Part shown: piece after piece, positions 1 to 64,000 of the stretch
Layout: the number at the start of each line of letters is the position of its first letter
How positions within the stretch are numbered: position 1 is the first letter of the stretch
Assembly: GCA_020053355.1 (NCBI GenBank)
Contig: JAGVNI010000007.1
Span: 5,557-69,556 of the forward strand
Source of the DNA: an archaeon
GTDB lineage: Archaea > Micrarchaeota > Micrarchaeia > Anstonellales > Bilamarchaeaceae
Direction: 5' to 3'
DNA length: 64,000 nucleotides
Notes under the pieces: model-generated
Database searches by the model: none
What the model saw: the letters and a program-made list of their open reading frames with translations, nothing else
What the model was told of the DNA's origin: nothing
Program-made: the position numbers and the translations under genes

Positions 1-212
1 GGTCATCGCCGATTCTGGACAATGTAGCCAGGAGCGACTTGCCGTCGTCAGCGCCTACTAGGGGCTGGATTGCCCGGAAAGGCGGCACTTCGCGTCTCTT
101 CGACGCATCGTTGCGCTGATTTACGACGGCTAATTGCGCCATTTTCCCACCTCAGTTATTACCCATCCCGCCTTAATATACTTTCTGCAGGCATGCTCTC
201 AAGTGGTCGTTC

Positions 213-1580
213 CTATAGCTTCGTGAATTTCGTGCCGCTTTCACCCGCAGATGCCGCGTTTTCGTCGAATGACGCAACGACAATGCCGTTCCTGCCAAGC
301 TCCTTGGCCTGATAAAGCGCAGCGTCCGCCATGCCCATGACGGCCTTCCTTATCCGCGTGGCCTTATCGGCAAGGTCATCCCATCCACTGCCTGCCGCCA
401 CCGCCGTCTCGGCAACTGAGAGTGATGCGATGCCCATGCTGATTGTGATGGTTATGATTTCGCCATTCGGCCCCTCGACCATCCGCGATGACACCGCGTC
501 CTTGCATCTCCTTGCCGCAATCGAGGCGCCGTCATTGCCAACGCCCGGCAGCAGGATGGCGAACTCCTCGCCGCCGTACCTGGCCATCTCCCTCCCGTTC
601 TGCACCCCGTCCTGGGGCGCGCTCGATATCCTTCCAAGGAGGTCCGAAGACCTCATCGTCGCGCTCGCAGTGGCAGCGCACATCGCGAGCACCGAATCGC
701 CCGTAGGGTGCCCGTACTTGTCGTTCACGCGCTTGAAGTGGTCGACATCGAGCATCACAATCGCGAGGTCGCTTCCGCCCCTTGCAAATTCCTCGCAGAA
801 GAACGAAAGCAGGTAATCGAACGCCCTCCTGTTATAAAGCCCGGTCAGGCCGTCGATTTCAGCCGCATACTTGAGTGAAAGAATTTTCGAGAAATCGAGC
901 GCGGCCGAGACGGCCGCCTCATGCCTGCTAATCAGGTTCCCGAATGTCAGGTCGCTGCCGACGACCTCGACCAGGCCGAAATGGTCATCCAGGGGGATGA
1001 CCAGCCGGGACGGCAGCAGGCCGCTCGGCCTCCGCTCCTCATCGATCCTTCCCCGGATGTCCCGGCGGTCGACGCTGTACAATCTTCCGCTCGTGAAATA
1101 CAATATCCGATTATCGCCGAGGGCGCCGCTTATGACCCCGTCCTGCCCGGGCTCGATTACCGCGGTCTCAGGCGCTAGGCGTATGGACTTGCCCTTGCGC
1201 TCCACGCAGATATGCCCCCGCAGGACCATGTCCCTGGCTGAGCGGAAAGTCCGAAGCCTTTCAGGGTCGACCATCGCCCCGTAATAATAGCGGTACGCCT
1301 CAGGCAGGCCGAGGGGGGTCTCGCCCGCAAGGAGCCGGATAAGGTTCTGTGTCACTTCCGCTTCCTTGAAAAGCGCGGCCCGGACCGTCCTTGCCGCCGT
1401 GCCAACTATTCCCTGCCTTCCCTCTTCCATGAGCTTTGTCAGCACCGCCGGCATCGGCCTGTTGCCGACCGCCTGCTTCATGGCCCGCAGAAGCGGCCTC
1501 GCTCCGAATGCGCCCTCCGGTGGCGGCGTTAGCGAGTCGGTTCTCCGTCTGTACTCCGGTTTGTTCCCCATAATCATCAC
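213..1580 (-). CDS. GGDEF-domain diguanylate cyclase-like protein with N-terminal sensor region
   Basis: C-terminal domain carries the signature motifs DGLTGLYNRRAF...MLDVDHFKRVND...GD...RYGGEEFAILLP...ALYQAK (GGDEF family, GGEEF active-site variant); about 200 aa N-terminal region of unknown fold; starts GTG/ATG at 1580/1577. Confidence 0.75.
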   Translation of the reverse strand: MMIMGNKPEYRRRTDSLTPPPEGAFGARPLLRAMKQAVGNRPMPAVLTKLMEEGRQGIVGTAARTVRAALFKEAEVTQNLIRLLAGETPLGLPEAYRYYYGAMVDPERLRTFRSARDMVLRGHICVERKGKSIRLAPETAVIEPGQDGVISGALGDNRILYFTSGRLYSVDRRDIRGRIDEERRPSGLLPSRLVIPLDDHFGLVEVVGSDLTFGNLISRHEAAVSAALDFSKILSLKYAAEIDGLTGLYNRRAFDYLLSFFCEEFARGGSDLAIVMLDVDHFKRVNDKYGHPTGDSVLAMCAATASATMRSSDLLGRISSAPQDGVQNGREMARYGGEEFAILLPGVGNDGASIAARRCKDAVSSRMVEGPNGEIITITISMGIASLSVAETAVAAGSGWDDLADKATRIRKAVMGMADAALYQAKELGRNGIVVASFDENAASAGESGTKFTKL

Positions 1581-1687
1581 GATGATGCGGCGCTGAACCT
1601 GGGGGTTCAGATACCCTAGGGTGATGGATTAGCTCCCTTAAGAATAAATACGCTCCCACCTGCCGGGCGCGGGCATCCCGTCCTTAA

Positions 1688-2209
1688 TTATTTTTTACCC
1701 GCAGTTTCCGTTTTCCCTAAAAACGCCGGTGCAAGAAACTGGGCGACAAGAAGGGCGTTCGTCAAGATGGAAGGCAGGGACATATCCGTATTGATAATGG
1801 CATCGTACGTCACTACGCTGTCCAGGTACATGATGCCCAGGAAAGAGAGCAGCCACACCATGAATACTGTATTCAGCAATATCCGCACTGGCAAGAAACC
1901 GGGGGCTGGTATCTTGGTTCCAAGATAATGCGCCACCTCGTCAGCCTTGTTATACGTGGGGCCTGTCTTGAATCCTTTCGTGAAAGTGAGGATAAGGCTG
2001 GAAAACAGGAATGCGAAAACTACGGCAAGGTATTCCGCCGGTTCCATCCACCCCCCATCCAGGAAATTACGCGCCTGGACGAGCAGCATGCCGGAAATAA
2101 ATACCGAGAATATGGCGCCGTATCTGGCCCAGCCGTACCTATACCTGCCCATATACGAGATTATTATCTCATCGATGGCATCTCGCGCCTTTCCGCCGCT
2201 TTTACTCAT
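1688..2209 (-). CDS. hypothetical integral membrane protein
   Basis: ORF with several hydrophobic helices; 8-bp overlap with downstream trpS; no recognisable motif. Confidence 0.4.
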   Translation of the reverse strand: MSKSGGKARDAIDEIIISYMGRYRYGWARYGAIFSVFISGMLLVQARNFLDGGWMEPAEYLAVVFAFLFSSLILTFTKGFKTGPTYNKADEVAHYLGTKIPAPGFLPVRILLNTVFMVWLLSFLGIMYLDSVVTYDAIINTDMSLPSILTNALLVAQFLAPAFLGKTETAGKK

Positions 2210-3401
2210 AAACCCGCTCCCACATCGAAGCCGCGAGCTTCCCGGTCTTCATGTACTTGTCGACGTCCCGCTCGGCAATCTTGCGCCTTTCGCGGTGCCC
2301 CTTCAGGAACGCGTTGATGCGCTCAATCAGGATGCCTTTCATCTCGCCGGTCAGCATCTTGCCCGCACGGTAGTCATCATGGATGGTTTTGAGTTTCGAG
2401 TCGTCGGGTTCGAAAAGGATGCTCAGCCATTGGAACGGCACGTCTATATCCGTGTTGCCGCCCAGTTTCCTGTGCTCCTCAAGCGTCGCCTGCCCGCCTG
2501 AAAACGCGTACTTGTTTATCTTGTTCTTCACCGTCTTCTCGTCATCGGTGAGGAGAATCGCCGTCTCGGCCCCAGCGCTCGAACTCATCTTGCCTGAGAT
2601 TCCCTGCAGCGGCGGGAGGAACTTGCAGTGGATGGCCGAAGTCTTGTAGTATCCAAGCCCTTCGGCGATGTCGCGCTGGATTCTCCAGTACGGGTCCTGG
2701 TCGATTGCGGCAGGAATCAGGCACCTTTTCTTCTCGAAGAACGTCGGGATGACCTGGTATGCCGGATAGAACTGCATGCCGATATTCGTCGAATCGTCGA
2801 ACCCGAATACCGCCTTCGCGGTCGAGCCGGTGATTTTCCTCGCGGTCTTCAGGAGCAGCGGGTAGACGTTCCGCACGTACTCGCTGTCCTTGAAGATGAA
2901 CGTGCGTTCGGGGTCGAATCCTACCGCGGCGATGTCGAGTATGTTGTCGTCCGCGTTTTTCTGGATGTCCGACCATTCGTAATCGCGCCTGTGGAGGAAC
3001 TTCTCATCGTCAGTAATCTCGATGTACAGATTGCACTTGAACCTGTCCTGGAGCCATTTGGTGAATATCAGCGGAACGAGATGCCCTATGTGCATGGCCT
3101 TGCTCGGGCCGCGGCCGGTGTAGAGGAAGAACCCCTTCCCCTTCTCGTAATCGTCGAGCACCGGGCCCAAATCCCTGTGCGAGAAGAAGAAGTCGCGCCG
3201 GAGCATGTGGTGCGGCTCGTCCCCGCCGGAAAGCCGTATCAGCTTCTCGCGCAGCGCCCTGTCCAGCCTGCTCGTTCCGAACTGCTTGATGAGCTTGTCA
3301 TAGTCGATTTCCCCGCTGACTTCCCATGGGGTGACCTTGTATTCGTCCATAAGACCAGAACTCAGATAATTGATTAAATCCTGCGCATGGCCTCTAGTCA
3401 T
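2202..3401 (-). CDS. trpS: tryptophanyl-tRNA synthetase (archaeal/eukaryotic type)
   Basis: HIGH motif (AMHIGHLVPL) and KMSSS motif; length and conservation pattern match class I TrpRS of the archaeal type. Confidence 0.9.
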   Translation of the reverse strand: MTRGHAQDLINYLSSGLMDEYKVTPWEVSGEIDYDKLIKQFGTSRLDRALREKLIRLSGGDEPHHMLRRDFFFSHRDLGPVLDDYEKGKGFFLYTGRGPSKAMHIGHLVPLIFTKWLQDRFKCNLYIEITDDEKFLHRRDYEWSDIQKNADDNILDIAAVGFDPERTFIFKDSEYVRNVYPLLLKTARKITGSTAKAVFGFDDSTNIGMQFYPAYQVIPTFFEKKRCLIPAAIDQDPYWRIQRDIAEGLGYYKTSAIHCKFLPPLQGISGKMSSSAGAETAILLTDDEKTVKNKINKYAFSGGQATLEEHRKLGGNTDIDVPFQWLSILFEPDDSKLKTIHDDYRAGKMLTGEMKGILIERINAFLKGHRERRKIAERDVDKYMKTGKLAASMWERVYE

Positions 3402-3873
3402 CCGATATTTCCTCTTGGACGGCCGAGTTTCCGTCCTTGCCTATCGCTTCAAGGACCTTGTCCCTGCAATCCGGCGCTTCATAGGCGCCTCCCACCGCGA
3501 ATTCAAGGTTGGAGTTGAGGAAGACGATTAGCTTCGTACTGGCAAAGTCCGCCTTGGTTTGGTACGCCGGGCGGTAGTCTGACTTGCTGACCCCGTTGAT
3601 GTAGTAGTCCTGATGCATGTCCATGTCCATGGACGTGTGCGCGACGCCTACCTCGATTTCCGGTCCGATATGTTTTCTGCCATTGTTTTTCAGCTCCTCC
3701 AAAACCGTGTACCTGAAGCTGACTTTCCTAAATGGCGGGCAGCCGGACCCAGCCCCCCCTAAGGGCACCATCTCGATTTTTTCAAAAGGCGTTCGCTTCT
3801 CCACGACGAGGATGTAGCACGACTCCTGCACAAGCTCATCCAAACCAATCTCCACCGGGATATCCTGTGACAT
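3394..3873 (-). CDS. hypothetical protein
   Basis: 159-aa ORF co-directional with trpS and overlapping its start by 8 bp; no motif recognised. Confidence 0.35.
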   Translation of the reverse strand: MSQDIPVEIGLDELVQESCYILVVEKRTPFEKIEMVPLGGAGSGCPPFRKVSFRYTVLEELKNNGRKHIGPEIEVGVAHTSMDMDMHQDYYINGVSKSDYRPAYQTKADFASTKLIVFLNSNLEFAVGGAYEAPDCRDKVLEAIGKDGNSAVQEEISDD

Positions 3874-3930
3874 GGCATATGCATATGCAGCATTGTTTTT
3901 CTTCCATTCGTTTGCGCCTGCCCCACGTTT

Positions 3931-4254
3931 TCAGCCAATGGCGAGGCCGATGACAAACGATGCCCAGTTGCACAGCACGCTCGCGAGGATTGCATCCTTC
4001 GGCCTGATGCCCCGGAATGCAACCGCATAGACGCCAGCCTCGGCAAAGGCGGCGAACACCTCTGCGGCTGCGGTCTGCGCTCCCCATCCCAGATGGAGGG
4101 CGGGGAACGCGAACCAGACGAACGGCAAGGTGAGCGAGCTGGCGATGATTGCGTTCCGTGCAATCAGCCCCGCCCCATATTCTTTGCGGAGAAGAAGGAA
4201 GAGCACGGCGGCCTCTATGGAAACCGTGAGCGCGTATGCCCCTGCGAAGTCCAA
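3931..4254 (-). CDS. small hypothetical membrane protein
   Basis: 107 aa, three hydrophobic segments; immediately downstream (2-bp gap) of the secreted protein gene in the same orientation. Confidence 0.35.
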   Translation of the reverse strand: MDFAGAYALTVSIEAAVLFLLLRKEYGAGLIARNAIIASSLTLPFVWFAFPALHLGWGAQTAAAEVFAAFAEAGVYAVAFRGIRPKDAILASVLCNWASFVIGLAIG

Positions 4255-4255
4255 G

Positions 4256-4762
4256 CTATCCCCTTTTCCAGAATCCGCAAGCGAGGATTGCAGGCAGCAG
4301 TATCATCGTAAGCGGGCAACTTCCGTCATCCGAAACGCTTCCTGACTTTAACTGCCCGGTCGAGGCCTCGATTTCGACATAATAAGTGTTCTTCCGTTCG
4401 CTGCCGCCAAACAGGGCGCTCAGGTCCTCGGTTCGCACCTCGCTGCCCCCATATTGGTAAGTGAAGTATCCGTCAGGGAAGCCGAAGCAGGGATTGAACT
4501 TGTAGTACCATTGCTGGTCGTTGGTGCAGGTCCCTCCGCTGCAGGAGAAATTGACCGGATATGGCGTTACCGCACCGCTTTCATTCCTCTCATCAGTGCC
4601 AAGGCAGTGGTATGTCAACTGCGTTATTGACGTCGCAAACTGCCCGCCTTCTGTCAGGTGCACAGTTACCTTCGGCGGCGCAGGTGACGGGCCCACATCC
4701 GCATGTGCAAGCGGGAGGACTAGCAAAGCCAGGAGCAGGATTGCGCGCATTATCGATGCCAT
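4256..4762 (-). CDS. secreted Cys-containing protein with C-terminal hydrophobic anchor
   Basis: Signal-peptide-like MASIMRAILLLALLVLPLAHA when started at the internal ATG (4762); several Cys and N-x-S/T sequons; C-terminal hydrophobic stretch followed by WKRG. Confidence 0.4.
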   Translation of the reverse strand: MASIMRAILLLALLVLPLAHADVGPSPAPPKVTVHLTEGGQFATSITQLTYHCLGTDERNESGAVTPYPVNFSCSGGTCTNDQQWYYKFNPCFGFPDGYFTYQYGGSEVRTEDLSALFGGSERKNTYYVEIEASTGQLKSGSVSDDGSCPLTMILLPAILACGFWKRG

Positions 4763-4864
4763 GGAAAATAGCTCGTCGGAACGGTTAATACTGCTTTCGT
4801 TTTGTTGCTGGGAGGCTGCTGCCGCGGCCATTGGCTGCGGCCAAGGATGCGCCGCCGCCTGGCT

Positions 4865-6835
4865 TCAGATGAAGTTGGTTATGTCGCGCCTCTTGAAGAC
4901 GATGAATGCCATCAGCACAGCAAGGAGCACGAAATACGAGAGGAGCGCCGCGATGTCCCCGGCCGGGTCGCCGTTCGTCACCAGCACGACCTTGAATATG
5001 CTGGTCACATGCGAAAGCGGCAGCAATTGCTGGAGAATCTGCGTGTACGCCGGGAGCAGGTCGGGCGAGAATATGATGTTGCCCAAAAACAGCATCGGGA
5101 TGGCGAGAAGGAGGCAGCTTTGGATGGCCGCGGACTCGCTCCTTGCATAGAACCCGACAAGCACCCCGATGGACGAGAGCACGAGCGAAGATATCGCAGT
5201 CCCCCAGAGCAGCATCAAGATGCTTTCAGGAGGCTTTACCCCGAAAAGCACCAGCGCGACGACAAGAATCAGCGCAATCTGCACAAAAGACATCAGCATC
5301 AGCGCGGCTATCTTGCCGATTACGATGTCCGTCAGCGCGCCGGGGGCGAGAAGCGCCCGGATTATCGTCTTGTGAGTCTTCTCGCGGACCAGGCTTATCG
5401 AGCCCAGGAGGAAGCATGAGAAGAGCAATGAGACCGCAATCACCTGCGGCATTATGAAATCCACGAAGCTGGACCGCTCGTACTGGTTCTCCACAGTGAC
5501 CGAAAGCGGCGATGCGATTGTGTCCGGGTCCTTGCCAGTCTGCTCCGCGACTGTCGCCTGGAGCGAGCCTATCAGCGCGTCAACCGATGCAGTCTGGGCG
5601 AGCGCATCGTCAAGGGTGCTGTCTATCTCCGATGTGGCCGACTTGATGTCGCCAAGCAGCCCCTTCAGCTTTGCGACCTCAATCCTCGCGGAGCCGAAAG
5701 ACGCGTTCAATTGGGTGAGTCTCTTGGAGACGTTGTCCAAGGCGGCGCCAAGCTGCGCGGTTTTCCCGGCATTCAACCTGGCTGTTTCGAGTTCCGACGA
5801 AAAGTCCGCAAGCGAATCCCCGAACGAATCCAGCGTCGCATTCAATGCCCGAAGTTCGGCCATCTCTTCCTTTGCGTCGATTATCTGGCCCTGCGTCATC
5901 GTCCGCAAGGACTGCAGGGAGCCTATATTGAGGTCGAGCGCGGCAATCACGACCGGGTCCGATGACCCGGCTTTAATTGCTTCCAGCCCCGCAATCGATG
6001 CGCTCAAGCTCGAAACGGTGCTGTTCATCTGCATCATCTGCGCGCCCAGCTTGTCGTGCGTGCTCTGCACGGTGTCTTCGGACTGGTTCAGCGCGTAGCT
6101 GGCGTTGAACAAGAAAGCATCGGTCTGGTCAAGAAGCTCATCGTTCCCCGCCGACACGTCCGCGAATTCCTCCTTCTGGGACTCCAGCTGAGCCTGGAGG
6201 GCCGCGATGTTCATCGACGCCGAATCCAGGGAAGTCGCCAGCGAATCGATTTCAATGCCGTCTATGCCCTGCCTTATCTGGGCTAGCGATGCCTTGGTCT
6301 GGTTCATATTGGTGCGCGTCTGCTCTATGCCCGATGCGAGGGAGGCGGTCGAGGCGTTCAGGTCCCGCAGCTCCCCCCAGGCGGAAGTCACGTAGCTTTT
6401 CGTGATGTCTGTCGACGACGCCTCAATCACTGAGGACATCGCGGCAAGGACTGACTGCTCGAGCGCCAAATCCGAGTTGTCCACGACCACGCGGACGCTC
6501 GAGCCGTTGCCCTTCCGGAGCGATTCCTCGAAATCCTGGGGCACGATGATGACGGCCCTCAGCCTGCCGTTCCGGAAAGCCGTCATCGCATCCTCCTCGC
6601 TTCCGAACTCCTGGAGCTTGAATGCCTGCGATTCGTTCAGCCCGGAAAAAAGCGGGCTGGAGCTGATGTTCTCAGGGCCGGCAAGGCCGATTGGAAGCCC
6701 GTTGATTTCCATCGAGCGGAACGATGTGCCCATGAAAAGCATGACAAAGACGGGGAAGGCGAGCAGCACCGCGAGCATCGTGCGGTCGTGCAACACTTCG
6801 AGCATCTCCTTCCGGATTGCGCTGAGGATTTTCAT
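4865..6835 (-). CDS. ABC-2 type transporter permease with large extracellular coiled-coil domain (YhgE/Pip-like architecture)
   Basis: Start MKILSAIRKEMLEVL overlaps the ATPase stop (ATGA); one N-terminal TM, about 450 aa Ala/Ser/Leu/Gln-rich extracellular coiled-coil region, C-terminal bundle of 5-6 TM helices typical of ABC-2 permeases. Confidence 0.7.
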   Translation of the reverse strand: MKILSAIRKEMLEVLHDRTMLAVLLAFPVFVMLFMGTSFRSMEINGLPIGLAGPENISSSPLFSGLNESQAFKLQEFGSEEDAMTAFRNGRLRAVIIVPQDFEESLRKGNGSSVRVVVDNSDLALEQSVLAAMSSVIEASSTDITKSYVTSAWGELRDLNASTASLASGIEQTRTNMNQTKASLAQIRQGIDGIEIDSLATSLDSASMNIAALQAQLESQKEEFADVSAGNDELLDQTDAFLFNASYALNQSEDTVQSTHDKLGAQMMQMNSTVSSLSASIAGLEAIKAGSSDPVVIAALDLNIGSLQSLRTMTQGQIIDAKEEMAELRALNATLDSFGDSLADFSSELETARLNAGKTAQLGAALDNVSKRLTQLNASFGSARIEVAKLKGLLGDIKSATSEIDSTLDDALAQTASVDALIGSLQATVAEQTGKDPDTIASPLSVTVENQYERSSFVDFIMPQVIAVSLLFSCFLLGSISLVREKTHKTIIRALLAPGALTDIVIGKIAALMLMSFVQIALILVVALVLFGVKPPESILMLLWGTAISSLVLSSIGVLVGFYARSESAAIQSCLLLAIPMLFLGNIIFSPDLLPAYTQILQQLLPLSHVTSIFKVVLVTNGDPAGDIAALLSYFVLLAVLMAFIVFKRRDITNFI

Positions 6836-7578
6836 TGGACCACCGGCTTCACGAGGTATGCAAATACATCCTCCATCTGCTTGAGCTTGTATTTTTTCTT
6901 CAGGTCCGCCGGAGTTCCGCTGTCCACGATGCGCCCGGCGAACATGATGGCGACGCGCCCGCAGAGGTGCTCGATCTCCTCCATATAATGCGACGTGATG
7001 ATTATTGTCTTCTTCGTCCTGTGCAATTCCTCTATGACGGCCCATATCTCCCGCCGGACAACCGGGTCGAGGCCGACAGTCGGCTCGTCGAGATACAGGA
7101 CTTTCGGGTCATGGACGAGCGAGCAGGCGATGTTCAGCCTCTTCTTCATGCCGCCGGAGAGCTTGGAAGCGAGCACCCCTCCCTTGTCAGAAAGCTTCAT
7201 CTGCGACAGCAGGCTTTTCACCCTCTCGCCGGCCACGCGTCCCGGCACCCCGAACTGCGACGCGAAGAACTCCAGGTTCTCGCGCACTGTCAGCGTCTCG
7301 TAGAAGGAATCCTCCTGGGTCACGAAGCCGATTTCCATCTTAAGTTTCGCAAGCTCCTTGATGTTCTTGCCGAGAATCATCACCGAGCCGGAAGATGGCG
7401 CAAGCAGCCCGGAGAGCATGTTGAAAGTGGTGGTCTTCCCGGAGCCGTTCGCGCCGAGAAGGCCGAAAACCTCGCCCTCCTCGACGGTGAAGGAAATCCT
7501 GTCCACTATTATCTTTTCGTTTATCACTTTCGCGAGTTCGCTGACGATGACTGCCGGAGGCATGACGATTTCTCTCAT
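6832..7578 (-). CDS. ABC transporter ATP-binding protein
   Basis: Walker A GANGSGKTT, signature LSGGMKKRL, Walker B LYLDEPT, H-loop; translationally coupled to the permease. Confidence 0.9.
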   Translation of the reverse strand: MREIVMPPAVIVSELAKVINEKIIVDRISFTVEEGEVFGLLGANGSGKTTTFNMLSGLLAPSSGSVMILGKNIKELAKLKMEIGFVTQEDSFYETLTVRENLEFFASQFGVPGRVAGERVKSLLSQMKLSDKGGVLASKLSGGMKKRLNIACSLVHDPKVLYLDEPTVGLDPVVRREIWAVIEELHRTKKTIIITSHYMEEIEHLCGRVAIMFAGRIVDSGTPADLKKKYKLKQMEDVFAYLVKPVVQ

Positions 7579-7662
7579 CGGCTGTTTTTAACATCTTCGC
7601 AGGGGCAGGCTTTCCCGCGCATTCCGGGGGAATTTAAACATCCTTGGCCGACATATGGTGTT

Positions 7663-8511
7663 ATGCGCCGGGGGAACCTGACAAATCTCGAATCCTTCCT
7701 GTCAGATTTTGCAGGCGGGCTCACATCCGCATTCCCCGGGAAGGTGCATGTGATAGGCGTTGCAGGAAGCGCGGCCCGCGGCGATTTTCAGCCAGGGCAG
7801 AGCGACATCGACATGCTGATTGAAGTGAAAGACGCGCAGGATGTCGATGCGGTCGGCGATGCGGCGCAAGCGCTGTTCTGGCGGCTGGACGAATTGCACG
7901 GCCTAAAACTCCAAGAGGCTTACGCGAAAAAAGGCGGCGCATGCCCAAGCCTGCCGGCTGCCGGGTCCAGCCGCAAGCCCTTCATCATTCGGGCCCGCCA
8001 CTCTAAGAGAGCGGGCGGCGGGAAGCTCACGCCACTCCGGATTCCCTTCCTCTACCGCCTCTTCATGCTTGAACTGACGCGGAACTCCCTCCGCTCCGGC
8101 CGTTTGCTGTACAAAAGCCCCGAAGCGATGGCAGAAAAATCCCATTATCCAGGCGAGACCCTGCCGGAAAAATTGGCTACATACAGCTTCATCGTATCCC
8201 TGGCGATGCTCCCCATCTCAATCATCCAGCCTGACAAGGCTCTTAGGCGCTCAGCCCGTGCCGTCCTTTTCACATACGAGGACGAGCCGGATTTGTTCCG
8301 CAGCGTCCGCAATCCCTCGTCCCTTCCTTATGCGCCTGCCCCGCCCGCTATGCTCCGCTTCGGATTTGAAGCGCTCCATATCAAGAAACACGGGACAGAG
8401 CATTTCTCGTACCCGGGCAAGGTCGCATTCTGCCTCATCGCCCCGCTTGTGATATGGTATAAGAACCTGGCGACAGTCCTGGCGGAGGGCTCCTCTAAGA
8501 ACGGCAGATGA
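7663..8511 (+). CDS. nucleotidyltransferase-domain protein (Pol-beta superfamily)
   Basis: GSAARGDFQPGQSDIDMLIEV = GS-x9-DxD minimal nucleotidyltransferase motif near the N-terminus; first in-frame ATG at 7663. The upstream part of the long 6835..8511 ORF is antisense to the ABC ATPase and is rejected. Confidence 0.55.
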   Translation: MRRGNLTNLESFLSDFAGGLTSAFPGKVHVIGVAGSAARGDFQPGQSDIDMLIEVKDAQDVDAVGDAAQALFWRLDELHGLKLQEAYAKKGGACPSLPAAGSSRKPFIIRARHSKRAGGGKLTPLRIPFLYRLFMLELTRNSLRSGRLLYKSPEAMAEKSHYPGETLPEKLATYSFIVSLAMLPISIIQPDKALRRSARAVLFTYEDEPDLFRSVRNPSSLPYAPAPPAMLRFGFEALHIKKHGTEHFSYPGKVAFCLIAPLVIWYKNLATVLAEGSSKNGR

Positions 8512-8633
8512 CGATATAAATCTTTCCAGCCCTATAATATACTGTCTGAGGTGGGAAGCTGAACGTAGATTATCGGTTTGCCGAGAACTCGATTAGCAAG
8601 GGTTCAAAGTCATTCTATTTCGCATCGAAATTC

Positions 8634-9437
8634 ATGGGGCGTGAGCGGCGCAACGCCTACTACGCGATTTACGCATTCTGCAGGCACACCGACGACCTTA
8701 TTGACGATAACGAGGGCAACCCGCGGCTCCAGCGCATAATGATTCGGAACTGGAAAAAGCGCTTCCTCGAAGCCTACAAGACGGGCGGCTCTGAAGACCC
8801 GGTCCTCAACCCTTTCATCCATGTCATGAAGAAATACCGCATCCCGCTGCGCTATCCGCTCGAATTAATCCGCGGAGTGAGCATGGACATCTCGAAAAAG
8901 GAATATGGGACTTTCACCGAACTGCGCAGGTACTGTTTCCGTGTCGCTTCAGTTGTGGGCCTGATGCTCATGCGCACCCTTGGCATCGAGAACGCCAGGA
9001 AATCCAAGCACTGCGCAATCAGCCTCGGCATTGCGATGCAGCTTACCAACATCCTGCGCGATGTCGGCGAGGACGCCCGCATGGGGCGCGTGTATTTCCC
9101 CAAGGACGAATTGGCGCGGTTCGGGCTGACCATAGACGATATCCTGTCCCACCGCAAGACCGAGCGTCTCATGAGATTTTTAAAATTCCAGGTGGAACGC
9201 GCCCGCAGCTATTATCGGGAAGCGATGCAGAGCATCGCGACCATCCATTCGGAAGTGCGGATGGTGATTGCGCTCGCCTCGACGCTCTACCGGGAGATAC
9301 TCACTGTCATAGAGGAGAACGAATACGAGGTATTCGCAAAGCGCGCCTACGTGAACACCTATCGGAAGATGCTCCTGTACGCCCGACTTGTGCTATTCGG
9401 ATACCCCCAACCACAGCCTTGCCAGAGCGGCGCTTGA
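8634..9437 (+). CDS. phytoene/squalene synthase family protein (trans-isoprenyl diphosphate head-to-head condensing enzyme)
   Basis: YAFCRHTDDLID (first Asp-rich motif) and LTNILRDVGEDARMGRVYFP (second motif). The conserved N-terminal block SKSFYFAS is encoded in-frame upstream of the annotated ATG (see findings). Confidence 0.8.
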   Translation: MGRERRNAYYAIYAFCRHTDDLIDDNEGNPRLQRIMIRNWKKRFLEAYKTGGSEDPVLNPFIHVMKKYRIPLRYPLELIRGVSMDISKKEYGTFTELRRYCFRVASVVGLMLMRTLGIENARKSKHCAISLGIAMQLTNILRDVGEDARMGRVYFPKDELARFGLTIDDILSHRKTERLMRFLKFQVERARSYYREAMQSIATIHSEVRMVIALASTLYREILTVIEENEYEVFAKRAYVNTYRKMLLYARLVLFGYPQPQPCQSGA

Positions 9438-9438
9438 C

Positions 9439-10698
9439 ATGCTTGGCACTGCACTGGCCCTATTTGAGATGAAGCGCAACCAGTGGCGAAGCCCACACGA
9501 CCTGCGCGAAATCTCGGAAAAGAAGATGCTCGCCCTGCTTGCGCATGCCAAAGGCACGACCTCGTTCTACAAAACGCGCCTTTCCCTCCCTGCAGCCGCG
9601 GTGCGGAGCCTGGATGACCTCCCTTCCGTTCCGACGACCAGCAAGGCGGACGTCCGGGACCAGCCTGCCTCTTTCATCAGTTCCGCATTTCCCCAATCAT
9701 CGCTCCGCCAGACGCACACCTCCGGTTCCACCGGGGTCCAGGTCCCGCTCTATTTCACGGAATCCGAATCCTCATACGGAATCGCGCTCGAGACGCATCA
9801 ATTGACAGAGTGCGGGGCCGGGCCATTCGACCTCCAGGCAAGGATAACCCATTACGAGTCGGCGCCGAACCTCCTCCAGCGTTTTGGGGTTTTCCGGTGC
9901 AGTTACCTGCCGGTGCAAGGCGAAGAATCCGACAACCTGCGCGCTCTCTCGCTTATGCGCCCAGGCATCGTAATCTCATACCCGTCCATTCTCCTGCCGC
10001 TCGCGCGCATCAACCAGTCGGAGAAGCGGAACCTGAAATTCAAGATGGCATTGGCCGGCGGAGAACTGCTCGCGCCATCTGCAAGGCAGGCCATATCCAG
10101 CTCGTTTAGCTGCCCAATCTATGACCGCTACGGTTCCATGGAAAGCTCATGGGCCGCATGGGAATGCAAGGACGGTTCCCTCCATATCCAGGACGACTGG
10201 GTTTACCTGGAAATCCTTGATAAGCAGGGCGTCCCGGTCAAGGATGGCAGGGAGGGCAGCATCGCCCTCACCCCCCTCTGGCGCAAGGCGATGCCGCTGA
10301 TTAGGTACCAAAGCGGCGACATCGGCGCAATTGGCGGGCGCTGCCGCTGCGGGCGCGGGCTCCGCACGCTTAAACTAAGGGCGGGGCGCGAAGACGATGT
10401 CATCGTGCTTCCAAGCGGGCGCATCCGCTCAGCGCGCTCGATAAACCTCATGGACGACATCCGGGGCATACTCGCCTACCAGATTGTCCAGGAAAGCCCG
10501 GGGCTCTTCATATTCCGCTACGTCCCAGGGACCGGTTTGGGCGAGCAGGGGAAGTCAGAAATCCAAAGAAGAATCGGGCATGGCTGCCTCGGCGAAAAAG
10601 TCCAGGTGGAGTTCGTTTCCCTGGATTCCATCCCAAGGGGCCGGACCGGAAAACTCCGGACGGTCATATCCAAAGTGCGGCCGGATGCGCGCGTTTGA
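9439..10698 (+). CDS. PaaK / coenzyme F390 synthetase-like adenylate-forming enzyme (paralog A)
   Basis: TSGSTG phosphate-binding motif, YGSME, RYQSGD, CRCGRG...DDVIVLPSG and terminal GKLRTV-type Lys motif; ATG at 9439 lies 1 nt after the stop of the upstream gene. Confidence 0.75.
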   Translation: MLGTALALFEMKRNQWRSPHDLREISEKKMLALLAHAKGTTSFYKTRLSLPAAAVRSLDDLPSVPTTSKADVRDQPASFISSAFPQSSLRQTHTSGSTGVQVPLYFTESESSYGIALETHQLTECGAGPFDLQARITHYESAPNLLQRFGVFRCSYLPVQGEESDNLRALSLMRPGIVISYPSILLPLARINQSEKRNLKFKMALAGGELLAPSARQAISSSFSCPIYDRYGSMESSWAAWECKDGSLHIQDDWVYLEILDKQGVPVKDGREGSIALTPLWRKAMPLIRYQSGDIGAIGGRCRCGRGLRTLKLRAGREDDVIVLPSGRIRSARSINLMDDIRGILAYQIVQESPGLFIFRYVPGTGLGEQGKSEIQRRIGHGCLGEKVQVEFVSLDSIPRGRTGKLRTVISKVRPDARV

Positions 10699-10752
10699 AT
10701 CTGTGCGCTTGAGCGGCATGCGTTTGCAAAAAGGGGAAAACCGGCGATTGAC

Positions 10753-11373
10753 ATGGAGATTGACATCAGAAAAGCCCGGCACGGGGATTTCCCGGCGCTC
10801 CCCTCGATTTTCCGGAATGCCAATGACACCCTGAGAAAGAGCCGCGGAGGCACCCACCCCGATGCGGATGTGGAACTGCTGAACCGGATGTCGGATTCAG
10901 GATTGCTGGGAATCCTCCGCAGGGGCGCAGTCATTTTCGTAGCCGAGGTGAAGGGCACCAATCAATTGGTTGGGATGGGGGCAATCACCGATAACCTCCC
11001 TGCGCGCCTGATGGGTTCCACCTACAGCCGCAGCCACTACGTCCTTGAATCATTCCAGAAGGGGAAATCCGGGGTCAGTGTGGGCCGGCTTCTTCGTGAA
11101 GCGACGCTGGCCGAGGCCAGGAGGCTCGGCTTCCGGAAGATGTACGGCTACTCGACCCCTGAGGCGGCCGGCTACCATAAGAAATTCGGGGCGGTGTTCT
11201 ATCCGCGCTACAACGCCTGCCTGGTGGGCACGGTGGTCCTGCAATATTACGAGATAGAACTGCGCAAAAGCATCCTGAACGGCCTGCATGTCGAGCCGTA
11301 TGCGTACCGGGCCGGGATGCTTCTGGGGTCTGCCCTCGGGTTCATCCGAAGGCGCATGCGTTCCGGGCGCTAA
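10753..11373 (+). CDS. GNAT-family acyltransferase-like protein (paralog A)
   Basis: About 200 aa with Q-K-G-K-S-G-V-S-V-G loop resembling the GNAT acyl-CoA binding motif; clear paralog of the 18232..18867 protein (shared LRKSRGG.HPDA and YYEI.LRKS...EPY...AGM blocks). Confidence 0.55.
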   Translation: MEIDIRKARHGDFPALPSIFRNANDTLRKSRGGTHPDADVELLNRMSDSGLLGILRRGAVIFVAEVKGTNQLVGMGAITDNLPARLMGSTYSRSHYVLESFQKGKSGVSVGRLLREATLAEARRLGFRKMYGYSTPEAAGYHKKFGAVFYPRYNACLVGTVVLQYYEIELRKSILNGLHVEPYAYRAGMLLGSALGFIRRRMRSGR

Positions 11374-11470
11374 ACTGCGGAATCCGCTTTTCGTCATCTT
11401 TTCGTCATATGACGACTTGCCCGGCGGCAGCCGCATAGGTTTAAAATTTCGTTCCGGCTGCTAACACAAT

Positions 11471-12556
11471 ATGCGCATTGTCCTCAAGCTAGGCAGCTCC
11501 CTGCTCAATGGCGGGCGGGGGGTGAATACGATATTCATCGACCAGCTTGCGAGCCAGATACTCGGGATGGAAGGCCACGAATTCGCGATTGTCACATCTG
11601 GCGCCATCTCGACCGGGATGAAGAAGCTGAACCTCGCGCAGAAACCCAAGGACGTGGCCATGCTGCAGGCGCTTGCGGCAATCGGCCAGAGCGACCTCAT
11701 GAACGCATACGAGAACGCGTTCGAAGACCGGAGGACGCTCGCGCAGGTGCTTCTCACAAACTACGATTTCTCGAACCGCATGAAATACATGAACATCCGG
11801 AACACCCTCAATACGCTGCTTTCCCACAAGGTGATACCGGTGATAAACGAGAACGATACGGTGACGGTGCTCGACATCAAGAAATCCGCGTTCGGCGACA
11901 ACGACGCCCTCGCGGCGCATGTGGCTGTCGCGATTGACGCCGACCTCCTGCTGATTTTCACGGATGTGGAGGGCCTCTACGACCGCAATCCCACGGATGC
12001 CGGCGCGACGCTGATACGCGAGGTCAAGAGCGTGACGGATACTGAGCTGGGGATGTGCTCCGGCGAAAGCGCGCTCGGCCGGGGCGGCATGGCCGCGAAG
12101 CTGCGCGCGGCCAAGATAGCGACCGAAGCCTCGGTGAAAGTCATCGTGGCGAATGGCACGGCCAAAGACGCCCTTCGCAAGGCCGTTGCGGGGGAAATCG
12201 GGACGTCGTTCGTCCCGGCGCAGACGCCGAAATTGTCCGAAGGGAAGCACTGGCTCGCCTTCGCATCCGAACCTAAGGGCCGCATCATCATAAAGGAAAG
12301 CGCCATGTCGTGCGCGATAGGCAAAAGCTGCGGAATCGCCCCGGGCGATGTCACCGGAGTCAGCGGCAATTTCGACAAGGGTGATGTAATCGAGCTGGCG
12401 TCTTCGGACGGGAGAGTGCTCTGCAAGGGCATCACGAATTATTTCTCGCATGAACTGGAGCGCATCAAGGGCAAGGACCTTGAGTCGATATGCCGGGAAC
12501 TGGGCTTCGTATATACGGAAGTCGTGGGAAGCTCGGACATGGCGGTCATAGGTTGA
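11471..12556 (+). CDS. proB: glutamate 5-kinase with C-terminal PUA domain
   Basis: Amino-acid kinase family N-terminal domain (VLKLGSS...VTSGAI) and C-terminal PUA; length 361 aa typical of ProB. Confidence 0.9.
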   Translation: MRIVLKLGSSLLNGGRGVNTIFIDQLASQILGMEGHEFAIVTSGAISTGMKKLNLAQKPKDVAMLQALAAIGQSDLMNAYENAFEDRRTLAQVLLTNYDFSNRMKYMNIRNTLNTLLSHKVIPVINENDTVTVLDIKKSAFGDNDALAAHVAVAIDADLLLIFTDVEGLYDRNPTDAGATLIREVKSVTDTELGMCSGESALGRGGMAAKLRAAKIATEASVKVIVANGTAKDALRKAVAGEIGTSFVPAQTPKLSEGKHWLAFASEPKGRIIIKESAMSCAIGKSCGIAPGDVTGVSGNFDKGDVIELASSDGRVLCKGITNYFSHELERIKGKDLESICRELGFVYTEVVGSSDMAVIG

Positions 12557-13821
12557 TTCCAAGGGGTGGTGGAGTGGACGCGGAAAAATACGTTTATGGC
12601 CTTCTGGAGGATGCCAGGATTGCCGGGCAGAATCTCGCATCGATGGATGATGCGGGCAGGAATATCCTGCTTGTGCGGATGGCGGCGAAACTGGAAGCGG
12701 ACGCGCAGGAAATCGTCAAGGCGAATGCCTTGGATGTGGATGCCGCAAGGGCAAAGATGACCAAAAGCGAGCTGGACCGCCTCGCACTTAGTCCCGAGCG
12801 AATCAAGGCCATCGCTTCCGACATCCTGGCCGTGGCGAAACTGCCCGACCCATTGAAGGGCGAAGAGAGCTGGGCAGTGCCAAGCGGCCTCCGAATCCGG
12901 AAGGTCCGGGTCCCCTTCGGCGTCATCGGAGTCATTTACGAGAACCGCCCGAACGTGACAATCGACATAGCATCCCTATGCCTGAAAAGCGGGAACGCAT
13001 GCTTGCTGAGAGGGAGTGCCAGCGCATTGAATTCCAACCGCGCCCTGATAAAGGCGATCTCGCCTGTTCTGGAAGCCGCAGGCCTAAAAGGCGCGGTCTC
13101 CTTCGTGGATACGCCGGACCGGAAAGCTGTGGACGTCATGATGAAGGCCCGGGGCCGCCTTGACCTTCTGATACCCAGAGGCGGGGCGGGCCTGATAGCC
13201 CACACGATAGAGAACTCGCGCGTCCCTGTGATAGAGACGGGAACCGGCAACTGCCACGTGTTCGTGGATGAGAGCGCGGATTTGGAGATGGCAAAAAGGA
13301 TTGTCATCAACGCGAAGACGCAGAGGCCGAGCGTGTGCAACGCCGAAGAGAAGCTGCTGGTTCATAGGAACGTGGCAAATGCGTTCATTCCGATGATGGC
13401 AAAAGCCCTCCGGGAAAAAGGCGTGGAAATCCGCGGCTGCTCCGAGACGCTCAAGCTCGTCCCGGACGCGGTCCCAGCCAAGGAAGGCGACTGGCCGAAG
13501 GAATATCTCGACCTGATTATAGCAATCAAGGTCGTCTCCGGAGTGGATGAGGCAATCGCGCACATCAACAAATACAACTCGAAGCACACCGAGGCGATAA
13601 TCACGGAAAACCGCCGGAACGCGGAACTCTTCACCCGCAACGTCGACGCGGCGGCAGTGATGGTGAACGCATCCACACGCTTCACGGATGGAGGTCAGTT
13701 TGGTTTCGGGGCCGAAGTCGGCATCTCCACGCAAAAACTCCATGCAAGGGGGCCGATGGGCGTCCGCGAGCTGACAACCTACAAGTACATAGTCGAAGGG
13801 AACGGGCAGGTCCGCGGGTAG
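12553..13821 (+). CDS. proA: gamma-glutamyl phosphate reductase
   Basis: Aldehyde-dehydrogenase-fold ProA with conserved catalytic Cys (RPSVCNAEEKLLVH); TTG at 12553 overlaps the proB stop (alternative GTG at 12574). Confidence 0.88.
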   Translation: MIPRGGGVDAEKYVYGLLEDARIAGQNLASMDDAGRNILLVRMAAKLEADAQEIVKANALDVDAARAKMTKSELDRLALSPERIKAIASDILAVAKLPDPLKGEESWAVPSGLRIRKVRVPFGVIGVIYENRPNVTIDIASLCLKSGNACLLRGSASALNSNRALIKAISPVLEAAGLKGAVSFVDTPDRKAVDVMMKARGRLDLLIPRGGAGLIAHTIENSRVPVIETGTGNCHVFVDESADLEMAKRIVINAKTQRPSVCNAEEKLLVHRNVANAFIPMMAKALREKGVEIRGCSETLKLVPDAVPAKEGDWPKEYLDLIIAIKVVSGVDEAIAHINKYNSKHTEAIITENRRNAELFTRNVDAAAVMVNASTRFTDGGQFGFGAEVGISTQKLHARGPMGVRELTTYKYIVEGNGQVRG

Positions 13822-13895
13822 CCTATCCGCGCGGGCCGGGCGGGCGTTCGATTGGCTATTAATTGTGTTTGCGCCTAAAACGGCTTGGTGTTCTC

Positions 13896-14654
13896 ATGAG
13901 AATCGCGATTATAGGAATCGGAAGGCTCGGAAGCGTCTTCGCGCGCGTATTGTCCAGGGGCCACGAGCTCCTACTTATCGACCGGGATTTCGAAGCCGCC
14001 AGGGTCGTGGCATCCGAAATCGGCGCGCAGCCCATCAAGGACATTGCGGAAGCGAGGACGTGCGACATGGCGATAATCACCGTCAAGCCCGCGCATGTGG
14101 AAGAAGTCGTCCGGCAAATCAAGGACGCGCAGCTAATCGTATCGTGCGCTGCCGGGGTTCCAATCCGGAAGCTCGAATCCTTCGGCGCGGAGAGGGTAAT
14201 CCGCGTCATGCCGAATATCTGCGCGGAAGTCGGCGAGGCGGTGATAGCCTACGCTCTCCATCCCGAAGTCGAGAAGAAGGAAAAGGTTTTCATGACCGCG
14301 TTTTCCTCGCTTGGAATGTGCATCAAGACCGACGAGAGCCATCTCGACACCATCACCGGGGCATCAGGCTCGGGCCCTGCGTTCGTCGCCTTCTTCGCCG
14401 AAGCGATGATTGAGGAAGCCGTGAAAAACGGGCTTGCCCGCGAGACCGCGGAAAAATGCGTCGCGCAGACGTTCCTTGGCACGGGGAAGCTCATGCGCAG
14501 CGGCTGGAGCGCGCAAAAAATAATCGAGACGGTCGCAAGCCCCGGGGGGACGACCGAAGCCGGCCTCAAGATGCTCGAATCGAAAGGCGCGAACAAAGCC
14601 ATCCACGAGGCTGTCCGCTACGCAGCGCACAAGGCCCGGGAGCTTGGAAAATAG
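13896..14654 (+). CDS. proC: pyrroline-5-carboxylate reductase
   Basis: N-terminal Rossmann motif IAIIGIGRLG and the conserved C-terminal P5CR dimerisation region (PGGTTEAGL). Confidence 0.85.
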   Translation: MRIAIIGIGRLGSVFARVLSRGHELLLIDRDFEAARVVASEIGAQPIKDIAEARTCDMAIITVKPAHVEEVVRQIKDAQLIVSCAAGVPIRKLESFGAERVIRVMPNICAEVGEAVIAYALHPEVEKKEKVFMTAFSSLGMCIKTDESHLDTITGASGSGPAFVAFFAEAMIEEAVKNGLARETAEKCVAQTFLGTGKLMRSGWSAQKIIETVASPGGTTEAGLKMLESKGANKAIHEAVRYAAHKARELGK

Positions 14655-14685
14655 CATTAAAATATCAGGCTCGCGATAATCCTTC

Positions 14686-15954
14686 GTGGGATTCCCTGAT
14701 TTTCTGGCCGAGGGCCTTGCTTTAGCGTCGCACAGGCGCAACCAGTGGAAAAGCCCGGGCAGCATCGAAGAAATGCAGGGCGAAAAACTCCAAACGCTGG
14801 CCGCCCATGCATTTACGCGCGTCCCATTCTATAAAAATCGGTTCCAGGGCTCCGGCATCAGCGGCATGCGGTCGCTGGAAGACCTCCGGTCGCTGCCAAT
14901 CACGGCAAAGGATGATGTGCGGCGGCATGCAGATGCCATGATTTGCTCAGGGCTTTCCAAGGATTCCCTTTACCGGTTCAGCACGACTGGCACAACCGGA
15001 AGCCCGACCGTCCATTACATGGACCATAGCGACGCCATACGTGGCGCAGCGCTGCGCCAGTTCACATTCATGGAATGCGGTTTTGCGCCCGGCGACATCC
15101 TTGCGAACCTGGCTTTCAGCCGGATGCCCCGCTTCCCCATGCAGCCCCTTCTCTACCGGGTAAAAAGCATCCATCCGGCTGAAGATTTGGAGAAAAGTTA
15201 TCGGGCGCTCAAGGCTGCAGCGCCTTCCATCGTTTTCGCGTACCCCTCCGTGCTCGCCATAATGGCCGACATGAACCTCCGCTCAACCTTTCCGCTGCAT
15301 TTTTCGAAAGCGGTGTCCGTATCGGAGATGTTACAGCCCGGGGCGCGGAAAATCATCCAGGAATCATTCGGGTGCAGCATCCGCAACTATTACGGCTCGA
15401 GCGAATGCTGGGCCATGGCATGGGAATGCGAGAATGGCAGCCTGCACATCAACTCCGATTCAGTTATCTTAGAAGCGGTGGACAGTGCCGGCCTTCCTGT
15501 GAAGGACGGGGAGGTTGGCGACCTGCTGATAACGCTTCTATGGAAGTATTCCATGCCGTTCCTCAGGTATCAAATCGGGGACCGGGGCCGGCTTGGCTCT
15601 CATTGTCCCTGCGGCCGCGGTTTGCAGGTCCTGAAATCTTTGGAGGGGCGGACCACCGACTACATCACCCTGCCCAGCGGCAAGCGCTTCCCGTGGATGT
15701 TCACCGAGACGCCCTTTGGCCAGACGGACGGCATCATCTCTTACCAGGTCGTGCAGGAAACCCGGGGGTCGCTCAATATGAAACTCATCGTGGCGCCGGG
15801 GGCCCCGCCCGGCATAAGGGGCGTTGTGAAATCCAGGCTGCTCTCGTACCTTCCGGAGAAGATGGACATGCAGGTTGAAATCGTGGACAGCATCCAGCGC
15901 TCGGGGCGCGGAAAGGCGCGCGATTTCATATCGAAGATAAAACCCCCGAACTGA
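14686..15954 (+). CDS. PaaK / F390 synthetase-like adenylate-forming enzyme (paralog B)
   Basis: TTGTTGSPT, YGSSE, RYQIGD, CPCGRG...TDYITLPSG, terminal GKARDF; GTG start keeps the conserved N-terminal NQWKSP block in frame. Confidence 0.75.
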   Translation: MGFPDFLAEGLALASHRRNQWKSPGSIEEMQGEKLQTLAAHAFTRVPFYKNRFQGSGISGMRSLEDLRSLPITAKDDVRRHADAMICSGLSKDSLYRFSTTGTTGSPTVHYMDHSDAIRGAALRQFTFMECGFAPGDILANLAFSRMPRFPMQPLLYRVKSIHPAEDLEKSYRALKAAAPSIVFAYPSVLAIMADMNLRSTFPLHFSKAVSVSEMLQPGARKIIQESFGCSIRNYYGSSECWAMAWECENGSLHINSDSVILEAVDSAGLPVKDGEVGDLLITLLWKYSMPFLRYQIGDRGRLGSHCPCGRGLQVLKSLEGRTTDYITLPSGKRFPWMFTETPFGQTDGIISYQVVQETRGSLNMKLIVAPGAPPGIRGVVKSRLLSYLPEKMDMQVEIVDSIQRSGRGKARDFISKIKPPN

Positions 15955-16016
15955 GCATGCCGCGACGGGATGCGGGCATTTAAATTTCGTTCCCCCAATC
16001 ATAACTGGCGGGTACT

Positions 16017-16913
16017 ATGGAAGATGGCGAGAACGAGATTTATGGCATGCCCGGAAGCTCCGAGCTGCCGCTTGCGAGAAAACTCATTATCAATGCGGCG
16101 CTGACAGGCAACTTCTCATCGAAAGCGGCCAACCCGGACGTCCCATGCACCCCGGACGAGATTGCCAATGACGCGCACCGGTGCTACGGGGCCGGCGCGA
16201 CTTTCTTCCACATCCATGCCCGCGAAGACGATGGGAAACCGTCCTGCAGGAAGGAACTGTACGAAGAAATAATATCGAAAGTCCGGAAAAAATGCCCGCT
16301 CGGCATCATATGCGCGACGACAAGCGGCCGGGTGTTCAAGACGCTCGAGCAGCGCTCGGCCGTGCTTGATTTGGAAGGCGATGCGAGGCCTGATTTCGCC
16401 TCCCTTTCCATGGGCTCGATGAATTTTCCGACTGAACCCAGCGTCAATTCTCCTGAGATGATAGAGCGCCTTGCCAGGCGCATGATGGAGCGGGATATCC
16501 GGCCCGAACTGGAGGTTTTCGAGACCGGGATGATTAATTATGCCGCGTACCTCAGGCGCAAGGGGTTCTTCAAGGCACCCCTGTATGTCAACCTTTTCTT
16601 CGGCCTTCTTGGCACCATGCCCGGGCGCTTCGTGGACATCGTCCACCAGGTCAGCAGCCTCCCTCCGGATTCGGTATGGGGGGCGGCCGGTGGCGGGCGT
16701 TTCCAGCTTCCGGTGAACATGTCCGCGATGGTCATGGGCGGGCATGTCCGCGTCGGCCTTGAGGACAACCTCTACTATGACTATGGCAAGACCGTCCCGG
16801 CCACCAACGTGATGCTCATCAAGAGGATCGCCCGTATCGCGGGCGAGCTTGGAAGGCCCATCGCAACTCCTAACGAGGCAAGGGAAATCCTCGGGATGAC
16901 GGAGAGGAGATGA
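16017..16913 (+). CDS. BKACE-family (DUF849) beta-keto-acid cleavage enzyme, 3-keto-5-aminohexanoate cleavage enzyme-like
   Basis: TIM-barrel Kce-like signature: INAALTG, HIHARE, conserved Glu/His metal ligands; about 290 aa. Confidence 0.7.
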   Translation: MEDGENEIYGMPGSSELPLARKLIINAALTGNFSSKAANPDVPCTPDEIANDAHRCYGAGATFFHIHAREDDGKPSCRKELYEEIISKVRKKCPLGIICATTSGRVFKTLEQRSAVLDLEGDARPDFASLSMGSMNFPTEPSVNSPEMIERLARRMMERDIRPELEVFETGMINYAAYLRRKGFFKAPLYVNLFFGLLGTMPGRFVDIVHQVSSLPPDSVWGAAGGGRFQLPVNMSAMVMGGHVRVGLEDNLYYDYGKTVPATNVMLIKRIARIAGELGRPIATPNEAREILGMTERR

Positions 16914-18235
16914 CCTGGCTCGGGGGAAAAATCATGGGAACATTGGATGGCGCCTGGAATCTCGCGCGTTTCCTTTCAGAGCAATGGAAGGGGCCGGACG
17001 AACTGCGGAAGCTGCAGGGGCGGCGCCTGGAAAAAGCCCTTGAGCTGTCTTATTCCGCCCCGTTCTACCGGAAAAAGATGGACGCCGCGCACCTTCGCCC
17101 ATCCGGAGGCATGGAAACCCTTCAGGAGCTTCCGGTGACGACCAAGGATGACATCCAGCGCGACCCGGATTCATTCCTGTCTTCTCTCCGCCAAGAAACG
17201 CATGTCAGTCATGAGACGACCGGCTCCACCGGCAAGCCCCTTAGGGTATTGATGGACCGCAAATCCGCGACCCTGCGCACCTCCCTCCTCTTCTCGAACC
17301 TGTTTTCCTGCGGAATAAAGCCGTTCAGCCTGACTGCCAAGCTTGTTTTCAAGGGCAACTCCGGGCAATACGGGGCGCTCCGTTCCTATGGGATACTGCC
17401 CATCCTATCCCTGGACATCCTGGATGACGAGAGGAAAAACCTGGAAATCATCCGTCGCGCCAAGGCAGAGGCGCTTTGCTACTACCCTTCCGCGACCACG
17501 CTCCTTGCCCGGGCGAATTTGGAATCAGCTAAGCCGCTGCGGCTCAAGCGCGTCCTTTCCGGTTCCGAGCTGCTGACGCCGGACTGGCGCAAGCTTCTTG
17601 AGGAATCATTCTCCTGCCCTGTATTCGACCTCTATGGATGCTGGGAGTTCGGCTCGATAGCCTTTGAATGCCCGGAAGAGCACGGCTTGCATGTGAATAC
17701 GGGCACATTCTTCATGGAAATCCTGGACTCCCGCGGGCGCCCGTGCGGGAACCGGCCCGGCAGGGTCGTCATGACCTCGCTAAGCAACATGGCGATGCCG
17801 CTCGTGCGTTACGATTTGGGGGACATCGCAACATGGGGCGGGCAATGCCCCTGCGGCCGCGGCCTTCCCCTCATAAAATCGCTTGAAGGCAGGGCTGATG
17901 ACATGGTCGTCCTGCCAAGCGGCACGCTCCGCTCCCCTCTTACGTTTCGGTTCACGGATTTGGAATGCGTCGCCAAGGGAATCCTCATGTACCAGCTTGT
18001 CCAGGAAAAAGAGGGCCTCTTCGTGTTCCGATACGTGCCTTCGGCCATAGGCCTTCCGGAGGGCTCAAAAAAATACATCGAGAAGCGGATAGTGATTGCC
18101 TGTCTCGGGGAGCCCGTAGTGGTGGAATTCGAGGAGGTGGAGGAAATAAAACGCAACCGCAGGGGGAAACTGGACCGGCTGATTTCCAGAGTGTCGCGGC
18201 GGCGCTCAATCCGGGCAGGCGGGGGCCCATCATGA
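16910..18235 (+). CDS. PaaK / F390 synthetase-like adenylate-forming enzyme (paralog C)
   Basis: TTGSTGKP, YGCWE, RYDLGD, CPCGRG...DDMVVLPSG, terminal GKLDRL; ATG overlaps the BKACE stop (ATGA). Confidence 0.75.
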   Translation: MTWLGGKIMGTLDGAWNLARFLSEQWKGPDELRKLQGRRLEKALELSYSAPFYRKKMDAAHLRPSGGMETLQELPVTTKDDIQRDPDSFLSSLRQETHVSHETTGSTGKPLRVLMDRKSATLRTSLLFSNLFSCGIKPFSLTAKLVFKGNSGQYGALRSYGILPILSLDILDDERKNLEIIRRAKAEALCYYPSATTLLARANLESAKPLRLKRVLSGSELLTPDWRKLLEESFSCPVFDLYGCWEFGSIAFECPEEHGLHVNTGTFFMEILDSRGRPCGNRPGRVVMTSLSNMAMPLVRYDLGDIATWGGQCPCGRGLPLIKSLEGRADDMVVLPSGTLRSPLTFRFTDLECVAKGILMYQLVQEKEGLFVFRYVPSAIGLPEGSKKYIEKRIVIACLGEPVVVEFEEVEEIKRNRRGKLDRLISRVSRRRSIRAGGGPS

Positions 18236-18867
18236 GCGTGGTCCTCCGCGAATACAAATCCACCGACCTTCCGGAGGTCGCGCAGGTCGTCAGGGACGGC
18301 TTCAACACGCTCCGTGAAAGCCGCGGCGGCCAGCACCCGGATGCCGAACTCGACAAATGGCTTTCAATGGGCGATTCTAAAATCGTCGCTTACGTCCTTT
18401 GCAGTGCGCAAGTATTCGTAGCCTATGATGAGGATACGGGAGAAATAGCCGGGATAGGCGCATTCACCGACCGTCGAATTGACCGAATTCTCGGAAGCGC
18501 CTACGTAAAAGGCCTCTATGTGCGTGAAAAATACCAAAGGGGCAAGGGCGGGGTCAAGGTCGGGAGCATGCTGAAGGACGAACGCATCAGGCGAGCCCGG
18601 GAGCGCGGCCTACGGAAAGTCTACGGTTTCTCTGTTCCGGAATCCAAGGGCTTCCATGAGAAGGCCGGGGCGACATTCTATCCGGAGCACGACTTCCATT
18701 ACATGAATGGCACGGTCCGCCTCGGCTACTACGAAATAATACTGAGAAAAAGCCCGTTGAACCCAGTCCGGATAGAGCCTTATCTCCACAAGGCCGGCAT
18801 GAAGCTCAACTATCTGAAGTGGGGGCTGCGCCGCTTATTGCATATCCCGCAGCTTGAACTTCAGTAA
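18232..18867 (+). CDS. GNAT-family acyltransferase-like protein (paralog C)
   Basis: Paralog of 10753..11373 (blocks LRESRGGQHPDAEL, YQRGKGGVKVG, YYEIILRKSPLNPVRIEPYLHKAGM); ATG overlaps the stop of ligase C (ATGA). Confidence 0.55.
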   Translation: MSVVLREYKSTDLPEVAQVVRDGFNTLRESRGGQHPDAELDKWLSMGDSKIVAYVLCSAQVFVAYDEDTGEIAGIGAFTDRRIDRILGSAYVKGLYVREKYQRGKGGVKVGSMLKDERIRRARERGLRKVYGFSVPESKGFHEKAGATFYPEHDFHYMNGTVRLGYYEIILRKSPLNPVRIEPYLHKAGMKLNYLKWGLRRLLHIPQLELQ

Positions 18868-19914
18868 TGCGGCAATCTTGCCGAGCCCCTTCAGCTTAAT
18901 CCCGGCATCGCCTTCTGAAGAGAAGATGACTATCTCAGCTTTCGCCTGGTCCGCAAGTTCTACTACCGCCTCGGCATCCTTGTCGGCGCGCAGATACTCG
19001 TCCAGCACAAGCAGCTTCTTCACAGCGTATGCCTCGACCGCCTTCTTGACCTCCGAAATCCCGTATGCCGCCCGTCCGGTGTCCTTGTGCACCTCGATGA
19101 GAAGCTCCTCGACCAGCTTCATCTCCTTCTCGAAGCGCTCCTCGCCCATGATTTTCTCGATTACGCCCCGGTTGAACAGTTCGTTCACGCCACTCCGTTC
19201 GGCATAACTGACATTCTCGAAGATTATTCGCTTCAATAGCTCGGGCTTGCGCTTCTCGATGAACTTCTTCAGGTTCTCCTTCGCGAATCCCGGCCCGGCC
19301 ACCACGTATTTTTCCGGGTGGCGTTCAATCTCCGCGGCGATGTCGCCAAAATACTCGCCCTCGGACTTCTCGTAATTGTCGCCCTTCTTGCTCCCAGAGC
19401 TGTAGAACTCCGCCCCGTATTCCACGCCGAACGCCCTCAGCATGGCAGTCAGGGCCTTCTCCTCGTCCATGACGATTATGCGTATCCGCGGCCTCTTGGA
19501 TTCCTTTTCAGCTTCCTGAAGGCGCTTCAATTCGTGCCCTTTCCACACCTTTGTAATCTTGATGCGGTCCCCCGCTTCTACGTCTATCGTATGGTACTTG
19601 CCGAGCTGGATGTATTCCTCCGGCTCCCCCCAGACTATGGGGCCAAGGATGCGCAGGCGGTTCGCGTTCTTCGCGAACTCCACCCTCTCCACATTCACCC
19701 GGATGGTGACCGGCTTCTTCTCTTCCTTGGTGCCGACCTTGTAAGTGCGCATGCTGTGCGACTCGACCATGTCCCCCGGGGCAAGGACCTTGTCCAGGTG
19801 CCACATGTCGTCAAGCGTATCGACCTGGAGCTTCATCTCCCCGGTCTTCCTATCCAGATGCACCACTTTCATGCCATTACCTGCCAATTCAAGCTGCGAA
19901 TATTCCCTGTCCAA
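18835..19914 (-). CDS. pelA: Pelota (Dom34) mRNA-surveillance / ribosome-rescue factor
   Basis: 359 aa eRF1-like three-domain protein lacking a GGQ motif; matches archaeal Pelota throughout. The 3' end overlaps the convergent GNAT gene by 33 bp. Confidence 0.85.
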   Translation of the reverse strand: MDREYSQLELAGNGMKVVHLDRKTGEMKLQVDTLDDMWHLDKVLAPGDMVESHSMRTYKVGTKEEKKPVTIRVNVERVEFAKNANRLRILGPIVWGEPEEYIQLGKYHTIDVEAGDRIKITKVWKGHELKRLQEAEKESKRPRIRIIVMDEEKALTAMLRAFGVEYGAEFYSSGSKKGDNYEKSEGEYFGDIAAEIERHPEKYVVAGPGFAKENLKKFIEKRKPELLKRIIFENVSYAERSGVNELFNRGVIEKIMGEERFEKEMKLVEELLIEVHKDTGRAAYGISEVKKAVEAYAVKKLLVLDEYLRADKDAEAVVELADQAKAEIVIFSSEGDAGIKLKGLGKIAALLKFKLRDMQ

Positions 19915-19949
19915 CCGGATTTATTATCCCTTAGCATAAATACTGTTTT

Positions 19950-20714
19950 ATGGCCAAGTCGCAAAAAAAGCGGGTTAGCCGCCCTGGGAAATTGTCTGCA
20001 AAGAGAAAGCCCAGTTCACGCAGCCCAGTTCCTGATGCAAAACCGCTTCCAAGAAAGGAATTGCCGGTAGTGAGACCGACACCCATCGCCGTTCCCATTC
20101 AAATTCCCGACCCGGCGAAATCCACCTCCCCGCCGCCGGAAGGCCTCAAGATGTGCCAGGGCTGCCAGGCCGCCTGCTGCGACCTGAGGGTAGACCTCAC
20201 GCCCTTCGATATCGCCCGCATCGTCCACCAGGAGAACAGGAATCCCAACGAATTCGTCGAATTATTCCAGGCGCAGAATAACGACTCGTTCGGCTTCCGC
20301 ACCAAGCACGGCCGCGTGAAGATGATACTGAAGCGAGAGGGCGGCACATGCGTTTTCAAAAGCAGCGGCGACCTGAAATGTGTCATAGAGAAATCAAAGC
20401 CGGCCGTATGCCTCGTATACCCGTTCAGCGTGAATTACGGCATCCCGTACATACGGCGCGATGTCATCTGCCCAAAGGAGAACCGGGACCGGGCCGACCG
20501 TTCCAAGATGTCCCGGCAGACGATAAACGACAGCGGCTGGGAAGCCCGCCGCTACGAGGAAACCATATTCCTCTGGAACAAGCATGCCAAAGGCACGGAA
20601 GACCTAAGCCGTTTCCTTGCGTTCGCTGCCACTGAACTTGATGCCGACCGCTCCCCAATTAGCGGCCTGAAAAAGAATCTCGGGCGCTTCATGCTCAGGA
20701 TTGGCCTGCGCTGA
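19950..20714 (+). CDS. YkgJ-family CxxCxxCC putative Zn/Fe-binding protein with basic Pro-rich N-terminal tail
   Basis: CQGCQAACCDL motif (UPF0153/YkgJ family); about 65-aa Lys/Arg/Pro-rich low-complexity N-terminus; paralog at 61322..61879. Confidence 0.55.
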   Translation: MAKSQKKRVSRPGKLSAKRKPSSRSPVPDAKPLPRKELPVVRPTPIAVPIQIPDPAKSTSPPPEGLKMCQGCQAACCDLRVDLTPFDIARIVHQENRNPNEFVELFQAQNNDSFGFRTKHGRVKMILKREGGTCVFKSSGDLKCVIEKSKPAVCLVYPFSVNYGIPYIRRDVICPKENRDRADRSKMSRQTINDSGWEARRYEETIFLWNKHAKGTEDLSRFLAFAATELDADRSPISGLKKNLGRFMLRIGLR

Positions 20715-21252
20715 ATGCGCTGATTATGCCCTCAAGGCTCCCGTTGATGCCGAACCTGTCTGTTATTATCGTGCCGTTAACCAGGACCTGCGGCACAAGC
20801 CTCTGGCTCTGGCTGAGGTTCGATTCGTTCGCGAACTGCTGGTAAGCCCAGGTGCCGTTTTGCGTCGTGATGTCGAATTCCCTCCATTCGACATCCCCGT
20901 ATCTCTCCTCAAGCCGGGTCATGTCCGGCCGGAGCGCCTTGCATGCCGAGCAGTATGTTGAATAGAAGTAATTGACGATGAGCCTGCCATCCGGCGTGGT
21001 GGTGTTGGTGAAGTCGAAGCGGGGCGGCACGAACGGCTTGGTATCGGTGTTCATGACGTCGCTGGCGTTCCGCGAGAACGAGAGGTTCAAGGTGCTAGGT
21101 AATGACGGCGTTTGTTCGGGCTGAACCTGCGGTTCCGATGGCGATGCGTCGGCGGTGGTATTCGCGCCGGTTGCGGGGCTTTTCGCCGCGCATCCGAGAA
21201 GGAGCAGTATTATCGCGGTGAAAGTGACGGTGATTGCGATGGCGCTTCTCAT
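20695..21252 (-). CDS. secreted/membrane-anchored thioredoxin-fold protein
   Basis: Signal/anchor MRSAIAITVTFTAIILLLLGC when started at the internal ATG (21252); thioredoxin-like YFYSTYCSACKAL (CxxC) followed by a ...VPQVLVNG block; 9 N-x-S/T sequons. Confidence 0.55.
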   Translation of the reverse strand: MRSAIAITVTFTAIILLLLGCAAKSPATGANTTADASPSEPQVQPEQTPSLPSTLNLSFSRNASDVMNTDTKPFVPPRFDFTNTTTPDGRLIVNYFYSTYCSACKALRPDMTRLEERYGDVEWREFDITTQNGTWAYQQFANESNLSQSQRLVPQVLVNGTIITDRFGINGSLEGIISAFSAGQS

Positions 21253-21414
21253 AATTCCATATCCGCGTGCAGGATTATAACTGTTATCGCAAGCCGGCGG
21301 GCGTTCGATTCCCATATGGGGCCCCACAAAATCCGGCATGATTTTTGTGGTTTGGAAGCACATTATCGGATTAATCTATTTATTGCCAACACACTCCGGC
21401 TTTTTGGGGATGAT

Positions 21415-24400
21415 ATGCGTTTAACGCTTGTTTTGGCTCTGCTCGCATTGCTTCCAATATCGGCAGCGGAATTTTCGCGCCCGTGGGAAAACGAATCATG
21501 GGTTTCATCGAATCCGAACATCTGGACATTCGGGAAATCGTACTGGTGGAATCTCCCAGAATTCCAAAAAACGCTTGATGGCGCCAGGCTGGTGGAAACG
21601 TCCAGGCTTGAACTCGGGGACACGGCCGCAAGCCATGTCTTTGCGGCGAAAACAAGTTATGAAAAGGCAGAAAAAGACCTGGATATCTGCACCGCGACAA
21701 TCCTGCTTTCCCTGGGGTACTTTCCTATCAACCCTTGCATGGCATTTGTCTCGGTCTTCGCTAATTCATCGGGCTGCTTGTCATACCGTTCGGACTGGAT
21801 ATCCACTGCAGACTCGATGCTGTTAGCCACCGAATATAGCATAGAGTCCGCGGATGAGGAAGTGTCGGTTGCACGGGCGGATTTCGAGCGGATGCGCTTT
21901 GCCGGCCTATGCGATGATAACTACACCGGACCGGGAAGCGGGAGCTGCGCCGAATTGATTGGGGCATTTCGCAGCGTCGACAACAACATCATGGAAGGCG
22001 ACTACGGGAAATACGCGCTGATGACGGACTATTCCCAGGCTCTTGAACAGGGGCTCCAATCCCAAATTCCGGACATCTCGGCTTCCGCATCGATTCTCGG
22101 GCTCGTCTGGGGCGAAGACGGGGTGATGGATTCATTCCGGCATGCCCAGAACCTCACCCGCAAAGCTGTCTCTGAAGCAGAAACCGGATACCTGCAGGGT
22201 TTGGCAAGCGCCCAATCCCGGAAACAGCTTGCCGAGAAAGGCATGGTGAAATTGGAAGATGACGGAGTCGTGGACATAACCCGCGCCTCCTCCGGATTCA
22301 CATCGGGCGGAACGGGGTCGATAACGGACAGGTACGCCTCGTTAAAGGAAGAATCCCGGCGCTTGGACTCATCCCTTGCCGAATCGAAAGTGGCCCATTC
22401 AAGAAGCCTGGACCGCGGGTATCTGGCTGGCGCCATTTCTGGGATTGAAGCGGCAGAAGACGGCTATTCGTCTCTTCTTCAGGGCATCGAAGGCCTGGGG
22501 CAGGATGCCCGGGCTGCCGTGGAAGAGCAGAAGGAAGAAGCGGAAACCGAATTGTCAAGGGCAGAAAAATGCCTTGCCTCGGGCGGGGTAGGCCGGGAGG
22601 GATATGCGCTGTACGATGAAGCGGCCGCTTCATTCGATTCTGCCGGGAGCGCGGGCACCCTCGGCGGCCGTTTCGAGCGGTATTCGAAAGCTGCTGCGCT
22701 TGCCCGCTCAGCCTGCGATGCAAAAAGCTATGATGATGAGTTGGACGACCTCGCATCCCTCGCGTACCTGAAGACTCTCATTGAACTCGCTGAAAAAGAC
22801 CAGATAAACGTGGCAAGCGAGAAAGAAAGCATAAAACTCATCCCCTCACTCCCCCCATCCATGCGTGGCGACGCGGCCCGTGATTCTGTCGACAGCATAA
22901 CCTCCAAAGCGCGTCTTAGGTACGAAGAAGGGCTGCTAAGCAGCCGGAAAAGGATACTCGATAAATTGTCGCTGGCAGGCCCTGGCCCCGCTGACCTTTT
23001 CACCGACCTTGCAGATTGCGAGGCCGGGCTGATTGGCGAAGACGGCCTGGCGCTCCCGGATTCAATCGGACATCTGAAAAAACTGGGCGCGGACTACGCC
23101 CAGCTGGAAGAGACAATCGATGCGTATATGAATGACATCGTAGGCAACGCGATGTCGACCCATGCCGACCCCCTCATAACCTCGGTGCGTCTCGATATGC
23201 CCGCAGAAATAATGCTTGATGCGGTGATGAGCAACCCGCGCCCATACAATGCAACTTCGGTGAACGCATTCATTTCGATGGATTCTCCCGCGCAGTTCGT
23301 CTATAATGACATCTCGGAGGGGAAGGACGGAGTGGAAAGCGTCAGGTCCGCAGACGGGGGGAGGAGCATCGTGCTTGTTCTGGCTTCCGTAGGCCCGTTT
23401 GAAACGAAGCGTGTCGTCTTCCGCAAGGAAAGCGTGCTTGCCCATACGATTTCATCATCATCTAGTGCAGCAGGCCTTGGCGACGGGAAGGCCAGCGTGG
23501 ATGGGCGGATTGATTTCGAACTTGAGATGGACGTCAATTCCCTCGAACTTCCGGAGGATTTTGAAGGAGGCCAAATTGACGGAATGCCTCCCAACCGTCT
23601 TCTATCGGCAGGAAAACATGCGGTGGTTTACGGGAAGGTCGTCTTGGACGCGTACAACGAGACGGTTGAAAACATCAAGGTGAACCGCATCGGAACGAAC
23701 AGCAAAGTCGAATATGACGTCCGCATCGCACCCGCGATGGACCTTGACAGCGTTCCGGTTTTCCTTAGCAGCGTCAATGATTCGCGCATCACGGCATTCA
23801 GCGTCGTTTGCATCAGCGGCGAGCCTGTCCGGGAAAAGGCGCGCATATCCGACACCCAGTACTCGGCCAAGGTCGCCGGGCTGAAACAAGGCAAGGATGC
23901 AGTCCTCAGGGTTAGCTACAGCATAGAAGATACGGAATCCTTCGTAAGGGAGCGGCTAAGCAGTATGGAAGGATTGGACATGGGCCCTTCCGCCAATGAA
24001 CTGCTCGGGCAGGCAAAGCTGCAGGCTGCCGCCGGGAATTTCAGCGAAGCGCTCACATTCATCGAAAAAGCGGTCGCAGCCGCCCAGCAGCAGGAAAAAG
24101 AGGACGCAAAAATGAAGGAACGCAGCGACACGCTCGAAAAGAGCATCCGTGACGAGCTTGGCCTCCTTGACGCCGCGCTTTCATCAACGAATTCCTCATC
24201 CCCCCTTATGCAGAAGCTTTCCACGCGAAGAGCGGAGCTCCAACGCATCCTGGCCGAGGCAGGCGGCCTGAACCAGGGCGAAAAAACCGAAGCGCTTGGG
24301 AAGGCAGACCTGAACTGGCTTGCCAAGGAGCTGACCGCGTTCAAGAAGGAATCGTATACTGCGTATAACGACCTGAAAGAGCGCTTCTATCTGGCAGGCA

Positions 24401-25254
24401 ACACGACAACCCCGGCCGAATTCCTGCTTTTCGAGGACGCGTTCCGGAAGCTGGAGAGCGGCGGCCGGCTGGAATACGCCGTCGGGGTCCTTACCGCGCT
24501 GGATGGTGCGCGAGCGCTCGTGGTCTTGCAGGAATCAGCATCATCAGCGCAGAAAAACGGTTTCAAGTCGCTTCTTGAGAACGTCAAAGCGGATGCGCAG
24601 GATGCCCTTGAAAGATACCTGAAGCAGGCGGCAGCGGCAAAAGGCACGGATTATAGCAGTTTCTTCACCGAGAGCGAGAAAAAGGTGGAAACGCAAATTG
24701 AAGACGCGGAAGATGCCGCCGACGGCGAGCCGCGCGTGTTTCTCCCAAAGCTTGACGCGCTCAATAGGAGCCGCGGAAGGATGGAGATGATTCTGGCTTC
24801 GCTAAAAAACGAGAGCGAAGCGCGGCTTTCCATGCTTGAGTCAATAATCGCCTCGAAAGAAATTCCCGCCGAACGCAGGGCCGCTTTGGAATCCAAGGCA
24901 GACTCCATGCGCGGCATGATTTCCCAAGGCGATTATGTCAATGCCCTGCGCGCAGGAAGCGCGATATCCAAGGAGCTAGATTCGCAGGAGCAGGGCGGAG
25001 GGAACGGGGTGCTTGTGCTGGGCGTGACTGCGATGGCGGTTCTGGCCGCTGTCGGCGTCTATATCTCGAGGCAGCCGAGACAGAAGAAAGAATTGAAGAA
25101 GCTCACTTCTTTTTCTGGGCTGGGGCCGCAGTCGAAGCTGCATCATCAGGCCGCACAAGGACCGCAGGGTCATTCGCCTCGAAGCTCACCCGCGCCCGAC
25201 CGCCATCAGCACTCTCCACGCGGAGATTCCACACCGGAAGCCCCCTCAGCTTGA
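21415..25254 (+). CDS. very large secreted coiled-coil-rich surface protein with C-terminal TM anchor
   Basis: Signal peptide MRLTLVLALLALLPISAAEF; about 1280 aa rich in Ala/Glu/Leu/Ser with many sequons; hydrophobic helix VLVLGVTAMAVLAAVGVYI near the C-terminus followed by a basic tail. The upstream part of ORF 21112..25254 overlaps the divergent Trx-like gene and is rejected. Confidence 0.5.
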   Translation: MRLTLVLALLALLPISAAEFSRPWENESWVSSNPNIWTFGKSYWWNLPEFQKTLDGARLVETSRLELGDTAASHVFAAKTSYEKAEKDLDICTATILLSLGYFPINPCMAFVSVFANSSGCLSYRSDWISTADSMLLATEYSIESADEEVSVARADFERMRFAGLCDDNYTGPGSGSCAELIGAFRSVDNNIMEGDYGKYALMTDYSQALEQGLQSQIPDISASASILGLVWGEDGVMDSFRHAQNLTRKAVSEAETGYLQGLASAQSRKQLAEKGMVKLEDDGVVDITRASSGFTSGGTGSITDRYASLKEESRRLDSSLAESKVAHSRSLDRGYLAGAISGIEAAEDGYSSLLQGIEGLGQDARAAVEEQKEEAETELSRAEKCLASGGVGREGYALYDEAAASFDSAGSAGTLGGRFERYSKAAALARSACDAKSYDDELDDLASLAYLKTLIELAEKDQINVASEKESIKLIPSLPPSMRGDAARDSVDSITSKARLRYEEGLLSSRKRILDKLSLAGPGPADLFTDLADCEAGLIGEDGLALPDSIGHLKKLGADYAQLEETIDAYMNDIVGNAMSTHADPLITSVRLDMPAEIMLDAVMSNPRPYNATSVNAFISMDSPAQFVYNDISEGKDGVESVRSADGGRSIVLVLASVGPFETKRVVFRKESVLAHTISSSSSAAGLGDGKASVDGRIDFELEMDVNSLELPEDFEGGQIDGMPPNRLLSAGKHAVVYGKVVLDAYNETVENIKVNRIGTNSKVEYDVRIAPAMDLDSVPVFLSSVNDSRITAFSVVCISGEPVREKARISDTQYSAKVAGLKQGKDAVLRVSYSIEDTESFVRERLSSMEGLDMGPSANELLGQAKLQAAAGNFSEALTFIEKAVAAAQQQEKEDAKMKERSDTLEKSIRDELGLLDAALSSTNSSSPLMQKLSTRRAELQRILAEAGGLNQGEKTEALGKADLNWLAKELTAFKKESYTAYNDLKERFYLAGNTTTPAEFLLFEDAFRKLESGGRLEYAVGVLTALDGARALVVLQESASSAQKNGFKSLLENVKADAQDALERYLKQAAAAKGTDYSSFFTESEKKVETQIEDAEDAADGEPRVFLPKLDALNRSRGRMEMILASLKNESEARLSMLESIIASKEIPAERRAALESKADSMRGMISQGDYVNALRAGSAISKELDSQEQGGGNGVLVLGVTAMAVLAAVGVYISRQPRQKKELKKLTSFSGLGPQSKLHHQAAQGPQGHSPRSSPAPDRHQHSPRGDSTPEAPSA

Positions 25255-25792
25255 ACATGTCGCCTTCGGATGTTCCGTCAAAGTTGAACCTCACGGTCGC
25301 AAGGTCGACGCGGGTCCGCTCAGCCGGGACTGCGGTCACAATCCTCTCTATCTCATAGACCATCGCAACGCCCCGCTCGTCAATCTGCGCGACTTCCAGG
25401 CGTGCGGCGTCCATCACAACCGCCCTGCCGGTCCGCATCGAAAGGATTTCATCCCCAAAGGACACGGTTATGCTGTATTGCTTAGTCGGGTTGGCGGTCA
25501 GCGTCTGCGGCGCGACCAGGCCATCCGAAACGCAGGAATAGAACGCATCCTCGTTGAGGGCGTTGCTCTCCCGGCACGTTGTAACTATGCTTTCGATTAT
25601 GCAGTTCTGGACGCGGGTCCTCTGCTCCCTCTGGCATCTTTCCGTCGGGGTCTGCGGCCTCTGCGCGGCGGCTGTCTGGGTGGCTGCCGGCCTTGCGGCA
25701 GTTGCCGGAGCCTGCGTCGTCGCGCATCCTGCGAGCATGCCGACTGCCATCCCTGTGATTGCGAGATTCCTCATCCTGGAGTTGAACGTCAT
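25103..25792 (-). CDS. putative secreted lipoprotein
   Basis: N-terminal MTFNSRMRNLAITGMAVGMLAGC (lipobox-like LAGC); TATA-like ttttaaatag about 21 bp upstream; the 3' end overlaps the convergent large surface-protein ORF by 152 bp. Confidence 0.45.
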   Translation of the reverse strand: MTFNSRMRNLAITGMAVGMLAGCATTQAPATAARPAATQTAAAQRPQTPTERCQREQRTRVQNCIIESIVTTCRESNALNEDAFYSCVSDGLVAPQTLTANPTKQYSITVSFGDEILSMRTGRAVVMDAARLEVAQIDERGVAMVYEIERIVTAVPAERTRVDLATVRFNFDGTSEGDMFKLRGLPVWNLRVESADGGRARVSFEANDPAVLVRPDDAASTAAPAQKKK

Positions 25793-25872
25793 GGAATAAC
25801 TAGTGCCTGGAACTATTTAAAACACTTTTGGCCAGCAAAAAACACAAATAAAAAGGGAAAAAGAAGAAAATC

Positions 25873-26178
25873 CTATTTCTTCGTGACCTTCTCCTCCTTC
25901 ATCACTATCTTCGCAACCATGAATATCACGAAGGCGATGATGACGAAGTTGATGAATGAGGCGAGGAAAGCGCCGAGAAGGAGCTTGAACGGGCCCACAT
26001 CTATCGCGGTCGTCTGCCAGTCCCCGGCCGGCATCAGCGGGGCGATTAGCGGCATGATTATGTTGCTTACGAGCGACTTGACCAAATCCGTCGCCGCCGC
26101 GCCCATGATGAACGCGATTGCGAGCCCGACCACCTTGTATTCGTTCAGGAAATCCTTGAATTCGCTGATTATTCCCAT
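25873..26178 (-). CDS. mscL: large-conductance mechanosensitive channel
   Basis: MGIISEFKDFLNEYKVVGLAIAFIMGAA...LVSNIIMP matches the conserved MscL TM1/periplasmic loop; short 101-aa form. Confidence 0.8.
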   Translation of the reverse strand: MGIISEFKDFLNEYKVVGLAIAFIMGAAATDLVKSLVSNIIMPLIAPLMPAGDWQTTAIDVGPFKLLLGAFLASFINFVIIAFVIFMVAKIVMKEEKVTKK

Positions 26179-26219
26179 AAATACACCATCCGAATGCTTG
26201 CCTATCCTCCATGATTATT

Positions 26220-26936
26220 TTAACCCTGCCTGTACCGGCCAAGGTGCGTGTAAACGTCAGCTGCGGTCTTGATTCCCACAAAAAGCGCTAGAACGATGAA
26301 CTTCCCCAGCCACTGTGCCGCCGCCAAGCCCGGCCCCTGGAAAAGCGCCTCGGCAATCATCCCGAGGAACTCAAGCGGTATCATCAGGAATCCGGAGATT
26401 ATGATGGTCAGGTGCATCGGTATTATCCGCGAATAAGGGGCGGTCATCACGCGCTTGAGGTTCTCCTCTGTCCGGGCGAGCTCAGATGGTTTTCCGAGCA
26501 CGTTCGTCACGAACGAGTATCCATGGCTAAGGGCCAGGATGAGCGCAGTGACTCCCATCCCCAGCAAATTCGGATTGTCAATCACGAACCAGGGCATCAC
26601 CGAAAGGAAGAGCGCGTACGCCCCGTGGAACATGCCGTAATGGATGCAGAAGAATATCGCATAGCCGTAGGCGCCGGCCGGTGAACCCTCCTTTGGGACC
26701 GAAACCGGGCGGCGCGCCATCACGAAGAAAGCGAGGACGGTATATGCGCCGATGACGATGCTCTCGAGCCAGTATACCCAGATGATTTCCGCCGGGTCCA
26801 GGCCGAATGCCGCCGCTGTAATAAGCGTGAGGGCGTTGCTTGCAAGGAGGACCTGCGCTGAAGGCGGAATCCTGTTCCACCTGAATCCTCTCACATCCTC
26901 AGCTATTGCATCCAAGTTCACGCTTGGGAAATCCAC
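26220..26936 (-). CDS. hypothetical polytopic membrane protein
   Basis: 238 aa, about 7 predicted hydrophobic helices, no motif recognised. Confidence 0.4.
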   Translation of the reverse strand: MDFPSVNLDAIAEDVRGFRWNRIPPSAQVLLASNALTLITAAAFGLDPAEIIWVYWLESIVIGAYTVLAFFVMARRPVSVPKEGSPAGAYGYAIFFCIHYGMFHGAYALFLSVMPWFVIDNPNLLGMGVTALILALSHGYSFVTNVLGKPSELARTEENLKRVMTAPYSRIIPMHLTIIISGFLMIPLEFLGMIAEALFQGPGLAAAQWLGKFIVLALFVGIKTAADVYTHLGRYRQG

Positions 26937-26982
26937 GGAAAAAAATTAAAATGGGGATATCCGGGGGGGGGGGGCTGGGCAG

Positions 26983-28569
26983 TCATCCGAGGTCAGCTGC
27001 GAACGCATCGACGGATTTAAGGAACGCTTCCGTCTCCTCCGTGTTCGTCAGGCCGGTCACCCTTATCAGGCTGGGGTGGTTCGACCACCGCTTTTGCGGC
27101 AGGAACGACTGCCCCGGCACGCAGTTGACCACCGGCACGCCCGGCGCATCGAGTGCGAATTCGCCGAATGCCACAGCCTGGTTGAAGCCGCTGCCATACC
27201 TTTCGCTGAGCCTCGAAAACCCGAAGAGCAGGTAGAACGACGAAAGCGTGTCCGGTTCAATCCCCCCGTTCTTTCCCGCATGGTCGTAGTATTTCGCGAG
27301 ATAGACGCCCTTGATTCCGCTTAATGCCTCCGCGACGCGCACGAGGTTCGTATTGATGAGTTCCCGTCGCCGATTGAAGAAGGCAATCGTTTCCTCCATC
27401 AACGCCGGGTCATTCTCGAGCTTGTCGAAGAAATTATTGAACGCCATCTGGAGCGGCAATCCCACGACGCCGAGGGTGGGCAGGAGCTTGTTCTCTATCG
27501 CCTTGAAATAATCCGCCCGATGGTCCGGAAAAAAGTCCTCCGGCCAGTGGATAGCAAGCTTGCCAAGCCTCCATCCGCATGTGCCATACCCCTTCGACGA
27601 CGTGTCAAGTACCACGACCGGCGCCCGGACCTTGTGCTCAATCGCGATTTGGATGGGGTCAAGCGGCTTCCCGTCCCTCCGGAACGCCTCGTATGCCACA
27701 TCCACAATCGCAAGTATCGGCCTTCCCGCCTTCAGGCCGGCATCGCCAATCATGTTCAGGTGCTCGAGGATGTCCGCCTGCGTCATCGCTGCTCCGACCG
27801 GGTTCCCGATGGGTGTGAAGACGACTGCCTGCACCTGATGGTCCATGCGGCGCTCATCTGATAAAATGCGCCTCAGGCTCTCGCCGTCAGGCCTTCCGTC
27901 GTCGCGGCACTCGTAGCTCTCGATATGCGCCCCCCGGTAATACGCCGCGCCAAGGTGGATGATGTACGTCCAGTCATGGACGACCGCGGTATCTTCAGGT
28001 GCGAGAATCGCCGGGCCCATCGCCAGTTCGGCCGCATAGCTCCCGCCCGCGGTCACATAAACGCGGACATCCTTGAACCTGTCGGGGTCGTTGTGTGCGC
28101 TTTTCGGGTCAGAGAAACCCATCCGTTTAAGCTTTTCAAGAAGCGGCGGATAGCCGAACGAGTGCGTATATCCTGCGCTTTCCCTGACTATCGACTCGTC
28201 TTCCATCGCAAGCTGGCCCTTGCATTCAATCACCCGCCGGTTCGGGGGGTAGTCGCTGTATGCGCTCGGGTTGCCTAGTGACATTCCGAGTATCTCCTTG
28301 GAGCCGTCACCCGCAAGCCCGCGCTTCTTCACTTCCCTCCAGACGCCTTCAGGCCCGAACTTGCCCCGGAAGCGGCGGAATTCGGCAGCGCCCATGCTGG
28401 TTTCCAATACAGCAAGGTTCCTTTCTGTGGCCTTGCGCAGGACGTCCTCGAGGCCGGTCCTCCGCAACGTGGTCAGCCCCATCCTCCCGTACGTCCTTGC
28501 CGCGTGGTCCCTGAACCTTTCAGTCCGAAAGTAATCCCCGTTTCCCATATGGCTTCGCCTCCCAACCAT
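26983..28569 (-). CDS. PLP-dependent aminotransferase (class I/II fold), long form
   Basis: SSKGYGTCGWRLG (Schiff-base Lys in the SxSK..G..G.R.G context), GNP/D-Y motifs; 528 aa with extended N-terminus. Confidence 0.6.
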   Translation of the reverse strand: MVGRRSHMGNGDYFRTERFRDHAARTYGRMGLTTLRRTGLEDVLRKATERNLAVLETSMGAAEFRRFRGKFGPEGVWREVKKRGLAGDGSKEILGMSLGNPSAYSDYPPNRRVIECKGQLAMEDESIVRESAGYTHSFGYPPLLEKLKRMGFSDPKSAHNDPDRFKDVRVYVTAGGSYAAELAMGPAILAPEDTAVVHDWTYIIHLGAAYYRGAHIESYECRDDGRPDGESLRRILSDERRMDHQVQAVVFTPIGNPVGAAMTQADILEHLNMIGDAGLKAGRPILAIVDVAYEAFRRDGKPLDPIQIAIEHKVRAPVVVLDTSSKGYGTCGWRLGKLAIHWPEDFFPDHRADYFKAIENKLLPTLGVVGLPLQMAFNNFFDKLENDPALMEETIAFFNRRRELINTNLVRVAEALSGIKGVYLAKYYDHAGKNGGIEPDTLSSFYLLFGFSRLSERYGSGFNQAVAFGEFALDAPGVPVVNCVPGQSFLPQKRWSNHPSLIRVTGLTNTEETEAFLKSVDAFAADLG

Positions 28570-28649
28570 GGATATATGTGATAATTAGGCAACCAACTTG
28601 GGTGGAAGCTTTTTATGCCCTTCTGGGATTTCCGGGACGGTTGTCGTAA

Positions 28650-28706
28650 TTCGTAAAGGAATAGTTATGTAAAAAAACCTAAAAAAAGAAAAGAAGATAA
28701 ACAAAC
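28650..28706 (-). terminator. oligo-T terminator region downstream of radA
   Basis: On the radA mRNA strand the sequence after the stop is T-rich (…tttatcttcttttctttttttaggttttttt…), the usual archaeal intrinsic terminator signal. Confidence 0.5.
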
Positions 28707-29687
28707 TCAGTCGGTAAGCCCGCCCGGAGTCACCCTGAAGACCGCCTCGCCTTCTGGCATGTTCGGCGAGTCGACCAGCCTCGCAATCCTCTTGTCGTCC
28801 TTGCTTTTGCGGACATAGAGCCGGTAAGTCGACATGTGCGCGAGCACGTGGCCGCCAATCGGGGTCGTCGGGTCGCCGAAGAGGATTCCCGGGTTGTCCA
28901 TGACCTGGTTGGTCACGTACACCGCGAGGTTGTACTTCTCGGACAGTTTCTGAAGCATGTGGACGTGCTTGTTCAATTTCTGCTGCCTCTCGCTTAGAGC
29001 CCCGCGTCCGATGTAATCCGACCTGAAATGCGAGGTGAGCGAGTCGATGACGATGAGCTTGATGTTGTTCTTCTCTATCGTCTCCTCGGATTTCTCGAGC
29101 AGGATTATCTGGTGGTCGCTGTTTTCAGCCCTTGCGACGTGGATGCCCCTTAGCACTGCTTGCGGGTCCATGCCCTGCGCCTCTGCCAGCTGCGCTATCC
29201 TGTCCGGCCTGAAGGTGGCTTCAGAATCAACGAAAAGCACGCTCCCCCCAAGCCCGCCCTGCTCCACCGGCCTCTGCACGTTCACGACGAGCTGGAACCC
29301 GAGCTGGCTTTTTCCGCTCGAGAACTTGCCGTACATCTCGGTGATTGCCATCGTTTCGATGCCGCCCCCCAGGAGGTCGTCAAGCGCTTGGGACCCGGTC
29401 TTGATTCTCACGATATTTTTGCGCCTCTCATAGACGACATCAGCCGTCTCGAACCCGATTTCGACCATGCTCTTTGCGGCTTCAATCGCCTTCTTGGCCG
29501 ATTCGACGCCCATCCCGCCCGCCTCAGCCAGTTCGTGCGGATTAGCTGTCGCAAGGGAGGCGAACTCGCCGAATCCCGCGGCCCGGAGCTTCTCGGCCGT
29601 CACTTCGCCTATTCCCGGAAGGTCTTCCAGGTCTTTGTAGTATTTCTTCTTATTCTTGTCCTTATCCTTGTCTTTTTCTTCTGCCAT
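28707..29687 (-). CDS. radA: DNA repair and recombination protein RadA
   Basis: N-terminal HhH (LEDLPGIGEVTAEKL), Walker A GKFSSGKSQL, Walker B LIVIDS, archaeal RadA length (326 aa). Confidence 0.95.
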   Translation of the reverse strand: MAEEKDKDKDKNKKKYYKDLEDLPGIGEVTAEKLRAAGFGEFASLATANPHELAEAGGMGVESAKKAIEAAKSMVEIGFETADVVYERRKNIVRIKTGSQALDDLLGGGIETMAITEMYGKFSSGKSQLGFQLVVNVQRPVEQGGLGGSVLFVDSEATFRPDRIAQLAEAQGMDPQAVLRGIHVARAENSDHQIILLEKSEETIEKNNIKLIVIDSLTSHFRSDYIGRGALSERQQKLNKHVHMLQKLSEKYNLAVYVTNQVMDNPGILFGDPTTPIGGHVLAHMSTYRLYVRKSKDDKRIARLVDSPNMPEGEAVFRVTPGGLTD

Positions 29688-29761
29688 ATGAATCCCCTGT
29701 ATAATTCATCATCATTCTGTTTCCAGCATCATGCTTCCTGCCCCGGTCTTTCACCCAATAT

Positions 29762-30064
29762 TCATTTCCGATCATTGGGGAAAACGAGCAGCTTCAGTTG
29801 CCCGATTCTGAGGGTGTAGAACACGTTCCCGTTCTTGGAGACGTTCTTCCACATGCCGCCCACGTTCGAATAAACGACATTCCCGTCCTTGTCGCGGTCG
29901 GTCTGGACAACGCGCAAATCCGGCCGGTTCGCTCCTGAGCTTATCGCGCCCGGTGTGTTGCTTCCGCTTCCAGTTCCCTGCCCCCCGCTTCCTGTTTCGG
30001 GTTTCGGATCAGTTGGTATCTCCTCGAAGCCTTCATCATCCAATTTTTCTTCCGTGTCTTTCAT
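29762..30064 (-). CDS. small hypothetical protein (weak resemblance to DUF736 half-repeat)
   Basis: 100 aa; Gly/Ser/Thr-rich N-terminal half, C-terminal GGMWKNVSKNGNVFYTLRIG block. GGAGG about 12 nt upstream; a palindrome-flanked TATA-like element lies further upstream. Confidence 0.35.
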   Translation of the reverse strand: MKDTEEKLDDEGFEEIPTDPKPETGSGGQGTGSGSNTPGAISSGANRPDLRVVQTDRDKDGNVVYSNVGGMWKNVSKNGNVFYTLRIGQLKLLVFPNDRK

Positions 30065-30121
30065 TTATTCCACCTCAACTTTTCCTCCTTTTTTCATGTT
30101 GGTGAAAAGTCCAATCAAAGT

Positions 30122-30312
30122 CCATTAGTATAAACATATAGTTATACGTATATACTAATGGGATTATGGGCGGGGCTATATATAAACACAATCCGGCAGT
30201 TCATTTCCGCAGAAATCGACATCTCGATTTCTGGGCCCAATGAACACGTCGTTGTCATGAACGTCGCTACGTTCATGAGCATGCTCATGGTCGATGCGTC
30301 GACCATGACATC
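30122..30312. repeat. cluster of five consecutive inverted repeats (hairpins) in noncoding DNA
   Basis: IR1 CCATTAGTATA-N18-TATACTAATGG (30122-30161) around TATA-like sequences; IR2 AGAAATCGA-catc-TCGATTTCT (30211-30232); IR3 TCATGAACG-tcgcta-CGTTCATGA; IR4 perfect 16-bp palindrome CATGAGCATGCTCATG; IR5 GGTCGA-tgcg-TCGACC (IR3-5 within 30254-30312). Confidence 0.8.
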
Positions 30313-30405
30313 ATTAGGGCCGCGGAAGAAGAAGCCCCAAGATATCCTTTGCCCCTCTATTTGTTGGATATGGCTCACGCTAAAAGAAAAGGATATTGAG
30401 GCCCT

Positions 30406-30660
30406 TCAGGTCGGCTTCAGCAGGTTGGCGGACTGCTCGGTGATGAAGCTCGCAGCCCCGGTTATGGCCATGACGATTATCCCGCCAACGACCATCCCGA
30501 TTGCGACCGTCTGCCACTTGCCGCGCGTCTCGCCCGGCTGTGTCTGGGCGATGCCGTAAGTGATTCCGCCCGCCGTGACCAGGATAATCGCGATAGTCGG
30601 CGCAAGGGCCGAAAGCAAAGAAGCGATGTTCGATGCAGCTACTTCCAATCCGGTTGCCAT
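30406..30660 (-). CDS. small hypothetical membrane protein (two hydrophobic helices; pilin-like?)
   Basis: 84 aa with two long hydrophobic segments separated by QTQPGETRGK; the architecture resembles VirB2/TrbC-type small pilins, but that is not established. Confidence 0.3.
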   Translation of the reverse strand: MATGLEVAASNIASLLSALAPTIAIILVTAGGITYGIAQTQPGETRGKWQTVAIGMVVGGIIVMAITGAASFITEQSANLLKPT

Positions 30661-30719
30661 CGTAAAAAATAGGCCAAAACACCTTTAAATATCTTTCTGG
30701 GCGGCCGCCTTGCGTCATC

Positions 30720-31730
30720 TCAAAGGCGGGCCAGCTTTTTCACAAAATCCACAAGGCGGTTGGAATACCCGTATTCGTTGTCGTACCAGGCGGAAACCTT
30801 CACCAGGCGGCCCTTCGACTTCGTGAGTTTCCCGTCCACCAGGGACGAGAGCGGCACGCCGACCACATCCTGCGAGACTATCTCGTCTTCCGTATAGCCC
30901 AGCACCCCTTTCAATTCCTCGTTCGACGCCCGCTTTAACTCGGCGTTTATCTCGTCTTTCGTCGCATCCCGCCCTAGCAGGAGCGTCATGTCGTTAATCG
31001 AGCCGCAGGCGACCGGAACCCGGAATGCCACGCCATCCATCTTCCCGGCGAGCCCCGGGAGCACCTCGCCAATCGCCTTCGCCGCGCCGGTGCTGGTGGG
31101 GATTATGTTCATCGCGCCCGCGCGCGCCCTGCGCAAGTCGCTGTGGCTGCCATCCACGATGTTCTGGTCGTTCGTATAAGCATGCACGGTGCTCAGGAAT
31201 CCGCTTTCTATGCCGAATTTCTCGTCCATCACTTTGAGGATTGGCGCAAGGCAGTTCGTGGTGCAGGAAGCAAGCGAGAATATGCTCATGCCCTTGTTCA
31301 CGATGTGGTCGTTGACACCCGGAACTATCGTGGCGTCGACTTCCTTCGCGTCTTTTGCAGGGGCGGAAATGAGCACCATCTTCGCGCCTGCCTTTATGTG
31401 CTTCTCGGCGTCCGCTTTGGAGCGGAACGCGCCCGTGCTTTCAAGGACGAGGTCAACCCCCAGCTCCTTCCACGGGAGTTTCAGCGGGTCTGTCTCGGTA
31501 ATCCATTTGATTTGGTATCCATTGATGATGAGGTTGCCGTCCTTGGCTTCCACCTTGCCGTCGAACCTTCCATAGACCGAGTCGTATTTGAAAAGGTGGG
31601 CATGCTGCTCGACAGGGCTCCTGGTGTTGATTGCGACGACATCGAAGTCCTTTCCGAGCGCGCCCTGCTTGATTGCTGCCTTAAGGAACGATTTTCCAAT
31701 CCTGCCGAATCCGCTTATGGCAATCTTCAT
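30720..31730 (-). CDS. gap: glyceraldehyde-3-phosphate dehydrogenase, type I (bacterial/eukaryotic type)
   Basis: NGFGRIG Rossmann motif and the class-I active-site signature ASCTTNCLAP; 336 aa. Confidence 0.9.
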   Translation of the reverse strand: MKIAISGFGRIGKSFLKAAIKQGALGKDFDVVAINTRSPVEQHAHLFKYDSVYGRFDGKVEAKDGNLIINGYQIKWITETDPLKLPWKELGVDLVLESTGAFRSKADAEKHIKAGAKMVLISAPAKDAKEVDATIVPGVNDHIVNKGMSIFSLASCTTNCLAPILKVMDEKFGIESGFLSTVHAYTNDQNIVDGSHSDLRRARAGAMNIIPTSTGAAKAIGEVLPGLAGKMDGVAFRVPVACGSINDMTLLLGRDATKDEINAELKRASNEELKGVLGYTEDEIVSQDVVGVPLSSLVDGKLTKSKGRLVKVSAWYDNEYGYSNRLVDFVKKLARL

Positions 31731-31787
31731 ACGCTCACCTACAAGTAGTGCTAATACCCATAGTAGCGGAGGTTACGCTAATAATCC

Positions 31788-33158
31788 TTACTGCTGCCGC
31801 TTATCGCCTGCTGCGATAAGCGATGCCTCGCGAATCAGTTCGTTAACCACTTCCTTGACGAAACCCTCCTTCGCCCTGATTGCGCCAGCTTTCGCGTGCC
31901 CCCCGCCGCCTTCGACAAAATCCGCCATGCTTTTTTTCACGCGCTCGGCAAGTTCGTTCGCGGAGAGGCCGAGGGACACCGCGCCATCATCCAGCCTCAG
32001 GATGATTGAGCGCTCGGTATATCCGATGCACAGGAGCGGCTTCTCAGCGCCCGCCGCTTTCGCCTCGTCCCTTAGCGTGTCGAAAACGCGCGTAGTTATC
32101 TTGCTTGAGGGGGGCCATTCGCCCTTCACGACAATCCCTTCAAGAGGGAATGTTATGATTGTAAGCTGCCCGGTTTCGCTTTTTTTCATCCTCGCCATCG
32201 CCTTGGCGGCCGCATCCCGGATGGAATCGTCCGCCTGCTGGGCAATCGAAGAGAACAGCTCGTCCTTCTCCATCACCTTCTTGTAGAAGTCCAGGTTATT
32301 GCCGAAAGAGACATGGGATGCCAAAAAATCCAGCACCATCGCCTTCTTCGCGTCGTCCGGCCCGCTTTGGAGGATGTCGCTCTTGTCTCCTGAGCAGGCG
32401 ATTTTCGCAAGCGCAAGTGCCCTTTCTTTCTCCAGTCCGCATGCAGCCGCAATCTCGCATGCAAGGTAGCCTGCGGTATATTTCGAAGCGTTGTCGTCTT
32501 GGGAAAAAGGATTGATGATGCGCGCGTCGTCCTTCCTCGAATACGGGTGGTGGTCAATCACCAGGCAGTCTATGCCGGCAGCGCGAAGGAGCTCCAGCCC
32601 TTCAGCGCAGCCATCGGCGGAGCCGAAATCCAGGAGTATCACGAGCGGACGGCTTTCCTGCCCTATCGCGGCTATGTCCCGGAGGGCTTCCTTCACGCTG
32701 TAAATCGCCGAATTCTGCTGGAACGCCTTGCACGGGAGGACCGCAGTCAGCGCGAACGCCCCGCATATGCCATCGGCATCACCGTGGAACCTGAGCATGA
32801 CTGAACGGCCGAGCTTTTTTGCCAGCATCGCTTCCAAGGCTCCCCTAATCAACGCAGGCCACAACCTGCCCGTGAGGCCGTCATTGAAAAGCACCGGCGC
32901 GCCAGGAAGGTTCGCAGCCTCAGCCACATTGGCCGTCACCCGCGCAAAAACCCGCCCTTCCGTTTCCCCGCTTAGCGTATCTATGCGCGTGGCCCTTATG
33001 CCGCCGACAGCCATCTCGCCCTCGATGAGGATGCATGAGCCCTGCGGGATGATGTCGTCCGTGAAGAACTGGTGCTCGGTTTTGCCGTCGGTAAGCACGT
33101 AGTCTCGCTTGCCCCGGAAAAACCTCACCCTGCTGACTATTCCTTCAACGGCAATCAT
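31788..33158 (-). CDS. DHH-family phosphoesterase (archaeal RecJ/GAN-like)
   Basis: DHH motifs HGDADGICG, VIDHHP and DHHA1 GGGH; N-terminal OB-like extension; 4-bp overlap with upstream rbkR. Confidence 0.7.
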   Translation of the reverse strand: MIAVEGIVSRVRFFRGKRDYVLTDGKTEHQFFTDDIIPQGSCILIEGEMAVGGIRATRIDTLSGETEGRVFARVTANVAEAANLPGAPVLFNDGLTGRLWPALIRGALEAMLAKKLGRSVMLRFHGDADGICGAFALTAVLPCKAFQQNSAIYSVKEALRDIAAIGQESRPLVILLDFGSADGCAEGLELLRAAGIDCLVIDHHPYSRKDDARIINPFSQDDNASKYTAGYLACEIAAACGLEKERALALAKIACSGDKSDILQSGPDDAKKAMVLDFLASHVSFGNNLDFYKKVMEKDELFSSIAQQADDSIRDAAAKAMARMKKSETGQLTIITFPLEGIVVKGEWPPSSKITTRVFDTLRDEAKAAGAEKPLLCIGYTERSIILRLDDGAVSLGLSANELAERVKKSMADFVEGGGGHAKAGAIRAKEGFVKEVVNELIREASLIAAGDKRQQ

Positions 33159-33781
33159 ACGATGACCTTCACCCTATCGCCATCCTTCTTTCCGAACTCC
33201 TTCTTGGCGTTGAAACTGAATATCGTTTCGAGGATGTCCGGCCCGTGGTGCGTCCGGAGCGGCACGATGATGGCGCCGTCTTTCCCCCCGAGCCTGCAGC
33301 GGTATGCGAAAAGGTCGCCGAACGTGCGGCCCTTGCCCCGGAATCCAGGAATGACTATCGGCTCGCTTTCAAGCAGCTGCTGCCTTTTCCATGCCAAATC
33401 ACCATCAAGCCTGATGTTCAGCGTTCCGGGGAACGGGTCGAAGCCGAGCTTCTCCTTTATCGCCTTCTTGTAACCGGGAAGCGACATGTAGAAGCTCCCC
33501 TCGCCCAAGCCACGGACAATCGTGCCTTCCATTTCGATGCGCCCGCCCTCGAAGATTGCCTTGAGGGAGGTGAATAATGCCGCTGATTCGTCATATGCCT
33601 TCTTCGTCAGCCGGATGCCGTCCTTTCCGCGCTCCAAATACCCGTCCTTGCCCAGCCTGGCGAGCTTCCTCGATGCGTTCTGCTGCGACATCCCTGCAAG
33701 AGTTCCAAGCTCTCCAGTGGTCAGCTTCAGCGGCCTTGAATACGCCCCTTTGCGAAGGAGCAGGATAAGCAACTCGTCCAT
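33155..33781 (-). CDS. rbkR: HTH-fused CTP-dependent riboflavin kinase (RbkR-like regulator/kinase)
   Basis: N-terminal winged-helix (LTTGELGTLAGMSQQNASRKLARL) plus C-terminal archaeal riboflavin kinase domain with GTLNIRLD and conserved Thr/Asn/Glu residues. Confidence 0.7.
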   Translation of the reverse strand: MDELLILLLRKGAYSRPLKLTTGELGTLAGMSQQNASRKLARLGKDGYLERGKDGIRLTKKAYDESAALFTSLKAIFEGGRIEMEGTIVRGLGEGSFYMSLPGYKKAIKEKLGFDPFPGTLNIRLDGDLAWKRQQLLESEPIVIPGFRGKGRTFGDLFAYRCRLGGKDGAIIVPLRTHHGPDILETIFSFNAKKEFGKKDGDRVKVIV

Positions 33782-33823
33782 AGACTCTCGGTTTTTTATA
33801 TTGCCCCCAACATATTAAATTGC

Positions 33824-34426
33824 ATGGAGTCCTACAAGGGCATTTCCATCCTCGTTCCGGACGACGTCTATCCGCCGTCCGACGATTCCGAGCTTCTCGC
33901 AGAGGCATCCTCGTTTCTCCGCGGCAGCATACTTGAAGTGGGATGCGGAAGCGGCCTGGCATCGCTCGCATGCGCGAAGGCCGACTCTGAGAATTTCGTC
34001 CTTGGAGTGGATATAAGCCTTTCAGCCGTGCGGTGCGCCCAGCAGAACGCCGACCGCAACCGCCTATCCAATGCGCTTTTCCTGGTTAGCGACCTGTTCT
34101 CGAAAGTCGGTGTCCAGAGGTTCGATGCGATTATTTTCAACCCGCCCTACCTGCCCACAGACGATGAGGACCGCGTCGAAGGCCCGCTCAACCATGCTTT
34201 CGACGGGGGTGCGGACGGCCGGAAGGTGCTCGACCGCTTCCTGAACGAATTCGACCCGTACCTGAAAGCCGGCGGCACGCTTCTCCTCATCCAGAGCAGC
34301 CTGAACGGCGTCGAGAAGACGCAGTCGAAACTGGAAAGCATGGGCTACAAAGTCAGGATGATGGACAGCGAGAATTTCTTCTTCGAAAGCATCTTCCTCC
34401 TGAAAGCCGAGAAACCACAGGTTTAA
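33824..34426 (+). CDS. HemK/Mtq2-like protein (glutamine) N5-methyltransferase
   Basis: SAM motif EVGCGSGLASL and catalytic NPPY (IIFNPPY). Confidence 0.75.
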   Translation: MESYKGISILVPDDVYPPSDDSELLAEASSFLRGSILEVGCGSGLASLACAKADSENFVLGVDISLSAVRCAQQNADRNRLSNALFLVSDLFSKVGVQRFDAIIFNPPYLPTDDEDRVEGPLNHAFDGGADGRKVLDRFLNEFDPYLKAGGTLLLIQSSLNGVEKTQSKLESMGYKVRMMDSENFFFESIFLLKAEKPQV

Positions 34427-34591
34427 ATCCGCCTTCGTGGTAATATGTTCCGGAATGATGACGTGAACAACCTCTGAGGGCATGGGTTCAATCGGCTTCC
34501 TACGCCGTCTGTGCCTATATGATGAAGTCAACAGCGTCTGACCGAAAATTTTCTCCGTATAGACGTCGGTCAAATTTTCATCAAACATCAG

Positions 34592-34708
34592 CCGGTCTGA
34601 CCCCGGCCTTTGTGAGACCTCATGGCTTTCCCGGGGGTTTGCCATTAGAGAAGCCTAAGACAAAGGCCCACATCCTGTCCGGCTTGACTCCGTCCTTTGT
34701 GAGACCTC
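34592..34708. repeat. two 30-bp imperfect direct repeats, each containing a short hairpin, in a 377-bp noncoding gap
   Basis: CCGGTCTGACCCCGGCCTTTGTGAGACCTC (34592-34621) and CCGGCTTGACTCCGTCCTTTGTGAGACCTC (34679-34708), 26/30 identical, 87 bp apart; no credible ORF (only short antisense/overlapping ORFs). Confidence 0.6.
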
Positions 34709-34803
34709 CGGATTTTTCCGCCAAAAAGCGGTAAAAACCTCGGAAATGGAAAAAGTATACCACATTATGAACCTTTTTATAACCTACAGGGCATATCATC
34801 GTC

Positions 34804-35247
34804 ATGGCATGCTACAAACTGAACCACCTAACCGCGAGGCAGAAGGCCGACATGGGCTATGTCGCGAAAGCCTGGGCGAAAAGCGGCCAGACGACGAAGG
34901 TGCTCGAAGACGGCCTCCGGGTGCTCGCATCCGGCAAGCGCCCGACCGCCGACGAAATCGCCCGGAGGGAGGACCCCTTCATGGCTGTCGCCTGCAAATA
35001 CGGCAAAGGGCAGCGCGACATGCTGACGCTCTCAAGGGAGGATGCGGCAATCATGCTCGATGCGGTCATATCGCTCCGCAGCGCCGCCCCTGACGAAAGC
35101 GGCGCGAAAAAAATAATCTGCTTGGCAGCCGGCGTCATTTTCGACGGCGTGGCAATCCCGAAAACAATCACCGACCCGTCATGGGGGCCGGTCCTCAGGC
35201 TCATCCGCGAAGTCGTGCCTTCAGCCGGCCAGAGCCGGATGTTCTAG
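34804..35247 (+). CDS. hypothetical protein
   Basis: 147-aa ORF after the long noncoding gap; no motif recognised. Confidence 0.35.
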   Translation: MACYKLNHLTARQKADMGYVAKAWAKSGQTTKVLEDGLRVLASGKRPTADEIARREDPFMAVACKYGKGQRDMLTLSREDAAIMLDAVISLRSAAPDESGAKKIICLAAGVIFDGVAIPKTITDPSWGPVLRLIREVVPSAGQSRMF

Positions 35248-35297
35248 CCCAATCGGTATGCTCTGTAATTTAAACCTTTTTTCCCAAATGCCTTACT

Positions 35298-35552
35298 ATG
35301 GCAGACAGGTCAGAAGCGATAATCGCCGAGCTCGTGGGCGTCGGCATCACCGATCACGATGCTCTAATCATTGCAGACTGCATCATCACACGCAAGTCCT
35401 GCTCCTGGGTCAACACGGACCCGATTGACGATAAGATGCTCGCAGACCTGAACGTCCTCATCCGAAACAACAACTACGGCATCAGCGTGAAAGTGGATGC
35501 CGTTCCGACAAGGAGCAAATTCATCTGGGATGTCAAGGTTTTGCGCCCATAA
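35298..35552 (+). CDS. small hypothetical protein
   Basis: 84-aa ORF, co-directional, no motif recognised. Confidence 0.3.
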   Translation: MADRSEAIIAELVGVGITDHDALIIADCIITRKSCSWVNTDPIDDKMLADLNVLIRNNNYGISVKVDAVPTRSKFIWDVKVLRP

Positions 35553-35589
35553 TCCTATTCTTAATCCAATCCTAGCTTCTCTTTCTTAG

Positions 35590-35994
35590 GTGGCAGACAT
35601 GAGGCCTTTCGCCTGTGACATGGTTCTAATTGAAGACGGGAAGATACTGCTAATCAAGCGCGGCCGCGAGCCGTTTCTGGGACAATGGGCCACCCCAGGC
35701 GGACGGATTGAGGAAGGCGAGACCGCGGAAGAGTGCGCCAGGCGCGAGATGAAGGAGGAGACCGGTCTGGACGTCGAAATCATCAAGCTTACTGGCATTT
35801 ATTCAGACCCAAAGCGCGACCCTAGGGGCATTATTGCCGCGGCCTATCTTGTCCGGAGGGTGGGCGGCGCCGTAAAAGGCGGCGACGATGCGGCCGAGGC
35901 TAAATGGTTCGAATTGGGAAAACTGCCGCCGCTATGCGCCGACCACGGGAAAATCGTCGCGGACGCGCTCGCACAGCTGGGCCAAATGAAATAA
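35590..35994 (+). CDS. NUDIX hydrolase
   Basis: Nudix box GGRIEEGETAEECARREMKEETGL. Confidence 0.8.
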   Translation: MADMRPFACDMVLIEDGKILLIKRGREPFLGQWATPGGRIEEGETAEECARREMKEETGLDVEIIKLTGIYSDPKRDPRGIIAAAYLVRRVGGAVKGGDDAAEAKWFELGKLPPLCADHGKIVADALAQLGQMK

Positions 35995-36006
35995 TCCGAA
36001 AAAAAG

Positions 36007-36531
36007 TCACTCTTCCTTCTCGAGTATTGCCAGGTCGCCGAGCGCAACGAGGTCCTCATCGGCCCTTGCCGCGGCGGCTGCCTGCTTCCTAGCAGTTATG
36101 CGGAAGCCTTTCATCTCGTCGTAGAGCTTGCGCAATTCGTCGCGGATGACCTTGAGTTCGGTCTCTATTTTGCCGATTTCGGTCTCGCCGTCGAGTATGT
36201 CCTGCTCCACGTACCTGATTTTACGCCGTGCGCGCTCGACCTCTTTCACCTTGTCGAGCTCCTCGTCTATCTTCCGAAGCTGCTTGATGAGCTCCTTTTC
36301 CATCTTCGGAGTGTAAGCGGCTGTTGCAATCCTGAATTCGAGGGCCCTCTTCTGCTTCCGGTAAGGGGCTATCTGGACCTCTTTGGTCTTCTCCAGGAAC
36401 GGCTCAAGCGCCTTCTGCTCGAACTTCTTGTACCTGATGCGGCGGTTCAGCTGCTTGATGCGGTCAATGAGCTCTCCCTTCTTCGCTTCGAGCTCCTCAA
36501 TCTTGGTCTTCAGGGTATCCTCGTCCGTCAT
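36007..36531 (-). CDS. hypothetical coiled-coil protein
   Basis: 174 aa dominated by heptad-like charged repeats (KIEELEAKKGELIDRIKQL...); no motif recognised. Confidence 0.35.
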   Translation of the reverse strand: MTDEDTLKTKIEELEAKKGELIDRIKQLNRRIRYKKFEQKALEPFLEKTKEVQIAPYRKQKRALEFRIATAAYTPKMEKELIKQLRKIDEELDKVKEVERARRKIRYVEQDILDGETEIGKIETELKVIRDELRKLYDEMKGFRITARKQAAAAARADEDLVALGDLAILEKEE

Positions 36532-36625
36532 GTCATCACAGGAAATAAAATGAGCGGTTGGTTGTTTCCATTTATGATAGGTATCATTTTAAAAATATCG
36601 GTGCGGCGATTTTACCGCTGATGCT

Positions 36626-37783
36626 ATGGAATTCTACCTCAAGGCCATCCTCTGGCTCGTCATGGGCACACTCTTCGGGTTCGCAATCTACTTCGTTTTC
36701 CTGACTCCCGCCCAGCCTTCGCTGCCAATGCCCCCAACCAATGCGCCGCAGCAGAACGACACTATGCCCCAGATTCTCGAAACGGGCGCGGTGAATATCA
36801 CGATGGTGGATGCGCCGGGCTGCGACATTTGCAATGCCGAAGGGCTCATGCTGGAGCAGGTCAAGACGGTATTGCTTAAATCCGAGTTCCTCAGCGTAGG
36901 GACGTCGAAGCGGCTTCCGGGCGCATCAAGCGAGGCGCAGGCGCTGATATCCAGATACAATATCACCACGCTCCCGGCGGTAATCATCGAGGGTGAAGTG
37001 GCGCGCGATTCGGAATTCGTGGCGGCGTGGAAGGAGAGCGTCGGGTCGCTTGAGGGCGGGAAAGCGCTGGTGACACGGTTCGAATACCCGCCATATTATG
37101 ATCTGAAGAACAAGACAGTCGTCGGGCTCACCCAGGCAATCGGCATCAAGGCCTCAGGCTGCCTCGAATGCGGGGACCCGGGCCTTTTCATCTCGTCTTT
37201 GGAAAGCCAGCCCATATCCATGGCATTCACGGATTCGACGGTATACGAGGAGAACGACAGCCGGGCGCAGGCCCTGATAGCGCAATACAACATAACGAAG
37301 CTCCCGGTCCTCTTCCTCAGCGAGGGGGGCGCATCGGCATACCCTGTGTTCGCCCAGATAAAACCCATGGGCACAATCGAGGACGGCTGGTTCATACTGC
37401 GCGACGTCGTCCCGCCCTATGTGGACCTTGCAGACAACCGCTCAATCCGCGGCCTTGTCAAGGCGACGTACCTGGTCAATTCCTCGTGCGCCGACTGCTT
37501 CAACATAAGCTCGCTTTCCACTTACCTCTCGCAGACAAGCGGGGTCGTGATTGTGGACGAGAAGACGTACGAACTGGGTTCTGCCGAGGGCGCTGCACTT
37601 AGGGAGAAATACAACATCACGATGGTTCCCACGCTGATTTTCTCCCCAGATGTCAGGTACTACTACGAATTCGAGGAGGTCTGGAAGAACCAGAGCAACA
37701 CCGTGGAGCCTGACGGCTCGTTCGTTTTCCGCGCGCACGGGCTCCTTGGCAGCGTGGGGTACCAGAACGTCAGCAGCGGCTAG
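36626..37783 (+). CDS. membrane-anchored extracellular protein with three tandem thioredoxin-fold repeats
   Basis: N-terminal TM anchor; three ~110-aa repeats, each with CxxC (GCDIC, GCLEC, SCADC) followed ~37 aa later by a thioredoxin cis-Pro-loop-like block (ALISRYNITTLPAVII / ALIAQYNITKLPVLFL / ALREKYNITMVPTLIF); NIT sequon conserved in every repeat. Confidence 0.6.
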   Translation: MEFYLKAILWLVMGTLFGFAIYFVFLTPAQPSLPMPPTNAPQQNDTMPQILETGAVNITMVDAPGCDICNAEGLMLEQVKTVLLKSEFLSVGTSKRLPGASSEAQALISRYNITTLPAVIIEGEVARDSEFVAAWKESVGSLEGGKALVTRFEYPPYYDLKNKTVVGLTQAIGIKASGCLECGDPGLFISSLESQPISMAFTDSTVYEENDSRAQALIAQYNITKLPVLFLSEGGASAYPVFAQIKPMGTIEDGWFILRDVVPPYVDLADNRSIRGLVKATYLVNSSCADCFNISSLSTYLSQTSGVVIVDEKTYELGSAEGAALREKYNITMVPTLIFSPDVRYYYEFEEVWKNQSNTVEPDGSFVFRAHGLLGSVGYQNVSSG

Positions 37784-38802
37784 GCCACGCCCTGCCTTTC
37801 CCTAACCCGCCCCGCCCTGGGTTGCTGCTGGGTCTCCTGCGGCGGCGGCCCTTGCACGAGAATCGGCCTCCGTGACGGGACCACCGTCGGGGGCCGTGTT
37901 CGATACAGCGTGTCGATGTCCATCCTGGTTCCGCTAAGGACGCGGTAATAGTCGCGGTGGTTCAGCAGGTCCCGCATGGACATGGTCTCGGTATGCCCGC
38001 TGCCGTCGCGCTCTGTGATGACCAGATTCACGTCCCCCAGCACGAATCTGATGCCGTGGCTGTAATCATGGAACGTCTCCTCGTGCGGGATGGCTGCCGG
38101 CTGCGTTCCGGGAAGGTAAATCGCAACCCCCCTGTCCGCGACCTTGCGCCGGACGCCTTCCCGGTCGCTCACATACGCCCCAAGATTCGTCCCCGGGTCG
38201 TATATCACATCCTTCTTGTGCCCCGAGCGGATGATCCTCCTGGGCAGCGCACCGGAGTTCCCTTCTATCATGATGTTCTGCATCTGCGCAAATTCCGGAG
38301 ACCGGGTCAAGAATCCATCGACGTTGTTGACATCCCAGCGTATGCCCATCCTTGAAGCGATTGAAGGCGCGCCGAAGAACGGGACATACCCCCCAAGCCG
38401 TCTCGATTCGTCCCCGATTGTATCCACGAGCTGCATGGTGGGAAGGGCGAATCCGAAATGGTCCGCAATGCGCTGGGCCGTTATCGGGCTCATGGGAATC
38501 CGCGCGAAGTCCCCGTTGCTTCCGATGGCCAAATAATCCGGGCACACCCGCACCGTTGCCCTCACAGTCCGGTCCCCGATGGTCCGTGTTACTGTGATTT
38601 CCCTCCAGTTCTCGGGGCGCATGAAATCCGGGACGTTGCCGGCCATGAACTCGGCCTCTGCCCTCTCTTCGATGTACCTGCAGCGGGCGTCGAGCTCCTG
38701 CACGGACAACCTGTGAGGGTCGCCCATATAAGCCCGGGCGTTCTCCATGAACATGCTTCCTGTCACTGACCCAGGATTCCTTGGCGGTATCGGCGGTGCC
38801 AT
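37780..38802 (-). CDS. hypothetical protein with Pro/Gln-rich C-terminus
   Basis: 340-aa ORF, convergent with a 4-bp overlap to the Trx-repeat gene; no motif recognised. Confidence 0.35.
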   Translation of the reverse strand: MAPPIPPRNPGSVTGSMFMENARAYMGDPHRLSVQELDARCRYIEERAEAEFMAGNVPDFMRPENWREITVTRTIGDRTVRATVRVCPDYLAIGSNGDFARIPMSPITAQRIADHFGFALPTMQLVDTIGDESRRLGGYVPFFGAPSIASRMGIRWDVNNVDGFLTRSPEFAQMQNIMIEGNSGALPRRIIRSGHKKDVIYDPGTNLGAYVSDREGVRRKVADRGVAIYLPGTQPAAIPHEETFHDYSHGIRFVLGDVNLVITERDGSGHTETMSMRDLLNHRDYYRVLSGTRMDIDTLYRTRPPTVVPSRRPILVQGPPPQETQQQPRAGRVRERQGVA

Positions 38803-38847
38803 AAGCAGATTATACGAATGAAGCCATTAAAACAAAATCGCCGCCCG

Positions 38848-39933
38848 TCATTTTCCGATTTTATACTCGAGAAGCACATCTTTCCCGATTTTCCGGACTC
38901 TCGGTTTCGAAAGTGCCACCGCGTTTTCCATCCTGCCGATGCCGACACCCCCGATTACCGGCTTCGCGTCCCTGCCGCCGATTACTTTCGGCGCGATGAA
39001 AAGATACAGCCGGTCCACGATCCCGGCTTTCATTGCAAGCGCGTTCAATTCGCTTCCGCCTTCGATGAGGATTTTCCGGATTCCCATCGCGCCGAGCGCA
39101 ATCATGAGCTTCTTCAAATCCACCGAATCCCGTCCGCAAACGAGCACGCGCGCGCCTTCCCGTTGGATTGCGAGCGCTTTCGCCCTCTGCGCCTTCTCGC
39201 ATGCGACCACGATGGTCAACCCATCCCCGTTCCGCACGACCCTGCTGTCTATGCCGATATGGAGGCTCCCGTCGATGATTATACGGTGCGGGTTTTGTCC
39301 CAAGCCATGGGTTGTCAGTTCCGGATCGTCTTTTTCGACGGTTCCGGCCCCCACCATCACAGCATCGAAATCCTTGCGCATCCTATGGACGAGCGCTCTG
39401 GACTCCGGCCCGCTTATCCAGCGCGAATCATTTGTTCGCGTCGCGGTCTTCCCGTCCGCGCTCATCGCCATCTTTATCGCGACAAACGGCTTTTTCGAGA
39501 GTAATGCGATGTAGCGGCGGTTGATTGCCGCGGCTTCCTTCTGGTTTGTCGGCCCGGCAACAAGTATCCCGGCCTGCGAAAGCTCCTTCGCCCCAGCCCC
39601 GCCCGCAAGCGGGTTCGGGTCCCTCATCGCATATACGACTTTCGCGATTCCTTCGCGGATAATCGCCTTTGTGCATGGCGGCGTGCGTTTTGCCGTGTGC
39701 GAGCATGGCTCCAGCGTCACATAAAGCGCCGCCCCCCGCGCCGCGTGCGGGTTTCCCATCCTGCGTTTCGCGTCCTCAATAGCTTCAATCTCGGCATGCG
39801 GCTTGCCGGCAGCCTTGTGCCAGCCGGAACCGATGGCAATCCCGCCTTTCACCAGCACCGCCCCGACCCTTGGGTTCGGATGCGGATTCGCCTTCTTTGC
39901 AAGGCGGAAAGCCAGCCTCATATGTTCGTCCAT
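38848..39933 (-). CDS. ribD: bifunctional riboflavin biosynthesis protein RibD (pyrimidine deaminase / reductase), bacterial-type fusion
   Basis: CMP/dCMP-type deaminase zinc motifs HAEIEAI and PCSHTAKRTPPC, followed by a RibD C-terminal reductase domain; started at MDEHMRLAF (39933). Confidence 0.85.
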   Translation of the reverse strand: MDEHMRLAFRLAKKANPHPNPRVGAVLVKGGIAIGSGWHKAAGKPHAEIEAIEDAKRRMGNPHAARGAALYVTLEPCSHTAKRTPPCTKAIIREGIAKVVYAMRDPNPLAGGAGAKELSQAGILVAGPTNQKEAAAINRRYIALLSKKPFVAIKMAMSADGKTATRTNDSRWISGPESRALVHRMRKDFDAVMVGAGTVEKDDPELTTHGLGQNPHRIIIDGSLHIGIDSRVVRNGDGLTIVVACEKAQRAKALAIQREGARVLVCGRDSVDLKKLMIALGAMGIRKILIEGGSELNALAMKAGIVDRLYLFIAPKVIGGRDAKPVIGGVGIGRMENAVALSKPRVRKIGKDVLLEYKIGK

Positions 39934-39986
39934 CGTATCCCTTTCCGAAACCAACCATTCTAAGCTTTCCGCTCGCATTCTCCAAT

Positions 39987-40967
39987 ATGCGCCGCTACAA
40001 ACCCCTCAAAGACGAGCCGAGCGTGTTCGAAGCGCTTCCCATACTCCTGCTTATTATGATTGCGGCGTTCATCCCGGTCATCATCGTCCTCGGCCCCGCG
40101 GCCATCGACTATATCCGCTCCGCGGACTTCCAAATCCCGTCCTGGCTTCCGGAGTTCCCCGTGTTCCCCGTAACGCAAGGCAATGAGAGCCCGCCGCAGG
40201 CGCAACCCCAGACGCTCTCGCAAGATGCACAGCACTATTACTCCCTGAAAAACCTCTCCTGCAAGACCCTCGGCGTCAACTTCATGATTGAGGCGAAGGA
40301 TGTCGCGGCCGGAAGCATGCAGGGGCTTTCCGGGGCTGAAGAAACCCTCGCCGCCTCGATGCTCAAGGAATACGAAATCGACCAGACGACCCGCACCTAC
40401 GTCCGCGGGAGCATGATGAAGAAGGTCCTCATCACCCCCGCCGGAAACCACACGACCATCTGGAAGGACGGCCGCATCTACCAGTGCAACCCGAACTGCA
40501 CGATGAACCTCCTTGGCGATGCGGGCTGGCAGGCGTTCCTTGACAGCCTTGCGGAAATCCGCTCGGGCTGCGCGCATTTCGGGAGGACCGAACTGCCGCT
40601 ATCAATCAACCAATCCCGGCTCCTGACTATCGAAGACGGCGGCAGGACTGAAAAGAACGGCTTCCGCTGCGAGCTATTCCTGATTCGCGGGAACGCTGCA
40701 TATGCAAAATCGCTTATGAATTCCAGCATCCCCATGGATGAGGATGAGCGCGCGCTACTTTGGCTGCTGTCGCACCAGGCCGCGCCAATCCAGGAGTGCC
40801 TTGATGACGGGACGGGCGTCCTGGTTTTCCGGAACGTCACGCTCGACTTGACCCCGTCCTACAATTTCGATTACGCGCCCGGAGGCTACATGCATGTGAG
40901 CCAGCAGACCGACGTCACGTACTACACCGCCTATGTGCCGGAAACGTTCCTGGCGCTGCCGAAATGA
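39987..40967 (+). CDS. hypothetical membrane-anchored extracellular protein
   Basis: Start MRRYKPLKDEPSVFEALPILLLIMIAAFIPVIIVLG (one TM), then a Cys-containing domain with several N-x-S/T sequons; no motif recognised. Confidence 0.4.
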   Translation: MRRYKPLKDEPSVFEALPILLLIMIAAFIPVIIVLGPAAIDYIRSADFQIPSWLPEFPVFPVTQGNESPPQAQPQTLSQDAQHYYSLKNLSCKTLGVNFMIEAKDVAAGSMQGLSGAEETLAASMLKEYEIDQTTRTYVRGSMMKKVLITPAGNHTTIWKDGRIYQCNPNCTMNLLGDAGWQAFLDSLAEIRSGCAHFGRTELPLSINQSRLLTIEDGGRTEKNGFRCELFLIRGNAAYAKSLMNSSIPMDEDERALLWLLSHQAAPIQECLDDGTGVLVFRNVTLDLTPSYNFDYAPGGYMHVSQQTDVTYYTAYVPETFLALPK

Positions 40968-40968
40968 T

Positions 40969-41988
40969 TTATGCCGAACCGCTGGCATCATCCAGTGCGC
41001 CCGGGGGAAAATAGTCTATCACATGGTCATGGAATATCGGGAACGTCTCATACTCTGATATCATCTCACCGAAGCGCGTACGGAGTTCTATCAGGAACTT
41101 TTGGAATTCCTCCCTGCTTCCAAACTCGGCTTCGAGCCCGATTCTCCATCGGCCCAGCTGCCTCACAACGAACGTTACGTTGGGATGGTTCAGGAACTCG
41201 TCGAGCTGCTTCTCAAGCCCTGCATCGTATGCGTTCGTGCCGAGAAAGAGCATGTAGGATTCATGGCCGAGCTTGTTGGGATTTATCATCGCCCTGTACC
41301 CCAGGAGAATCCGGTTTTCCATCATCGCTTCCATCCGGTTCTGCACAGTCTTGTAGCTGACCGACAGCTTTGATGCAATCTCCGAATATGAAAGCGAGGC
41401 GTTTTTTGAGAATTCCCGGATGATTCTCCTGTCGAGCGCATCGAGCGAAACCACACGATTGAACTTCATCTCATGGAACAAGGTGCTTCCGCCCGGTTCG
41501 TATTCAGGTAGGATGTATGCCCTCTGCTGGTCCCTGACATTGATGTATACGAGAATCTCGTATCTCTGTATGTACGCGCCCCATCTCTCCAAAATGCCGC
41601 TAAACAACCGGTCGAAACTGAACTGGTCATCGCTGACCATGTTGATGACGAAATCCCAGTTTCCCCCGACCTCGCCGAGCCAGACCACATGCGGATTGGA
41701 TTTGAAATAATCTATGAACGCCTTCTTCTCCGGAGCAGATATCCTCCGAAGCTGGACGACGACCCTGAACCATCTCTTGCCGACTGCGGCCGAATCGAAA
41801 ATGGCAAGGAAACCCGAGATTACGCCCTCTTTCATCATGCGCTCAATCCGGTATTGCGCGACCTGTCTGGACACCCCGACTTTTCTAGCAAGCTGCTTGA
41901 TTGGCATCCGTACGTCCATATCCAGTACGCGGAGGATTTTTCTGTCCTTGAGATCGACCCTGGGGAGTTGGCCATCTGTTTTTTGCAT
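40969..41988 (-). CDS. tandem-duplicated Lrp/AsnC-family transcriptional regulator (two HTH+RAM units in one polypeptide)
   Basis: Two HTH_AsnC-type segments (DLKDRKILRVLDMDVRMPIKQLARKVGVSRQVAQYRI and LDALDRRIIREFSKNASLSYSEIASKLSVSYKTVQNRM), each followed by a RAM-like domain; ATG at 41988 chosen. Confidence 0.65.
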   Translation of the reverse strand: MQKTDGQLPRVDLKDRKILRVLDMDVRMPIKQLARKVGVSRQVAQYRIERMMKEGVISGFLAIFDSAAVGKRWFRVVVQLRRISAPEKKAFIDYFKSNPHVVWLGEVGGNWDFVINMVSDDQFSFDRLFSGILERWGAYIQRYEILVYINVRDQQRAYILPEYEPGGSTLFHEMKFNRVVSLDALDRRIIREFSKNASLSYSEIASKLSVSYKTVQNRMEAMMENRILLGYRAMINPNKLGHESYMLFLGTNAYDAGLEKQLDEFLNHPNVTFVVRQLGRWRIGLEAEFGSREEFQKFLIELRTRFGEMISEYETFPIFHDHVIDYFPPGALDDASGSA

Positions 41989-42053
41989 ATTTATGCATTT
42001 CAGTACATTATTTCTTATTTTCTTTCTATTTTGCAAAAATTATCAGAATAAGT

Positions 42054-42061
42054 TATATATC
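42054..42061 (+). promoter_or_regulatory. TATA-box-like element in an unusually AT-rich upstream region
   Basis: ttatatat inside the AT-rich 42001-42071 stretch, about 25-30 bp upstream of the in-frame ATGs at 42090/42102, consistent with a leaderless transcript. Confidence 0.35.
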
Positions 42062-42071
42062 CTCTAATTGT

Positions 42072-43433
42072 GTGAATCAAAATAACAAGATGGTGATTAT
42101 TATGACTTTGAAGGCTTATGCGGAGTCGGAGCTGAAGAAGGTTCTTGATGGAAGCATGGACCGGGATGCCTGCTTAAAGAAGCTGACCTCCTTCATCGGA
42201 GGGTTCTGCGTTGATTGTATTATCGATATTGATGAGAATAGCTGCCGCTTCAGATGGGAGGGACTGGAGGAATTGGACGAAATTATCTCATCCGATGTCA
42301 TGCCGGAACCGGTTCGGGCAGCGGCGCTTGCAACAAAAGAGGGGTTCTTCCGAAAGGAGCTCGAGTTCTTTTCAGGTGAGAAAGAGCAGAAAAAGGACCC
42401 GATGTGCTGTTTCCTTGCATTGGTCGAAATCTATAAAGGCATCCGGACATCCCCTGCCCTCAAGGAGCCCGCAGGGCGGGCCGCGCTCAAGGTTGTTGAG
42501 GACAACATCGTACACGGGAGGGGGTATATCGCCAATCACTCATACATATTCGATGTCCTGAGAGCATTTTACGGGAGGATTGTCTCGAACGAATTCATTC
42601 TGAGGACGCTTCTGGGCATTGCGAAGGACCGGGATTCCCCAATCCAGACGGAGGCGCGGAAACTCCTGGCCGATATCGTCGTTGACGCTAAAAAAATCGG
42701 TTATGAGACCTCCAGCGCGCCCAAAGCGGTGGATTTCGTCAAAGAGGATGTCATCGCCCGATGCGTTTCCAGAAGCGATGCCAAAACCCTCGGTTATTAC
42801 GCCCGATACAAGCCGTACAATTCCAATTATTGCGTAATACCGGATTCCATCCGTACGGCGTTCGGCCTTGGCCTGGCCGAAGTTCTTCTACGGAAGCTGG
42901 ATCTTGAGGGCCTTAAAGCGGTTTCGGAGAGTGATGATTACACGAAAGATGTCCGGGAAGCCGCGGCCGCGAAACTGGACCCGGCGGTGATTGATGCGGA
43001 GAAGGCGAGGCAGAAGGAAGAGCGAATCAAGAGGCTGCAAGCGCAAGTGGACCAGGCTTGGGATTCCGGCACAATCGATGGGATGTACTGCTACTCTCTG
43101 GAGTTGGCTAAAGAAACGGGGGTGCGCAACCCTGAGCAGTGGGCGTTGCTGGAGTCCATCTCCTTGTGCAGGAAAAGGGGCGATATCAAAAAGCTCGCAT
43201 CCTTCCTCGGCCGCAATGATATGGATGATATGAGCGTCCTTTTGGAGCTCAAAAACCTCGTGCAGAAGAAATTGGAGATGAACCTGCCTCAGCGGAAAGA
43301 GGCCGTGCCCAAAACCCGAGATGCGAATGGCAGCCTTCCGCTTCCGAAGCAGTTCCGGTGCGCCCCATCCCGAACCGAAAAATGCGATGCTGCCAGGCAG
43401 GCCGCATGCATGTCCGGAACGATGCGGAGATAG
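42072..43433 (+). CDS. hypothetical protein, compositionally atypical (lower GC)
   Basis: 453-aa ORF with visibly more A/T-ending codons (aaa, gaa, att, gat) than neighbouring genes; no motif recognised; start may be 42090. Confidence 0.4.
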   Translation: MNQNNKMVIIMTLKAYAESELKKVLDGSMDRDACLKKLTSFIGGFCVDCIIDIDENSCRFRWEGLEELDEIISSDVMPEPVRAAALATKEGFFRKELEFFSGEKEQKKDPMCCFLALVEIYKGIRTSPALKEPAGRAALKVVEDNIVHGRGYIANHSYIFDVLRAFYGRIVSNEFILRTLLGIAKDRDSPIQTEARKLLADIVVDAKKIGYETSSAPKAVDFVKEDVIARCVSRSDAKTLGYYARYKPYNSNYCVIPDSIRTAFGLGLAEVLLRKLDLEGLKAVSESDDYTKDVREAAAAKLDPAVIDAEKARQKEERIKRLQAQVDQAWDSGTIDGMYCYSLELAKETGVRNPEQWALLESISLCRKRGDIKKLASFLGRNDMDDMSVLLELKNLVQKKLEMNLPQRKEAVPKTRDANGSLPLPKQFRCAPSRTEKCDAARQAACMSGTMRR

Positions 43434-43466
43434 CAGCTTCTTTTCTTTCTTCCCTCACCCGACGCC

Positions 43467-45037
<1,571 letters not shown>

Positions 45038-45721
45038 TCAGTCCGCTTTGTTTGCCGCTTCGATGATTTCCTTCCCTTCGAGAAACACGAGTCCGTGCCT
45101 GGCTGCGTACGCCAGCGCATCGGCTTTCGGCAATGCTTTCCCAACACCTAACATCTCGCATAGGACCATCATCCCGCTGATGCCCGCTTGCCTTGCAAGC
45201 TCAAGGGAAAGCTCGGTATGCCCATGGCGCTTTTCGATGCCCCGGCCGATTAAAAGGAAGATGTGCCCCGGCGCATAGAAATCCGCCAGGAAGCGCGCAC
45301 GTTTCTCTTCAGCGCCGGTGCGGGATTCGGCGATATCCGCCAGGCTTCTGATTGTGAGCGAGCGATCGTTGTCGGTTATTCCTGTGTATACCTTCCGGTG
45401 GTTAACCTGGATTGAGAACGCTGGCTTGTCGCCGTATGCTGTCCTGACGCATTCCATTGCGGCAATCGGCAGCCTGGATGCCGAAAGCACGTCCGAATAG
45501 AACGGGAGTCCCAGCACCTCGGCAATCCCGTCATCAACAGCAAGGCAAATCAGGCCTCCCGCGTCTTTGCGGAGCGTTCGGATGACCCCCGGGCTGGCGT
45601 TTTGGGCATGCACGACAATATCCGCCTCGCCTTCGCGTTCATCGCCATCGTAAATCAGGACCATGCCGCCGGATTTGAGCGCGGCTGCGGCCTTTTCCAA
45701 TTCAGTCATAGAACCATTCAA
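45038..45721 (-). CDS. ribB: 3,4-dihydroxy-2-butanone 4-phosphate synthase
   Basis: RibB signature DGDEREGEADIV and conserved C-terminal region; 227 aa. Confidence 0.9.
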   Translation of the reverse strand: MNGSMTELEKAAAALKSGGMVLIYDGDEREGEADIVVHAQNASPGVIRTLRKDAGGLICLAVDDGIAEVLGLPFYSDVLSASRLPIAAMECVRTAYGDKPAFSIQVNHRKVYTGITDNDRSLTIRSLADIAESRTGAEEKRARFLADFYAPGHIFLLIGRGIEKRHGHTELSLELARQAGISGMMVLCEMLGVGKALPKADALAYAARHGLVFLEGKEIIEAANKAD

Positions 45722-45800
45722 CCTGTGCCTGCTTCACCTATTTATTGGTAGCTACTCGTTTTTTGGTAGCACATAACAATTTAAATTTAAACACAGAATC

Positions 45801-47294
45801 ATGCTAGAGGCTGGACGCATGACACTTTCAGGCTACCGCAAGGACCGACCGATGGTGCTGGGGCAGCACACCCCTATTTCCCTCGCCCGCGAAGGCGGCC
45901 TTTGGAAGCGGATTCCATTCCTAAAAGACAACGATGGCATGCTCCCGCCATTCATGATTGTCGTGGGGGACCGCAGGCGGGTCCTTGCTGCGGCGGCGCC
46001 TCTTGCCGACCACCTCCTTCTGCACAAGGAAGTCACCAACGCCGGCTGGGACGATGAAGCCGTGTTCAAGGACCGCATCAACTACGTTCTCACCCAGCTC
46101 AAGGGCATTCAGCTCGTGGCCCAGTCCTCAGGCCTCTTCCTTAACCAGGCTCCATCCGAGCACCTCTGCATGAATGTCCAAAATCCGGACAGGCCCCTTC
46201 CAGCGGCCGCAATCCAGCTGAGCGTGGGCGAGCTTGTGGCGCGAAGATGGTATGTGGATATCGCGCAGCTAATCAGCGAGCTCGAATGGCTTTTCAGCCC
46301 GAATGGCAAGCCCGAGCATTTCTCGCATAGCCGCCTTGCGACCGCACTCTCATCCCTGATTATCGATTCCACCTGGAAAACTGGCTATGATAATGTCTAT
46401 CATGGGCGAATCGTCAGGAGGCTTCAATACCTTGTGGATTACCTCAGTGCGGATGCCGGCCGCGTGAACCTCGCAGTCGGCGTCTTTGAATACATGGGCA
46501 AACCCCTGCCGCTCACGATACTCGAGACGCAGATGGGTTGCTCCGCCCAGGACATAAATGCCTGGGAAGCGCTCGTCAATTCGCGCGAGGATGGCTACAA
46601 GCTTGGCAGCATAGAGGTTCCGGCAAAGGGGCTGGTCACGATACGCGCAGGGACATGCGGAGGAATCATCATCCCGGACGGGAAAGGCGGGCAGCTCGAA
46701 GAGCCATTCGTCAATATCGGCGATGTCGTGAACGCCGAATACAGCTTCGCGGACGGCGCGACGGTCAGGCAGAGGGCCGGGGCATGGAGCAGCCTGAACA
46801 TGCAGGACCTTGAACGGTTTCGGAACTCTTGGGGCGCACAGACGGCGACGCATGTCGAAGGAAAAGCCGGGGAAGAACTCAACGCGGGATTCACGCGCGA
46901 CGGGCAATGGCCGGTAGTGCATTCATCCAAGGAAGTCGTCCGGGCGCTTGGCGAATCCTCGCGGGATTTGGGCCTCACATGCCACGAAGGGGGGAATTTC
47001 ACGAAAGAGTCGCTCTACCTTGAAAGCGACGAGGGGCGCGTAACTCGCCTGCGCAGCGAGTACGGGGCTCTTTCGACTGAAATGGAGCATTTCGGCCTCG
47101 CGCATCTTACGGAAGAGCTGACGCGTGTGGGCATACCCGCATCCAACGGCCTGATTTCGACCGTTGTCGGCACGGTTCCGGGCGGCTCGTTCGCCATGCC
47201 CGGAAGCAAGGAGGAAGAGAAGGCGAACGAGAGCCAGGGGCGCATGCTCGAATCGGCGATGCGCGCACTATGGAAAATAGCCTACGGCCAATGA
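45801..47294 (+). CDS. nucleoside phosphorylase superfamily (PNP/UDP family 1)-like protein, extended
   Basis: FMIVVGDRRRV N-terminal motif, glycine-rich GTCGGIIIP and a TEMEH block resembling the family-1 phosphorylase E-M-E motif; 497 aa with insertions. Confidence 0.4.
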   Translation: MLEAGRMTLSGYRKDRPMVLGQHTPISLAREGGLWKRIPFLKDNDGMLPPFMIVVGDRRRVLAAAAPLADHLLLHKEVTNAGWDDEAVFKDRINYVLTQLKGIQLVAQSSGLFLNQAPSEHLCMNVQNPDRPLPAAAIQLSVGELVARRWYVDIAQLISELEWLFSPNGKPEHFSHSRLATALSSLIIDSTWKTGYDNVYHGRIVRRLQYLVDYLSADAGRVNLAVGVFEYMGKPLPLTILETQMGCSAQDINAWEALVNSREDGYKLGSIEVPAKGLVTIRAGTCGGIIIPDGKGGQLEEPFVNIGDVVNAEYSFADGATVRQRAGAWSSLNMQDLERFRNSWGAQTATHVEGKAGEELNAGFTRDGQWPVVHSSKEVVRALGESSRDLGLTCHEGGNFTKESLYLESDEGRVTRLRSEYGALSTEMEHFGLAHLTEELTRVGIPASNGLISTVVGTVPGGSFAMPGSKEEEKANESQGRMLESAMRALWKIAYGQ

Positions 47295-47316
47295 CGGCGC
47301 GTAGCAGCCGGGCGCC

Positions 47317-48237
47317 TTAAATCGGCTTCTCGAACTGCGCGAGCGCTTCTTTCGTCTCCTTTTCCATCTTTTCCATGACTGATTTCGTCTTCGCGTTGCA
47401 CTCCGCCTTCTTCATCTCATCGACGAATTCCAGAAACTCGCGGTAGTGCTTGATTGGGTTCTTGCAGCGCGTCCCCCAGTCGAAGACCGCGCATTTCATG
47501 TCTTTTCCAAGCTGCGGCCCATACTCTTTGAGCACGCGTTCGCGCGTCTCGTCCGGCATCGCCGCATCATCGTAAAGGAACCTCAAATCAGTCCCGTCCG
47601 GCATGAGGTGGAACAGTTCTTCCGCCACAATGAGGTAGACGTTAGCTTCCGGGAAATCCCTCTTCACCCGTTTTTCAACATCCTTCATGAGCCTCGCTCC
47701 GTTTACAGAGCACGCGAGCGAGCAGACGACGAGATTCTCGAGCCGATAGCCTTTCGTATCTAGCGAATCCAGGAGGTGGTAAATCCCCTGCTGGAGCGTT
47801 GCCCCTGTCGCAATCGTGTCCCCGATTATCACCGTGGCGTTATCGGGAAGGGATTCGAAGTTCTCATAGGTCGCGACGGCTGTGAATGCGCCCTCGCTTC
47901 CTTCGACCCTCTGCCGCTTTATCCCCAAAAAACACTGCGGGATAGCCGCGTTGAAGTTTTTCTTGAACCCGTGGTTCAACTGGTAGTACAGGCCGCCGGC
48001 AAGGAAAATCAATTCGGTGATGTTGCCCTTCTTCTTCCCCTTTAGGGCAAGGCGGCCGACCGCGTCCATGAATATTTCGGCGACTTTTTCCATCCGGTCC
48101 TGCAGCTCCTTTCCTGCGATGTGCGGCCTGAGCAGGATTCCGCTCCCTTCATCCGAGCAGATGATATACGTCTTATCCGGAAACCCGCCGTTTCCGGCCT
48201 TGTACATCCGATAACCTTCATTGTAGATTAGCTCCAT
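47317..48237 (-). CDS. phosphoribosyltransferase-like protein
   Basis: PRPP-binding-like VIIGDTIATGATL motif; otherwise unassigned. Confidence 0.4.
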   Translation of the reverse strand: MELIYNEGYRMYKAGNGGFPDKTYIICSDEGSGILLRPHIAGKELQDRMEKVAEIFMDAVGRLALKGKKKGNITELIFLAGGLYYQLNHGFKKNFNAAIPQCFLGIKRQRVEGSEGAFTAVATYENFESLPDNATVIIGDTIATGATLQQGIYHLLDSLDTKGYRLENLVVCSLACSVNGARLMKDVEKRVKRDFPEANVYLIVAEELFHLMPDGTDLRFLYDDAAMPDETRERVLKEYGPQLGKDMKCAVFDWGTRCKNPIKHYREFLEFVDEMKKAECNAKTKSVMEKMEKETKEALAQFEKPI

Positions 48238-48308
48238 AGAATCCCCATCCGTTCCAGTTCTCTACCTGCCAACATTTTTAAACACTTTTACCCAAAAATA
48301 TAAATATT

Positions 48309-48962
48309 ATGTCACAATCCTCCAAACCCCCACAAACCCTCAGGTCGAGGGATGTGGCATCCGCCGCCGCAGCGCCACGAGGGCTAAATGTCCCCCAGTC
48401 CGGAGGCGCCGCACCACGCGAAGCGGAAACCGGGCACCACCGGATTCCCGAATCATTCGTCAAGGACCCCAAATGGAACCGCATCCTTGAAGAATCCATA
48501 TTCTTCGACCGCTTTAACGAAGAATACGCCGACAAGACGTGCATGGTCGGGGTGGACGAAGTCACTGCCGTCAAATCCAGCAGCCCGCTTGCCTGCATCG
48601 GCACCTCCACGCTCACCACCTGCATGGGCATCGCCGCCTACGACCCTGACAATTGCGTCGGTTCGGTGGCGCACGTCATGCTCGCATCGGAAACGCAGGA
48701 TTTCGGGCACGTCGCGAAGATGATATCGCTGGTCATCGAGGTGGCGGGCATCATCGGCGGAAAACATTTCATCCTTTATTCGTTCAACGGCCGCAACGGC
48801 ACGCGCGAGTGGAACGACGCGCTCGCGGGTTTCCTTGATGCCCAGGCCGGCTCGCTGATATCCTCCGGCATCGTGTCGAGATTCGAGCAGCGGGAGGAGC
48901 ACAATTTCGTCCTGGACACCAGGGACGGAAGCATCTTCACCGCCAATGTCGTGTCCGATTGA
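48309..48962 (+). CDS. CheD-like (chemoreceptor glutamine deamidase family) protein with N-terminal extension
   Basis: CMVGVDEV...LACIGTSTLTTCMGIAAYDPDNCVGSVAHVMLA parallels the conserved CheD core (…GSCVAVCLYDP…GG.AH.MLP); no other che genes in the window. Confidence 0.4.
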   Translation: MSQSSKPPQTLRSRDVASAAAAPRGLNVPQSGGAAPREAETGHHRIPESFVKDPKWNRILEESIFFDRFNEEYADKTCMVGVDEVTAVKSSSPLACIGTSTLTTCMGIAAYDPDNCVGSVAHVMLASETQDFGHVAKMISLVIEVAGIIGGKHFILYSFNGRNGTREWNDALAGFLDAQAGSLISSGIVSRFEQREEHNFVLDTRDGSIFTANVVSD

Positions 48963-48973
48963 CACGCCGCCCC

Positions 48974-49765
48974 CTAAATCCTCCTTCCGCTCGCATCCCG
49001 ATGCGCCTTGCCGAATTCAGGGAACGATAACGCCTCTTGCGCGCTGAACACCGGCCCGTCGACGCAGCAGAGTTTCCCTCCAATCGCGCACGAGCCGCAG
49101 ACTCCGACGCCGCATTTCATGTACCTCTCGACGCTCACTTCGCAGGGAACATTGTGCTGCATGCATAATCTCGCCACAGCCTCCATCATCCTCTCAGGGC
49201 CGCAGGCATAGACCGAATCTATTTTCTTCCCCTCAATCAGGCGCTGGGCTTCAGCCAGGACATTGCCCTTCATCCCCCGGGTGCCGTCATCCGTGGTGAT
49301 GAAAACCTCCTTGCAGACAGTGAAAAGCTGCTTCTCCCATACGATGTCCTTTGCGGTCTTCGCTCCCACGACCGCCAGCGTGTCGATTTTGTTCTCGCGC
49401 GCGACTTTTGCCAGGAAATACATCGGCACGACGCCGTACCCGCCGCCGACGACCAATATGCATTTGGCGCGCTCGGGGATGTTGAACGGCTTGCCAAGGG
49501 GCCCCCGGAATGAAACCATGCCGCCGGGTTTCAGCTCGTGGAGCTCCCCGGAAACCTTCCCGACATTGGCAACTGAAATCGTGAGCGGGTTGGAGTTCCC
49601 GATGCTCATCGGCTTCTCCCCGGCCCCCGGAACCCACACCATCAGGAACTGCCCGGGAAGCGCCTTTGGCAAATCACACTCCAGTTCGATGGTCTTCACC
49701 CGGTAGTTCTCATCAACGACCTTGCGGACTATTGCAGTCCGGATTGGATTAGTCACCTTTTTCAT
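48974..49765 (-). CDS. pyrK: dihydroorotate dehydrogenase electron-transfer subunit
   Basis: FAD/NAD-binding ferredoxin-reductase-like fold plus C-terminal 2Fe-2S CGVGVCGSC motif; overlaps the pyrD stop by 4 bp. Confidence 0.85.
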   Translation of the reverse strand: MKKVTNPIRTAIVRKVVDENYRVKTIELECDLPKALPGQFLMVWVPGAGEKPMSIGNSNPLTISVANVGKVSGELHELKPGGMVSFRGPLGKPFNIPERAKCILVVGGGYGVVPMYFLAKVARENKIDTLAVVGAKTAKDIVWEKQLFTVCKEVFITTDDGTRGMKGNVLAEAQRLIEGKKIDSVYACGPERMMEAVARLCMQHNVPCEVSVERYMKCGVGVCGSCAIGGKLCCVDGPVFSAQEALSFPEFGKAHRDASGRRI

Positions 49766-50682
49766 GGGCAGCACCCCGTGATTTCCGGCAGGCTCTTCAC
49801 TCCGTTCCCTTCCATCCACGCCTTCATCTCTTTCGCGATTTCGCCAAACGCCTTCGGCCCCCTATAATATACGGCCGAACCGGCAGAGACCCATGAGGCG
49901 CCGGCCATCATCATCTCTATGGCATCCTCGCCGGTCGTTATCCCGCCGGTCCCGATAATCGGTATCTTCACGCTCCGGTAGATGTCATGCACCGCCCGGA
50001 CGATGATGGGCTTGATGGCAGGCCCTGTCAGCCCCCCGACCCCAAAACCAAGTATGGGCTTCCTTCTTGCCAAATCTATCTTCATTCCGGGCCCAAGCGA
50101 ATTCCCCATGTTAATGGCATCAGCCCCGGCATCTTCGGCCGCTTTCGCCGCCTTCCCCTCGCCTGGAATGGATGGCGAGAGCTTGATAATCAGCGGGAGC
50201 GAGCACTTGTCCTTGATGGCGCGGGTTATCTCCTTGATGGATTCAGGCGTCCCTTGGCCAGCCATCGTCCCGTATCCGGGGGTGTGCGGGCATGATATCG
50301 CGGCTTCGATTGCGCTTGCCCCGAGCGTCTTCTTCGCCTCCTCAACCCTTGCGGCAAGCTGCCCGAATTCCCCGGCATCCTTCCCCACGATGCTGATAAT
50401 GAGCGCTTCATCCCTGGCCCAGCCCCCGAATTCAGCAAGGCCCGATTCTATCCCAGGGTTCGGGTATCCCATCGCGTTCAGGAGGCCGCATTCGGTCTCG
50501 ACGATGTTCGGGCCGTCGTGCCCCTTGCGTGGCTCCAGCGTCAACGATTTCGCTATTACGCCTCCGCACCCGTTTTCGCATGCGGCCTCCAGGCTGCCCT
50601 TCGTCATGCCGAGCACTCCGGATGCGAGGATGATCGGGTTCTTGATTCTCTTTTTGAAGAATGCGCATTCAAGGCTTGCCAT
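49762..50682 (-). CDS. pyrD: dihydroorotate dehydrogenase catalytic subunit (class 1B)
   Basis: TIM-barrel PyrD motifs (NPIILASG, catalytic Cys region, GGITTGEDA); started at MASLECAFF (50682); the longer upstream ORF extension is rejected. Confidence 0.9.
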   Translation of the reverse strand: MASLECAFFKKRIKNPIILASGVLGMTKGSLEAACENGCGGVIAKSLTLEPRKGHDGPNIVETECGLLNAMGYPNPGIESGLAEFGGWARDEALIISIVGKDAGEFGQLAARVEEAKKTLGASAIEAAISCPHTPGYGTMAGQGTPESIKEITRAIKDKCSLPLIIKLSPSIPGEGKAAKAAEDAGADAINMGNSLGPGMKIDLARRKPILGFGVGGLTGPAIKPIIVRAVHDIYRSVKIPIIGTGGITTGEDAIEMMMAGASWVSAGSAVYYRGPKAFGEIAKEMKAWMEGNGVKSLPEITGCCP

Positions 50683-50799
50683 AAGCTCCCCCTGTTCGTT
50701 CGAAAAGAGATAATAAAATTCTTGTGATTGGGCATGGTGGCCGTTCGTGGCCAAATCCTGCGAGGTGGGGACTTGAACCTTTATAAATATTGGTAATGA

Positions 50800-51534
50800 T
50801 TGAAACGCATGAGAGGCGCAAACATAATCGTCATCCTGCTTGTTGTTGGACTGCTCATATTCGGTTGCACAGGTCCGACCCCCTCGGCACAACCGAACGG
50901 GGGCGGGAACAACCAATCAACCGGCGGCTCTGAAGGCACTTCCGGCTCATCCGGAGGCACAGGCACAACCGGCGCATCCGGTACAACCACTGGAACCGGC
51001 AGCACCGGCACAGGCGGAAATGAAGGCACGGGCGGAACAGGAACCTCCGGCAGCACCGGCGGCTCATCCGGAACCGGCGGCACGGCCGGCGATGATTTGA
51101 CCGGAAAGGGCTACGAAGCCCTTGTCGCGATGGGCATCCCGCTCCAGTGCGACATAACCGTGACGAATGACGGCAAGACGACCAATATGATGGTCTACAT
51201 GAAGGGGAGCGATGAAGTCCGCAGCGAAGTCGATGTTGAAGGCGCTGAGGCATGCACCCGCATGGTTTCCATCATGAAGGGCAAAACATTCTATACCGGC
51301 TGCGTCGACGATGAAATCATGCCGAACTGCAAATGGCTGCAGATGACCATCCAGGATTCCGGCACCACGACGACAGGAACATCGCAGCCTCCGGATTATG
51401 CCGATGTTCCCCCGGCCCAGATCAACTGCGTTCCCTGGGTGTATGACGCATCCAAGTTCTCGGTTTCAGGCACGGTCTGCAACCTGGACGACATGATGCA
51501 GGGATACCAGCAGGGCAACTATCCAAACGACTGA
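50800..51534 (+). CDS. putative secreted lipoprotein with long Gly/Thr/Ser low-complexity linker
   Basis: MKRMRGANIIVILLVVGLLIFGCTG (lipobox-like), then about 90 aa of G/T/S repeats, then a Cys-containing ~130-aa domain. Confidence 0.45.
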   Translation: MKRMRGANIIVILLVVGLLIFGCTGPTPSAQPNGGGNNQSTGGSEGTSGSSGGTGTTGASGTTTGTGSTGTGGNEGTGGTGTSGSTGGSSGTGGTAGDDLTGKGYEALVAMGIPLQCDITVTNDGKTTNMMVYMKGSDEVRSEVDVEGAEACTRMVSIMKGKTFYTGCVDDEIMPNCKWLQMTIQDSGTTTTGTSQPPDYADVPPAQINCVPWVYDASKFSVSGTVCNLDDMMQGYQQGNYPND

Positions 51535-51801
51535 CGCTTATGGCGGGGAACCACCATTCCACCCACCCATCCCTCCTTTTGGTTGGTGGCCAGCCCCCCA
51601 TTATTTTTTTAAACCTGTTTTTCATTTTCCCCAAGCGGCAATGGTTTCGCAATCCTGCCCGGTTTCCTCATCCGGTGCGGGGCCGCTTATAAAAGCCGAT
51701 ATGAATATGCCGAACCGGCCCAGGACAAGACTCGCGTTTATATTCTTTTCTTAGGTAATTGTATTCACTTATTATCGAATGAATATTGAGTGGTGGTACT
51801 G

Positions 51802-52884
51802 ATGTTCGATGACATCATCAAGGCTGCAAAGGAGGGGGGTGCGCAGCCGGCCCAGCAAGCTTCTCCGGCAAGCGAGATGGACAACGCGGCCATACGCATT
51901 TCAGTGATAGGCGTCGGCGGCGCAGGCTGCAACTGCGTGAACAGGCTTTACCAGAACGGCCTGAAAAGCGCGCGCACCGTCGCAATCAACACGGATGGCA
52001 AGCACCTGAACATGATAGGCGCGCAGAAGAAAATCCTTCTCGGAAAAACAATCACCCGCGGCCTGGGGGCAGGAGGGGACCTGAACGTCGCTAAAAAATG
52101 CGCTGAAATCGACCGCGACATGCTGAGAAAAGAGATTGGCGAGAACGAACTGGTGTTCTTAGTCGCCGGCATGGGCGGCGGCACCGGAAGCGGCGCATCG
52201 CCGGCGATTGCCCAGATGGCGCGCGAGCAGGGCGCGATTGTCGTCGCAATGGTCACGTACCCGTTCGCCCTTGAAAGGGTGAGGCTCAAAAAGGCCCAAA
52301 CCGCGCTGACAGAGCTGGTCAAGGTCTGCGACACCGTCGTCGTCATCGACAACAACAGGCTTGCGTCTTACGTCCCCAACCTGCCTGTGAACAAGGCGTT
52401 CGAGCTTGCTGATTCGATTACCACCCGGGCGGTGACCGGCATATCTGACACAATCATGTTCCCGAGCCTTATCAACGTGGATTATGCCGATGTCAAGACG
52501 GTGATGCAGGGCGGGGGGCTGTCCATGATTTCCCTCGGCTCCGGCAACGGCCACAACAAGGTGGACGATGTCGTGAAAGACACGCTCCAGCACCCGCTCC
52601 TCGATGTCAACTACGAGGGCGCCAAAGGCTGTCTCATCCACCTGGAAGGCGGGCCCGACCTGTCCCTCGGGGACGCGATAAAGGCCGGGGAGCGCCTCAC
52701 TGAAAGCTTCGATGAGAGCGCGAACGTGAAGATGGGCGCGCGCATAAACCCGCAATTGAAAGACGGGATGCGCATAACCGCGATAATCACCGGGGTTAAA
52801 TCCCCGTACATCCTGGGCAAGGGCGCCGAAACCGGCTCCCGCCCCGGAACCGAAGCCCAAGGCGGCGATTTGGACTACCTCTGA
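51802..52884 (+). CDS. ftsZ: cell division GTPase FtsZ
   Basis: Tubulin/FtsZ signature GGGTGSG, T7 loop, Ala/Gln-rich C-terminal tail; ATG at 51802 preceded by TATA-like tttatattc at 51727-51735. Confidence 0.9.
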   Translation: MFDDIIKAAKEGGAQPAQQASPASEMDNAAIRISVIGVGGAGCNCVNRLYQNGLKSARTVAINTDGKHLNMIGAQKKILLGKTITRGLGAGGDLNVAKKCAEIDRDMLRKEIGENELVFLVAGMGGGTGSGASPAIAQMAREQGAIVVAMVTYPFALERVRLKKAQTALTELVKVCDTVVVIDNNRLASYVPNLPVNKAFELADSITTRAVTGISDTIMFPSLINVDYADVKTVMQGGGLSMISLGSGNGHNKVDDVVKDTLQHPLLDVNYEGAKGCLIHLEGGPDLSLGDAIKAGERLTESFDESANVKMGARINPQLKDGMRITAIITGVKSPYILGKGAETGSRPGTEAQGGDLDYL

Positions 52885-52896
52885 TTTGGTGAACCT

Positions 52897-55800
52897 GTGT
52901 TTGTATCCTTCGACCCAGTTTTGTTCCTGGCATGGTTATTGTTGTCTAGCCTCATCCCCGGCGCAGCGCTTTCTCTCGCCCTTTTCCGGAAGCATGAGGG
53001 CTTCGGCCTCGTGGAGAAAATATGCATAGGCTTCGCCCTTGGGTTCGTGCTGCTCCCCCTGGTGCCATTCCTGCTTTACTTCCTGGCTGGAGTCAAATTC
53101 ACGCACGATATCGCCATGCTCGCCGTCGGCCTCCTTTACCTTGTTGCCCTCGCGGCGGTGTTCATCACCAAGACATACGAGGACTTCATGCCCAAGGAGA
53201 TGAAGGTCCGGCTTTCGCCTGAACTCCTGATTCCGGCCGCCCTGATAATCCTCCTCATCCTCACCTACCTGGTCCGCATCAGCTCCTACAGCCCGATTTT
53301 CCAGGAGCTCGACCCGTATTACTATACCTACGCCGCCACGCAGCTGCTCAGCTCCGGCGAGAACCCGTTCGGGGACTCGACCGCCTGGTATCCTGACCTT
53401 AACCTCAACCACAGGGCGGTGCCGATGCTCTCCTACCTGGAAGCGGAATGGTACACGCTCTACACGGGCGGCGGGGCATACGACAACATGCTCCTTGCCG
53501 ACATCGCTTCCATGTATCCGCCGGTCGCGGCGGTGCTTTCTGTCTTCTTCATCTACCTCCTCGTGTCCGTCGCGACGAAACGGGAATGGGGCCTCGCAGC
53601 GGCGGGAATCGCATCCTTCGTCCCGGTGTTCGTTTTCAAATTGGCCGCAGGAGAGCAGGAAATCCAGCCATACGCGTTCTTCGCGCTCATGTTCTTCTAC
53701 GCCATGTACCTCCTTTCGGTCAAGCGGAGGGATTTGCGCATGCCGACCGCCAAGGACATGAACATGGGCAAAGACGTCCTTTTCCCCATTCTCGCGGGGT
53801 TCGCGTTTGCCGCGCTTGCCATGGGGAGCGCATCACAGATACTCGCGGTCGTGTCCCTGATACTTTTCATACTCGTCCAGGCAATCCTGGTCTTTTTGCG
53901 CGACAAGGACGAAAGCGAGCTTAAGCACATCCTGCTGTCAAACAGCATCATCTTCATAATCGGCCCCCTGGTTGCAAGCGCGATAATCAAGCCGCTCTAC
54001 GGTGCCGGGGCAATCTCGCCCTCCATCGCGGTCGCATTCGCGATGCCAATCGCATTCGCCGCTGTGCTCTATGGCATCAAGAAGGCCGTGCCTGACCGGA
54101 TGACGGGCGTGGCTATCCTGGCCGCGATGATGATAATCGGGCTCGCCATATTCGTCGCGACCCCGCTCGGCGACTATGTGAAGAACCTGGGGAAGGCCGG
54201 TTTCGAGATAGCCAAGTACAACGCCCCCCTGGACCGGACAATCGCCGAGCAGGGCAATGCGGCGACCACATTCGGGGGCCAGATGGGATTCATCGCATCG
54301 AATTATTTCTTCCCTGCATCCATCGATTCCCCAAGCAATGCGATGAACATCATAATGTACGTATTGCTCCTGCCATTCACGTTCATCGTCAACGTGATAC
54401 TCGCGGCTTTCGTCGCGCTTGCCAACCTTTTCCTTGGAACCGACGTCGCCCTTGGCGAGAAGGACGTCAGCTTCATGCAGTTCTGGGTGTTCCTGTTCTT
54501 CATGGCCTGCGCGTATTCCGCCTTCAGGTTCATGAAGAAGGAGGACGAGGGGCTTTTCATATTTTTCCTGGCAATCGTGCTACCCCCGCTCGTCGTCGGG
54601 CTCATCAAGGCCAAATACACGATATACTCCGGCGTGCTTCTGGCAGTCGCCATCGGGTTCACCCTGGGCATGCTCGGGAGCATCATCGTGTCCATCTCGA
54701 AATTCCTCAAGCAGGAAGCCCTCGGTAAATTCGCATATTCCGTCCCGGTCGTCATCGCCGTGCTTCTGGTCCTGCTGCAGTTCGTGTACCAAGGGTTCGC
54801 CCCGTCTTTGATATGGGGCTCGACCCAGACGCTCTACCAGAACGACCCTGCAGCCCTGGCGCCGAAGTTCTCGCAGTTCTGCAACCAGAGCGGCGACCCT
54901 GAGGTGTGCGCCGCTGCCGCAGACCCGATGGGCTATGCGAACCGGGGCACGAACTACCAGTACAGCTCCAAACTGTGCATGCTCTCGCTTTTCTCGGACT
55001 ATTCCATCCTGACCTACATGTACGACAGCAATTCCTCGAACGACGCGCTCATCCCATCCTATGCGGCGACCTCGGCGTCATTCCGGTGCCAGAGGCTCTC
55101 CGACTACTGGATTGACTCGATGGAGTGGATAAAGAACAACACCGAACCCGGGGCGAGGATTACGTCCTGGTGGGACTACGGCCACTGGATAAACTACTTC
55201 GGGGAACGCAACGCCGTGATACGCAACGAGCACGCATCGCATGAGATGATTGGCGATGTTGCCCACGGATACCTCGACGCCACGCCGGAAGAATTGAAAG
55301 CCTGGATGGTCGCGCACGGAAGCAAATACGCGCTCTTCGACATGGAGCTCGTGTCCGGCGGGGGCTCGCTTGGCGGCAAGTACGGCGCCCTGAACTACCT
55401 CTCCTGCGCGAGGGACAACCTCACATCCGTGGCAAATTCACCCGGCGAATCCTCGTGCGAGGCGGACCACCTCTGGGAGACAGTTCTCGTATCAGGCAAC
55501 CCCTGCACTATATCGTCCCTGACGGGCAAGACCGGCCTGACAGCATACAAGGTTTACGCCGGCCAGACCTACCTGCCGTATTATCCGAACGACTGCATCG
55601 CGCCTACCGACGCCAGGATACTCTCATACTGCCGGGATTACATCCGCGTGGAGCCGGTATACTGCGTCGCCAACACGACCCTCGTCACCGGCGACACGAC
55701 GTTCACGACGTATTACCTGAACGAGACTTACCCGAACGGCGATTTGAAGCTCAATAAGGCCCTGCTCCAGCTTCCATTCCAGCTTCCGACAAGCGTGCAC

Positions 55801-56010
55801 CTGGGGCAGGCGACCGGGGTCACGCTTTTCTATACCGATGACACGGTATGGCTCGAGAACGGCCTTCCCGTTAGCGGCTATTCGGACCGCAAGGGCAAGT
55901 TCTACGACTCGGCCTTATATCGCGCGATTTTCCTGAACAACCTCCCCGGATTCACTGAGGTGTATTCGTCACCCAGCGGGGCGGTGAAGATTTACAAGAT
56001 AGCGGAATGA
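52897..56010 (+). CDS. aglB: archaeal oligosaccharyltransferase AglB (STT3 family)
   Basis: About 13 N-terminal TM helices and a C-terminal domain with the WWDYGHW motif; 1037 aa. Confidence 0.9.
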   Translation: MFVSFDPVLFLAWLLLSSLIPGAALSLALFRKHEGFGLVEKICIGFALGFVLLPLVPFLLYFLAGVKFTHDIAMLAVGLLYLVALAAVFITKTYEDFMPKEMKVRLSPELLIPAALIILLILTYLVRISSYSPIFQELDPYYYTYAATQLLSSGENPFGDSTAWYPDLNLNHRAVPMLSYLEAEWYTLYTGGGAYDNMLLADIASMYPPVAAVLSVFFIYLLVSVATKREWGLAAAGIASFVPVFVFKLAAGEQEIQPYAFFALMFFYAMYLLSVKRRDLRMPTAKDMNMGKDVLFPILAGFAFAALAMGSASQILAVVSLILFILVQAILVFLRDKDESELKHILLSNSIIFIIGPLVASAIIKPLYGAGAISPSIAVAFAMPIAFAAVLYGIKKAVPDRMTGVAILAAMMIIGLAIFVATPLGDYVKNLGKAGFEIAKYNAPLDRTIAEQGNAATTFGGQMGFIASNYFFPASIDSPSNAMNIIMYVLLLPFTFIVNVILAAFVALANLFLGTDVALGEKDVSFMQFWVFLFFMACAYSAFRFMKKEDEGLFIFFLAIVLPPLVVGLIKAKYTIYSGVLLAVAIGFTLGMLGSIIVSISKFLKQEALGKFAYSVPVVIAVLLVLLQFVYQGFAPSLIWGSTQTLYQNDPAALAPKFSQFCNQSGDPEVCAAAADPMGYANRGTNYQYSSKLCMLSLFSDYSILTYMYDSNSSNDALIPSYAATSASFRCQRLSDYWIDSMEWIKNNTEPGARITSWWDYGHWINYFGERNAVIRNEHASHEMIGDVAHGYLDATPEELKAWMVAHGSKYALFDMELVSGGGSLGGKYGALNYLSCARDNLTSVANSPGESSCEADHLWETVLVSGNPCTISSLTGKTGLTAYKVYAGQTYLPYYPNDCIAPTDARILSYCRDYIRVEPVYCVANTTLVTGDTTFTTYYLNETYPNGDLKLNKALLQLPFQLPTSVHLGQATGVTLFYTDDTVWLENGLPVSGYSDRKGKFYDSALYRAIFLNNLPGFTEVYSSPSGAVKIYKIAE

Positions 56011-56079
56011 GCCCCCGCCCCCTTCGGCACCCGGGCGCGTTGCGCGGCATGTGGTTTCCCAGCCCAACCTGTCGCGCTG

Positions 56080-56092
56080 GTTTAAAATAAAT
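56080..56092 (+). promoter_or_regulatory. TATA-box-like element upstream of gatD
   Basis: tttaaaataaatg about 26-30 bp upstream of the gatD ATG at 56118 (leaderless geometry). Confidence 0.4.
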
Positions 56093-56117
56093 GCCCCCAT
56101 TAATCGTGCGGGAGAAC

Positions 56118-57431
56118 ATGTACTCACGAAGGCTTCTAGAAGAATTCAGGAAAATGGGCATCGAGGCAGGCGACCGCATACGAATCCTCTGCGCCGGCAC
56201 CCCGTTCGAAGGGTTCCTGATGCCCCGCCCGGCCGGAGGGGATGAGGACATCATCGTCCTCAAGCTCGACAACGGCTATAACACGGGCATGAAGGCGGAT
56301 TCGGTCGAACTGGTAGGCAAGGCCCCGAAAAAGCCCCCCGCCGTGCAGGAAGATGCCGGATCATCAGCAAAGGGCGGCATCGCCATCCTCGGATGCGGCG
56401 GCACAATCGCTTCGAAAATCGAATACAAGACGGGCGCGGTATATCCCTCCATCACCCCCCGCGAATTGCGCATGGCGTTTCCCGCACTCAAGAAATGGGA
56501 TATACACTCCAGGCAGATTTTCTCGCTATTTTCAGAGGACATGAACGCGTTGCATTGGAGGATGCTGGCAGATGCGATTGAGGACGAAATCAAGGACGGG
56601 AGCGAAGGCATCGTCGTCATGCACGGCACGGATACGATGACCTACACCTCGGCGGCCATAAGCTACATGCTCCAGAACCTCCCCATCCCGATTGTCATCG
56701 TAGGCTCGCAGAGAAGCTCGGACCGCCCCTCAAGCGAGAACGAGATGAACATGCTGAACTCCGTATTCTCGGCCACGCAGGACGTTGGCGAAGTCACGGT
56801 GTGCATGCATGCCACGACCAATGACGATTTCTGCCACCTGCACCGCGGGACAAGGGTGCGGAAGATGCACACCTCGCGAAGGGACGCGTTCCATTCCATC
56901 AACTCCCATCCCCTTGCTGCCGTGGATTACCGGGTGAAACGCTTCGAGCGCCTTGCGGAATGGGTGCCCAGGCGGAGCGGCGGATTGATTGCGAAAAAGG
57001 AGCTGAACGACAATGTCGCCATGGTTTACGTCCACCCGAACATCAAGCCGGAGTTTCTTGCGAAACTGGACGATTATGACGGCATCGTGCTGATAGGGAC
57101 GGGCCTTGGCCACACCCCGGCGAATGCCTTCGACGACAAGTCGGTCAAAGGCGTGGTCAATCCCATCCGGGAACTCGTATCCTCAGGCATACCGGTCGCG
57201 ATGACCAGCCAGTGCATATCCGGCCGCGTCTGCATGCGCGTATATTCCACAGGGCGGCTTCTCATGGATGCCGGGGTCATAGGCGACGGCGCGGACTGGA
57301 CGCCGGAAGCCGCATACGTGAAAATGTGCTGGACGCTCGGGCAGACCAAGGACATGAAGGGGATAAGCCGTCTCATGATGGAGAACATCGCGGGCGAGAT
57401 AACCGGGCGCTCTGCAATCGAGGGGTATTGA
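56118..57431 (+). CDS. gatD: Glu-tRNA(Gln) amidotransferase subunit D
   Basis: Asparaginase-type motifs GCGGTIAS and HGTDTM; archaeal GatD N-terminal domain. Confidence 0.9.
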   Translation: MYSRRLLEEFRKMGIEAGDRIRILCAGTPFEGFLMPRPAGGDEDIIVLKLDNGYNTGMKADSVELVGKAPKKPPAVQEDAGSSAKGGIAILGCGGTIASKIEYKTGAVYPSITPRELRMAFPALKKWDIHSRQIFSLFSEDMNALHWRMLADAIEDEIKDGSEGIVVMHGTDTMTYTSAAISYMLQNLPIPIVIVGSQRSSDRPSSENEMNMLNSVFSATQDVGEVTVCMHATTNDDFCHLHRGTRVRKMHTSRRDAFHSINSHPLAAVDYRVKRFERLAEWVPRRSGGLIAKKELNDNVAMVYVHPNIKPEFLAKLDDYDGIVLIGTGLGHTPANAFDDKSVKGVVNPIRELVSSGIPVAMTSQCISGRVCMRVYSTGRLLMDAGVIGDGADWTPEAAYVKMCWTLGQTKDMKGISRLMMENIAGEITGRSAIEGY

Positions 57432-57519
57432 TGAAAATCGGGATTGAAATCCGTTTGGACCGCGGTCCAAATCTTTCAATTCCTCAGGTGATACTTCATG
57501 AAAATCGGAATTGAAATCC
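57431..57519 (+). repeat. 67-bp-spaced direct duplication of the gatE 5' end (22 bp, 21/22 identical) with an intervening 16-bp palindrome
   Basis: ATGAAAATCGGGATTGAAATCC at 57431 (overlapping the gatD TGA) and ATGAAAATCGGAATTGAAATCC at 57498; TTGGACCGCGGTCCAA palindrome between them, then GGTGA 8 nt before the second ATG. Confidence 0.8.
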
Positions 57520-59297
57520 ACCAGCGTCTGGACACGACCAAGCTTTTCTGCAACTGCCAGTCAGCCCTTGCCAATGAGGGGGAGGCCCCGAAATGCACAA
57601 TCACGCGCCGGCTGCATCCTGTCCTTAGCGAGATGGGCGAGGTGGACGAGGCATCGCAGGCCGAATTCGCGAAGGGGAGGGTGTTCGAATACCAGACGTT
57701 CGGGAACAACTGCCTTGTCGAGGCGGACGAGGAGCCCCCGTCGCTGCTGAATCCACAGGCGCTCGCAATCGCGCTCCAGGTAGCCCTGCAACTGAACGCC
57801 ACGCCGGTTGGCGAAATCCACATCATGAGGAAGATGGTCATAGACGGGAGCAACACCTCCGGTTTCCAGAGGACCGCCATCGTGGCGGTCAACGGGCATC
57901 TTGACAGCTCCAAGGGAACAATCCGGATCCCGCTTATCGCAATCGAGGAAGAAAGCGCCGGAATCGTATCCTCATCCGAAGGGAAGGCCACCTACCGCCT
58001 CGACCGGCTGGGAATCCCGCTAATCGAGATAACTACTGCTCCTGACATAAAGGACGGGGAGCACCTTATCGAAGTCGCCGAGAAAATCGGGATGATGCTG
58101 CGGGCGACCGGCAAAGTGGCGCGGGGCCTCGGGACCATCAGGCAGGACGTCAACATCTCGACCGAAGGCGGGGCGCGCGTCGAACTCAAAGGGGCGCAGG
58201 ACCTCAAGATGCTTCCGCAATACGTCGAAACCGAGGTGAACCGGCAGCTCCTCCTCCTCAAACTCCTCCTGGAACTGCGCTCGCGCAAAGTCCTCCCGAT
58301 AAAGGAGCACATAGTGGAATTCAGCGACATTTTCCGTGCCACGAAGCCGGGGCTGATTGCCGCCGGAATCAAGAACGGTTCTGCCGTCTTAGGGCAGAAA
58401 CTGCCCGAACACGAGGGCCTTCTGGGGATGGAGCTCCAGCCTGGCAAACGCTACGGAACGGAACTCAGCGATTATGCGAAAAAAGCAGGGGTGAAGGGCA
58501 TCATCCACAGCGACGAGGAATTAGACAAGTACGGCATCTCGGAAGAAGAGGAGAAGGCTGTGCGCGATGCCCTTGGAGCGTGGGAGAACGACGCATTCGT
58601 CCTGATTGTGGCGCCACTCGAGCAGGCGAAAAAGGCCATGGGGTTCGTCCTGGAGAGGGCGAACATGGATTTTGTCCCCGGCGAGACGCGCAAGGCGAAT
58701 CCTGATGGGACATCCTCCTTCATGAGGCCTCTTCCGGGCCGGGCGAGGCTCTACCCGGAGACCGACGTGCCGCCAATTCCCCTTGGAAAGGAGCTGCTGG
58801 CGGCGGTCGAGCTGATGGAATCGCTCGAAGACAAGAAATCCCGGCTGGAAAAGATGCTGAATAAGGAGATGGCCGGGCGGATGCTCAAATCCCGGTATCT
58901 CCACGTCTTCGAGAAGCTGGTGGAGGGCGGGGCCGACCCCATGCTGGTCGCAACGACGCTGGAAGACACGCTCGTCTCGCTCCGGCGCGAAGGGACAGAA
59001 TTCAGCGACATAGAAAAGGCGCTTTCCGAGCTTTTCAATGAATACAAGGGCGGCTCTTTCGTGAAAGCCGCCATTCCCGAAGTCCTAAAAGGCATGGCCA
59101 AGGGCGCCCGCGTCGATTCGGTCCTGAAAGTCTACCGCCTCCAGAAGATAACCGGGGAAGCCCTCGGGGCAATAGCCATGGAGCACGACTTCGACATGAA
59201 AATAATCATGCAGAAATACCGCCTCCAGGTTGACGCCAAGGAAGTCGCGGAAGTCATCAAGGAGGGCAAGAAGGAGCAGGGCAAGGACTTCATCTAG
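57498..59297 (+). CDS. gatE: Glu-tRNA(Gln) amidotransferase subunit E
   Basis: Typical GatE N-terminus MKIGIEIHQRLDT.KLFC.C and a GatB/YqeY-like C-terminal domain; 599 aa. Confidence 0.9.
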   Translation: MKIGIEIHQRLDTTKLFCNCQSALANEGEAPKCTITRRLHPVLSEMGEVDEASQAEFAKGRVFEYQTFGNNCLVEADEEPPSLLNPQALAIALQVALQLNATPVGEIHIMRKMVIDGSNTSGFQRTAIVAVNGHLDSSKGTIRIPLIAIEEESAGIVSSSEGKATYRLDRLGIPLIEITTAPDIKDGEHLIEVAEKIGMMLRATGKVARGLGTIRQDVNISTEGGARVELKGAQDLKMLPQYVETEVNRQLLLLKLLLELRSRKVLPIKEHIVEFSDIFRATKPGLIAAGIKNGSAVLGQKLPEHEGLLGMELQPGKRYGTELSDYAKKAGVKGIIHSDEELDKYGISEEEEKAVRDALGAWENDAFVLIVAPLEQAKKAMGFVLERANMDFVPGETRKANPDGTSSFMRPLPGRARLYPETDVPPIPLGKELLAAVELMESLEDKKSRLEKMLNKEMAGRMLKSRYLHVFEKLVEGGADPMLVATTLEDTLVSLRREGTEFSDIEKALSELFNEYKGGSFVKAAIPEVLKGMAKGARVDSVLKVYRLQKITGEALGAIAMEHDFDMKIIMQKYRLQVDAKEVAEVIKEGKKEQGKDFI

Positions 59298-59445
59298 GCC
59301 CGAAAGCCCACATCTTTTGTATGTCCCCATATTCCCGGCGGCGTTGCGTGGTGTTTTTTTTCGATTTTTCTTTAATTAATAAAAAATTTCCACATCAAAG
59401 GGCCAAATTTCGCTAATTGTGTATAAATGTGGAAGATATATAAAT

Positions 59446-59455
59446 CTTCGATGCG
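59446..59455 (+). promoter_or_regulatory. TATA-box-like element upstream of the glycosyltransferase gene
   Basis: atatataaat in an AT-rich gap, about 20 bp upstream of the ATG at 59470. Confidence 0.4.
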
Positions 59456-59469
59456 TAATATTATCCACT

Positions 59470-60897
59470 ATGCAAGGCTCCAGCCCCTCCCAAGTCCAGA
59501 TGCCGCAGAAGATGGCATACCTCCACTTCGGGAGCCGCTTCCCGTTCCCTGTCAATCCCATTTTCTTCGGGCAGACGTTCGTGATGGGAAACCTGACAGC
59601 CGCAACGAGATACGCAGATGAGCGCCGCAACTTCGTGCTTCTCCGTGAAATCAACGAGCCGCTTTCCGAGTCCCTTATGGGCAAGAAATCCCAGGAGCTT
59701 GCAAAAGCCCGCTTCAATACCGATGTCAGAATAGGATACAAAATCGAGGCTTTGGAGAATGTTACGGGGCTTATCCGGAGCCTCGCAGACGACGGTTACC
59801 ACAGCGCCCTCGTCTTCCATTTCCCGGTGAGCCCGGACACTCAATACGCTTACGCCCTCCGCAAGTCCCTCGAGGCCAGCGGCCTGATAGGCCATGCTTC
59901 AGTGCACTTCTACCTCCACACCAATGCCGACAGCCACTATCACAGGCCGGATGATGAGATGTTCTCGGTCTACCATGCGGCAATGAGCCGCGCGTCGGAT
60001 GGCATAATCGGCGTCAGCCAGGCTGTCCGCGATAATTTCGTTAAAATCCGCGTAAGGGACGGTGGCGAGGATCTGGGGCTGAACCCGGATAAGGCCTTTG
60101 TCGTCCGCAACGGCATCGACCCCCACATCTACGTCATCAAGGACGAGCGCGAGGTCAGGGAAGCCCGGCTGGATTTGGGTTTGGCGGATGGGCTGGAGAA
60201 GATTGTCTCGTTCGTTGGCAGGATGGACAGGCTGAAAGGCAGCGATTACCTCATCAAGGTCCTAGAATACTTTGAAGCGAGCAAAGAACCGAAAGATTCC
60301 AATACCGGGTTCATCATCGGCACATCGCACCTGCTCAATGTGGCCCAGGCATCCAAGCCTTTCAAAGGCCTGCTGAGGATGCAGAGGCTCATCCGCGAGG
60401 ATCGCCTGAAAGTAGTAATAGACATCTCCAAATACACGCGCGGCGACCCCAGGTTCAGGGAGAACGTGGAATACATGCTCTTCGATTATGCGCTTGCGCA
60501 CGGCCTCCAGAACGCGCTGAATGACACGCTCTTTTCGCAGATGTACGGAGGCACGACGAACGTCCCGGTGCAGACGATATCCGACATCTACCTCCACCCG
60601 TCCCGGAGCGAGGCATTCGGCCTGGCCATACTGGAGGCGGTGTTCGGGGGCGCATACGTCGTATCAACGCCTGTGGGCGGCATCCCGGAAATCATAGTGG
60701 ACGAGCGCCTTGGGACGCTTGTGCCAATAGATAGCGATAAAAACACATTCGTGAAAAAGCTGATTATGGCTATTTGTGGTTCAAAGAAGCCGGACCAATA
60801 CGACCGCGCCGGCCTTGAATCATATTTCGAGTCATATACTGACCGGGCCATGTTCGAGCAGTTCGAAAAGGCAATCCGCGGGGGGATGGAAAGATGA
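59470..60897 (+). CDS. GT4-family glycosyltransferase (GT-B fold)
   Basis: C-terminal EAFGLAILEA (E-x7-E) donor-binding motif and GG.PE; started at the ATG 20 bp after the TATA element (ORF-track GTG at 59419 lies inside the promoter). Confidence 0.7.
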   Translation: MQGSSPSQVQMPQKMAYLHFGSRFPFPVNPIFFGQTFVMGNLTAATRYADERRNFVLLREINEPLSESLMGKKSQELAKARFNTDVRIGYKIEALENVTGLIRSLADDGYHSALVFHFPVSPDTQYAYALRKSLEASGLIGHASVHFYLHTNADSHYHRPDDEMFSVYHAAMSRASDGIIGVSQAVRDNFVKIRVRDGGEDLGLNPDKAFVVRNGIDPHIYVIKDEREVREARLDLGLADGLEKIVSFVGRMDRLKGSDYLIKVLEYFEASKEPKDSNTGFIIGTSHLLNVAQASKPFKGLLRMQRLIREDRLKVVIDISKYTRGDPRFRENVEYMLFDYALAHGLQNALNDTLFSQMYGGTTNVPVQTISDIYLHPSRSEAFGLAILEAVFGGAYVVSTPVGGIPEIIVDERLGTLVPIDSDKNTFVKKLIMAICGSKKPDQYDRAGLESYFESYTDRAMFEQFEKAIRGGMER

Positions 60898-61277
60898 CAA
60901 CTCATCGGCCAAAGAATTTCGACCGCATTACCAGCGCCATGCTGCTGCGCCTTGAAGGCCACGGCCTGGAAACCGGCCAGAAGCTCACTCTCATACGTCT
61001 GGCAAAAGACTCCGAAATCGACCACGGGGTGTCCTGGGGCGGTTCGAAGAAGATGGTCACGGATGTCCTCCGAATCATCAACGATAAGCGCAAGAGGGAC
61101 GGAAGGCCGGCCATGGACGAAAACGAACTTCGGGATGCCGTGCGCGCCCTGCTTGGCGGGAAGAGGAAAGAGCCGCTTGTCGAGGAGCTTTCCGACGCGC
61201 TTTCAAACCTGCGCGAAGAGAAGCTGGGAATCCGGAAAGTCAAGCCGCTAACGGACGATTTAAAGAGAATCGCATAA
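60894..61277 (+). CDS. hypothetical protein
   Basis: 127-aa ORF whose ATG overlaps the glycosyltransferase stop (ATGA); preferred over the fully overlapping antisense ORF 60902..61282. Confidence 0.35.
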   Translation: MTTHRPKNFDRITSAMLLRLEGHGLETGQKLTLIRLAKDSEIDHGVSWGGSKKMVTDVLRIINDKRKRDGRPAMDENELRDAVRALLGGKRKEPLVEELSDALSNLREEKLGIRKVKPLTDDLKRIA

Positions 61278-61321
61278 CCCATAAGCCGCTTATTTTATCC
61301 TTTTCGAACCATATTGGGTTC

Positions 61322-61879
61322 GTGGTCAATCCCTGCTCCCTCTGCGATGCCAACTGCTGCAAGAGCTACCTGATTACCGCGACAGCGTTCGATGTCTTGC
61401 GCGTCGTGGAGCGCACAGGCCGGCCGGCATCTGATTTCGCCATGCTGCACCAGGCTCGCATACTCGCATTCGACCCGGACAGCACGCTCGATATGGAGGA
61501 CGAATCGTGGATTTATCTTCTGGGTTTCATTTCCCATCCCTGCGTTTTTTTGGAAAAAAACCGCTGCCAAATCCACGAATGCTCCCCGATGGCCTGCCGG
61601 CGTTTCCCATTCATGCTCGATGGCTTGTTGAACACGCGCTTCTGCCCCCTCTCATCCCAGCTCGTTTTCCGCCTGAAAGGCGCCAGCATCACGGCCGAAG
61701 AGCTTAAGCACGAGAACGAGGCGCATAAGCGGATTGTCAAGGAATGGAATGCGAAACCCGGGAAGCTGAAAGACTGCCTGTCATTCCTCCTGAAGCGGGC
61801 CGGGGAGATGCGAGACAGTGCGGATTCCGGCCTGCCTCAATTGGCAGAGAAGAAAAAAACAGGCGGAAAGAAGCGTTAA
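61322..61879 (+). CDS. YkgJ-family CxxCxxCC putative Zn/Fe-binding protein
   Basis: CSLCDANCCKSY motif; paralog of the 19950..20714 protein; Lys-rich C-terminal tail. Confidence 0.5.
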   Translation: MVNPCSLCDANCCKSYLITATAFDVLRVVERTGRPASDFAMLHQARILAFDPDSTLDMEDESWIYLLGFISHPCVFLEKNRCQIHECSPMACRRFPFMLDGLLNTRFCPLSSQLVFRLKGASITAEELKHENEAHKRIVKEWNAKPGKLKDCLSFLLKRAGEMRDSADSGLPQLAEKKKTGGKKR

Positions 61880-61912
61880 GCCGCTCAGGTTCATTCTCCT
61901 CCCCCGTCGTTT

Positions 61913-63061
61913 TCAGATGCTGCCTTTCGCCTTTTTGCCACCCTTGCGCCTAAGGAAGTACACCGCCACTCCTGCGAGCAGCAGGATGAGGAGCAGCAAT
62001 CCTGCGATGACGATGGGCGAACTAAACAGCGCAGTGCCCTTGCCTTCCTCACCGCCAGCAGCAGGAAGCGCGGTGATCGCCACGGTCTTTACGACAGTCC
62101 CATTTTTCACCAGCGATACGTTGTAGCTCCCCTTGATTCCCAGGGGCAGCCGGATTCTCCCGTTTTCATCAGTCCTACCGCCCTTGTCCGCTCCTGTCGG
62201 GTCGGTCACCACGTAATCGCATTGCCTGCACGGCCCGCCGCCGGATGTGGCATTGCAGGTTATCTCGATTCCGGCTGTCGCAGAGGGCGGGCAGTCGATA
62301 TCGTCCGGCACGCACTCGTTATTGATGCATGTGAACCCCAGGCTGCAGGACGGGCAGCCGGTCGCATTTCCGCACTGGTATAGTGCCAGAGTATGGTTCG
62401 ATACGCTGCCGCAGCCCTCGACGGGTATGCAGTGGCCTTTTGATGCGCCTACCGCTGCGAAGTAACAGAACTCCAAATCCGGGCAGTCCCCGTCCTTGCT
62501 GCATGAGCCCGTCTCAGGTTCCTGGGGGATGCCGACGCAAGTGTGGTTTTCGCACTGTTGGTTTTCGCCGCAATCGGAATCCGAGCAGCATTCATACGGG
62601 TTGCACTGGTGCGCCGTGACAACGCCGCAGTCGCAGGGCACCGGAAGGCACTCGCCCGCATTGCAGTACTGGTTGTCTGGGCAATCGTCATCTGAGATGC
62701 AGCCGGCGCACTCCTCGCATGCGATTAGCGTCACGACTGTGACATTCATCTCATAATCCGGATTTGTCGCCTTGATATCCACTTTAGCCCCGCATCCTTC
62801 GAAAGTGAACCTTCCCTGGGCATCGGTGTCACCATAAGCCACCGGGGTGGCGTCCGCGGTTTTTTTCACAGACAGGTGGACGTTCGGGATGGGTAAACCG
62901 TCCTTGTCAACCACGCTCACCAGATTGCCATCGCATGTCGAGTTGAGCGTGACAATCATGTGCGCGGTTTCATCATCATCGTCTCCTGGCCCAGACGGAA
63001 GGTACGGAAATGCAATCCCAACCGCCAGGGTCAATGCTATAAGCAGTGCAATCAGTCTCAT
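61913..63061 (-). CDS. Cys-rich secreted surface protein with C-terminal TM anchor
   Basis: Signal peptide MRLIALLIALTLAVGIA; repeated modules of type D-x-D-C-P-D/E-N-Q-Y/Q-C-x-x-G/H-x-C (about 40 Cys); sequons; C-terminal hydrophobic helix plus RRKGGKKAKG tail. Confidence 0.5.
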   Translation of the reverse strand: MRLIALLIALTLAVGIAFPYLPSGPGDDDDETAHMIVTLNSTCDGNLVSVVDKDGLPIPNVHLSVKKTADATPVAYGDTDAQGRFTFEGCGAKVDIKATNPDYEMNVTVVTLIACEECAGCISDDDCPDNQYCNAGECLPVPCDCGVVTAHQCNPYECCSDSDCGENQQCENHTCVGIPQEPETGSCSKDGDCPDLEFCYFAAVGASKGHCIPVEGCGSVSNHTLALYQCGNATGCPSCSLGFTCINNECVPDDIDCPPSATAGIEITCNATSGGGPCRQCDYVVTDPTGADKGGRTDENGRIRLPLGIKGSYNVSLVKNGTVVKTVAITALPAAGGEEGKGTALFSSPIVIAGLLLLILLLAGVAVYFLRRKGGKKAKGSI

Positions 63062-63165
63062 ACCTCCTGATTTACCCGTCAACTCTTATTAACGCATCCG
63101 GAAGGGGCAAGCCGCCGTTACACCGCTATTTAACCTTTCCAAACGCGATTACCCATCCGGTTTCC

Positions 63166-64000
63166 ATGCCAAAGAAAGCCATGCGGACATACCAGACACT
63201 GTCATTGCTCTATGCCGGAACCTTCGCCTTCACTGCCGGGCTTTTCCCGTTCATCCTGATGGCGAAGGGGATGGACTCGTCAGCGATAGCCCTGTATTTC
63301 GCGATATACTCGTTCTGCGCGTTGGTGCTTGAAGTGCCATCCGGCGCATTCGCAGACGCATACGGGAGGAGGAATGCGATAGCTCTCGGTTTCCTGCTCC
63401 AGATAATCTTCATCCCGGCATTCATCATCCTGCCAGGTGGGGCGCTTTTCACCATTTTCGCATTGGTTGTGGCGGCAGCCGATTCGATGATGTCCGGCGC
63501 CGCAGAGGCGTACTCAGTCGACATGCTGAAAGAAAGGGAACGGATGGATTACACCCACCGCCTGCTTTCAACAGGGCGGACCTACAAGTTCGCCCTCTTC
63601 CTGGTCGGCTCTTTGGTGGGGGGCGTTGCCGGGGGTGTCTCAATCGACCTCCCGATGGCCCTTTGCTTCCCATTCGCCCTGGGGGGTTTGCTCTATTCAT
63701 GGTTCAGTCTGGAGGATGACGCCCCGAAAACCAGCCTGGGCAAGGCTGAACGAAGCATCATGAAGAAAATGTCCCTTTCCCTCGCGGAATCCGTCCGGAG
63801 CCCGTCCATCGGGATAGTCTATCTCATCACCCTGCTGCTGGGCCTTGGGACGTTCGGCCTTTTCCTCTATTGGCAGATTACGCTGAATTCGATGGCCGGC
63901 TGGGGCCCGGATAAGATGGGCTTCTTCTTCGCAATGGTTAGCCTCTGCGTCATAATAGGCTCGAAGCTCTCCGCATCCATCCTGCCGGGCTGGAAGGAAG
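63166..64000 (+). CDS. MFS transporter (5' partial, runs off the window)
   Basis: Open frame to the window end with multiple TM helices and the MFS loop motif SGAFADAYGRRN between TM2 and TM3. Confidence 0.6.
   Translation, partial: MPKKAMRTYQTLSLLYAGTFAFTAGLFPFILMAKGMDSSAIALYFAIYSFCALVLEVPSGAFADAYGRRNAIALGFLLQIIFIPAFIILPGGALFTIFALVVAAADSMMSGAAEAYSVDMLKERERMDYTHRLLSTGRTYKFALFLVGSLVGGVAGGVSIDLPMALCFPFALGGLLYSWFSLEDDAPKTSLGKAERSIMKKMSLSLAESVRSPSIGIVYLITLLLGLGTFGLFLYWQITLNSMAGWGPDKMGFFFAMVSLCVIIGSKLSASILPGWKE

Follow-up and report, generated by a model that had tools for sequence, protein, structure and literature searches.

Does any archaeon make cyclic di-GMP (c-di-GMP) with a diguanylate cyclase (DGC) of its own? 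The question is raised by a gene close to one end of the 64,000-nucleotide stretch of Micrarchaeota DNA analysed here (the window). Reviews hold c-di-GMP and its enzymes to be essentially confined to bacteria, and GGDEF or HD-GYP matches in archaeal metagenome-assembled genomes (MAGs) are treated there as possible contamination or as hits that "need to be confirmed in archaeal contigs" (PMC10249747, PMC10086821, PMC5847659, 10.1101/2021.11.05.467447). A first-pass annotation of this DNA had called c-di-GMP signalling essentially undocumented in archaea, which agrees with the published statement that the dinucleotide is yet to be detected in an archaeon (PMC10249747, PMC8646023) but needs qualifying, in that earlier papers do mention unverified GGDEF matches among DPANN and Asgard MAGs (PMC8646023, PMC10086821, PMC5847659). 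Based on the evidence collected below, we read the gene product as a soluble, cytoplasmic sensor DGC native to a Micrarchaeota (DPANN) archaeon, a genuine archaeal enzyme that, by analogy with known cyclases, would make c-di-GMP; we give this reading a probability of roughly 0.6.

Catalytic domain and candidate I-site motif

Besides GTG 1580, the coding sequence can start from ATG 1577 (454 aa) or ATG 1571 (452 aa, beginning MGNK), one of which is the probable true start; both of these versions exist in public databases as identical proteins (P0144 and P0001, respectively) on a 203,489-bp contig. For a hairpin just 5' of the start codon, stability does not exceed that of shuffled sequence (z = -1.3). 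The protein lacks a transmembrane (TM) segment (hydropathy maximum 1.55), and neither a signal peptide nor a TM segment for export was found in it.

The Pfam search that the first-pass annotation had proposed returned PF00990 at E = 1.5e-34 (119.5 bits, cut-off 23.8), and TIGR00254 matched at E = 3.1e-38 (131.1 bits, cut-off 37.4); phmmer linked the protein to 47 DGCs in the PDB. The AF2 model shows a palm-like GGDEF fold with pLDDT of 80-96 across most of the domain, matched in Foldseek by 3ign (TM 0.92, rmsd 1.9 Å, E = 4e-13). The full GGDEF signature described by the annotation, including the D-x-LTGL.NRR start, was recovered as EIDGLTGLYNRRAF at aa 241-254 and RYGGEEFAILLPG at aa 334-346 (Table 1). 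Its estimate of about 170 aa for the domain was too short: two lineage-specific insertions split the GGDEF domain, so that it spans about 200 aa and Pfam reports it as two stretches. The first insertion is a gap in every PDB alignment and has pLDDT below 50; the second, likewise a gap in PDB alignments, is confidently modelled as helices and is highly variable in length within the family.

Residue by residue, D278 (within LDVDHF) and E338, the first Glu of GGEEF, line up with their counterparts in WspR, 3ign and DgcB, D278 being the equivalent of the metal-binding Asp D327 in PleD. N286 and D295 correspond to PleD N335 and D344, and K426 and R430, both within YQAKELGRN, to PleD K442 and R446. 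Among 27 family members, Asp is retained at the D295 position in 24 and GGEE likewise in 24. The full catalytic set (D278, D280, N286, D295, GGEEF, K426, R430) is present here and is kept whole in 23 of the 27, even where overall identity is 22-30%; the other four have degenerate active sites. As judged from alignment, no residue by which a canonical GGDEF domain binds two GTP and Mg2+ is missing. The annotation had allowed that catalytic residues might prove missing and the domain degenerate; residue-level alignment rules this out, with the metal-, guanine- and phosphate-binding residues and GGEEF all in place. Assignment to the Hypr GGDEFs, a cGAMP-producing subclass, was also rejected, the PleD D344-equivalent position carrying Asp and not the Hypr Ser.

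An RxxD motif five residues upstream of GG[DE]EF is a feature of feedback-inhibited DGCs, not of every GGDEF protein. The corresponding Arg is kept in 25 and the Asp in all of the 27 family members, degenerate paralogues included. The spacing from RSSD to GG is 22 residues as against the canonical 5; across the family it ranges from 5 to 26, with the canonical value in P0136 only. In the present protein a disordered insertion of 17 residues directly precedes the GGEEF hairpin, shifting the I-site motif from its canonical spacing, with possible effects on catalysis and feedback.

Table 1. Features of the cyclase locus, in positions of the window
Feature	Position	Strand	Basis
Predicted sensor diguanylate cyclase gene	213..1580	minus	455-aa ORF from GTG 1580; Pfam/TIGRFAM matches
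N-terminal basic motif RRRTD, aa 11-15	1536..1550	minus	Family alignments, listed N-termini
Putative lineage-specific sensor module	951..1502	minus	AF2 model m9f1e6bab9670
Long linker helix, aa 219-241, into DxLTGL start of GGDEF	858..926	minus	AF2 helix 216-238 (model numbering)
GGDEF catalytic domain, aa 238-438	267..869	minus	PF00990, TIGR00254, phmmer, Foldseek
Predicted substrate/metal residues D278-V-D280 (Mg2+), N286 and D295 (guanine recognition)	696..749	minus	Alignments to WspR, 3ign, DgcB
RSSD, aa 310-313, putative I-site-type RxxD product-inhibition motif	642..653	minus	Aligns with WspR RSSD, 3ign RQSD
Insertion 1, aa 314-333, LLGRISSAPQDGVQNGREMA	582..641	minus	Variable disordered loop between I-site motif and GGEEF hairpin
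A-site loop GGEEF, aa 336-340	561..575	minus	Invariant among close relatives
Insertion 2, aa ~389-415	336..416	minus	Additional helical segment ahead of last GGDEF helix
Predicted phosphate-binding K426...R430 (KELGR), last helix	291..305	minus	Alignments and family table
Candidate small partner gene, 5' part (47 codons)	1..142	minus	ATG at 142 after GAGGTGGG; window edge cuts gene
Repeat TTAAGG(A)CGGGATG, copy 2	164..176	minus	22 nt upstream of small ORF
Repeat TTAAGG(A)CGGGATG, copy 1	1674..1687	minus	94 nt upstream of GGDEF start
173-aa membrane protein ORF between TrpRS and GGDEF gene	1688..2209	minus	TM segments; no Pfam match
Class I Trp/Tyr-type aminoacyl-tRNA synthetase, syntenic anchor upstream of GGDEF gene	2202..3401	minus	PF00579

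Archaeal residence and ancestry

Contamination is the usual explanation for GGDEF, HD-GYP and ComFB matches in archaeal MAGs (10.1101/2021.11.05.467447, PMC12448109, PMC5847659); applied to this locus, it would make the gene a product of bacterial contamination or of chimeric assembly or binning, and the position of the gene at the very edge of the window could be held in its favour. The annotation had itself pointed to a bacterial contaminant as what might undo its reading, while describing the rest of the window as archaeal. That description is borne out by RadA, Pelota, GatD, GatE, STT3/AglB and a CTP-dependent riboflavin kinase. Against contamination, the gene lies inside a 203-kb contig, and the next gene past the window edge (P0162), on the same contig, belongs to a Micrarchaeota-only family. 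Its GC3 of 0.76 compares with 0.76-0.80 in the neighbouring genes. The order Pelota-TrpRS-...-GGDEF-small ORF-...-TAL-transketolase is kept in four related loci (L001, L002, L008, L009), and positional orthologues come from several independent Micrarchaeota MAGs or contigs of up to 203 kb, in assemblies from NCBI, JGI and Logan. The synthetase upstream shares 87% identity with its orthologue in L002 and 77% with that in L008, each at the equivalent position, and archaeal genes around family members include aEF-1alpha, RFC, L10e and Nop56/58. Furthermore, the N-terminal domain of the cyclase is present in no named bacterial protein. Synteny, the 203-kb contig, native composition and the Micrarchaeota-only N-terminal domain together rule out contamination or a chimera as far as sequence data can, and we attach a negligible chance to either. 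The 173-aa membrane ORF is missing at this position in related loci (TrpRS adjoins the GGDEF gene in L002) and is probably not part of the cyclase module.

The family itself is small. A profile search with the N-terminal module among 1.8 billion representatives gave about 25 clusters at 50% identity, every named member being 'Candidatus Micrarchaeota' (at least 7 MAGs). Besides the assembly with the 203,489-bp contig, carriers of the family include GCA_040758235.1, GCA_040758595.1, GCA_043812915.1 and GCA_016926175.1. Only one GTDB species representative carries the family; scans of GTDB and of metagenome contigs added no loci to those already found, and a word-indexed search with a broad N-terminal alignment returned 3 proteins only. 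In an NJ analysis that set the 22 GGDEF domains of the family against their 113 closest counterparts outside it, presumed bacterial, 21 of the 22 fell into a single exclusive split. Strict monophyly was obtained in only 12 of 30 column resamples, the failure being due to one rogue sequence, P0130. The grouping of 21 of the 22 domains suggests a single old acquisition, after which the family evolved vertically and fast. The nearest non-family match to the GGDEF domain sits in a bacterial context, and the domain looks to be of bacterial origin, long since acquired and now the property of a Micrarchaeota-specific family. The annotation had offered an acquired bacterial enzyme and an archaeal messenger system as two options; the two are not exclusive.

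Identity of the cyclase drops to 35% between genomes in which the neighbouring genes share 72-77%. Such fast divergence could also mean relaxed constraint, and it is one of the observations that would suit an orphan relic, a bacterial GGDEF gene lacking a functioning pathway and drifting to loss. The degenerate active sites in 4 of the 27 members and the rarity of the family (about 25 clusters, one GTDB species representative) would suit it as well. We nevertheless consider a relic distinctly unlikely: 23 of the 27 members keep all catalytic residues despite low overall identity, the gene is held at the same locus across genomes, and the pair that it forms with a small ORF has been duplicated and is also conserved in a different neighbourhood. 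The preserved residues, the kept locus and the duplicated and conserved pair therefore argue for purifying selection on function. Comparison of the sequences thus characterizes the family as old, effectively monophyletic, positionally conserved and fast-evolving, with its catalytic residues kept.

Sensor module and small partner protein

The N-terminal sensor domain suggested by the annotation takes shape in the AF2 model as a folded, sensor-like module that has no match to a known family. Five helices are predicted for its first part (aa ~27-102); the second (aa ~105-210) would be a beta-rich alpha/beta unit carrying an invariant VIP...G hairpin. The model was computed from a 33-sequence input (an earlier 7-sequence input gave pLDDT 57) and, beyond about aa 60, reaches pLDDT values that are mostly in the 70s to 90s; residues 1-28 fall below 50, and in this disordered tail lies the basic motif, with family consensus RR[RK]xD. 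No Pfam family matched the module, and hhalign comparisons with GAF, PAS, REC and cNMP modules were not significant; with a GAF profile derived from proteins of the GAF-GGDEF type, the probability was 0.4% (E = 0.15) and covered a 20-residue hairpin only. Full-length Foldseek alignments to GAF/PHY-GGDEF proteins have an rmsd of 12-21 Å. The profile search recovered the ~235-aa N-terminal module only in fusion with GGDEF, in proteins of 400-500 aa. On the strength of the model, we suggest that the N-terminal ~235 aa constitute a previously undescribed, sensor-like module. The longest Foldseek alignments are to the sensor-helix-GGDEF cyclases 5llw and 4zmu, the Idiomarina phytochrome-DGC and P. 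aeruginosa Dcsbis/PA2771, respectively. The linker helix is presumed to serve dimerisation and signalling, the dimerisation role being inferred.

After the cyclase gene there is an ORF of 63-124 aa in all 10 cases examined. The one at the window edge encodes a protein of 89 aa in full (exact match P0162, on the same 203,489-bp contig as the cyclase). Homology among the small ORFs was demonstrated in six loci (the window, L001, L002, L005, L009 with two copies, and L012); those in L006, L007 and L008 could not be linked to the small-protein family by homology and are positional analogues only, and the small-protein profile found nothing further among 1,504 ORFs. The family comprises 14 database clusters, the three organism-named ones all being Micrarchaeota, and for eight of the 14 (contigs >3 kb) the contigs are of the same size as those of the GGDEF family. 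In L009 cyclase and small ORF are duplicated in tandem as a unit, and in L012 the pair is kept in an unrelated neighbourhood. Purely from this linkage, we infer that the small protein is a regulator or effector. A peptide common to the N-termini of small proteins and cyclases was rejected, an HMM of the former matching 0 of 25 cyclase N-termini. Upstream of both genes stands the repeat TTAAGG(A)CGGGATG, with two copies only in 64 kb (0.01 expected); copy 2 contains the TATA-like TATATTAAGG and is followed by GGTGGGA, and a second TATA-like box, TATTTATTCTTAA, lies near copy 1 (1638-1650).

A fast-evolving two-gene module, duplicated in one locus, is also what might be expected of anti-virus defence, the cyclase then being a CBASS- or type III CRISPR-like signal generator and the small ORF its effector. 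PADLOC, however, returned no matches for the cyclase, the small proteins or Nudix-like neighbours, which refutes a defence system weakly. The cyclase gene sits within a stable block of housekeeping genes (TrpRS, Pelota, TAL, transketolase) and not in a variable island, and the small protein shows no Pfam match, recognisable effector domain or TM segment. A defence role is thus very unlikely.

Proposed signalling and comparison with known systems

The annotation had suggested looking for EAL, HD-GYP or PilZ partners. None turned up, which weighs against the preferred reading: EAL (PF00563), HD-GYP (PF13487), PilZ and MshEN are absent from the window ORFs scanned (64 kb) and from the Pfam lists of L001, L002, L007, L008, L009 and L012 (about 95 kb), the search covering about 160 kb in total as window plus related loci, not a whole genome. 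A c-di-GMP riboswitch at the Rfam gathering threshold was absent from both the window and six loci. A degenerate paralogue in L009, P0143, has lost its catalytic residues and keeps R310 and D313, making it a candidate c-di-GMP receptor as judged from these residues.

By analogy with PleD, WspR, DgcR and the phytochrome-DGC, two subunits would dimerise via their linker helices. On sensing its signal, the N-terminal module would shift the helix register, bringing two GTP-loaded GGDEF domains face to face for the condensation 2 GTP -> c-di-GMP + 2 PPi, with product feedback presumably exerted via the conserved RxxD motif. c-di-GMP might then act as an intracellular messenger in the archaeon. It could be read out by the small protein inherited together with the cyclase and, where a genome has them, by catalytically dead paralogues in which the RxxD site is kept. 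A tentative extension, which we hold possible at somewhat less than even odds, is a self-contained archaeal c-di-GMP module that arose from one ancient capture of a bacterial GGDEF and operates without EAL, HD-GYP or PilZ. Its components would be a cyclase with its own sensor, a small partner representing a novel kind of c-di-GMP effector or regulator, and dead cyclases that serve some genomes as receptors. If true, Archaea would have their first example of a c-di-GMP second-messenger system, possibly controlling the attachment of episymbionts to host cells.

The enzyme could also be genuine and archaeal and yet have a product or role other than classical c-di-GMP signalling. It might form 3',3'-cGAMP, c-di-AMP or linear pppGpG, be mainly a GTP- or c-di-GMP-binding protein, or serve the interaction with the host cell of Micrarchaeota instead of an internal messenger circuit. 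Turnover and receptor components were not found nearby, the insertions beside the active-site hairpin are unusual, the very fast divergence is typical of interface or conflict proteins, and altered products are known from other GGDEF enzymes (the Hypr GGDEFs, cited in PMC10249747). Set against this are the canonical guanine-recognition pair N286/D295 with the Hypr Ser absent, the retention of RxxD in 25 of 27 members, which makes sense only for a protein that binds c-di-GMP or a close analogue, and the lack of a signal peptide or TM segment for export. We regard such a non-classical role as rather unlikely.

For a c-di-GMP-forming archaeal cyclase as the preferred reading, the locus has importance in several respects. 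It provides sequence-level confirmation of an archaeal GGDEF for one lineage because a long archaeal contig, synteny across assemblies, an archaeon-only sensor, a single clade and preserved catalytic residues coincide. A defined 452-aa protein opens archaeal c-di-GMP signalling to direct testing, and the 89-aa partner and the dead-cyclase paralogues are put forward as possible receptors of new types. In DPANN biology, the locus points to a regulated signalling input despite very reduced genomes and an attached lifestyle.

Among known systems, the bacterial sensor DGCs (Dcsbis/PA2771 GAF-GGDEF 4zmu, Idiomarina phytochrome-DGC 5llw, WspR, PleD, DgcR) have the sensor-helix-GGDEF layout in common with the Micrarchaeota cyclase, which also has their A-site, metal, guanine and phosphate residues and the RxxD motif. 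It differs from them in its archaeal host, in an N-terminal module lacking Pfam or GAF/PAS/REC/cNMP profile similarity, in the disordered 17-residue insertion between RxxD and GGEEF and the helical insertion before the last helix, and in the obligate linkage to a small ORF. A cyclase gene is likewise coupled genetically to a small-protein gene in SiaD-SiaC (7e6g) and YfiN-YfiR, where the small protein controls cyclase activity; the Micrarchaeota counterpart, whose role is suggested by linkage, has no sequence similarity to SiaC/YfiR-type partners. DacZ of Haloferax volcanii is also a cyclic dinucleotide second-messenger enzyme in an archaeon, but it belongs to the DAC superfamily and makes a different nucleotide, c-di-AMP, which is experimentally established in archaea whereas c-di-GMP is not (PMC10249747). 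Closer in taxonomy, 'WspR-like' response regulators composed of REC and an inactivated GGDEF were reported from two 'Candidatus Micrarchaeum acidiphilum' genomes, their authenticity being left open (PMC5847659); they come from the same phylum and share a GGDEF-type domain with the present cyclase, which, compared by description, has no REC and an intact active site. In the literature, Methanocella arvoryzae RCIX2274 (CAJ37382) figures as the one GGDEF/HD-GYP protein encoded by a complete archaeal genome (10.1101/2021.11.05.467447; PMC5847659). It, too, is an archaeon-encoded GGDEF of presumably bacterial origin and, by its description, is set apart as a single multidomain REC-PAS-PocR-GGDEF-HD-GYP ORF in one methanogen, whereas the Micrarchaeota family has its own sensor, no fused phosphodiesterase and a vertical inheritance across a DPANN lineage.

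The cyclase gene and its genomic setting

The cyclase, a soluble protein native to Micrarchaeota, combines a sensor module with a linker helix and a full GGDEF catalytic domain, and it belongs to the GGDEF family by every sequence and fold criterion tested. The first-pass annotation had located the gene correctly; it is read from the minus strand, and the alternative ATG starts at 1577 and 1571 give forms of 454 and 452 aa identical to the public proteins P0144 and P0001, respectively. The Pfam search proposed there matches PF00990 to the C-terminal half at E=1.5e-34, and TIGR00254 matches at E=3.1e-38, both far over the curated cut-offs; phmmer finds 47 solved diguanylate cyclases. Both signature motifs quoted earlier, EIDGLTGLYNRRAF and RYGGEEFAILLPG, are present, and the domain, first put at ~170 aa, spans ~200 aa (238-438) because two insertions interrupt it.

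GGDEF presence is said to "need to be confirmed in archaeal contigs" (Romling, PMC10086821), and Galperin and colleagues considered MAG cases, including the REC-inactive-GGDEF protein of 'Ca. Micrarchaeum acidiphilum', possible contamination (PMC5847659; 10.1101/2021.11.05.467447). The window is otherwise archaeal, as first described, with RadA, Pelota, GatD, GatE, STT3/AglB and the riboflavin kinase all found (Table). The GC3 of the cyclase gene (0.759) is indistinguishable from that of TrpRS, RadA, GatE and Pelota (0.76-0.80), and a protein identical to it is encoded on a 203,489-bp contig present in both NCBI and JGI/IMG. Full-length relatives occur in GCA_040758235.1 (L001; named 'Candidatus Micrarchaeota archaeon'), GCA_040758595.1 (L008; 53 kb), GCA_043812915.1 (L007; 120 kb, near aEF-1alpha), GCA_016926175.1 (L012; 46 kb, amid RFC, archaeal PEP carboxylase, L10e and Nop56/58) and Logan contigs of 197 kb (L002) and 7 kb (L009). 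In the window, L002, L008 and L009 the gene has a shared position downstream of a Trp/Tyr-type tRNA synthetase, with Pelota, squalene/phytoene synthase and an ABC transporter nearby in the first three, and it precedes a ChsH2-like, transaldolase, transketolase block in L001, L002, L008 and L009. Wherever a source gives a family member an organism name, that name is 'Candidatus Micrarchaeota archaeon' (MFH2101444.1, MFH1393703.1, MFZ5501687.1, MEW6749018.1, MBN1170499.1, MFH1221989.1, MBN2477657.1 and P0003). Taken together, archaeal neighbours, native GC3, the 203-kb contig, independent syntenic assemblies and naming exclude a bacterial contaminant or chimeric bin as far as sequence data allow, and we are nearly certain that the gene is truly archaeal and its GGDEF domain intact.

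Other features of the window merit record. Bacterial-type riboflavin genes (fused RibD, GTP cyclohydrolase II) beside the archaeal CTP-dependent riboflavin kinase/regulator suggest further genes of bacterial origin in the genome. Genes for proA, P5C reductase and a beta-keto acid cleavage enzyme lie between those of three paralogous AMP-dependent ligases (PaaK/F390-synthetase-like, CapK_C type), a cluster unusual in a reduced DPANN genome. A 1,380-aa ORF has no Pfam or NCBIfam match at all, and mid-sized ORFs (340-497 aa) equally without such matches are typical DPANN 'dark matter'. The position of the 173-aa multi-TM ORF is empty in L002 and holds a DUF1622 membrane protein in L005 and L008.

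Features of the window and related loci (window coordinates unless a locus is named; aa, residues of the cyclase)
Feature	Position	Strand	Remarks
Cyclase ORF	213-1580	-	single long ORF, 455 aa from GTG at 1580
N-terminal part 1	tail	-	disordered, basic, conserved RR[RK]xD motif (model)
RR[RK]xD(S) motif	1536-1550	-	
N-terminal part 2	aa ~27-102	-	five helices (model)
N-terminal part 3	aa ~105-210	-	beta-rich alpha/beta, near-invariant "VIP...G" hairpin (model)
N-terminal part 4	aa 219-241	-	long helix running straight into DxLTGL (model)
DxLTGL-start motif	aa 241-254	-	EIDGLTGLYNRRAF
Metal-binding residues	D278, D280	-	alignment; PleD/WspR analogy
Guanine-recognition residues	N286, D295	-	alignment; PleD/WspR analogy
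Insertion 1	between RxxD and GG	-	17 extra residues, GRISSAPQDGVQNGREM
Active-site motif stretch	aa 334-346	-	RYGGEEFAILLPG
A-site	G336-G-E-E-F340	-	alignment
Insertion 2	aa ~389-415	-	extra helical segment ahead of last helix
Phosphate-binding residues	K426, R430	-	alignment; PleD/WspR analogy
Small ORF, 5' part	142-1	-	first 47 codons
Direct repeat	164-176; 1674-1687	-	wider alignment 125-200 vs 1630-1710
Multi-TM ORF	1688-2209	-	173 aa, no family match; between TrpRS and cyclase, overlaps TrpRS stop by 8 nt
AMP-dependent ligases	9388-10698; 14686-15954; 16910-18235	+	
proA	12490-13821		
P5C reductase	13863-14654		
Beta-keto acid cleavage enzyme	16017-16913		
Pelota	18835-19914		
1,380-aa ORF	21112-25254	+	
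RadA	28707-29687		
Riboflavin kinase	33155-33781		CTP-dependent, HTH domain
Mid-sized ORFs	36626-38802; 42072-43433; 44166-45278; 45801-47294		
Fused RibD deaminase/reductase	38848-39978	-	TIGR00326 'eubact_ribD', E=2.6e-90
GTP cyclohydrolase II	43467-44150	-	
STT3/AglB	52897-56010		archaeal
GatD and GatE	56091-59297		
Nudix-like proteins	L001 1999-2424; L002 11793-12185, 12604-13038; L005 2623-3054; L008 9145-9531, 13080-13523; L009 4879-5736		
Tandem unit	L009 787-4756		Logan SRR29400112 contig; first cyclase P0143

Active site and sensor module

Residue-by-residue alignment to WspR, Marinobacter GGDEF (3ign) and DgcB, together with family alignments, locates in the cyclase all residues needed for catalysis in PleD and WspR, so the degenerate domain envisaged at first reading is not what is found; the individual roles are those we take over from established knowledge of these two enzymes. 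The Asp at D295 is evidence against a Hypr, cGAMP-type enzyme and against the less probable reading that the protein makes another product. R310-S-S-D313 (RxxD) aligns with the I-site RSSD of WspR and lies 22 residues from GG, compared to the canonical 5. Given that this spacer ranges in the family from the canonical 5 residues (P0136) up to 26, the pre-GGEEF loop is a variable, lineage-grown feature. Insertion 1 is missing from all PDB relatives in the alignment and is modelled as a disordered loop. The AlphaFold model, resting on a 33-sequence family alignment, has a mean pLDDT of 79.7 and a pTM of 0.72, and its GGDEF domain superposes on 3ign with a TM of 0.92 at 1.9 A (Foldseek).

Pfam holds no family that matches the N-terminal ~235 aa. 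The profile of this part, run exhaustively against 1.84 billion representative proteins, recovers only 25 (21 at E<1e-10; nearly all 400-500 aa), and all align as the same module followed by GGDEF; the module is therefore known only fused ahead of GGDEF. GAF, PAS, REC and cNMP modules excised from the bacterial hits showed no significant similarity to it at the profile-profile level, and we therefore treat it as an unclassified, lineage-specific sensor module, GAF-like perhaps. The RR[RK]xD(S) motif, found in the disordered tail of almost all family cyclases, is RxxD-like and might be a second c-di-GMP contact or recognition site.

A linked small protein and candidate partners

All ten family genes with readable context are followed, 35-150 nt downstream, by the start of a small same-strand ORF (63-124 aa). 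The window edge cuts its own copy, which follows the ribosome-binding-like motif GAGGTGGG; the full protein is P0162 (89 aa), from the 203-kb contig that also carries the cyclase. When the 1,504 ORFs of window and loci were all searched iteratively by HMM, the downstream ORFs alone were recovered (window, L001, L002, L005, both copies of L009, L012), the next best ORF scoring E=1.6; those of L006, L007 and L008 show no demonstrable similarity to the family by HMM and are positional analogues. The family comprises only 14 clusters in a 5.8-billion-protein database, all hypothetical and without annotation; three carry an organism name, in each case Micrarchaeota, and the eight from contigs >3 kb lie on contigs equal in size to cyclase-bearing ones. 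L009 carries a tandem duplication of the whole pair, with a degenerate cyclase and small ORF preceding an intact cyclase and small ORF (small ORFs homologous, blastp E=4e-13), and in L012 the pair persists in a completely different neighbourhood, which together argue for functional coupling rather than mere synteny. In the conserved core, TP[VIL]PPE[VA]V comes after a basic helix. The small protein has no TM segment, no Pfam match and no PADLOC match, the last counting against the improbable idea of a defence module.

A direct repeat flanks the cyclase gene, with ~55 nt aligning between the copies. Its pattern TTAAGG(A)CGGGATG is present at just two places in the 64 kb, against 0.01 expected, each time with GGTGGGA 12-13 nt after it, and has no exact match in the other loci. 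The downstream copy provides the small ORF with its promoter, SD and start; the upstream one resembles this element after loss of the 'AAATG' start. The repeat may be a relic of a former tandem module copy or a shared regulatory element. Nudix-like small proteins of two paralogous types (~128-143 and 141-147 aa; PF00293 weak, E 1.7e-5 to 0.05) also recur near the cyclase gene, with conservation (69-79%) much above that of the cyclase; the corresponding region of our contig lies beyond the window edge. The 141-147 aa type has apparently lost the catalytic REx2EE part of the Nudix box, and these proteins might be nucleotide-binding rather than hydrolytic.

The partner search suggested initially covered ~160 kb from several genomes, short of any complete genome. 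It found no EAL, HD-GYP, PilZ, MshEN or second GGDEF among the window ORFs scanned, none of the first four in the precomputed Pfam lists of related loci, and no c-di-GMP riboswitch at Rfam gathering score in the window or six loci. This result counts towards the less probable reading of a non-messenger role. The degenerate paralogue P0143 of L009 has lost D278, N286, D295, K426 and R430 and kept the RxxD residues. Retention of RxxD with loss of catalysis marks bacterial c-di-GMP receptors that bind through the I-site (PopA-, PelD-type), by analogy with which P0143 is the one candidate c-di-GMP receptor.

Evolution, proposed function and relation to known cyclases

The full catalytic set survives in 23 of the 27 full-length members, even where overall identity with the protein of the window is down to 22-35%; P0128, P0140, P0143 and, partly, P0142 have lost several of these residues. 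The protein is under selection to keep its catalytic and RxxD residues, which counts against the improbable reading of a decaying orphan gene; the degenerate members count in favour of that reading. On a distance tree that includes the query's 113 closest non-family domains, presumed bacterial, one exclusive split holds 21 of 22 family GGDEF domains, and as many have a family member as nearest neighbour; a single rogue sequence limits strict monophyly to 12 of 30 resamples. The nearest non-family match, P0008, is flanked by clearly bacterial genes, and the pattern is consistent with a bacterial GGDEF domain that was captured once, long ago, and then inherited vertically. In a comparison of the window with L008, syntenic proteins are 77% (TrpRS), 77% (Pelota) and 72% (SQS) identical, compared to 35% overall for the cyclase (213-1580 vs 10001-11398; sensor 28%, GGDEF 46%), which thus evolves unusually fast at a fixed locus. 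The cause could be selection for diversity in the signal that is sensed, or paralogues having replaced one another.

The initial interpretation of a real GGDEF cyclase in this archaeon is supported. The overall best explanation, at a probability of roughly 0.6, is a sensor diguanylate cyclase native to Micrarchaeota that makes c-di-GMP as a signal; synthesis and signal use are judged somewhat probable by analogy with characterized enzymes. Following sensor-helix-GGDEF cyclases of known structure, the protein would form a homodimer through its linker helices, signal-dependent repositioning would bring two GTP-loaded domains together to condense 2 GTP into c-di-GMP, and the product would feed back via RxxD. 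More speculatively, c-di-GMP could be a messenger inside the cell, with the small partner protein and/or dead-cyclase paralogues as its readers.

Reviews record c-di-GMP in no archaeon and GGDEF, EAL and PilZ as almost exclusively bacterial (PMC10249747). In Haloferax and Sulfolobus, Braun et al. did not find c-di-GMP, and they noted >300 unverified BLAST hits to GGDEF in archaeal entries, many Asgard and DPANN (PMC8646023); Galperin and colleagues regard Methanocella arvoryzae RCIX2274 as the only case from a complete archaeal genome (PMC5847659; 10.1101/2021.11.05.467447). A bare 'GGDEF protein in a DPANN MAG' is thus not new, and the existence of such genes in MAGs would not astonish a specialist. 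We found described nowhere the verification that such a gene is genuinely archaeal, a family confined to Micrarchaeota that has a sensor domain and insertions of its own, evidence that it arose once and preserved its catalytic residues, or the linked small-protein family. A verified, vertically inherited, catalytically intact archaeal cyclase family with a dedicated partner makes the old question of c-di-GMP signalling in Archaea directly testable. The longest Foldseek alignments of the model, to the phytochrome-DGC 5llw and the GAF-GGDEF 4zmu (global rmsd poor), are to cyclases sharing its modelled sensor-helix-GGDEF layout, and the archaeal protein is a new architectural and taxonomic variant of sensor diguanylate cyclases.

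Follow-up and report, generated by a model that had tools for sequence, protein, structure and literature searches.

The Staphylococcus aureus type 1 capsule, whose GalNAcA is amidated with taurine, encodes a CapK, AglU is required for the threonine amide of the Methanococcus maripaludis N-glycan, and biosynthesis of the osmolyte N-acetylglutaminylglutamine amide uses a GNAT together with a ligase. Among PaaK-like enzymes, BagE/FevW (NCBIfam) and AjiA1 (PDB) are named examples of direct acid-to-nucleophile coupling. Both threonine-amidated uronic acids and glyceroyl N-acyl groups are documented for archaeal N-glycans (PMC11407970). Here we describe an array of ten genes, at about 8550-18867 of a 64,000-nucleotide stretch (the window) from a Candidatus Micrarchaeota (DPANN) genome, which is a mosaic of a variable island of ligase, GNAT and BKACE genes, a conserved phytoene/squalene-synthase gene (PSY) and proline genes. 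We tentatively favour a reading in which the island uses ATP and acyl-CoA for amide/acyl tailoring, with a surface glycan as the most likely target.

Composition and boundaries of the array

All ten co-directional ORFs that an earlier note on this DNA had placed on the plus strand are present, and profile searches bore out the families it had given them. The array and its surroundings comprise the following features:

4865-7578, minus strand: ABC-2 permease (4865-7045) and ABC ATPase (6832-7578), Pfam ABC2_membrane_3 and ABC_tran; backbone, outside the island
7636-8511, plus strand: NTP_transf_2 nucleotidyltransferase (PF01909, E 2.8e-5); frequent backbone neighbour upstream of PSY
8513-8522, plus strand: predicted TATA-like box GATATAAATC, lying about 35 nt ahead of PSY coding
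8550-9437, plus strand: PSY, phytoene/squalene synthase family, backbone (PF00494, 259 bits, full-length match)
9439-10698, plus strand: ligase A, adenylate-forming enzyme of the CapK/PaaK type, separated from the PSY stop by 1 nt
10753-11373, plus strand: GNAT1, Micrarchaeota-specific GNAT-fold acyltransferase
11402-11415, no strand: candidate operator, the perfect palindrome TCGTCATATGACGA, preceding the proB TATA box
11438-11455, plus strand: predicted TATA-like box GGTTTAAAAT followed by TTTCGTTCC, 16-33 nt before proB
11471-12556, plus strand: proB, glutamate 5-kinase with PUA domain (TIGR01027, 345.6 bits, cut-off 186)
12574-13821, plus strand: proA, glutamate-5-semialdehyde dehydrogenase (NF001221, 576.5 bits, cut-off 289), GTG start, 415 aa as in orthologs
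13896-14654, plus strand: proC, pyrroline-5-carboxylate reductase (TIGR00112, 200.7 bits, cut-off 196.75)
14686-15954, plus strand: ligase B, CapK/PaaK-type
15977-15993, plus strand: predicted TATA-like box CATTTAAATTTCGTTCC, 24-40 nt before BKACE
16017-16913, plus strand: BKACE (DUF849) zinc TIM-barrel enzyme, non-Kce clade (PF05853, 308 bits)
16910-18235, plus strand: ligase C, CapK/PaaK-type, overlapping BKACE by 4 nt
18232-18867, plus strand: GNAT2, GNAT1 paralog (PF00583, 23.2 bits, cut-off 20.7), overlapping ligase C by 4 nt
18835-19914, minus strand: Pelota, conserved gene bounding the variable slot on its downstream side

Recomputation returned the claimed spacers of 1, 54, 97, 31, 62, -4 and -4 nt. 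The proB-proA spacer, also given as -4 nt, takes that value only with TTG 12553 and becomes 17 nt when GTG 12574, which agrees with the orthologs, is used, while the proA-proC spacer, put at about 40 nt, came to 74 nt with ATG 13896, a start that gives proC 252 aa, the length seen in orthologs. The array had been taken to begin at 8533, where there is no start codon, and an in-frame TGA lies at 8547-8549. The start of PSY is uncertain: conserved coding extends from 8550, yet the first ATG/GTG/TTG is ATG 8634, and the upstream ATG or GTG at which orthologs begin is absent from the window. The gene order of the array was seen again in loci L010 and L025, and this recurrence argues that the arrangement did not arise by chance. 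Gene density is high across the entire window.

PSY, proB, proC, ligase B and BKACE are each preceded at 25-38 nt by a TATA-like box, and orthologous loci conserve the PSY and proB boxes. The PSY box with its flanks (GACGATATAAAYCTTTCCAGC) recurs in L009, L010, L012 and L025; L001, L010 and L012 retain both the proB promoter stretch (GGTTTAAAT) and, at the place equivalent to the palindrome, a near-identical TTCGTCATATGTCGA. AT-rich boxes occupy the position of the BKACE box in L001, L009 and L010, and no conservation of the TTTCGTTCC element was found elsewhere. Instead of the one or two transcription units originally envisaged, these predicted internal boxes point to more and suggest three to five. 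The window shares with L001, L009, L010, L012, L023 and L025 a translational coupling between PSY and ligase A.

A variable island in a conserved backbone

The conserved backbone order is Trp/Tyr-tRNA synthetase, ABC-2 exporter, nucleotidyltransferase, PSY and Pelota. The ABC-2 permease/ABC ATPase pair, divergent from the array, occupies this place in nearly every Micrarchaeota PSY locus whether ligases are present or absent, and one or two copies of the NTP_transf_2 gene were seen in L001, L008, L010, L012, L024, L025 and L033. More than 100 PSY homolog clusters, at 58-99% identity, are spread across Micrarchaeota. In an unbiased scan, 12 of the 15 informative PSY loci had Pelota directly or almost directly after PSY, or proC and then Pelota, with no ligase, GNAT or BKACE after PSY; conversely, the GNAT+BKACE pair was found without PSY in L002, L004, L006, L013, L015 and L020. 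The presence of PSY is independent of the island, and its function is probably independent too, so that the proposal of PSY as a tailoring enzyme for the island's product is not upheld.

The same distribution bears on a single lipid pathway, in which acetoacetate from BKACE would be activated by a ligase to acetoacetyl-CoA and passed to the mevalonate pathway and PSY. Translational coupling of PSY to ligase A in the window and six other loci would fit such a pathway, as would a thiolase with its DUF35 partner near the slot in L002 and the mevalonate pathway reported for about half of Micrarchaeota (PMC8407392). It is nevertheless most improbable, given the ligase- and BKACE-free PSY loci and PSY-free BKACE+GNAT pairs above, ligases unlike acetoacetyl-CoA synthetase, and an apparent lack of correlation between PSY and island across genomes.

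The proline genes behave differently from PSY. Within this slot, proB and proA are confined to ligase-bearing loci, and in L008 a ligase is interleaved between proA and proC; the pro-containing loci represent about two subclades. Supply of an amino acid by these genes may be envisaged from their restriction to ligase-bearing slots; on the other hand, the conserved promoter and candidate operator that proBAC has of its own, together with the occurrence of proC by itself behind PSY in L036, L039 and L041, which have no ligases, suggest that they may be plain housekeeping neighbours. A DPANN survey did not report complete ProABC for Micrarchaeota (PMC8407392), which argues that the pro genes are accessory here. 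At the analogous place, L006 and L007 have an ELFV amino-acid dehydrogenase and a TrpB-like enzyme.

Ligases, GNAT and BKACE, which the earlier note had expected to occur together in related genomes, do so: the module co-occurs across some 16 loci, in rearranged orders and in distant lineages, with 0 to at least 9 ligase copies within the same slot, although the co-occurrence counts lack phylogenetic independence. That the ten genes share no function and are just packed into a compact genome would agree with the gene density, with the several internal promoter-like boxes and with the backbone-like behaviour of PSY and proC. For the array as a whole we consider this quite unlikely: recurrence of the core in rearranged loci of distant lineages, even with a non-orthologous GNAT, argues against it for that core, and it is possible for PSY and the pro genes.

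Proposed acid activation and acyl transfer in the island core

Ligases A, B and C share 37-38% pairwise identity, fall into distinct orthogroups and have the DVU_1553-type AMP ligase as best NCBIfam match (about 140 bits). The adenylation core, whose absence would have spoken against the original assignment, is kept in the ligases (P-loop TSGSTG/TTGTTG/TTGSTG, YG..E, RY..GD, GR.DD and a C-terminal GK). The C-x-C-G motif noted earlier is present as well; it is not peculiar to the array, being common to the solved PaaK-like 4r1l, 9s3l and AjiA1 (6wuq), and is thus a family trait. Identity as PaaK or F390 synthetase was rejected, the PaaK equivalog scoring 76-115 bits against cut-offs of 646-700 and the F390 models also lying far under cut-off. 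The PaaK-like N-domain of ligase C (residues 30-336) matched 4r1l at E 2e-28, its C-terminal ~100 aa had no match to PaaK, and P0023, a 94%-identical homolog of ligase A, has PF27533 CapK_C with PF00501. The ligase A orthogroup takes in the GNAT-adjoining ligases of glycan clusters L006 and L007, and that of ligase B is duplicated two- or threefold in L001, L010 and L025. Literature searches returned no biochemically characterised member of the CapK_C ligase family.

The two GNATs are indeed paralogs, as claimed (42% identity, GNAT fold confirmed), of a tiny family: one search gave 22 clusters, and another, over 1.84e9 representatives, gave 27 at E<=1e-30. Its members adjoin BKACE, CapK-like ligases or both in 15 of 16 other loci. 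The GNAT and BKACE genes are contiguous or overlapping in L002, L004, L008 and L020, and L023 has an unrelated GNAT in the equivalent overlapping position ahead of BKACE. The DUF849/BKACE assignment held at 308 bits to PF05853, with the zinc ligands His46, His48 and Glu230 intact and Glu143, Arg226 and Asp231 conserved; identity as the lysine-fermentation enzyme Kce was rejected (equivalog 281, cut-off 382). The window enzyme and 9/9 archaeal orthologs have Phe at the position of Tyr145 and a hydrophobic residue at that of Glu14, which we take to bind the amino group of the substrate. According to the flavophos preprint (PMC12871164), canonical BKACEs retain Tyr at the former site, and BsfD, with Phe there, acetylates without cleavage. 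Phe is, however, also found at this site in the uncharacterised 3no5.

The retained ligase core and the co-occurrence of the three enzyme kinds make acid activation plus acyl transfer a reasonable chemistry, as first proposed; the accompanying idea of the whole array as one operon is only partly supported. Such chemistry might also be catabolic, with acyl-CoA synthetases scavenging host-derived organic acids, BKACE yielding acetoacetate and acyl-CoA for carbon and energy, and the GNATs acting in detoxification or regulation. Source databases label the ligases phenylacetate-CoA ligase, their N-domains match PaaK structures, and canonical BKACEs are catabolic. The low PaaK equivalog scores, a C-terminal domain that is CapK_C and not PaaK's, the lack of ring-opening, beta-oxidation and thiolase genes in the island, the pairing of a single GNAT with arrays of between 6 and at least 9 paralogs, which is unlike a catabolic pathway, and the GT2 fusions and glycan contexts below make catabolism an unlikely role.

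Glycan contexts and comparison with known systems

Ligase/GNAT(/BKACE) blocks of L006, L007, L016 and L018 lie amid genes for GT4, GT2, pyruvyl transferase, a Wzx-type flippase, phosphodiesterases and CysD/CysN-like proteins. CapK_C ligases adjoin UDP-sugar 6-dehydrogenase, GFO/MocA oxidoreductases and GTs in Nitrososphaerota L104, the order in Gemmataceae L022 is epimerase, ligase, GT2, and P0114, P0117 and P0138 are GT2::CapK_C fusions. The window encodes AglB and, two genes downstream of the island, an S-layer-like protein. No glycosyltransferase, flippase or nucleotide-sugar enzyme was found within or adjoining the window's own island.

This last result would suit a free small molecule, an N-acylated amino acid or short proline-containing N-acyl peptide made by ligases, GNATs, BKACE and proBAC without a prenyl step, to act as compatible solute, signal or chelator, and which the neighbouring ABC-2 transporter may export. 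Also in its favour are the accessory proB/proA, confined to ligase-bearing slots and interleaved with a ligase in L008, the direct coupling of acids to nucleophiles by the PaaK-like BagE/FevW and AjiA1, and the GNAT-plus-ligase route to N-acetylglutaminylglutamine amide. Yet the transporter is backbone, found without the island; L002, L004 and L013 have GNAT+BKACE without ligase or pro genes; a ligase number of 0 to at least 9 suits surface diversification better than one defined solute; and glycan clusters house orthologous modules and more distant family members. We therefore regard such a product as doubtful, and the free N-acyl-proline first suggested is less favoured than surface-glycan decoration, to which the context of the orthologous modules points.

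In the surface-glycan reading, a lineage-variable island would have grown between PSY and Pelota around three enzyme kinds. Each CapK/PaaK-type ligase would activate a carboxylate with ATP and join it to an amine (or thiol), the dedicated GNAT would N-acylate an amine with acyl-CoA as donor, and BKACE might convert acetyl-CoA and a beta-keto acid into an acyl-CoA or C-acylated product for the adjacent, translationally coupled GNAT. The most likely target would be a unit, either sugar or amino acid, within a cell-surface glycan, for example uronic acids amidated with amino acids, along with unusual N-acylation, as in archaeal N-glycans; proBAC, as a separately promoted unit, may feed the ligases proline or a glutamate-derived unit. 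Counting against this reading, the ligases could alternatively be CoA ligases supplying the GNAT, and none of the ligase clade, GNAT family and BKACE clade has a substrate on record.

Among described systems, PSY resembles CrtB, CrtM and HpnD (PF00494) in both Asp-rich motifs, DDLIDD and DVGED, with CrtM 8is6 and phytoene synthase 5iys as the nearest solved structures, but is under every equivalog cut-off (about 232-234 bits to the CrtB and HpnD models), and the window contains no desaturase or other carotenoid or hopanoid genes. BKACE matches the TIM-barrel zinc enzyme 2y7d at E 1e-62 and differs from Kce in being partnered with a GNAT, not with lysine-fermentation genes. The island lacks the adjoining Agl-type glycosyltransferases of the Methanococcus and Methanoculleus pathways, while the likeness lies in the product class, threonine-amidated uronic acids and amino sugars with unusual N-acyl groups (PMC11407970), and in the window's AglB. 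The ligases are closest to PaaK-like enzymes with CapK_C (PF27533; COG1541 'CapK / F390 synthetase-like'): their N-terminal adenylation domain aligns with 4r1l, 9s3l, 6wuq and 6siw and their close homologs carry PF27533, and what sets them apart from these relatives is their occurrence, in this setting, in arrays that number from 3 to at least 9 deep paralogs.

Gene content and promoters of the array

Ten open reading frames lie on the + strand of the window from ~8550 to 18867, in the order PSY (phytoene/squalene synthase family), ligase A, GNAT1, proB, proA, proC, ligase B, BKACE (a DUF849 beta-keto-acid enzyme), ligase C and GNAT2. Profile searches (Pfam, NCBIfam) confirmed all gene families named in an earlier note, which had tentatively read the array from its sequence as one or two transcription units of a candidate biosynthetic pathway that might include PSY and proline. 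The spacers reported there (1, 54, 97, 31, 62, -4 and -4 nt) were reproduced, with the exception of those within the proline genes: the proB-proA spacer is 17 nt when GTG 12574 is taken, a start consistent with the orthologs, and the proA-proC spacer is 74 nt when ATG 13896 is taken. The proposed start of the array at 8533 was abandoned, as no start codon lies there and an in-frame TGA (8547-8549) is located immediately 5' of the conserved PSY coding sequence (GGKLNVDY...SKSFYFASKF). The first canonical start of the window PSY is ATG 8634, with none upstream. At orthologous loci on other contigs, PSY begins at an upstream ATG or GTG that is missing from the window (ATG AGA AAA GGT GGG AAG in L012 and L025, GTG GGG AAG in L009); the window is ~10 nt shorter than the orthologs at this point, and GTG 8551 is off frame by one base. 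This anomaly may reflect an assembly error, a true N-terminal truncation or a non-canonical start.

The array is flanked by housekeeping genes whose order is kept across Micrarchaeota contigs:

Upstream flank: Trp/Tyr-tRNA synthetase, ABC-2 permease and ATPase, nucleotidyltransferase
Downstream flank: Pelota, CxxCxxCC protein, giant surface protein, RadA, GAPDH

The window also encodes a diguanylate cyclase-type GGDEF protein whose GGEEF motif is intact (213-1580, -), and which is conserved in the related contig L001 (1-1169); archaea are not known to have an established c-di-GMP signalling system. A PADLOC scan returned no defence-model match for the ligases, the GNATs or BKACE, and only weak MNT-like matches for the nucleotidyltransferase and coiled-coil matches for the ABC-2 permease; an anti-phage defence island was rejected because PADLOC gives it no support. 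Similarly, a riboswitch or other RNA in the array spacers was ruled out by Rfam and tRNA scans, both of which yielded zero matches.

Five of the genes are preceded by a TATA-like box at a distance of 25-38 nt, and orthologous loci share the boxes of PSY and proB:

8513, upstream of PSY
11438, upstream of proB
13856, upstream of proC
14655, upstream of ligB
15977, upstream of BKACE

As predicted from these sequences, the likely transcription units would be PSY-ligA-GNAT1, proB-proA, proC(-ligB) and BKACE-ligC-GNAT2. Scans for sigma-70 promoters and intrinsic terminators, models inapplicable to an archaeon, gave nothing above shuffled expectation. A near-identical 15-16 nt element, TTTAAA(A)TTTCGTTCC, precedes proB (11440-11455) and BKACE (15978-15993), its only two copies in the 64-kb window, both in promoter position. 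A search of all related loci did not recover this element, and 20 of 100 shuffles also contained, by chance, two copies of a 9-mer from it; its value as a mark of co-regulation is doubtful, and a conserved regulatory site is improbable. At 11402-11415, some 25 nt before the TATA-like box of proB, lies a 14-nt perfect palindrome, TCGTCATATGACGA, which is conserved upstream of proB in L001, L010 and L012; a partial direct repeat, TTTTCGTCAT, is found at 11388 and 11399. This palindrome is a candidate transcription-factor operator of the proline genes, and its conservation, like that of the TATA-like box of proB, suggests that these genes are transcribed separately and under regulation. Elsewhere in the window, a 355-aa protein with two tandem AsnC/Lrp-type HTH domains (40969-42036, -) is a candidate amino-acid-responsive regulator.

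A variable island between PSY and Pelota

PSY belongs to its family by profile score (PF00494, 259 bits) and by the presence of both Asp-rich motifs (DDLIDD and DVGED) in its translation, and it falls short of every equivalog cut-off (phytoene, dehydrosqualene and presqualene-PP products). Its homologs form >100 clusters (58-99% identity) across the phylum. A scan of metagenome contigs with PSY as the only query, in which loci were annotated by BLASTP against the window proteins, provided a sample whose selection did not depend on the other genes and which holds 15 Micrarchaeota-type loci (≥67% identity) with informative downstream sequence. In this sample, Pelota lies directly 3' of PSY in L027, L029, L030, L032, L033, L037 and L038, one or few unrelated ORFs separate PSY from Pelota in L031 and L035, proC comes next after PSY in L036, L039 and L041, and ligases are found 3' of PSY only in L024, L025 and L026. 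GNAT and BKACE, in turn, occur without PSY in L002, L004, L006, L013, L015 and L020. From these loci and from the cluster numbers of PSY and the GNATs, we conclude that PSY and the ABC-2 transporter form a backbone, and that the ligases, GNATs, BKACE and proB/proA make up a variable island inserted into the slot that separates PSY from Pelota.

On this unbiased PSY-locus sample, PSY was rejected as a pathway member, and the 1-nt junction of PSY and ligase A is a product of compaction with no evidence for a common pathway. In this compact genome, close packing and coupled translation put a conserved isoprenoid gene and the proline genes in line with an island that is unrelated to them or only loosely related, which invites over-reading. 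That PSY and the island occur independently of each other also speaks against a link to isoprenoids via acetoacetate, which we hold to be extremely unlikely. The ABC-2 permease (4865-7045, -) has a ~450-aa N-terminal part with weak coiled-coil-like matches, and almost every Micrarchaeota locus has it in divergent orientation to PSY. A functional link between PSY and the exporter is possible, such as the export of an apolar isoprenoid.

The GNAT family sits beside BKACE, CapK-like ligases or both in 15 of the 16 other GNAT-holding loci (the exception being L017), and the GNAT gene overlaps or directly adjoins that of BKACE in L002, L004, L008 and L020. In L023, the position of the family GNAT just before BKACE is taken by an unrelated 155-aa GNAT that overlaps BKACE, a non-orthologous replacement in which the architecture is retained. 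The co-occurrence in related genomes that the earlier note had made a test of its pathway therefore holds for ligases, GNAT and BKACE and fails for PSY. Pure chance packing is excluded for this core module and possible for PSY and the pro genes; as an account of the array we consider it very unlikely. The number of ligases per slot runs from 0 (L002) through 3 (window), 4-5 (L010, L001) and 6 (L016, L018) to at least 9 (L023). In a neighbour-joining tree, ligases A, B and C fall into separate deep orthogroups, of which that of B contains recent duplications. In L010, the closest syntenic genome, BKACE is split into two ORFs by an apparent frameshift and GNAT2 is truncated (16736-17630 and 19196-19606), which suggests decay or assembly errors and an island in flux. 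In L004/L005 (9099-11514), a region with many integrase and resolvase genes, a PIG-L family de-N-acetylase is encoded directly upstream of the overlapping GNAT-BKACE pair, an arrangement that would fit removal of the N-acetyl group from an amino sugar and subsequent re-acylation.

The proline enzymes all score above their equivalog cut-offs (ProB 345.6 vs 186, ProA 576.5 vs 289, ProC 200.7 vs 196.75); a survey of DPANN archaea does not credit Micrarchaeota with a complete ProABC set (PMC8407392). Both proB and proA are present in the slot only where ligases are (window, L001, L008, L010, L012 and L025, versus 0 ligase-free loci), proC stands alone after PSY in three ligase-free loci, and in L008 a ligase sits between proA and proC. 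At the analogous position, the glycan-embedded modules of L006 and L007 have an amino-acid dehydrogenase and a TrpB-like enzyme. It is plausible that the pro genes may supply an amino acid to the ligases, although the separate promoter of proB and the lone proC of ligase-free loci point the other way and the locus counts are not phylogenetically independent.

Enzyme families of the module

The GNAT, ligase and PSY homologs that bear names are from Candidatus Micrarchaeota or Bilamarchaeum (DPANN archaea). GNAT1 and GNAT2 are paralogs (42% identity) with the GNAT fold and the acyl-CoA-binding motif Q/R-x-x-G-x-G/A. In contrast to the >100 clusters of PSY, their family comprises 22 clusters among 5.8 billion proteins, and 27 clusters at E≤1e-30 among 1.84 billion representatives, beyond which scores fall sharply to generic GNATs. 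One family member, P0263 (515 aa, on a JGI contig), is fused to ~320 extra C-terminal residues that have no Pfam match and in which a FemAB/CelD-like acyltransferase resemblance, seen by eye only, is putative.

Ligases A, B and C share 37-38% pairwise identity, and their best NCBIfam match is the DVU_1553-type AMP ligase (~140 bits). The ANL core motifs (P-loop, YG.E, Y..GD, GR.DD and C-terminal GK) are invariant in the three paralogs and align with PDB 4r1l, 9s3l and 6wuq; the adenylation core, for which the earlier note had asked an alignment to decide, is thus intact in all three. The C-x-C-G-R-G motif singled out in that note is common to solved PaaK-like enzymes and hence a family trait. 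All three ligases remain below equivalog level for PaaK (TIGR02155 and NF041878, 76-115 bits vs cut-offs of 646 and 700) and do not reach the F390 synthetase model (TIGR03335, 45-58 bits vs 458.7). The alignment of ligase C to PaaK-like PDB structures ends at ~residue 336, covering the N-terminal domain only, and the window ligases lack the type of C-terminal domain found in PaaK, whereas their homologs have CapK_C instead. The latter (PF27533) is on record as a precomputed match for ligase A homologs, including the 94%-identical P0023; in the window ligases, for which the Pfam version searched reported no such model, CapK_C is a putative domain. On the basis of scores and C-terminal domain, identity with PaaK or F390 synthetase was rejected, and no paa genes were found near the island in the window.

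BKACE (PF05853, 308 bits vs a cut-off of 24.8) retains the zinc-binding His-His-Glu (H46, H48 and E230) and the catalytic E143. It matches Kce, the BKACE of lysine fermentation (PDB 2y7d), at E 1e-62 with zinc ligands and catalytic Glu in common, but scores below the Kce equivalog cut-off (281 vs 382 bits) and, like all nine archaeal orthologs, has Phe in place of Kce Tyr145 and a hydrophobic residue (Phe in the window) in place of Glu14. On the equivalog score and these active-site positions, Kce identity was rejected, and kamA, kamDE, kdd and kal were not found near the island. The substrate of the island BKACE likely differs from that of Kce. According to a 2026 preprint, canonical BKACEs retain the Tyr, and BsfD, which has Phe at this position, conducts C-acetylation without retro-Claisen cleavage (PMC12871164). 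As the uncharacterised PDB entry 3no5 likewise has Phe at the Tyr145 position, we do not conclude from the Phe that the chemistry of the island BKACE is altered.

Glycan context and proposed function

At four Micrarchaeota or Bilamarchaeum loci (L006, L007, L016 and L018), GNAT and ligase arrays, and in L006 also BKACE, are embedded among glycan genes encoding GT4, GT2, polysaccharide pyruvyl transferase and a Wzx-type flippase, along with phosphodiesterases and CysD/CysN-like sulfate-activation genes. The GNAT-adjacent ligases of L006 and L007 fall in the ligase A orthogroup. Outside the phylum, a glycan cluster of Nitrososphaerota (L104) holds two CapK_C ligases, and the gene immediately after one of them encodes a UDP-sugar 6-dehydrogenase, an enzyme of the class by which uronic acids are made. 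In Gemmataceae (L022), an epimerase is followed by a ligase and then a GT2. Three further proteins are GT2::CapK_C fusions. The GT2 fusions, the paralog arrays, the model scores and the C-terminal domain all argue against a catabolic set of CoA ligases and BKACE, which is quite improbable.

Archaeal N-glycans carry Thr-amidated uronic acids and amino sugars with unusual N-acyl acids (PMC11407970). The organism performs N-glycosylation, since the window encodes AglB, and a giant protein is encoded close to the island:

21415-25254 (ORF from 21112), + strand, giant S-layer-like protein, two genes past the island
51790-52884, FtsZ, flanking AglB
52897-56010, + strand, AglB/STT3 oligosaccharyltransferase (1037 aa)
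56091-57431, GatD, flanking AglB

No Pfam model matches the giant protein. Its signal peptide begins at Met102, a transmembrane anchor near the C-terminus (~residues 1300-1318) is followed by a basic tail, and N-x-S/T sequons number 12 where ~6 would be expected. Its synteny is kept, yet identity between relatives is only 38-45%. Such features suggest an S-layer or surface glycoprotein.

On the basis of the glycan contexts of orthologs and relatives, the known N-glycan decorations, AglB and the S-layer-like protein, we favour surface-glycan acyl and amide tailoring as the most likely function of the island, an assignment that rests on context. The ligases would amidate glycan carboxylates or join amino acids into short chains, and the GNATs would cap amines with an acyl group that BKACE delivers. 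The main weakness of this model is that the window island itself is devoid of glycosyltransferase, flippase and nucleotide-sugar genes, none of which were found from 4.8 to 38.8 kb of the window; glycan clusters were found only at the orthologous or related loci L006, L007, L016, L018, L104, L021 and L022. This lack, together with the association with pro genes, would favour a free N-acyl amino acid or peptide, the product put forward in the earlier note minus its prenyl step, but the glycan contexts of the orthologs, the varying ligase copy number and the ABC-2 exporter being part of the backbone weigh against such a product, which we deem unlikely.

In a more far-reaching scheme, 3 to at least 9 deep stand-alone CapK/PaaK-type paralogs would act sequentially, forming amides without ribosome, NRPS or Mur ligases. 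The resulting cell-surface amino-acid or peptide decoration would be capped by the phylum-specific GNAT, with an unusual acyl donor made locally by the non-canonical (Tyr-to-Phe) BKACE and the building blocks provided by the embedded proBAC or by an amino-acid dehydrogenase. Taken as a whole (hypervariable island, ligase arrays in sequence, surface decoration, GNAT cap, BKACE donor and amino-acid supply), this scheme is a possibility that we entertain tentatively and with low confidence. DPANN archaea live attached to hosts and their surface chemistry is almost unknown; if true, the scheme would provide a diversifying surface chemistry bearing on this attachment.

The feature is a Micrarchaeota-specific hypervariable island that combines CapK/PaaK-type ligase arrays with a dedicated GNAT and a non-Kce BKACE, a compact module that varies strongly among close relatives. 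It offers candidates for the enzymes by which archaeal glycans acquire amino-acid amides and unusual N-acyl groups, and a candidate biosynthetic, rather than catabolic, use of BKACE coupled to an acyltransferase. Literature searches that covered AglU, MMP1084 and CapK, candidates for such a role, found no characterised CapK/F390-like amide ligase. Every component family of the island is known; what is unusual is the coupling of BKACE to GNAT and the presence of ligase arrays in a DPANN archaeon.

Follow-up and report, generated by a model that had tools for sequence, protein, structure and literature searches.

The stretch of DNA analysed here (the window, 64 kb in total) belongs to a member of the Micrarchaeota, an ultra-small DPANN archaeon. 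It contains a gap between p100, a 100-aa gene that is followed by radA, and mem84, the gene of an 84-aa membrane protein, with the genes on either side running in the same direction. The five inverted repeats that an earlier note had listed in this gap are all present in the sequence, are far from what chance would give, and fall into two separate features, A (30122-30210) and B (30204-30328), with a sixth repeat beyond them:

28707-29687, radA, following p100
29762..30064, minus strand, p100, a 100-aa gene conserved in Micrarchaeota, weakly DUF736-like
30122..30161, minus strand, IR1, two GTATATAC octamers with flanks CCATTAG / CTAATGG
30179..30186, minus strand, TATA box TTTATATA, 18 nt upstream of IR1, towards p100
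30201..30210, minus strand, invariant box GCGGAAATGA, about 12-14 nt upstream of the TATA box
30204..30328, no strand assigned, whole compound element as folded, closed by TTTCCGC / GCGGAAG
30210..30233, no strand assigned, hp1, CAGAAATCGA-CATC-TCGATTTCTG, accessory hairpin of the CAGAA...TTCTG type
30234..30321, no strand assigned, outer palindrome P1, in which GGCCCAATGA (30234-30243) pairs with TCATTAGGGCC (30311-30321)
30251..30312, no strand assigned, core double-hairpin (the doublet), GTTGTC-hpA-GAGCATGCTC-hpB-GACATC
30255-30278, hpA, TCATGAACGT-CGCT-ACGTTCATGA, full extent of the 10-bp stem
30274-30289, 16-bp palindrome CATGAGCATGCTCATG, as seen in the sequence
30285-30308, hpB, TCATGGTCGA-TGCG-TCGACCATGA, full extent of the 10-bp stem
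30331..30407, sixth inverted repeat, 30331-30350 pairing with 30388-30407, 20-nt arms with 75% complementarity, in a window-specific spacer

The density of perfect dyads, described earlier as above background, was borne out by counts over the window. Perfect stems of at least 9 bp with a short loop occur at only nine loci of the 64 kb, which together give 13 hits where Markov simulations average 3.3, and the gap alone holds three of these loci inside 100 bp. The three hairpins hp1, hpA and hpB are perfect 10-bp stems with 4-nt loops, and the folding z-scores reached -8.5 (plus strand) and -8.7 (minus strand) for DNA at 30205-30330, and -5.2 and -4.8 for RNA at 30195-30375. Three pairings had escaped the earlier note, namely the P1 outer stem, the stem closing the whole element (TTTCCGC at 30204-30210 with GCGGAAG at 30322-30328) and the sixth repeat, whose far arm (30388-30407) overlaps the stop of mem84 and is conserved in the related locus L132, and whose inner arm (30331-30350) is in spacer unlike that at the corresponding place in L132 or L006.

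Pattern searches of the 64-kb window returned no further copies of the gap palindromes, neither of the 16-bp palindrome nor of the IR1 arms for which the earlier note had proposed looking, and the covariance model R1, run with filters off, found one doublet and no second. Rfam 15 gave no match at gathering score over the whole window and, at E up to 10, only sub-threshold miRNA models on IR1 (E >= 0.36); a tRNA search of the window was negative, as was a scan for bacterial promoters and terminators, a type of scan unsuited to archaea. The two ORFs called across the gap (30142..30378 and 30158..30559), already regarded as unsupported, have no Pfam match and the DNA beneath them shows no conservation in relatives. 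A coding role of the hairpins was rejected on account of their covarying stems, their in-frame stops and the lack of a Pfam match for both ORFs, which should be dropped from the annotation.

Within feature A, the IR1 arms (CCATTAGTATA at 30122-30132 and its complement at 30151-30161) extend to 19-nt arms with 89% complementarity, and TATACGTATA is found at 30143-30152. IR1 amounts to the 8-bp palindrome GTATATAC present twice with centres 20 bp apart, perfect at 30148-30155 and reading GTATAAAC (plus strand) at 30128-30135, in ~40 bp of about 25% G+C as opposed to 57% for the genome. Two or more matches to the IR1 arms arose in 1 of 100 shuffles, and the window has no other IR1-like site, the sole single-box match (12507) being unrelated. 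Matches to the feature-A block were obtained with nhmmer in about 35 loci, all in plus orientation and upstream of p100/radA. Alignment A4 was composed of 32 sequences from the syntenic site, in all of which (32/32) the GGAAAT of the GCGGAAATGA box (window-row positions 9-14) is invariant, with the flanking G and C nearly so; relatives have TTTAWATA in the same columns as the TATA box. Each of the two GTATATAC boxes shows at least 90% conservation, the arrangement GTATATAC-N8-16-GTATATAC was detected in 23 of 131 loci, solely at the feature-A site, and in most relatives 10-14 nt separate the end of IR1 from the start codon. Pair counts for IR1 come mostly from invariant columns and denote conservation, not covariation, except for one symmetric A-T to C-G switch in 11 sequences.

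Feature A is predicted from its sequence, with a confidence somewhat above even, to be the promoter and operator of p100, which would place this gene under its control. Read along the minus strand, the p100 promoter would consist of the GCGGAAATGA box, the TTTATATA TATA box and then IR1, whose two GTATATAC palindromes, two helical turns apart, would lie over the predicted transcription start; the orientation of the TATA box and its spacing to the start are taken from general archaeal promoter rules. A dimeric or tetrameric transcription factor could occupy both boxes and, once bound, would block recruitment of RNA polymerase downstream of TBP/TFB, the usual mode of repression in archaea. Of the properties of an archaeal repressor operator, which include binding of a regulator, dyad symmetry, position and conservation together with the gene can be recognised at IR1 at the level of sequence. 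Operators of the archaeal regulators MDR1, LrpA and Phr overlap or follow the TATA box, and IR1 resembles such operators as a dyad-symmetric pair of sites just downstream of TATA and over the predicted start, but differs from them in that its boxes are themselves TATA-like (GTATATAC) and in being a candidate site without an assigned regulator. The operator-like arrangement at a promoter proposed in the earlier note is strengthened by conservation of the block at the same position upstream of p100 and radA in at least 32 Micrarchaeota genomes, and corrected in that the TATA box (30179-30186) is outside IR1 and not bracketed by it. A 5'-leader RNA hairpin beside the ribosome-binding site would also explain the conservation of IR1. 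The GCGGAAATGA box may act on p100 from upstream or lie where a divergent plus-strand transcript begins, and its 11 matches in the window, compared with 8.7 expected, represent neither enrichment nor clustering. For the p100 protein, the Pfam search yielded only a sub-threshold DUF736 match and the PDB sequence search nothing, and the AlphaFold model (pLDDT 59.5) was too weak for a fold search; p100 as it stands in the window had no exact counterpart in public assemblies.

Feature B sits in the 3' region of mem84, just upstream of the p100 promoter, and a quasi-palindromic TATA box (TATATATA, plus strand) is present about 22-25 nt upstream of hp1. About 105 nt of the element are flanked by imperfect 8-nt direct repeats, CCGCAGAA (30207-30214) and CCGCGGAA (30320-30327), which may be a target duplication. 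P1 encloses the remnant of a decayed hairpin (30240-30253) and the doublet, itself made up of hpA (30257-30276), GAGCATGCTC (30277-30286) and hpB (30287-30306), with GTTGTC at the 5' end where the family consensus is GATGTC. The core is thus an inverted doublet, tags outside, of the unit TGTC / 8-bp stem / CGNN loop / 8-bp stem / GAG, its two monomers joining through CATG, and scores 85 bits (plus) and 79 bits (minus) with R1. Several copies of the doublet are preceded by a hairpin of the hp1 type, with compensatory changes in L018, L088 and both L092 copies; P1 likewise shows a compensatory change in L018 (GGACC...GGTCC), and its outer stem CCAAT...ATTGG is common to the 119-nt composites of L099, L104, L082 and L129.

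In the closest relatives, L001, L006 and L132 (97-98% identity in RadA for L001, 94% in p100 for L132), the orthologous spacer lacks the four hairpins, and we consider it rather likely that feature B is a lineage-specific insertion. BLAST located the cluster elsewhere, once in each of three further MAGs, between GAPDH and mem84 in L018, between p100 and radA in L002, and in L003. The insert distinguishing L002 from L003 is exactly the doublet, and comparison of L003 with L006 and L013 revealed a 111-nt insert within mscL, containing in-frame stop codons, whose removal restores the reading frame. A pattern scan of metagenomes added 23 further copies or contigs with intact hairpins, in which the 5' TGTC, hairpin A and the loop classes are conserved although outside the search pattern. 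The family includes bare doublets (~60 nt), doublets within a further palindrome (85-93 nt) and four-hairpin composites (~119 nt), and between copies in unlike surroundings the homology runs over 85-119 nt and breaks off sharply at its edges. Doublets occupy four independent sites among about 35 related 9-kb loci, with one copy in the 64-kb window and two on a single 3.2-kb contig (L092), from which we roughly infer a density on the order of 10 per Mb. They were found in 8-9 gaps between convergent genes, 10 between co-directional genes (five in each orientation) and one between divergent genes, beside varied housekeeping genes; the metagenome copy L099 is upstream of orc1/cdc6. A supposed intragenic copy, L108, was rejected as it is intergenic, the upstream ORF merely running into the element. 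No match to the doublet was obtained in viral contigs, phage records or plasmid records, no recurrent neighbour gene or transposase among the 64 flanking ORFs, and no ORF with a RAYT-like HUH...Y motif in 1.04 Mb of loci plus the window. The differences in presence and absence could partly stem from deletion of palindromes instead of insertion. Because the four hairpins belong to a dispersed repeat family, the concern in the earlier note that the palindromes might be a generic repeat is justified across related genomes, though not within this window. On balance, we favor the five repeats being two unrelated and independent neighbours, a control site and a copy of a dispersed repeat.

Across 28 doublet copies, 94.9% of the cells are paired and 14 of the 25 pairs show double changes, a result reached by none of 500 shuffles; the 437 cells of the two hairpins include 420 Watson-Crick, 3 G-T and 8 A-C combinations. 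R1 scores are nearly equal on both strands across the family, with no strand preference, and hairpins A and B within one copy have different sequences. Apart from some six singletons at background level (control tags returned 2-5 hits in the monomer scan), every monomer is part of an inverted pair with 31 nt between its members. The Watson-Crick covariation on both strands, combined with the dyad symmetry, indicates that selection maintains the ability of either DNA strand, or of both transcripts, to fold into hairpins. Covariation in the doublet stems is equally to be expected of a structured RNA.

Few non-coding repeats in bacteria are as abundant as REP and REPIN sequences. The CGTC-tagged REP sequences described by Di Nocera et al. 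2013, from bacterial phyla only, form head-to-head dimers and have tag variants including TGTC and CCTC, a stem of 8-9 bp with A-T at positions one and two, a loop of 4-5 nt and a 3-nt tail of consensus CCA, in families of about 20 to thousands of units per genome (PMC3733652). The doublet has in common with them the terminal tetranucleotide tag, 8-bp stem, 4-nt loop and 3-nt tail, the inverted dimers with tags outside, the location in convergent and co-directional ORF gaps, the occasional nesting in other palindromes or intragenic position, and the fact that no dedicated transposase is known for either (PMC3733652). In the family, hairpin A carries a preceding TGTC in at least 90% of the 28 copies and every monomer reads TGTC on its own strand, 8-bp stems and 4-nt loops have 94-99% of cells paired in the two hairpins, and dimers are head to head with the tags outside. 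The first pair of hairpin B is A-T in 28/28 copies and the second T-A or A-T in 25/28, whereas hairpin A opens with G-C in 23/28. The tail was GAG, not CCA, in all copies, which is partly forced by the search pattern, and GAG was also the tail of L092:714-776, found by the model without the pattern. The doublet further departs from the CGTC-tagged REPs in its archaeal host, in the mostly G-C closing of hairpin A in place of A-T, in the fusion of units via the invariant CATG into the conserved 10-bp palindrome GAGCATGCTC, and in a copy number that appears low. The likeness to bacterial REPs is shown at the level of architecture, not of sequence homology.

Like REPINs, the family recurs as an inverted doublet and not as a singlet, is scattered extragenically, with hairpins predicted for its single-stranded DNA or RNA; unlike them, it has a spacer of only 4 nt, and bacterial genomes typically hold tens to hundreds of REPIN copies. 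RAYT subclasses have been reported from bacteria only (PMC6006769) and archaea are described as lacking REPIN-RAYT systems (bioRxiv 10.1101/2022.05.22.493013). A REPIN-RAYT system has its own single-copy Y1-HUH transposase (RAYT) with the repeats on its flanks, whereas for the doublet no RAYT-like gene turned up beside its copies or in the ~1.04 Mb scanned. Rickettsia RPEs and mitochondrial double-hairpin elements are palindromic selfish units that enter genes or other palindromes, and the doublet is comparable to these in being short, present or absent among relatives and occasionally inserted in coding sequence. Hosts and sequences are unrelated, and the in-frame stops of the L003 insert set it apart from RPE insertions, which are translated in frame.

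The plus strand of the hairpin cluster could alternatively be a structured small RNA gene with TATATATA as promoter box, its transcript running from near 30208 to the T-rich stretch at ~30356-30366; the doublets would in that case constitute a multi-copy ncRNA family. The TATA-like sequence about 22-25 nt upstream of hp1, the strong fold (z = -5.2), the strong stem covariation and the conserved positions at the four-way junction are all consistent with such a gene, which we nevertheless judge improbable given that the family pattern is dyad-symmetric and the model scores alike on both strands, that G-U is nearly absent without strand bias (3 G-T against 8 A-C in 437 cells), that orientation to neighbouring genes is 5 to 5, that the feature-A promoter block does not precede other copies, and that one copy lies inside a coding sequence and near relatives are devoid of the element. 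The absence of an Rfam match is neutral towards an undescribed RNA family. The structured sRNA or terminator envisaged in the earlier note retains a small probability, strand symmetry and the near-absent G-U pairs not favouring it. A host-kept role of the doublets as RNA 3'-end elements (terminator, insulator or stabiliser), compatible with a mobile origin, appears unlikely to us but less so; copies are mostly situated after genes (8-9 convergent, 10 co-directional, 1 divergent), as in bacterial REPs (PMC3733652), and a strand-symmetric hairpin would serve transcripts from either side. Copies are, however, not conserved at orthologous sites, and function alone leaves the strong sequence conservation of GAGCATGCTC and of the TGTC tag unexplained. 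Archaeal termination, moreover, relies on U-tracts and not on hairpins.

The L003 insert raises the question of an intron-like element removed from RNA, which would account for an intact mscL around it: the 111 nt are a multiple of three, their removal yields a full, conserved MscL, the 100 downstream codons are intact, and the splicing endonuclease of ARMAN-type archaea is relaxed in its specificity. This is very unlikely, as the L003 mscL fold contains no bulge-helix-bulge (two 3-nt bulges, 4-bp helix), the 5' junction falls inside an 8-bp stem and the 3' junction is unpaired, all other copies are intergenic, and a recent pseudogene would be equally explanatory. The repeats lie side by side, with the cluster bordering on the conserved GCGGAAATGA box, as would suit a single multi-operator region for p100-radA formed by all five, one of the roles first suggested; yet conservation is confined to IR1, the TATA box and the GCGGAAATGA box, and the four hairpins are missing in L001, L006 and L132 and found at unrelated loci elsewhere, which leaves this reading with a very slight chance. 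Slimmer still is that of a replication origin or recombination site, with unwinding at the AT-rich palindrome, cruciforms and an ORB-like box, GGAAATGA, which we take to resemble part of the Pyrococcus ORB sequence (a lead and not a test). Archaeal origins have several inverted ORB boxes around an AT-rich element, usually adjacent orc1/cdc6 and a skew switch. The low G+C of IR1 (about 25% over ~40 bp in a 57% G+C genome) and the position of metagenome copy L099 upstream of orc1/cdc6 would fit, but the GC-skew check recommended in the earlier note disclosed no switch at 30 kb, the single GCGGAAATGA box here is unenriched and unclustered in the window, flanking genes are co-oriented, the six neighbouring ORFs scanned (26983-33158) do not include orc1/cdc6 and the hairpins are not conserved at the site, so the origin proposal was abandoned.

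Weighed against these alternatives, feature B is probably a REP-like, mobile palindromic element located beside a conserved putative operator. Of the roles first proposed, the end of a mobile element came nearest, although what lies here is a whole small element and not an end. It would be a non-autonomous mobile or selfish unit moved by some enzyme, with hairpins that could be formed by either strand, in the manner of bacterial REP/REPIN sequences, which are handled as hairpins of single-stranded DNA; whatever it does as an RNA hairpin, such as 3'-end protection or insulation, would be secondary. Against mobility counts the conserved centre and variable periphery of the family, the reverse of ordinary transposons. 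Neither a uniform target duplication nor conserved termini were detected across copies, flanking repeats being 8 nt and imperfect in the window and L003, 3 nt in L082 and L129, and absent in L002, L099 and L104. A classical MITE was rejected for this lack of a uniform target duplication and for termini that differ between subfamilies, and an IS200/IS605-derived palindrome-associated element, which would insert 3' of a fixed tetra- or pentanucleotide and have similar subterminal hairpins at its two ends, for 5' flanks without a common motif and for hairpins A and B that differ. We regard it as doubtful that Micrarchaeota possess a true REPIN-type system with an enzyme unrelated or very distant to RAYTs, or RNA-level removal of the element; if true, either would be the first such case in archaea.

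The two-box putative operator ahead of p100, a small gene specific to Micrarchaeota and adjacent to radA, offers a clean candidate for regulator discovery in organisms without genetics. For the doublets, the sharp signature GATGTC-hairpin-GAGCATGCTC-hairpin-GACATC and a working covariance model make a direct test on complete genomes feasible. The literature consulted treats REP/REPIN sequences and RAYT transposases as bacterial only, and an archaeal family with the same architecture could mean one of two things. Either the REP class reaches into a second domain, and the enzyme that mobilises the family there would be worth finding, or the REP architecture is convergent and may arise wherever hairpin DNA is tolerated after genes.

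The gap lies in a run of minus-strand genes in the order DHH-family protein, GAPDH, an 84-aa membrane protein (mem84), gap, a 100-aa protein (p100) and RadA. All the inverted repeats listed by the earlier note were found in the sequence, and further pairs were added:

28707-29687, minus strand: RadA
29762-30064, minus strand: p100
30122-30132 and 30151-30161: arms of the inverted repeat IR1 (CCATTAGTATA and its complement), extending to 19-nt arms, with nested TATACGTATA
30179-30186, minus strand: TATA box TTTAWATA, from an alignment of 32 sequences of the IR1-containing block
30201-30210, minus strand: GCGGAAATGA box, invariant in all 32 aligned genomes
30210-30233, 30255-30278 and 30285-30308: three perfect hairpins, each with a 10-bp stem and a 4-nt loop
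30274-30289: 16-bp palindrome
30234-30243 / 30311-30321 and 30204-30210 / 30322-30328: two enclosing stems, absent from the earlier note
30331-30350 / 30388-30407: sixth repeat pair, likewise absent from it
30406-30660, minus strand: mem84

A search with RadA retrieved 80 loci, nearly all labelled as Micrarchaeota MAGs (closest 97% identical), which assigns the window to a DPANN archaeon of this group. The six closest loci examined all preserve the gene order round the gap. Compared with the 80 loci by BLAST, the gap divided into two parts, since 30117-30216 matched about 25 of them, in the same place upstream of p100, whereas 30229-30312 matched only three, at differing places. The five repeats, previously described as one cluster, are real and highly non-random but represent two distinct features joined, here called feature A (30122-30210) and feature B (30204-30328). 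A single multi-operator unit was rejected, conservation being confined to feature A, and so was coding sequence, the ORFs called across the gap being without support, as had already been proposed.

Perfect stems of at least 9 bp with a short loop occurred at only nine loci in the 64-kb window, three of them within the 100 bp of the hairpins, with 13 hits per window against a mean of 3.3 in Markov simulations. As DNA, 30205-30330 folded far better than its shuffles (z = -8.5 and -8.7 on the two strands); as RNA, 30195-30375 gave z = -5.2 and -4.8. Perfect 10-bp hairpins were also seen at 31798-31822 (CGCTTATCGC-CTGCT-GCGATAAGCG), where the DHH-family gene has its final codons, and at 20869-20895 (GATGTCGAAT-N7-ATTCGACATC), inside ORF 20695-21363; the latter has GATGTCG...CGACATC in common with the ends of the feature B core, probably by chance. 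Neither tRNA genes nor Rfam matches at gathering score were detected in window 1-64000, and Rfam returned nothing for the gap region.

Iterated nhmmer searches located feature A in about 35 loci, always upstream of p100 and in constant orientation. Read along the minus strand, the aligned block runs from the GCGGAAATGA box through about 12-14 variable bases to the TATA box of p100 and, after 10-20 more, to IR1, in the form CC(A/C)TTAGTATATAC, about 12 AT-rich bases and GTATATACT(N)A(T/G)GG. Beyond this block, most genomes reach a GGTGA/GGAGG ribosome-binding sequence and the start codon within 10-14 nt; the leader is longer by about 45 nt in the window, as it is in L132 and L133, its closest relatives. 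In IR1 the self-complementary octamer GTATATAC occurs twice, with a centre-to-centre distance of 20 bp in the window; such paired boxes were found in 23 of 131 loci, only at the feature A site, and the window held no other IR1-like site and one unrelated single-box match, at 12507. Because the TATA box lies 18 nt upstream of IR1 in the window, the p100 transcript would presumably, by archaeal promoter generalities, start inside the first IR1 box.

We read feature A as a promoter with a putative operator for p100, an ordinary though well-defined arrangement. The alternative is a leader hairpin affecting translation. Counted as a helix, IR1 has mostly invariant columns plus one conserved mismatch, and its one symmetric switch, from A-T to C-G in 11 sequences, is as compatible with a hairpin as with co-evolving half-sites. 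The GCGGAAATGA box, part of a TTCCGCGGAA palindrome in some genomes, may serve p100 as an upstream site, or a divergent plus-strand transcript from the quasi-palindromic TATA box may begin there.

The p100 protein is a hypothetical protein found Micrarchaeota-wide, labelled DUF736 in some JGI records, with an invariant acidic N-terminal motif (E-G-F-E-E) and, past a Gly-rich linker, a C-terminal domain that is conserved and rich in beta structure; its AlphaFold model was poor (pLDDT 59.5). The motif resembles GFETA, the F-x-x-A polymerisation motif of RadA itself, and hints at p100 as a candidate small RadA-binding protein encoded beside radA.

Feature B, whose core is a double hairpin at 30251-30312 (the doublet), was absent from the nearest relatives at the orthologous site. 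The mem84-p100 spacer, 341 nt long in the window, measured 173 nt for L001 and 260 nt for L006, and in L132, whose p100 is 94% identical, the stretch between AGCGTGAG and CCGCGGAAATGA was simply different. Segment 30331-30350 is an imperfect inverted copy (20-nt arms, 75% complementary) of the conserved mem84 stop region at 30388-30407; the spacer around it is window-specific, unlike that of L132 and L006, which suggests a local inverted duplication at insertion. Other copies of the doublet lie between GAPDH and mem84 in L018, where relatives have a spacer of 30-70 nt, and between p100 and radA in L002, where the extra DNA relative to L003 is exactly the double hairpin. In L003 itself, an insert of 111 nt (7499-7609, the double hairpin with its flanks) carrying in-frame stop codons interrupts the mscL coding sequence; its deletion restores a full, conserved MscL, and about 100 codons downstream are intact. 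Either the gene is a recent pseudogene or the insert is removed at the RNA level. A bulge-helix-bulge intron was rejected, the motif being absent at this insert. The doublet thus occupies four sites in four lineages, each empty in other genomes.

The four copies have in common GATGTC-hairpin-GAGCATGCTC-hairpin-GACATC, and their hairpins differ by compensatory changes. Scanning JGI metagenomes for GAGCATGCTCA-N18-TGACATC yielded 51 stretches, 23 with an intact 10-bp hairpin within N18; these 23 also had, further upstream, another hairpin with TGTC before it, neither being required by the pattern. Most of the others matched by chance, for the greater part in DNA that appears to be coding; L090 and L125 may be degenerate copies. 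Across 28 copies, 94.9% of cells were paired in the proposed structure and 14 of 25 pairs had changes on both sides, a value equalled in 0 of 500 shuffles, while slid controls collapsed. The hairpins comprised 420 Watson-Crick, 3 G-T and 8 A-C cells, the loops were mirror images (CGNN in hairpin A, 21/28; NNCG in hairpin B, 23/28), a covariance model of the doublet scored nearly equally on both strands, and orientation relative to co-directional neighbours was 5 versus 5; these observations point away from a one-strand RNA. On either strand the monomer reads TGTC / 8-bp stem / CGNN / 8-bp stem / GAG, and essentially all its occurrences in about 1 Mb were inverted pairs spaced by 31 nt, apart from some six singletons at background level (controls, 2-5 hits).

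Doublets were flanked by unrelated archaeal-type housekeeping genes (Nre, TYW3, ribosomal L32e, SHMT, an aminoacyl-tRNA synthetase, one orc1/cdc6), with no transposase among them, and no copy of the doublet was found in viral, phage and plasmid collections. Eight to nine copies lay between convergent, 10 between co-directional and one between divergent genes, the last being a 119-nt composite (L099:4180-4297) directly upstream of orc1/cdc6 (Cdc6_lid, Cdc6_C), where an origin would be expected. For the window, the suggested replication-origin role was rejected, as there was no skew switch, no clustering of boxes and no orc1/cdc6 in the six neighbouring ORFs scanned. One copy (L089:1004-1184, outer palindrome plus doublet) lies downstream of a tRNA-Gly(CCC) gene, beginning about 13 nt beyond it, and tRNA-like T-arm sequence lies just upstream of the L094 copy, where ARAGORN called no tRNA. 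One 3.2-kb contig carried two copies; the window has one.

Larger units with sharp bounds recurred in differing contexts: one of 85-93 nt, with the doublet within a palindrome such as CCATTGTTCG...CGAACAATGG, and one of 119 nt, ordered outer stem, hairpin, doublet, hairpin, outer stem, both with compensatory differences. Similar outer palindromes occur without a doublet, and the doublets therefore appear to be lodged in loops that belong to some of these other palindromes. The copy in the window is a decayed composite: besides the outer stem and the doublet, it retains a remnant of a single inner hairpin and the hairpin at 30210-30233 (CAGAA...TTCTG), which is present beside other copies too. 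A second present-or-absent hairpin, GCCGATGCG-N20-CGCATCGGC, was seen in the p100-radA spacer of L001 (~3912-3949), L006, L008, L018 and L021, with compensatory variants (GCCGGAGCG...CGCTCCGGC; CCGAAGCG...CGCTTCGG in L002 and L003), and was missing in the window, L132, L005, L009 and others. Short hairpin elements without the tagged doublet also recur (L100:207-252, L118:1787-1835, L109:572-634, L019:5330-5376), for example ATGAACGT-CGCA-ACGTTCAT and, after it, GGTGCCCATTGTTG...CAACAATGGG. Several intergenic palindrome families seem to be present in these archaea.

In the doublet family the centre is conserved and the ends are not, flanking duplications are inconsistent (8 nt long and imperfect for the window and L003 copies, 3 nt long for L082 and L129, lacking for L002, L099 and L104), and the length of the inserted unit varies between about 60 and about 119 nt. 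Such features fit hairpin-DNA copying better than a classical cut-and-paste transposon; hairpin DNA would be copied into breaks or into hairpin loops. They also keep RNA-based rivals alive, albeit at low probability.

Unit by unit, the doublet fits the description of CGTC-tagged REPs, which have a CGTC tag (TGTC a listed variant), 8-9 bp stems, 4-5 nt loops and a 3-nt tail, form mostly head-to-head dimers with tags outside, lie between convergent and unidirectional ORFs, are sometimes nested in palindromes or intragenic, and lack a dedicated transposase (PMC3733652). It also fits the REPIN concept of a doublet that replicates as a unit (PMC3116915). Unlike those REPs, it has a GAG rather than CCA tail, two units fused through an invariant CATG, a G-C closing pair in hairpin A, an apparently low copy number and a different host. 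RAYT subclasses were reported in bacteria only (PMC6006769), REPIN-RAYT systems were stated to be absent from archaea (bioRxiv 10.1101/2022.05.22.493013), and a motif scan of 1.04 Mb of sequence found no HUH-Y ORF. Given the fit to both descriptions, we file feature B as working like a REP/REPIN, and do not claim proven membership. The tail, whose consensus is a defining REP feature, differs here, and genomic copy number and a cognate enzyme would count most towards membership. The doublets form an archaeal family of REP-like double hairpins that had not been described before, of which the window holds one copy.
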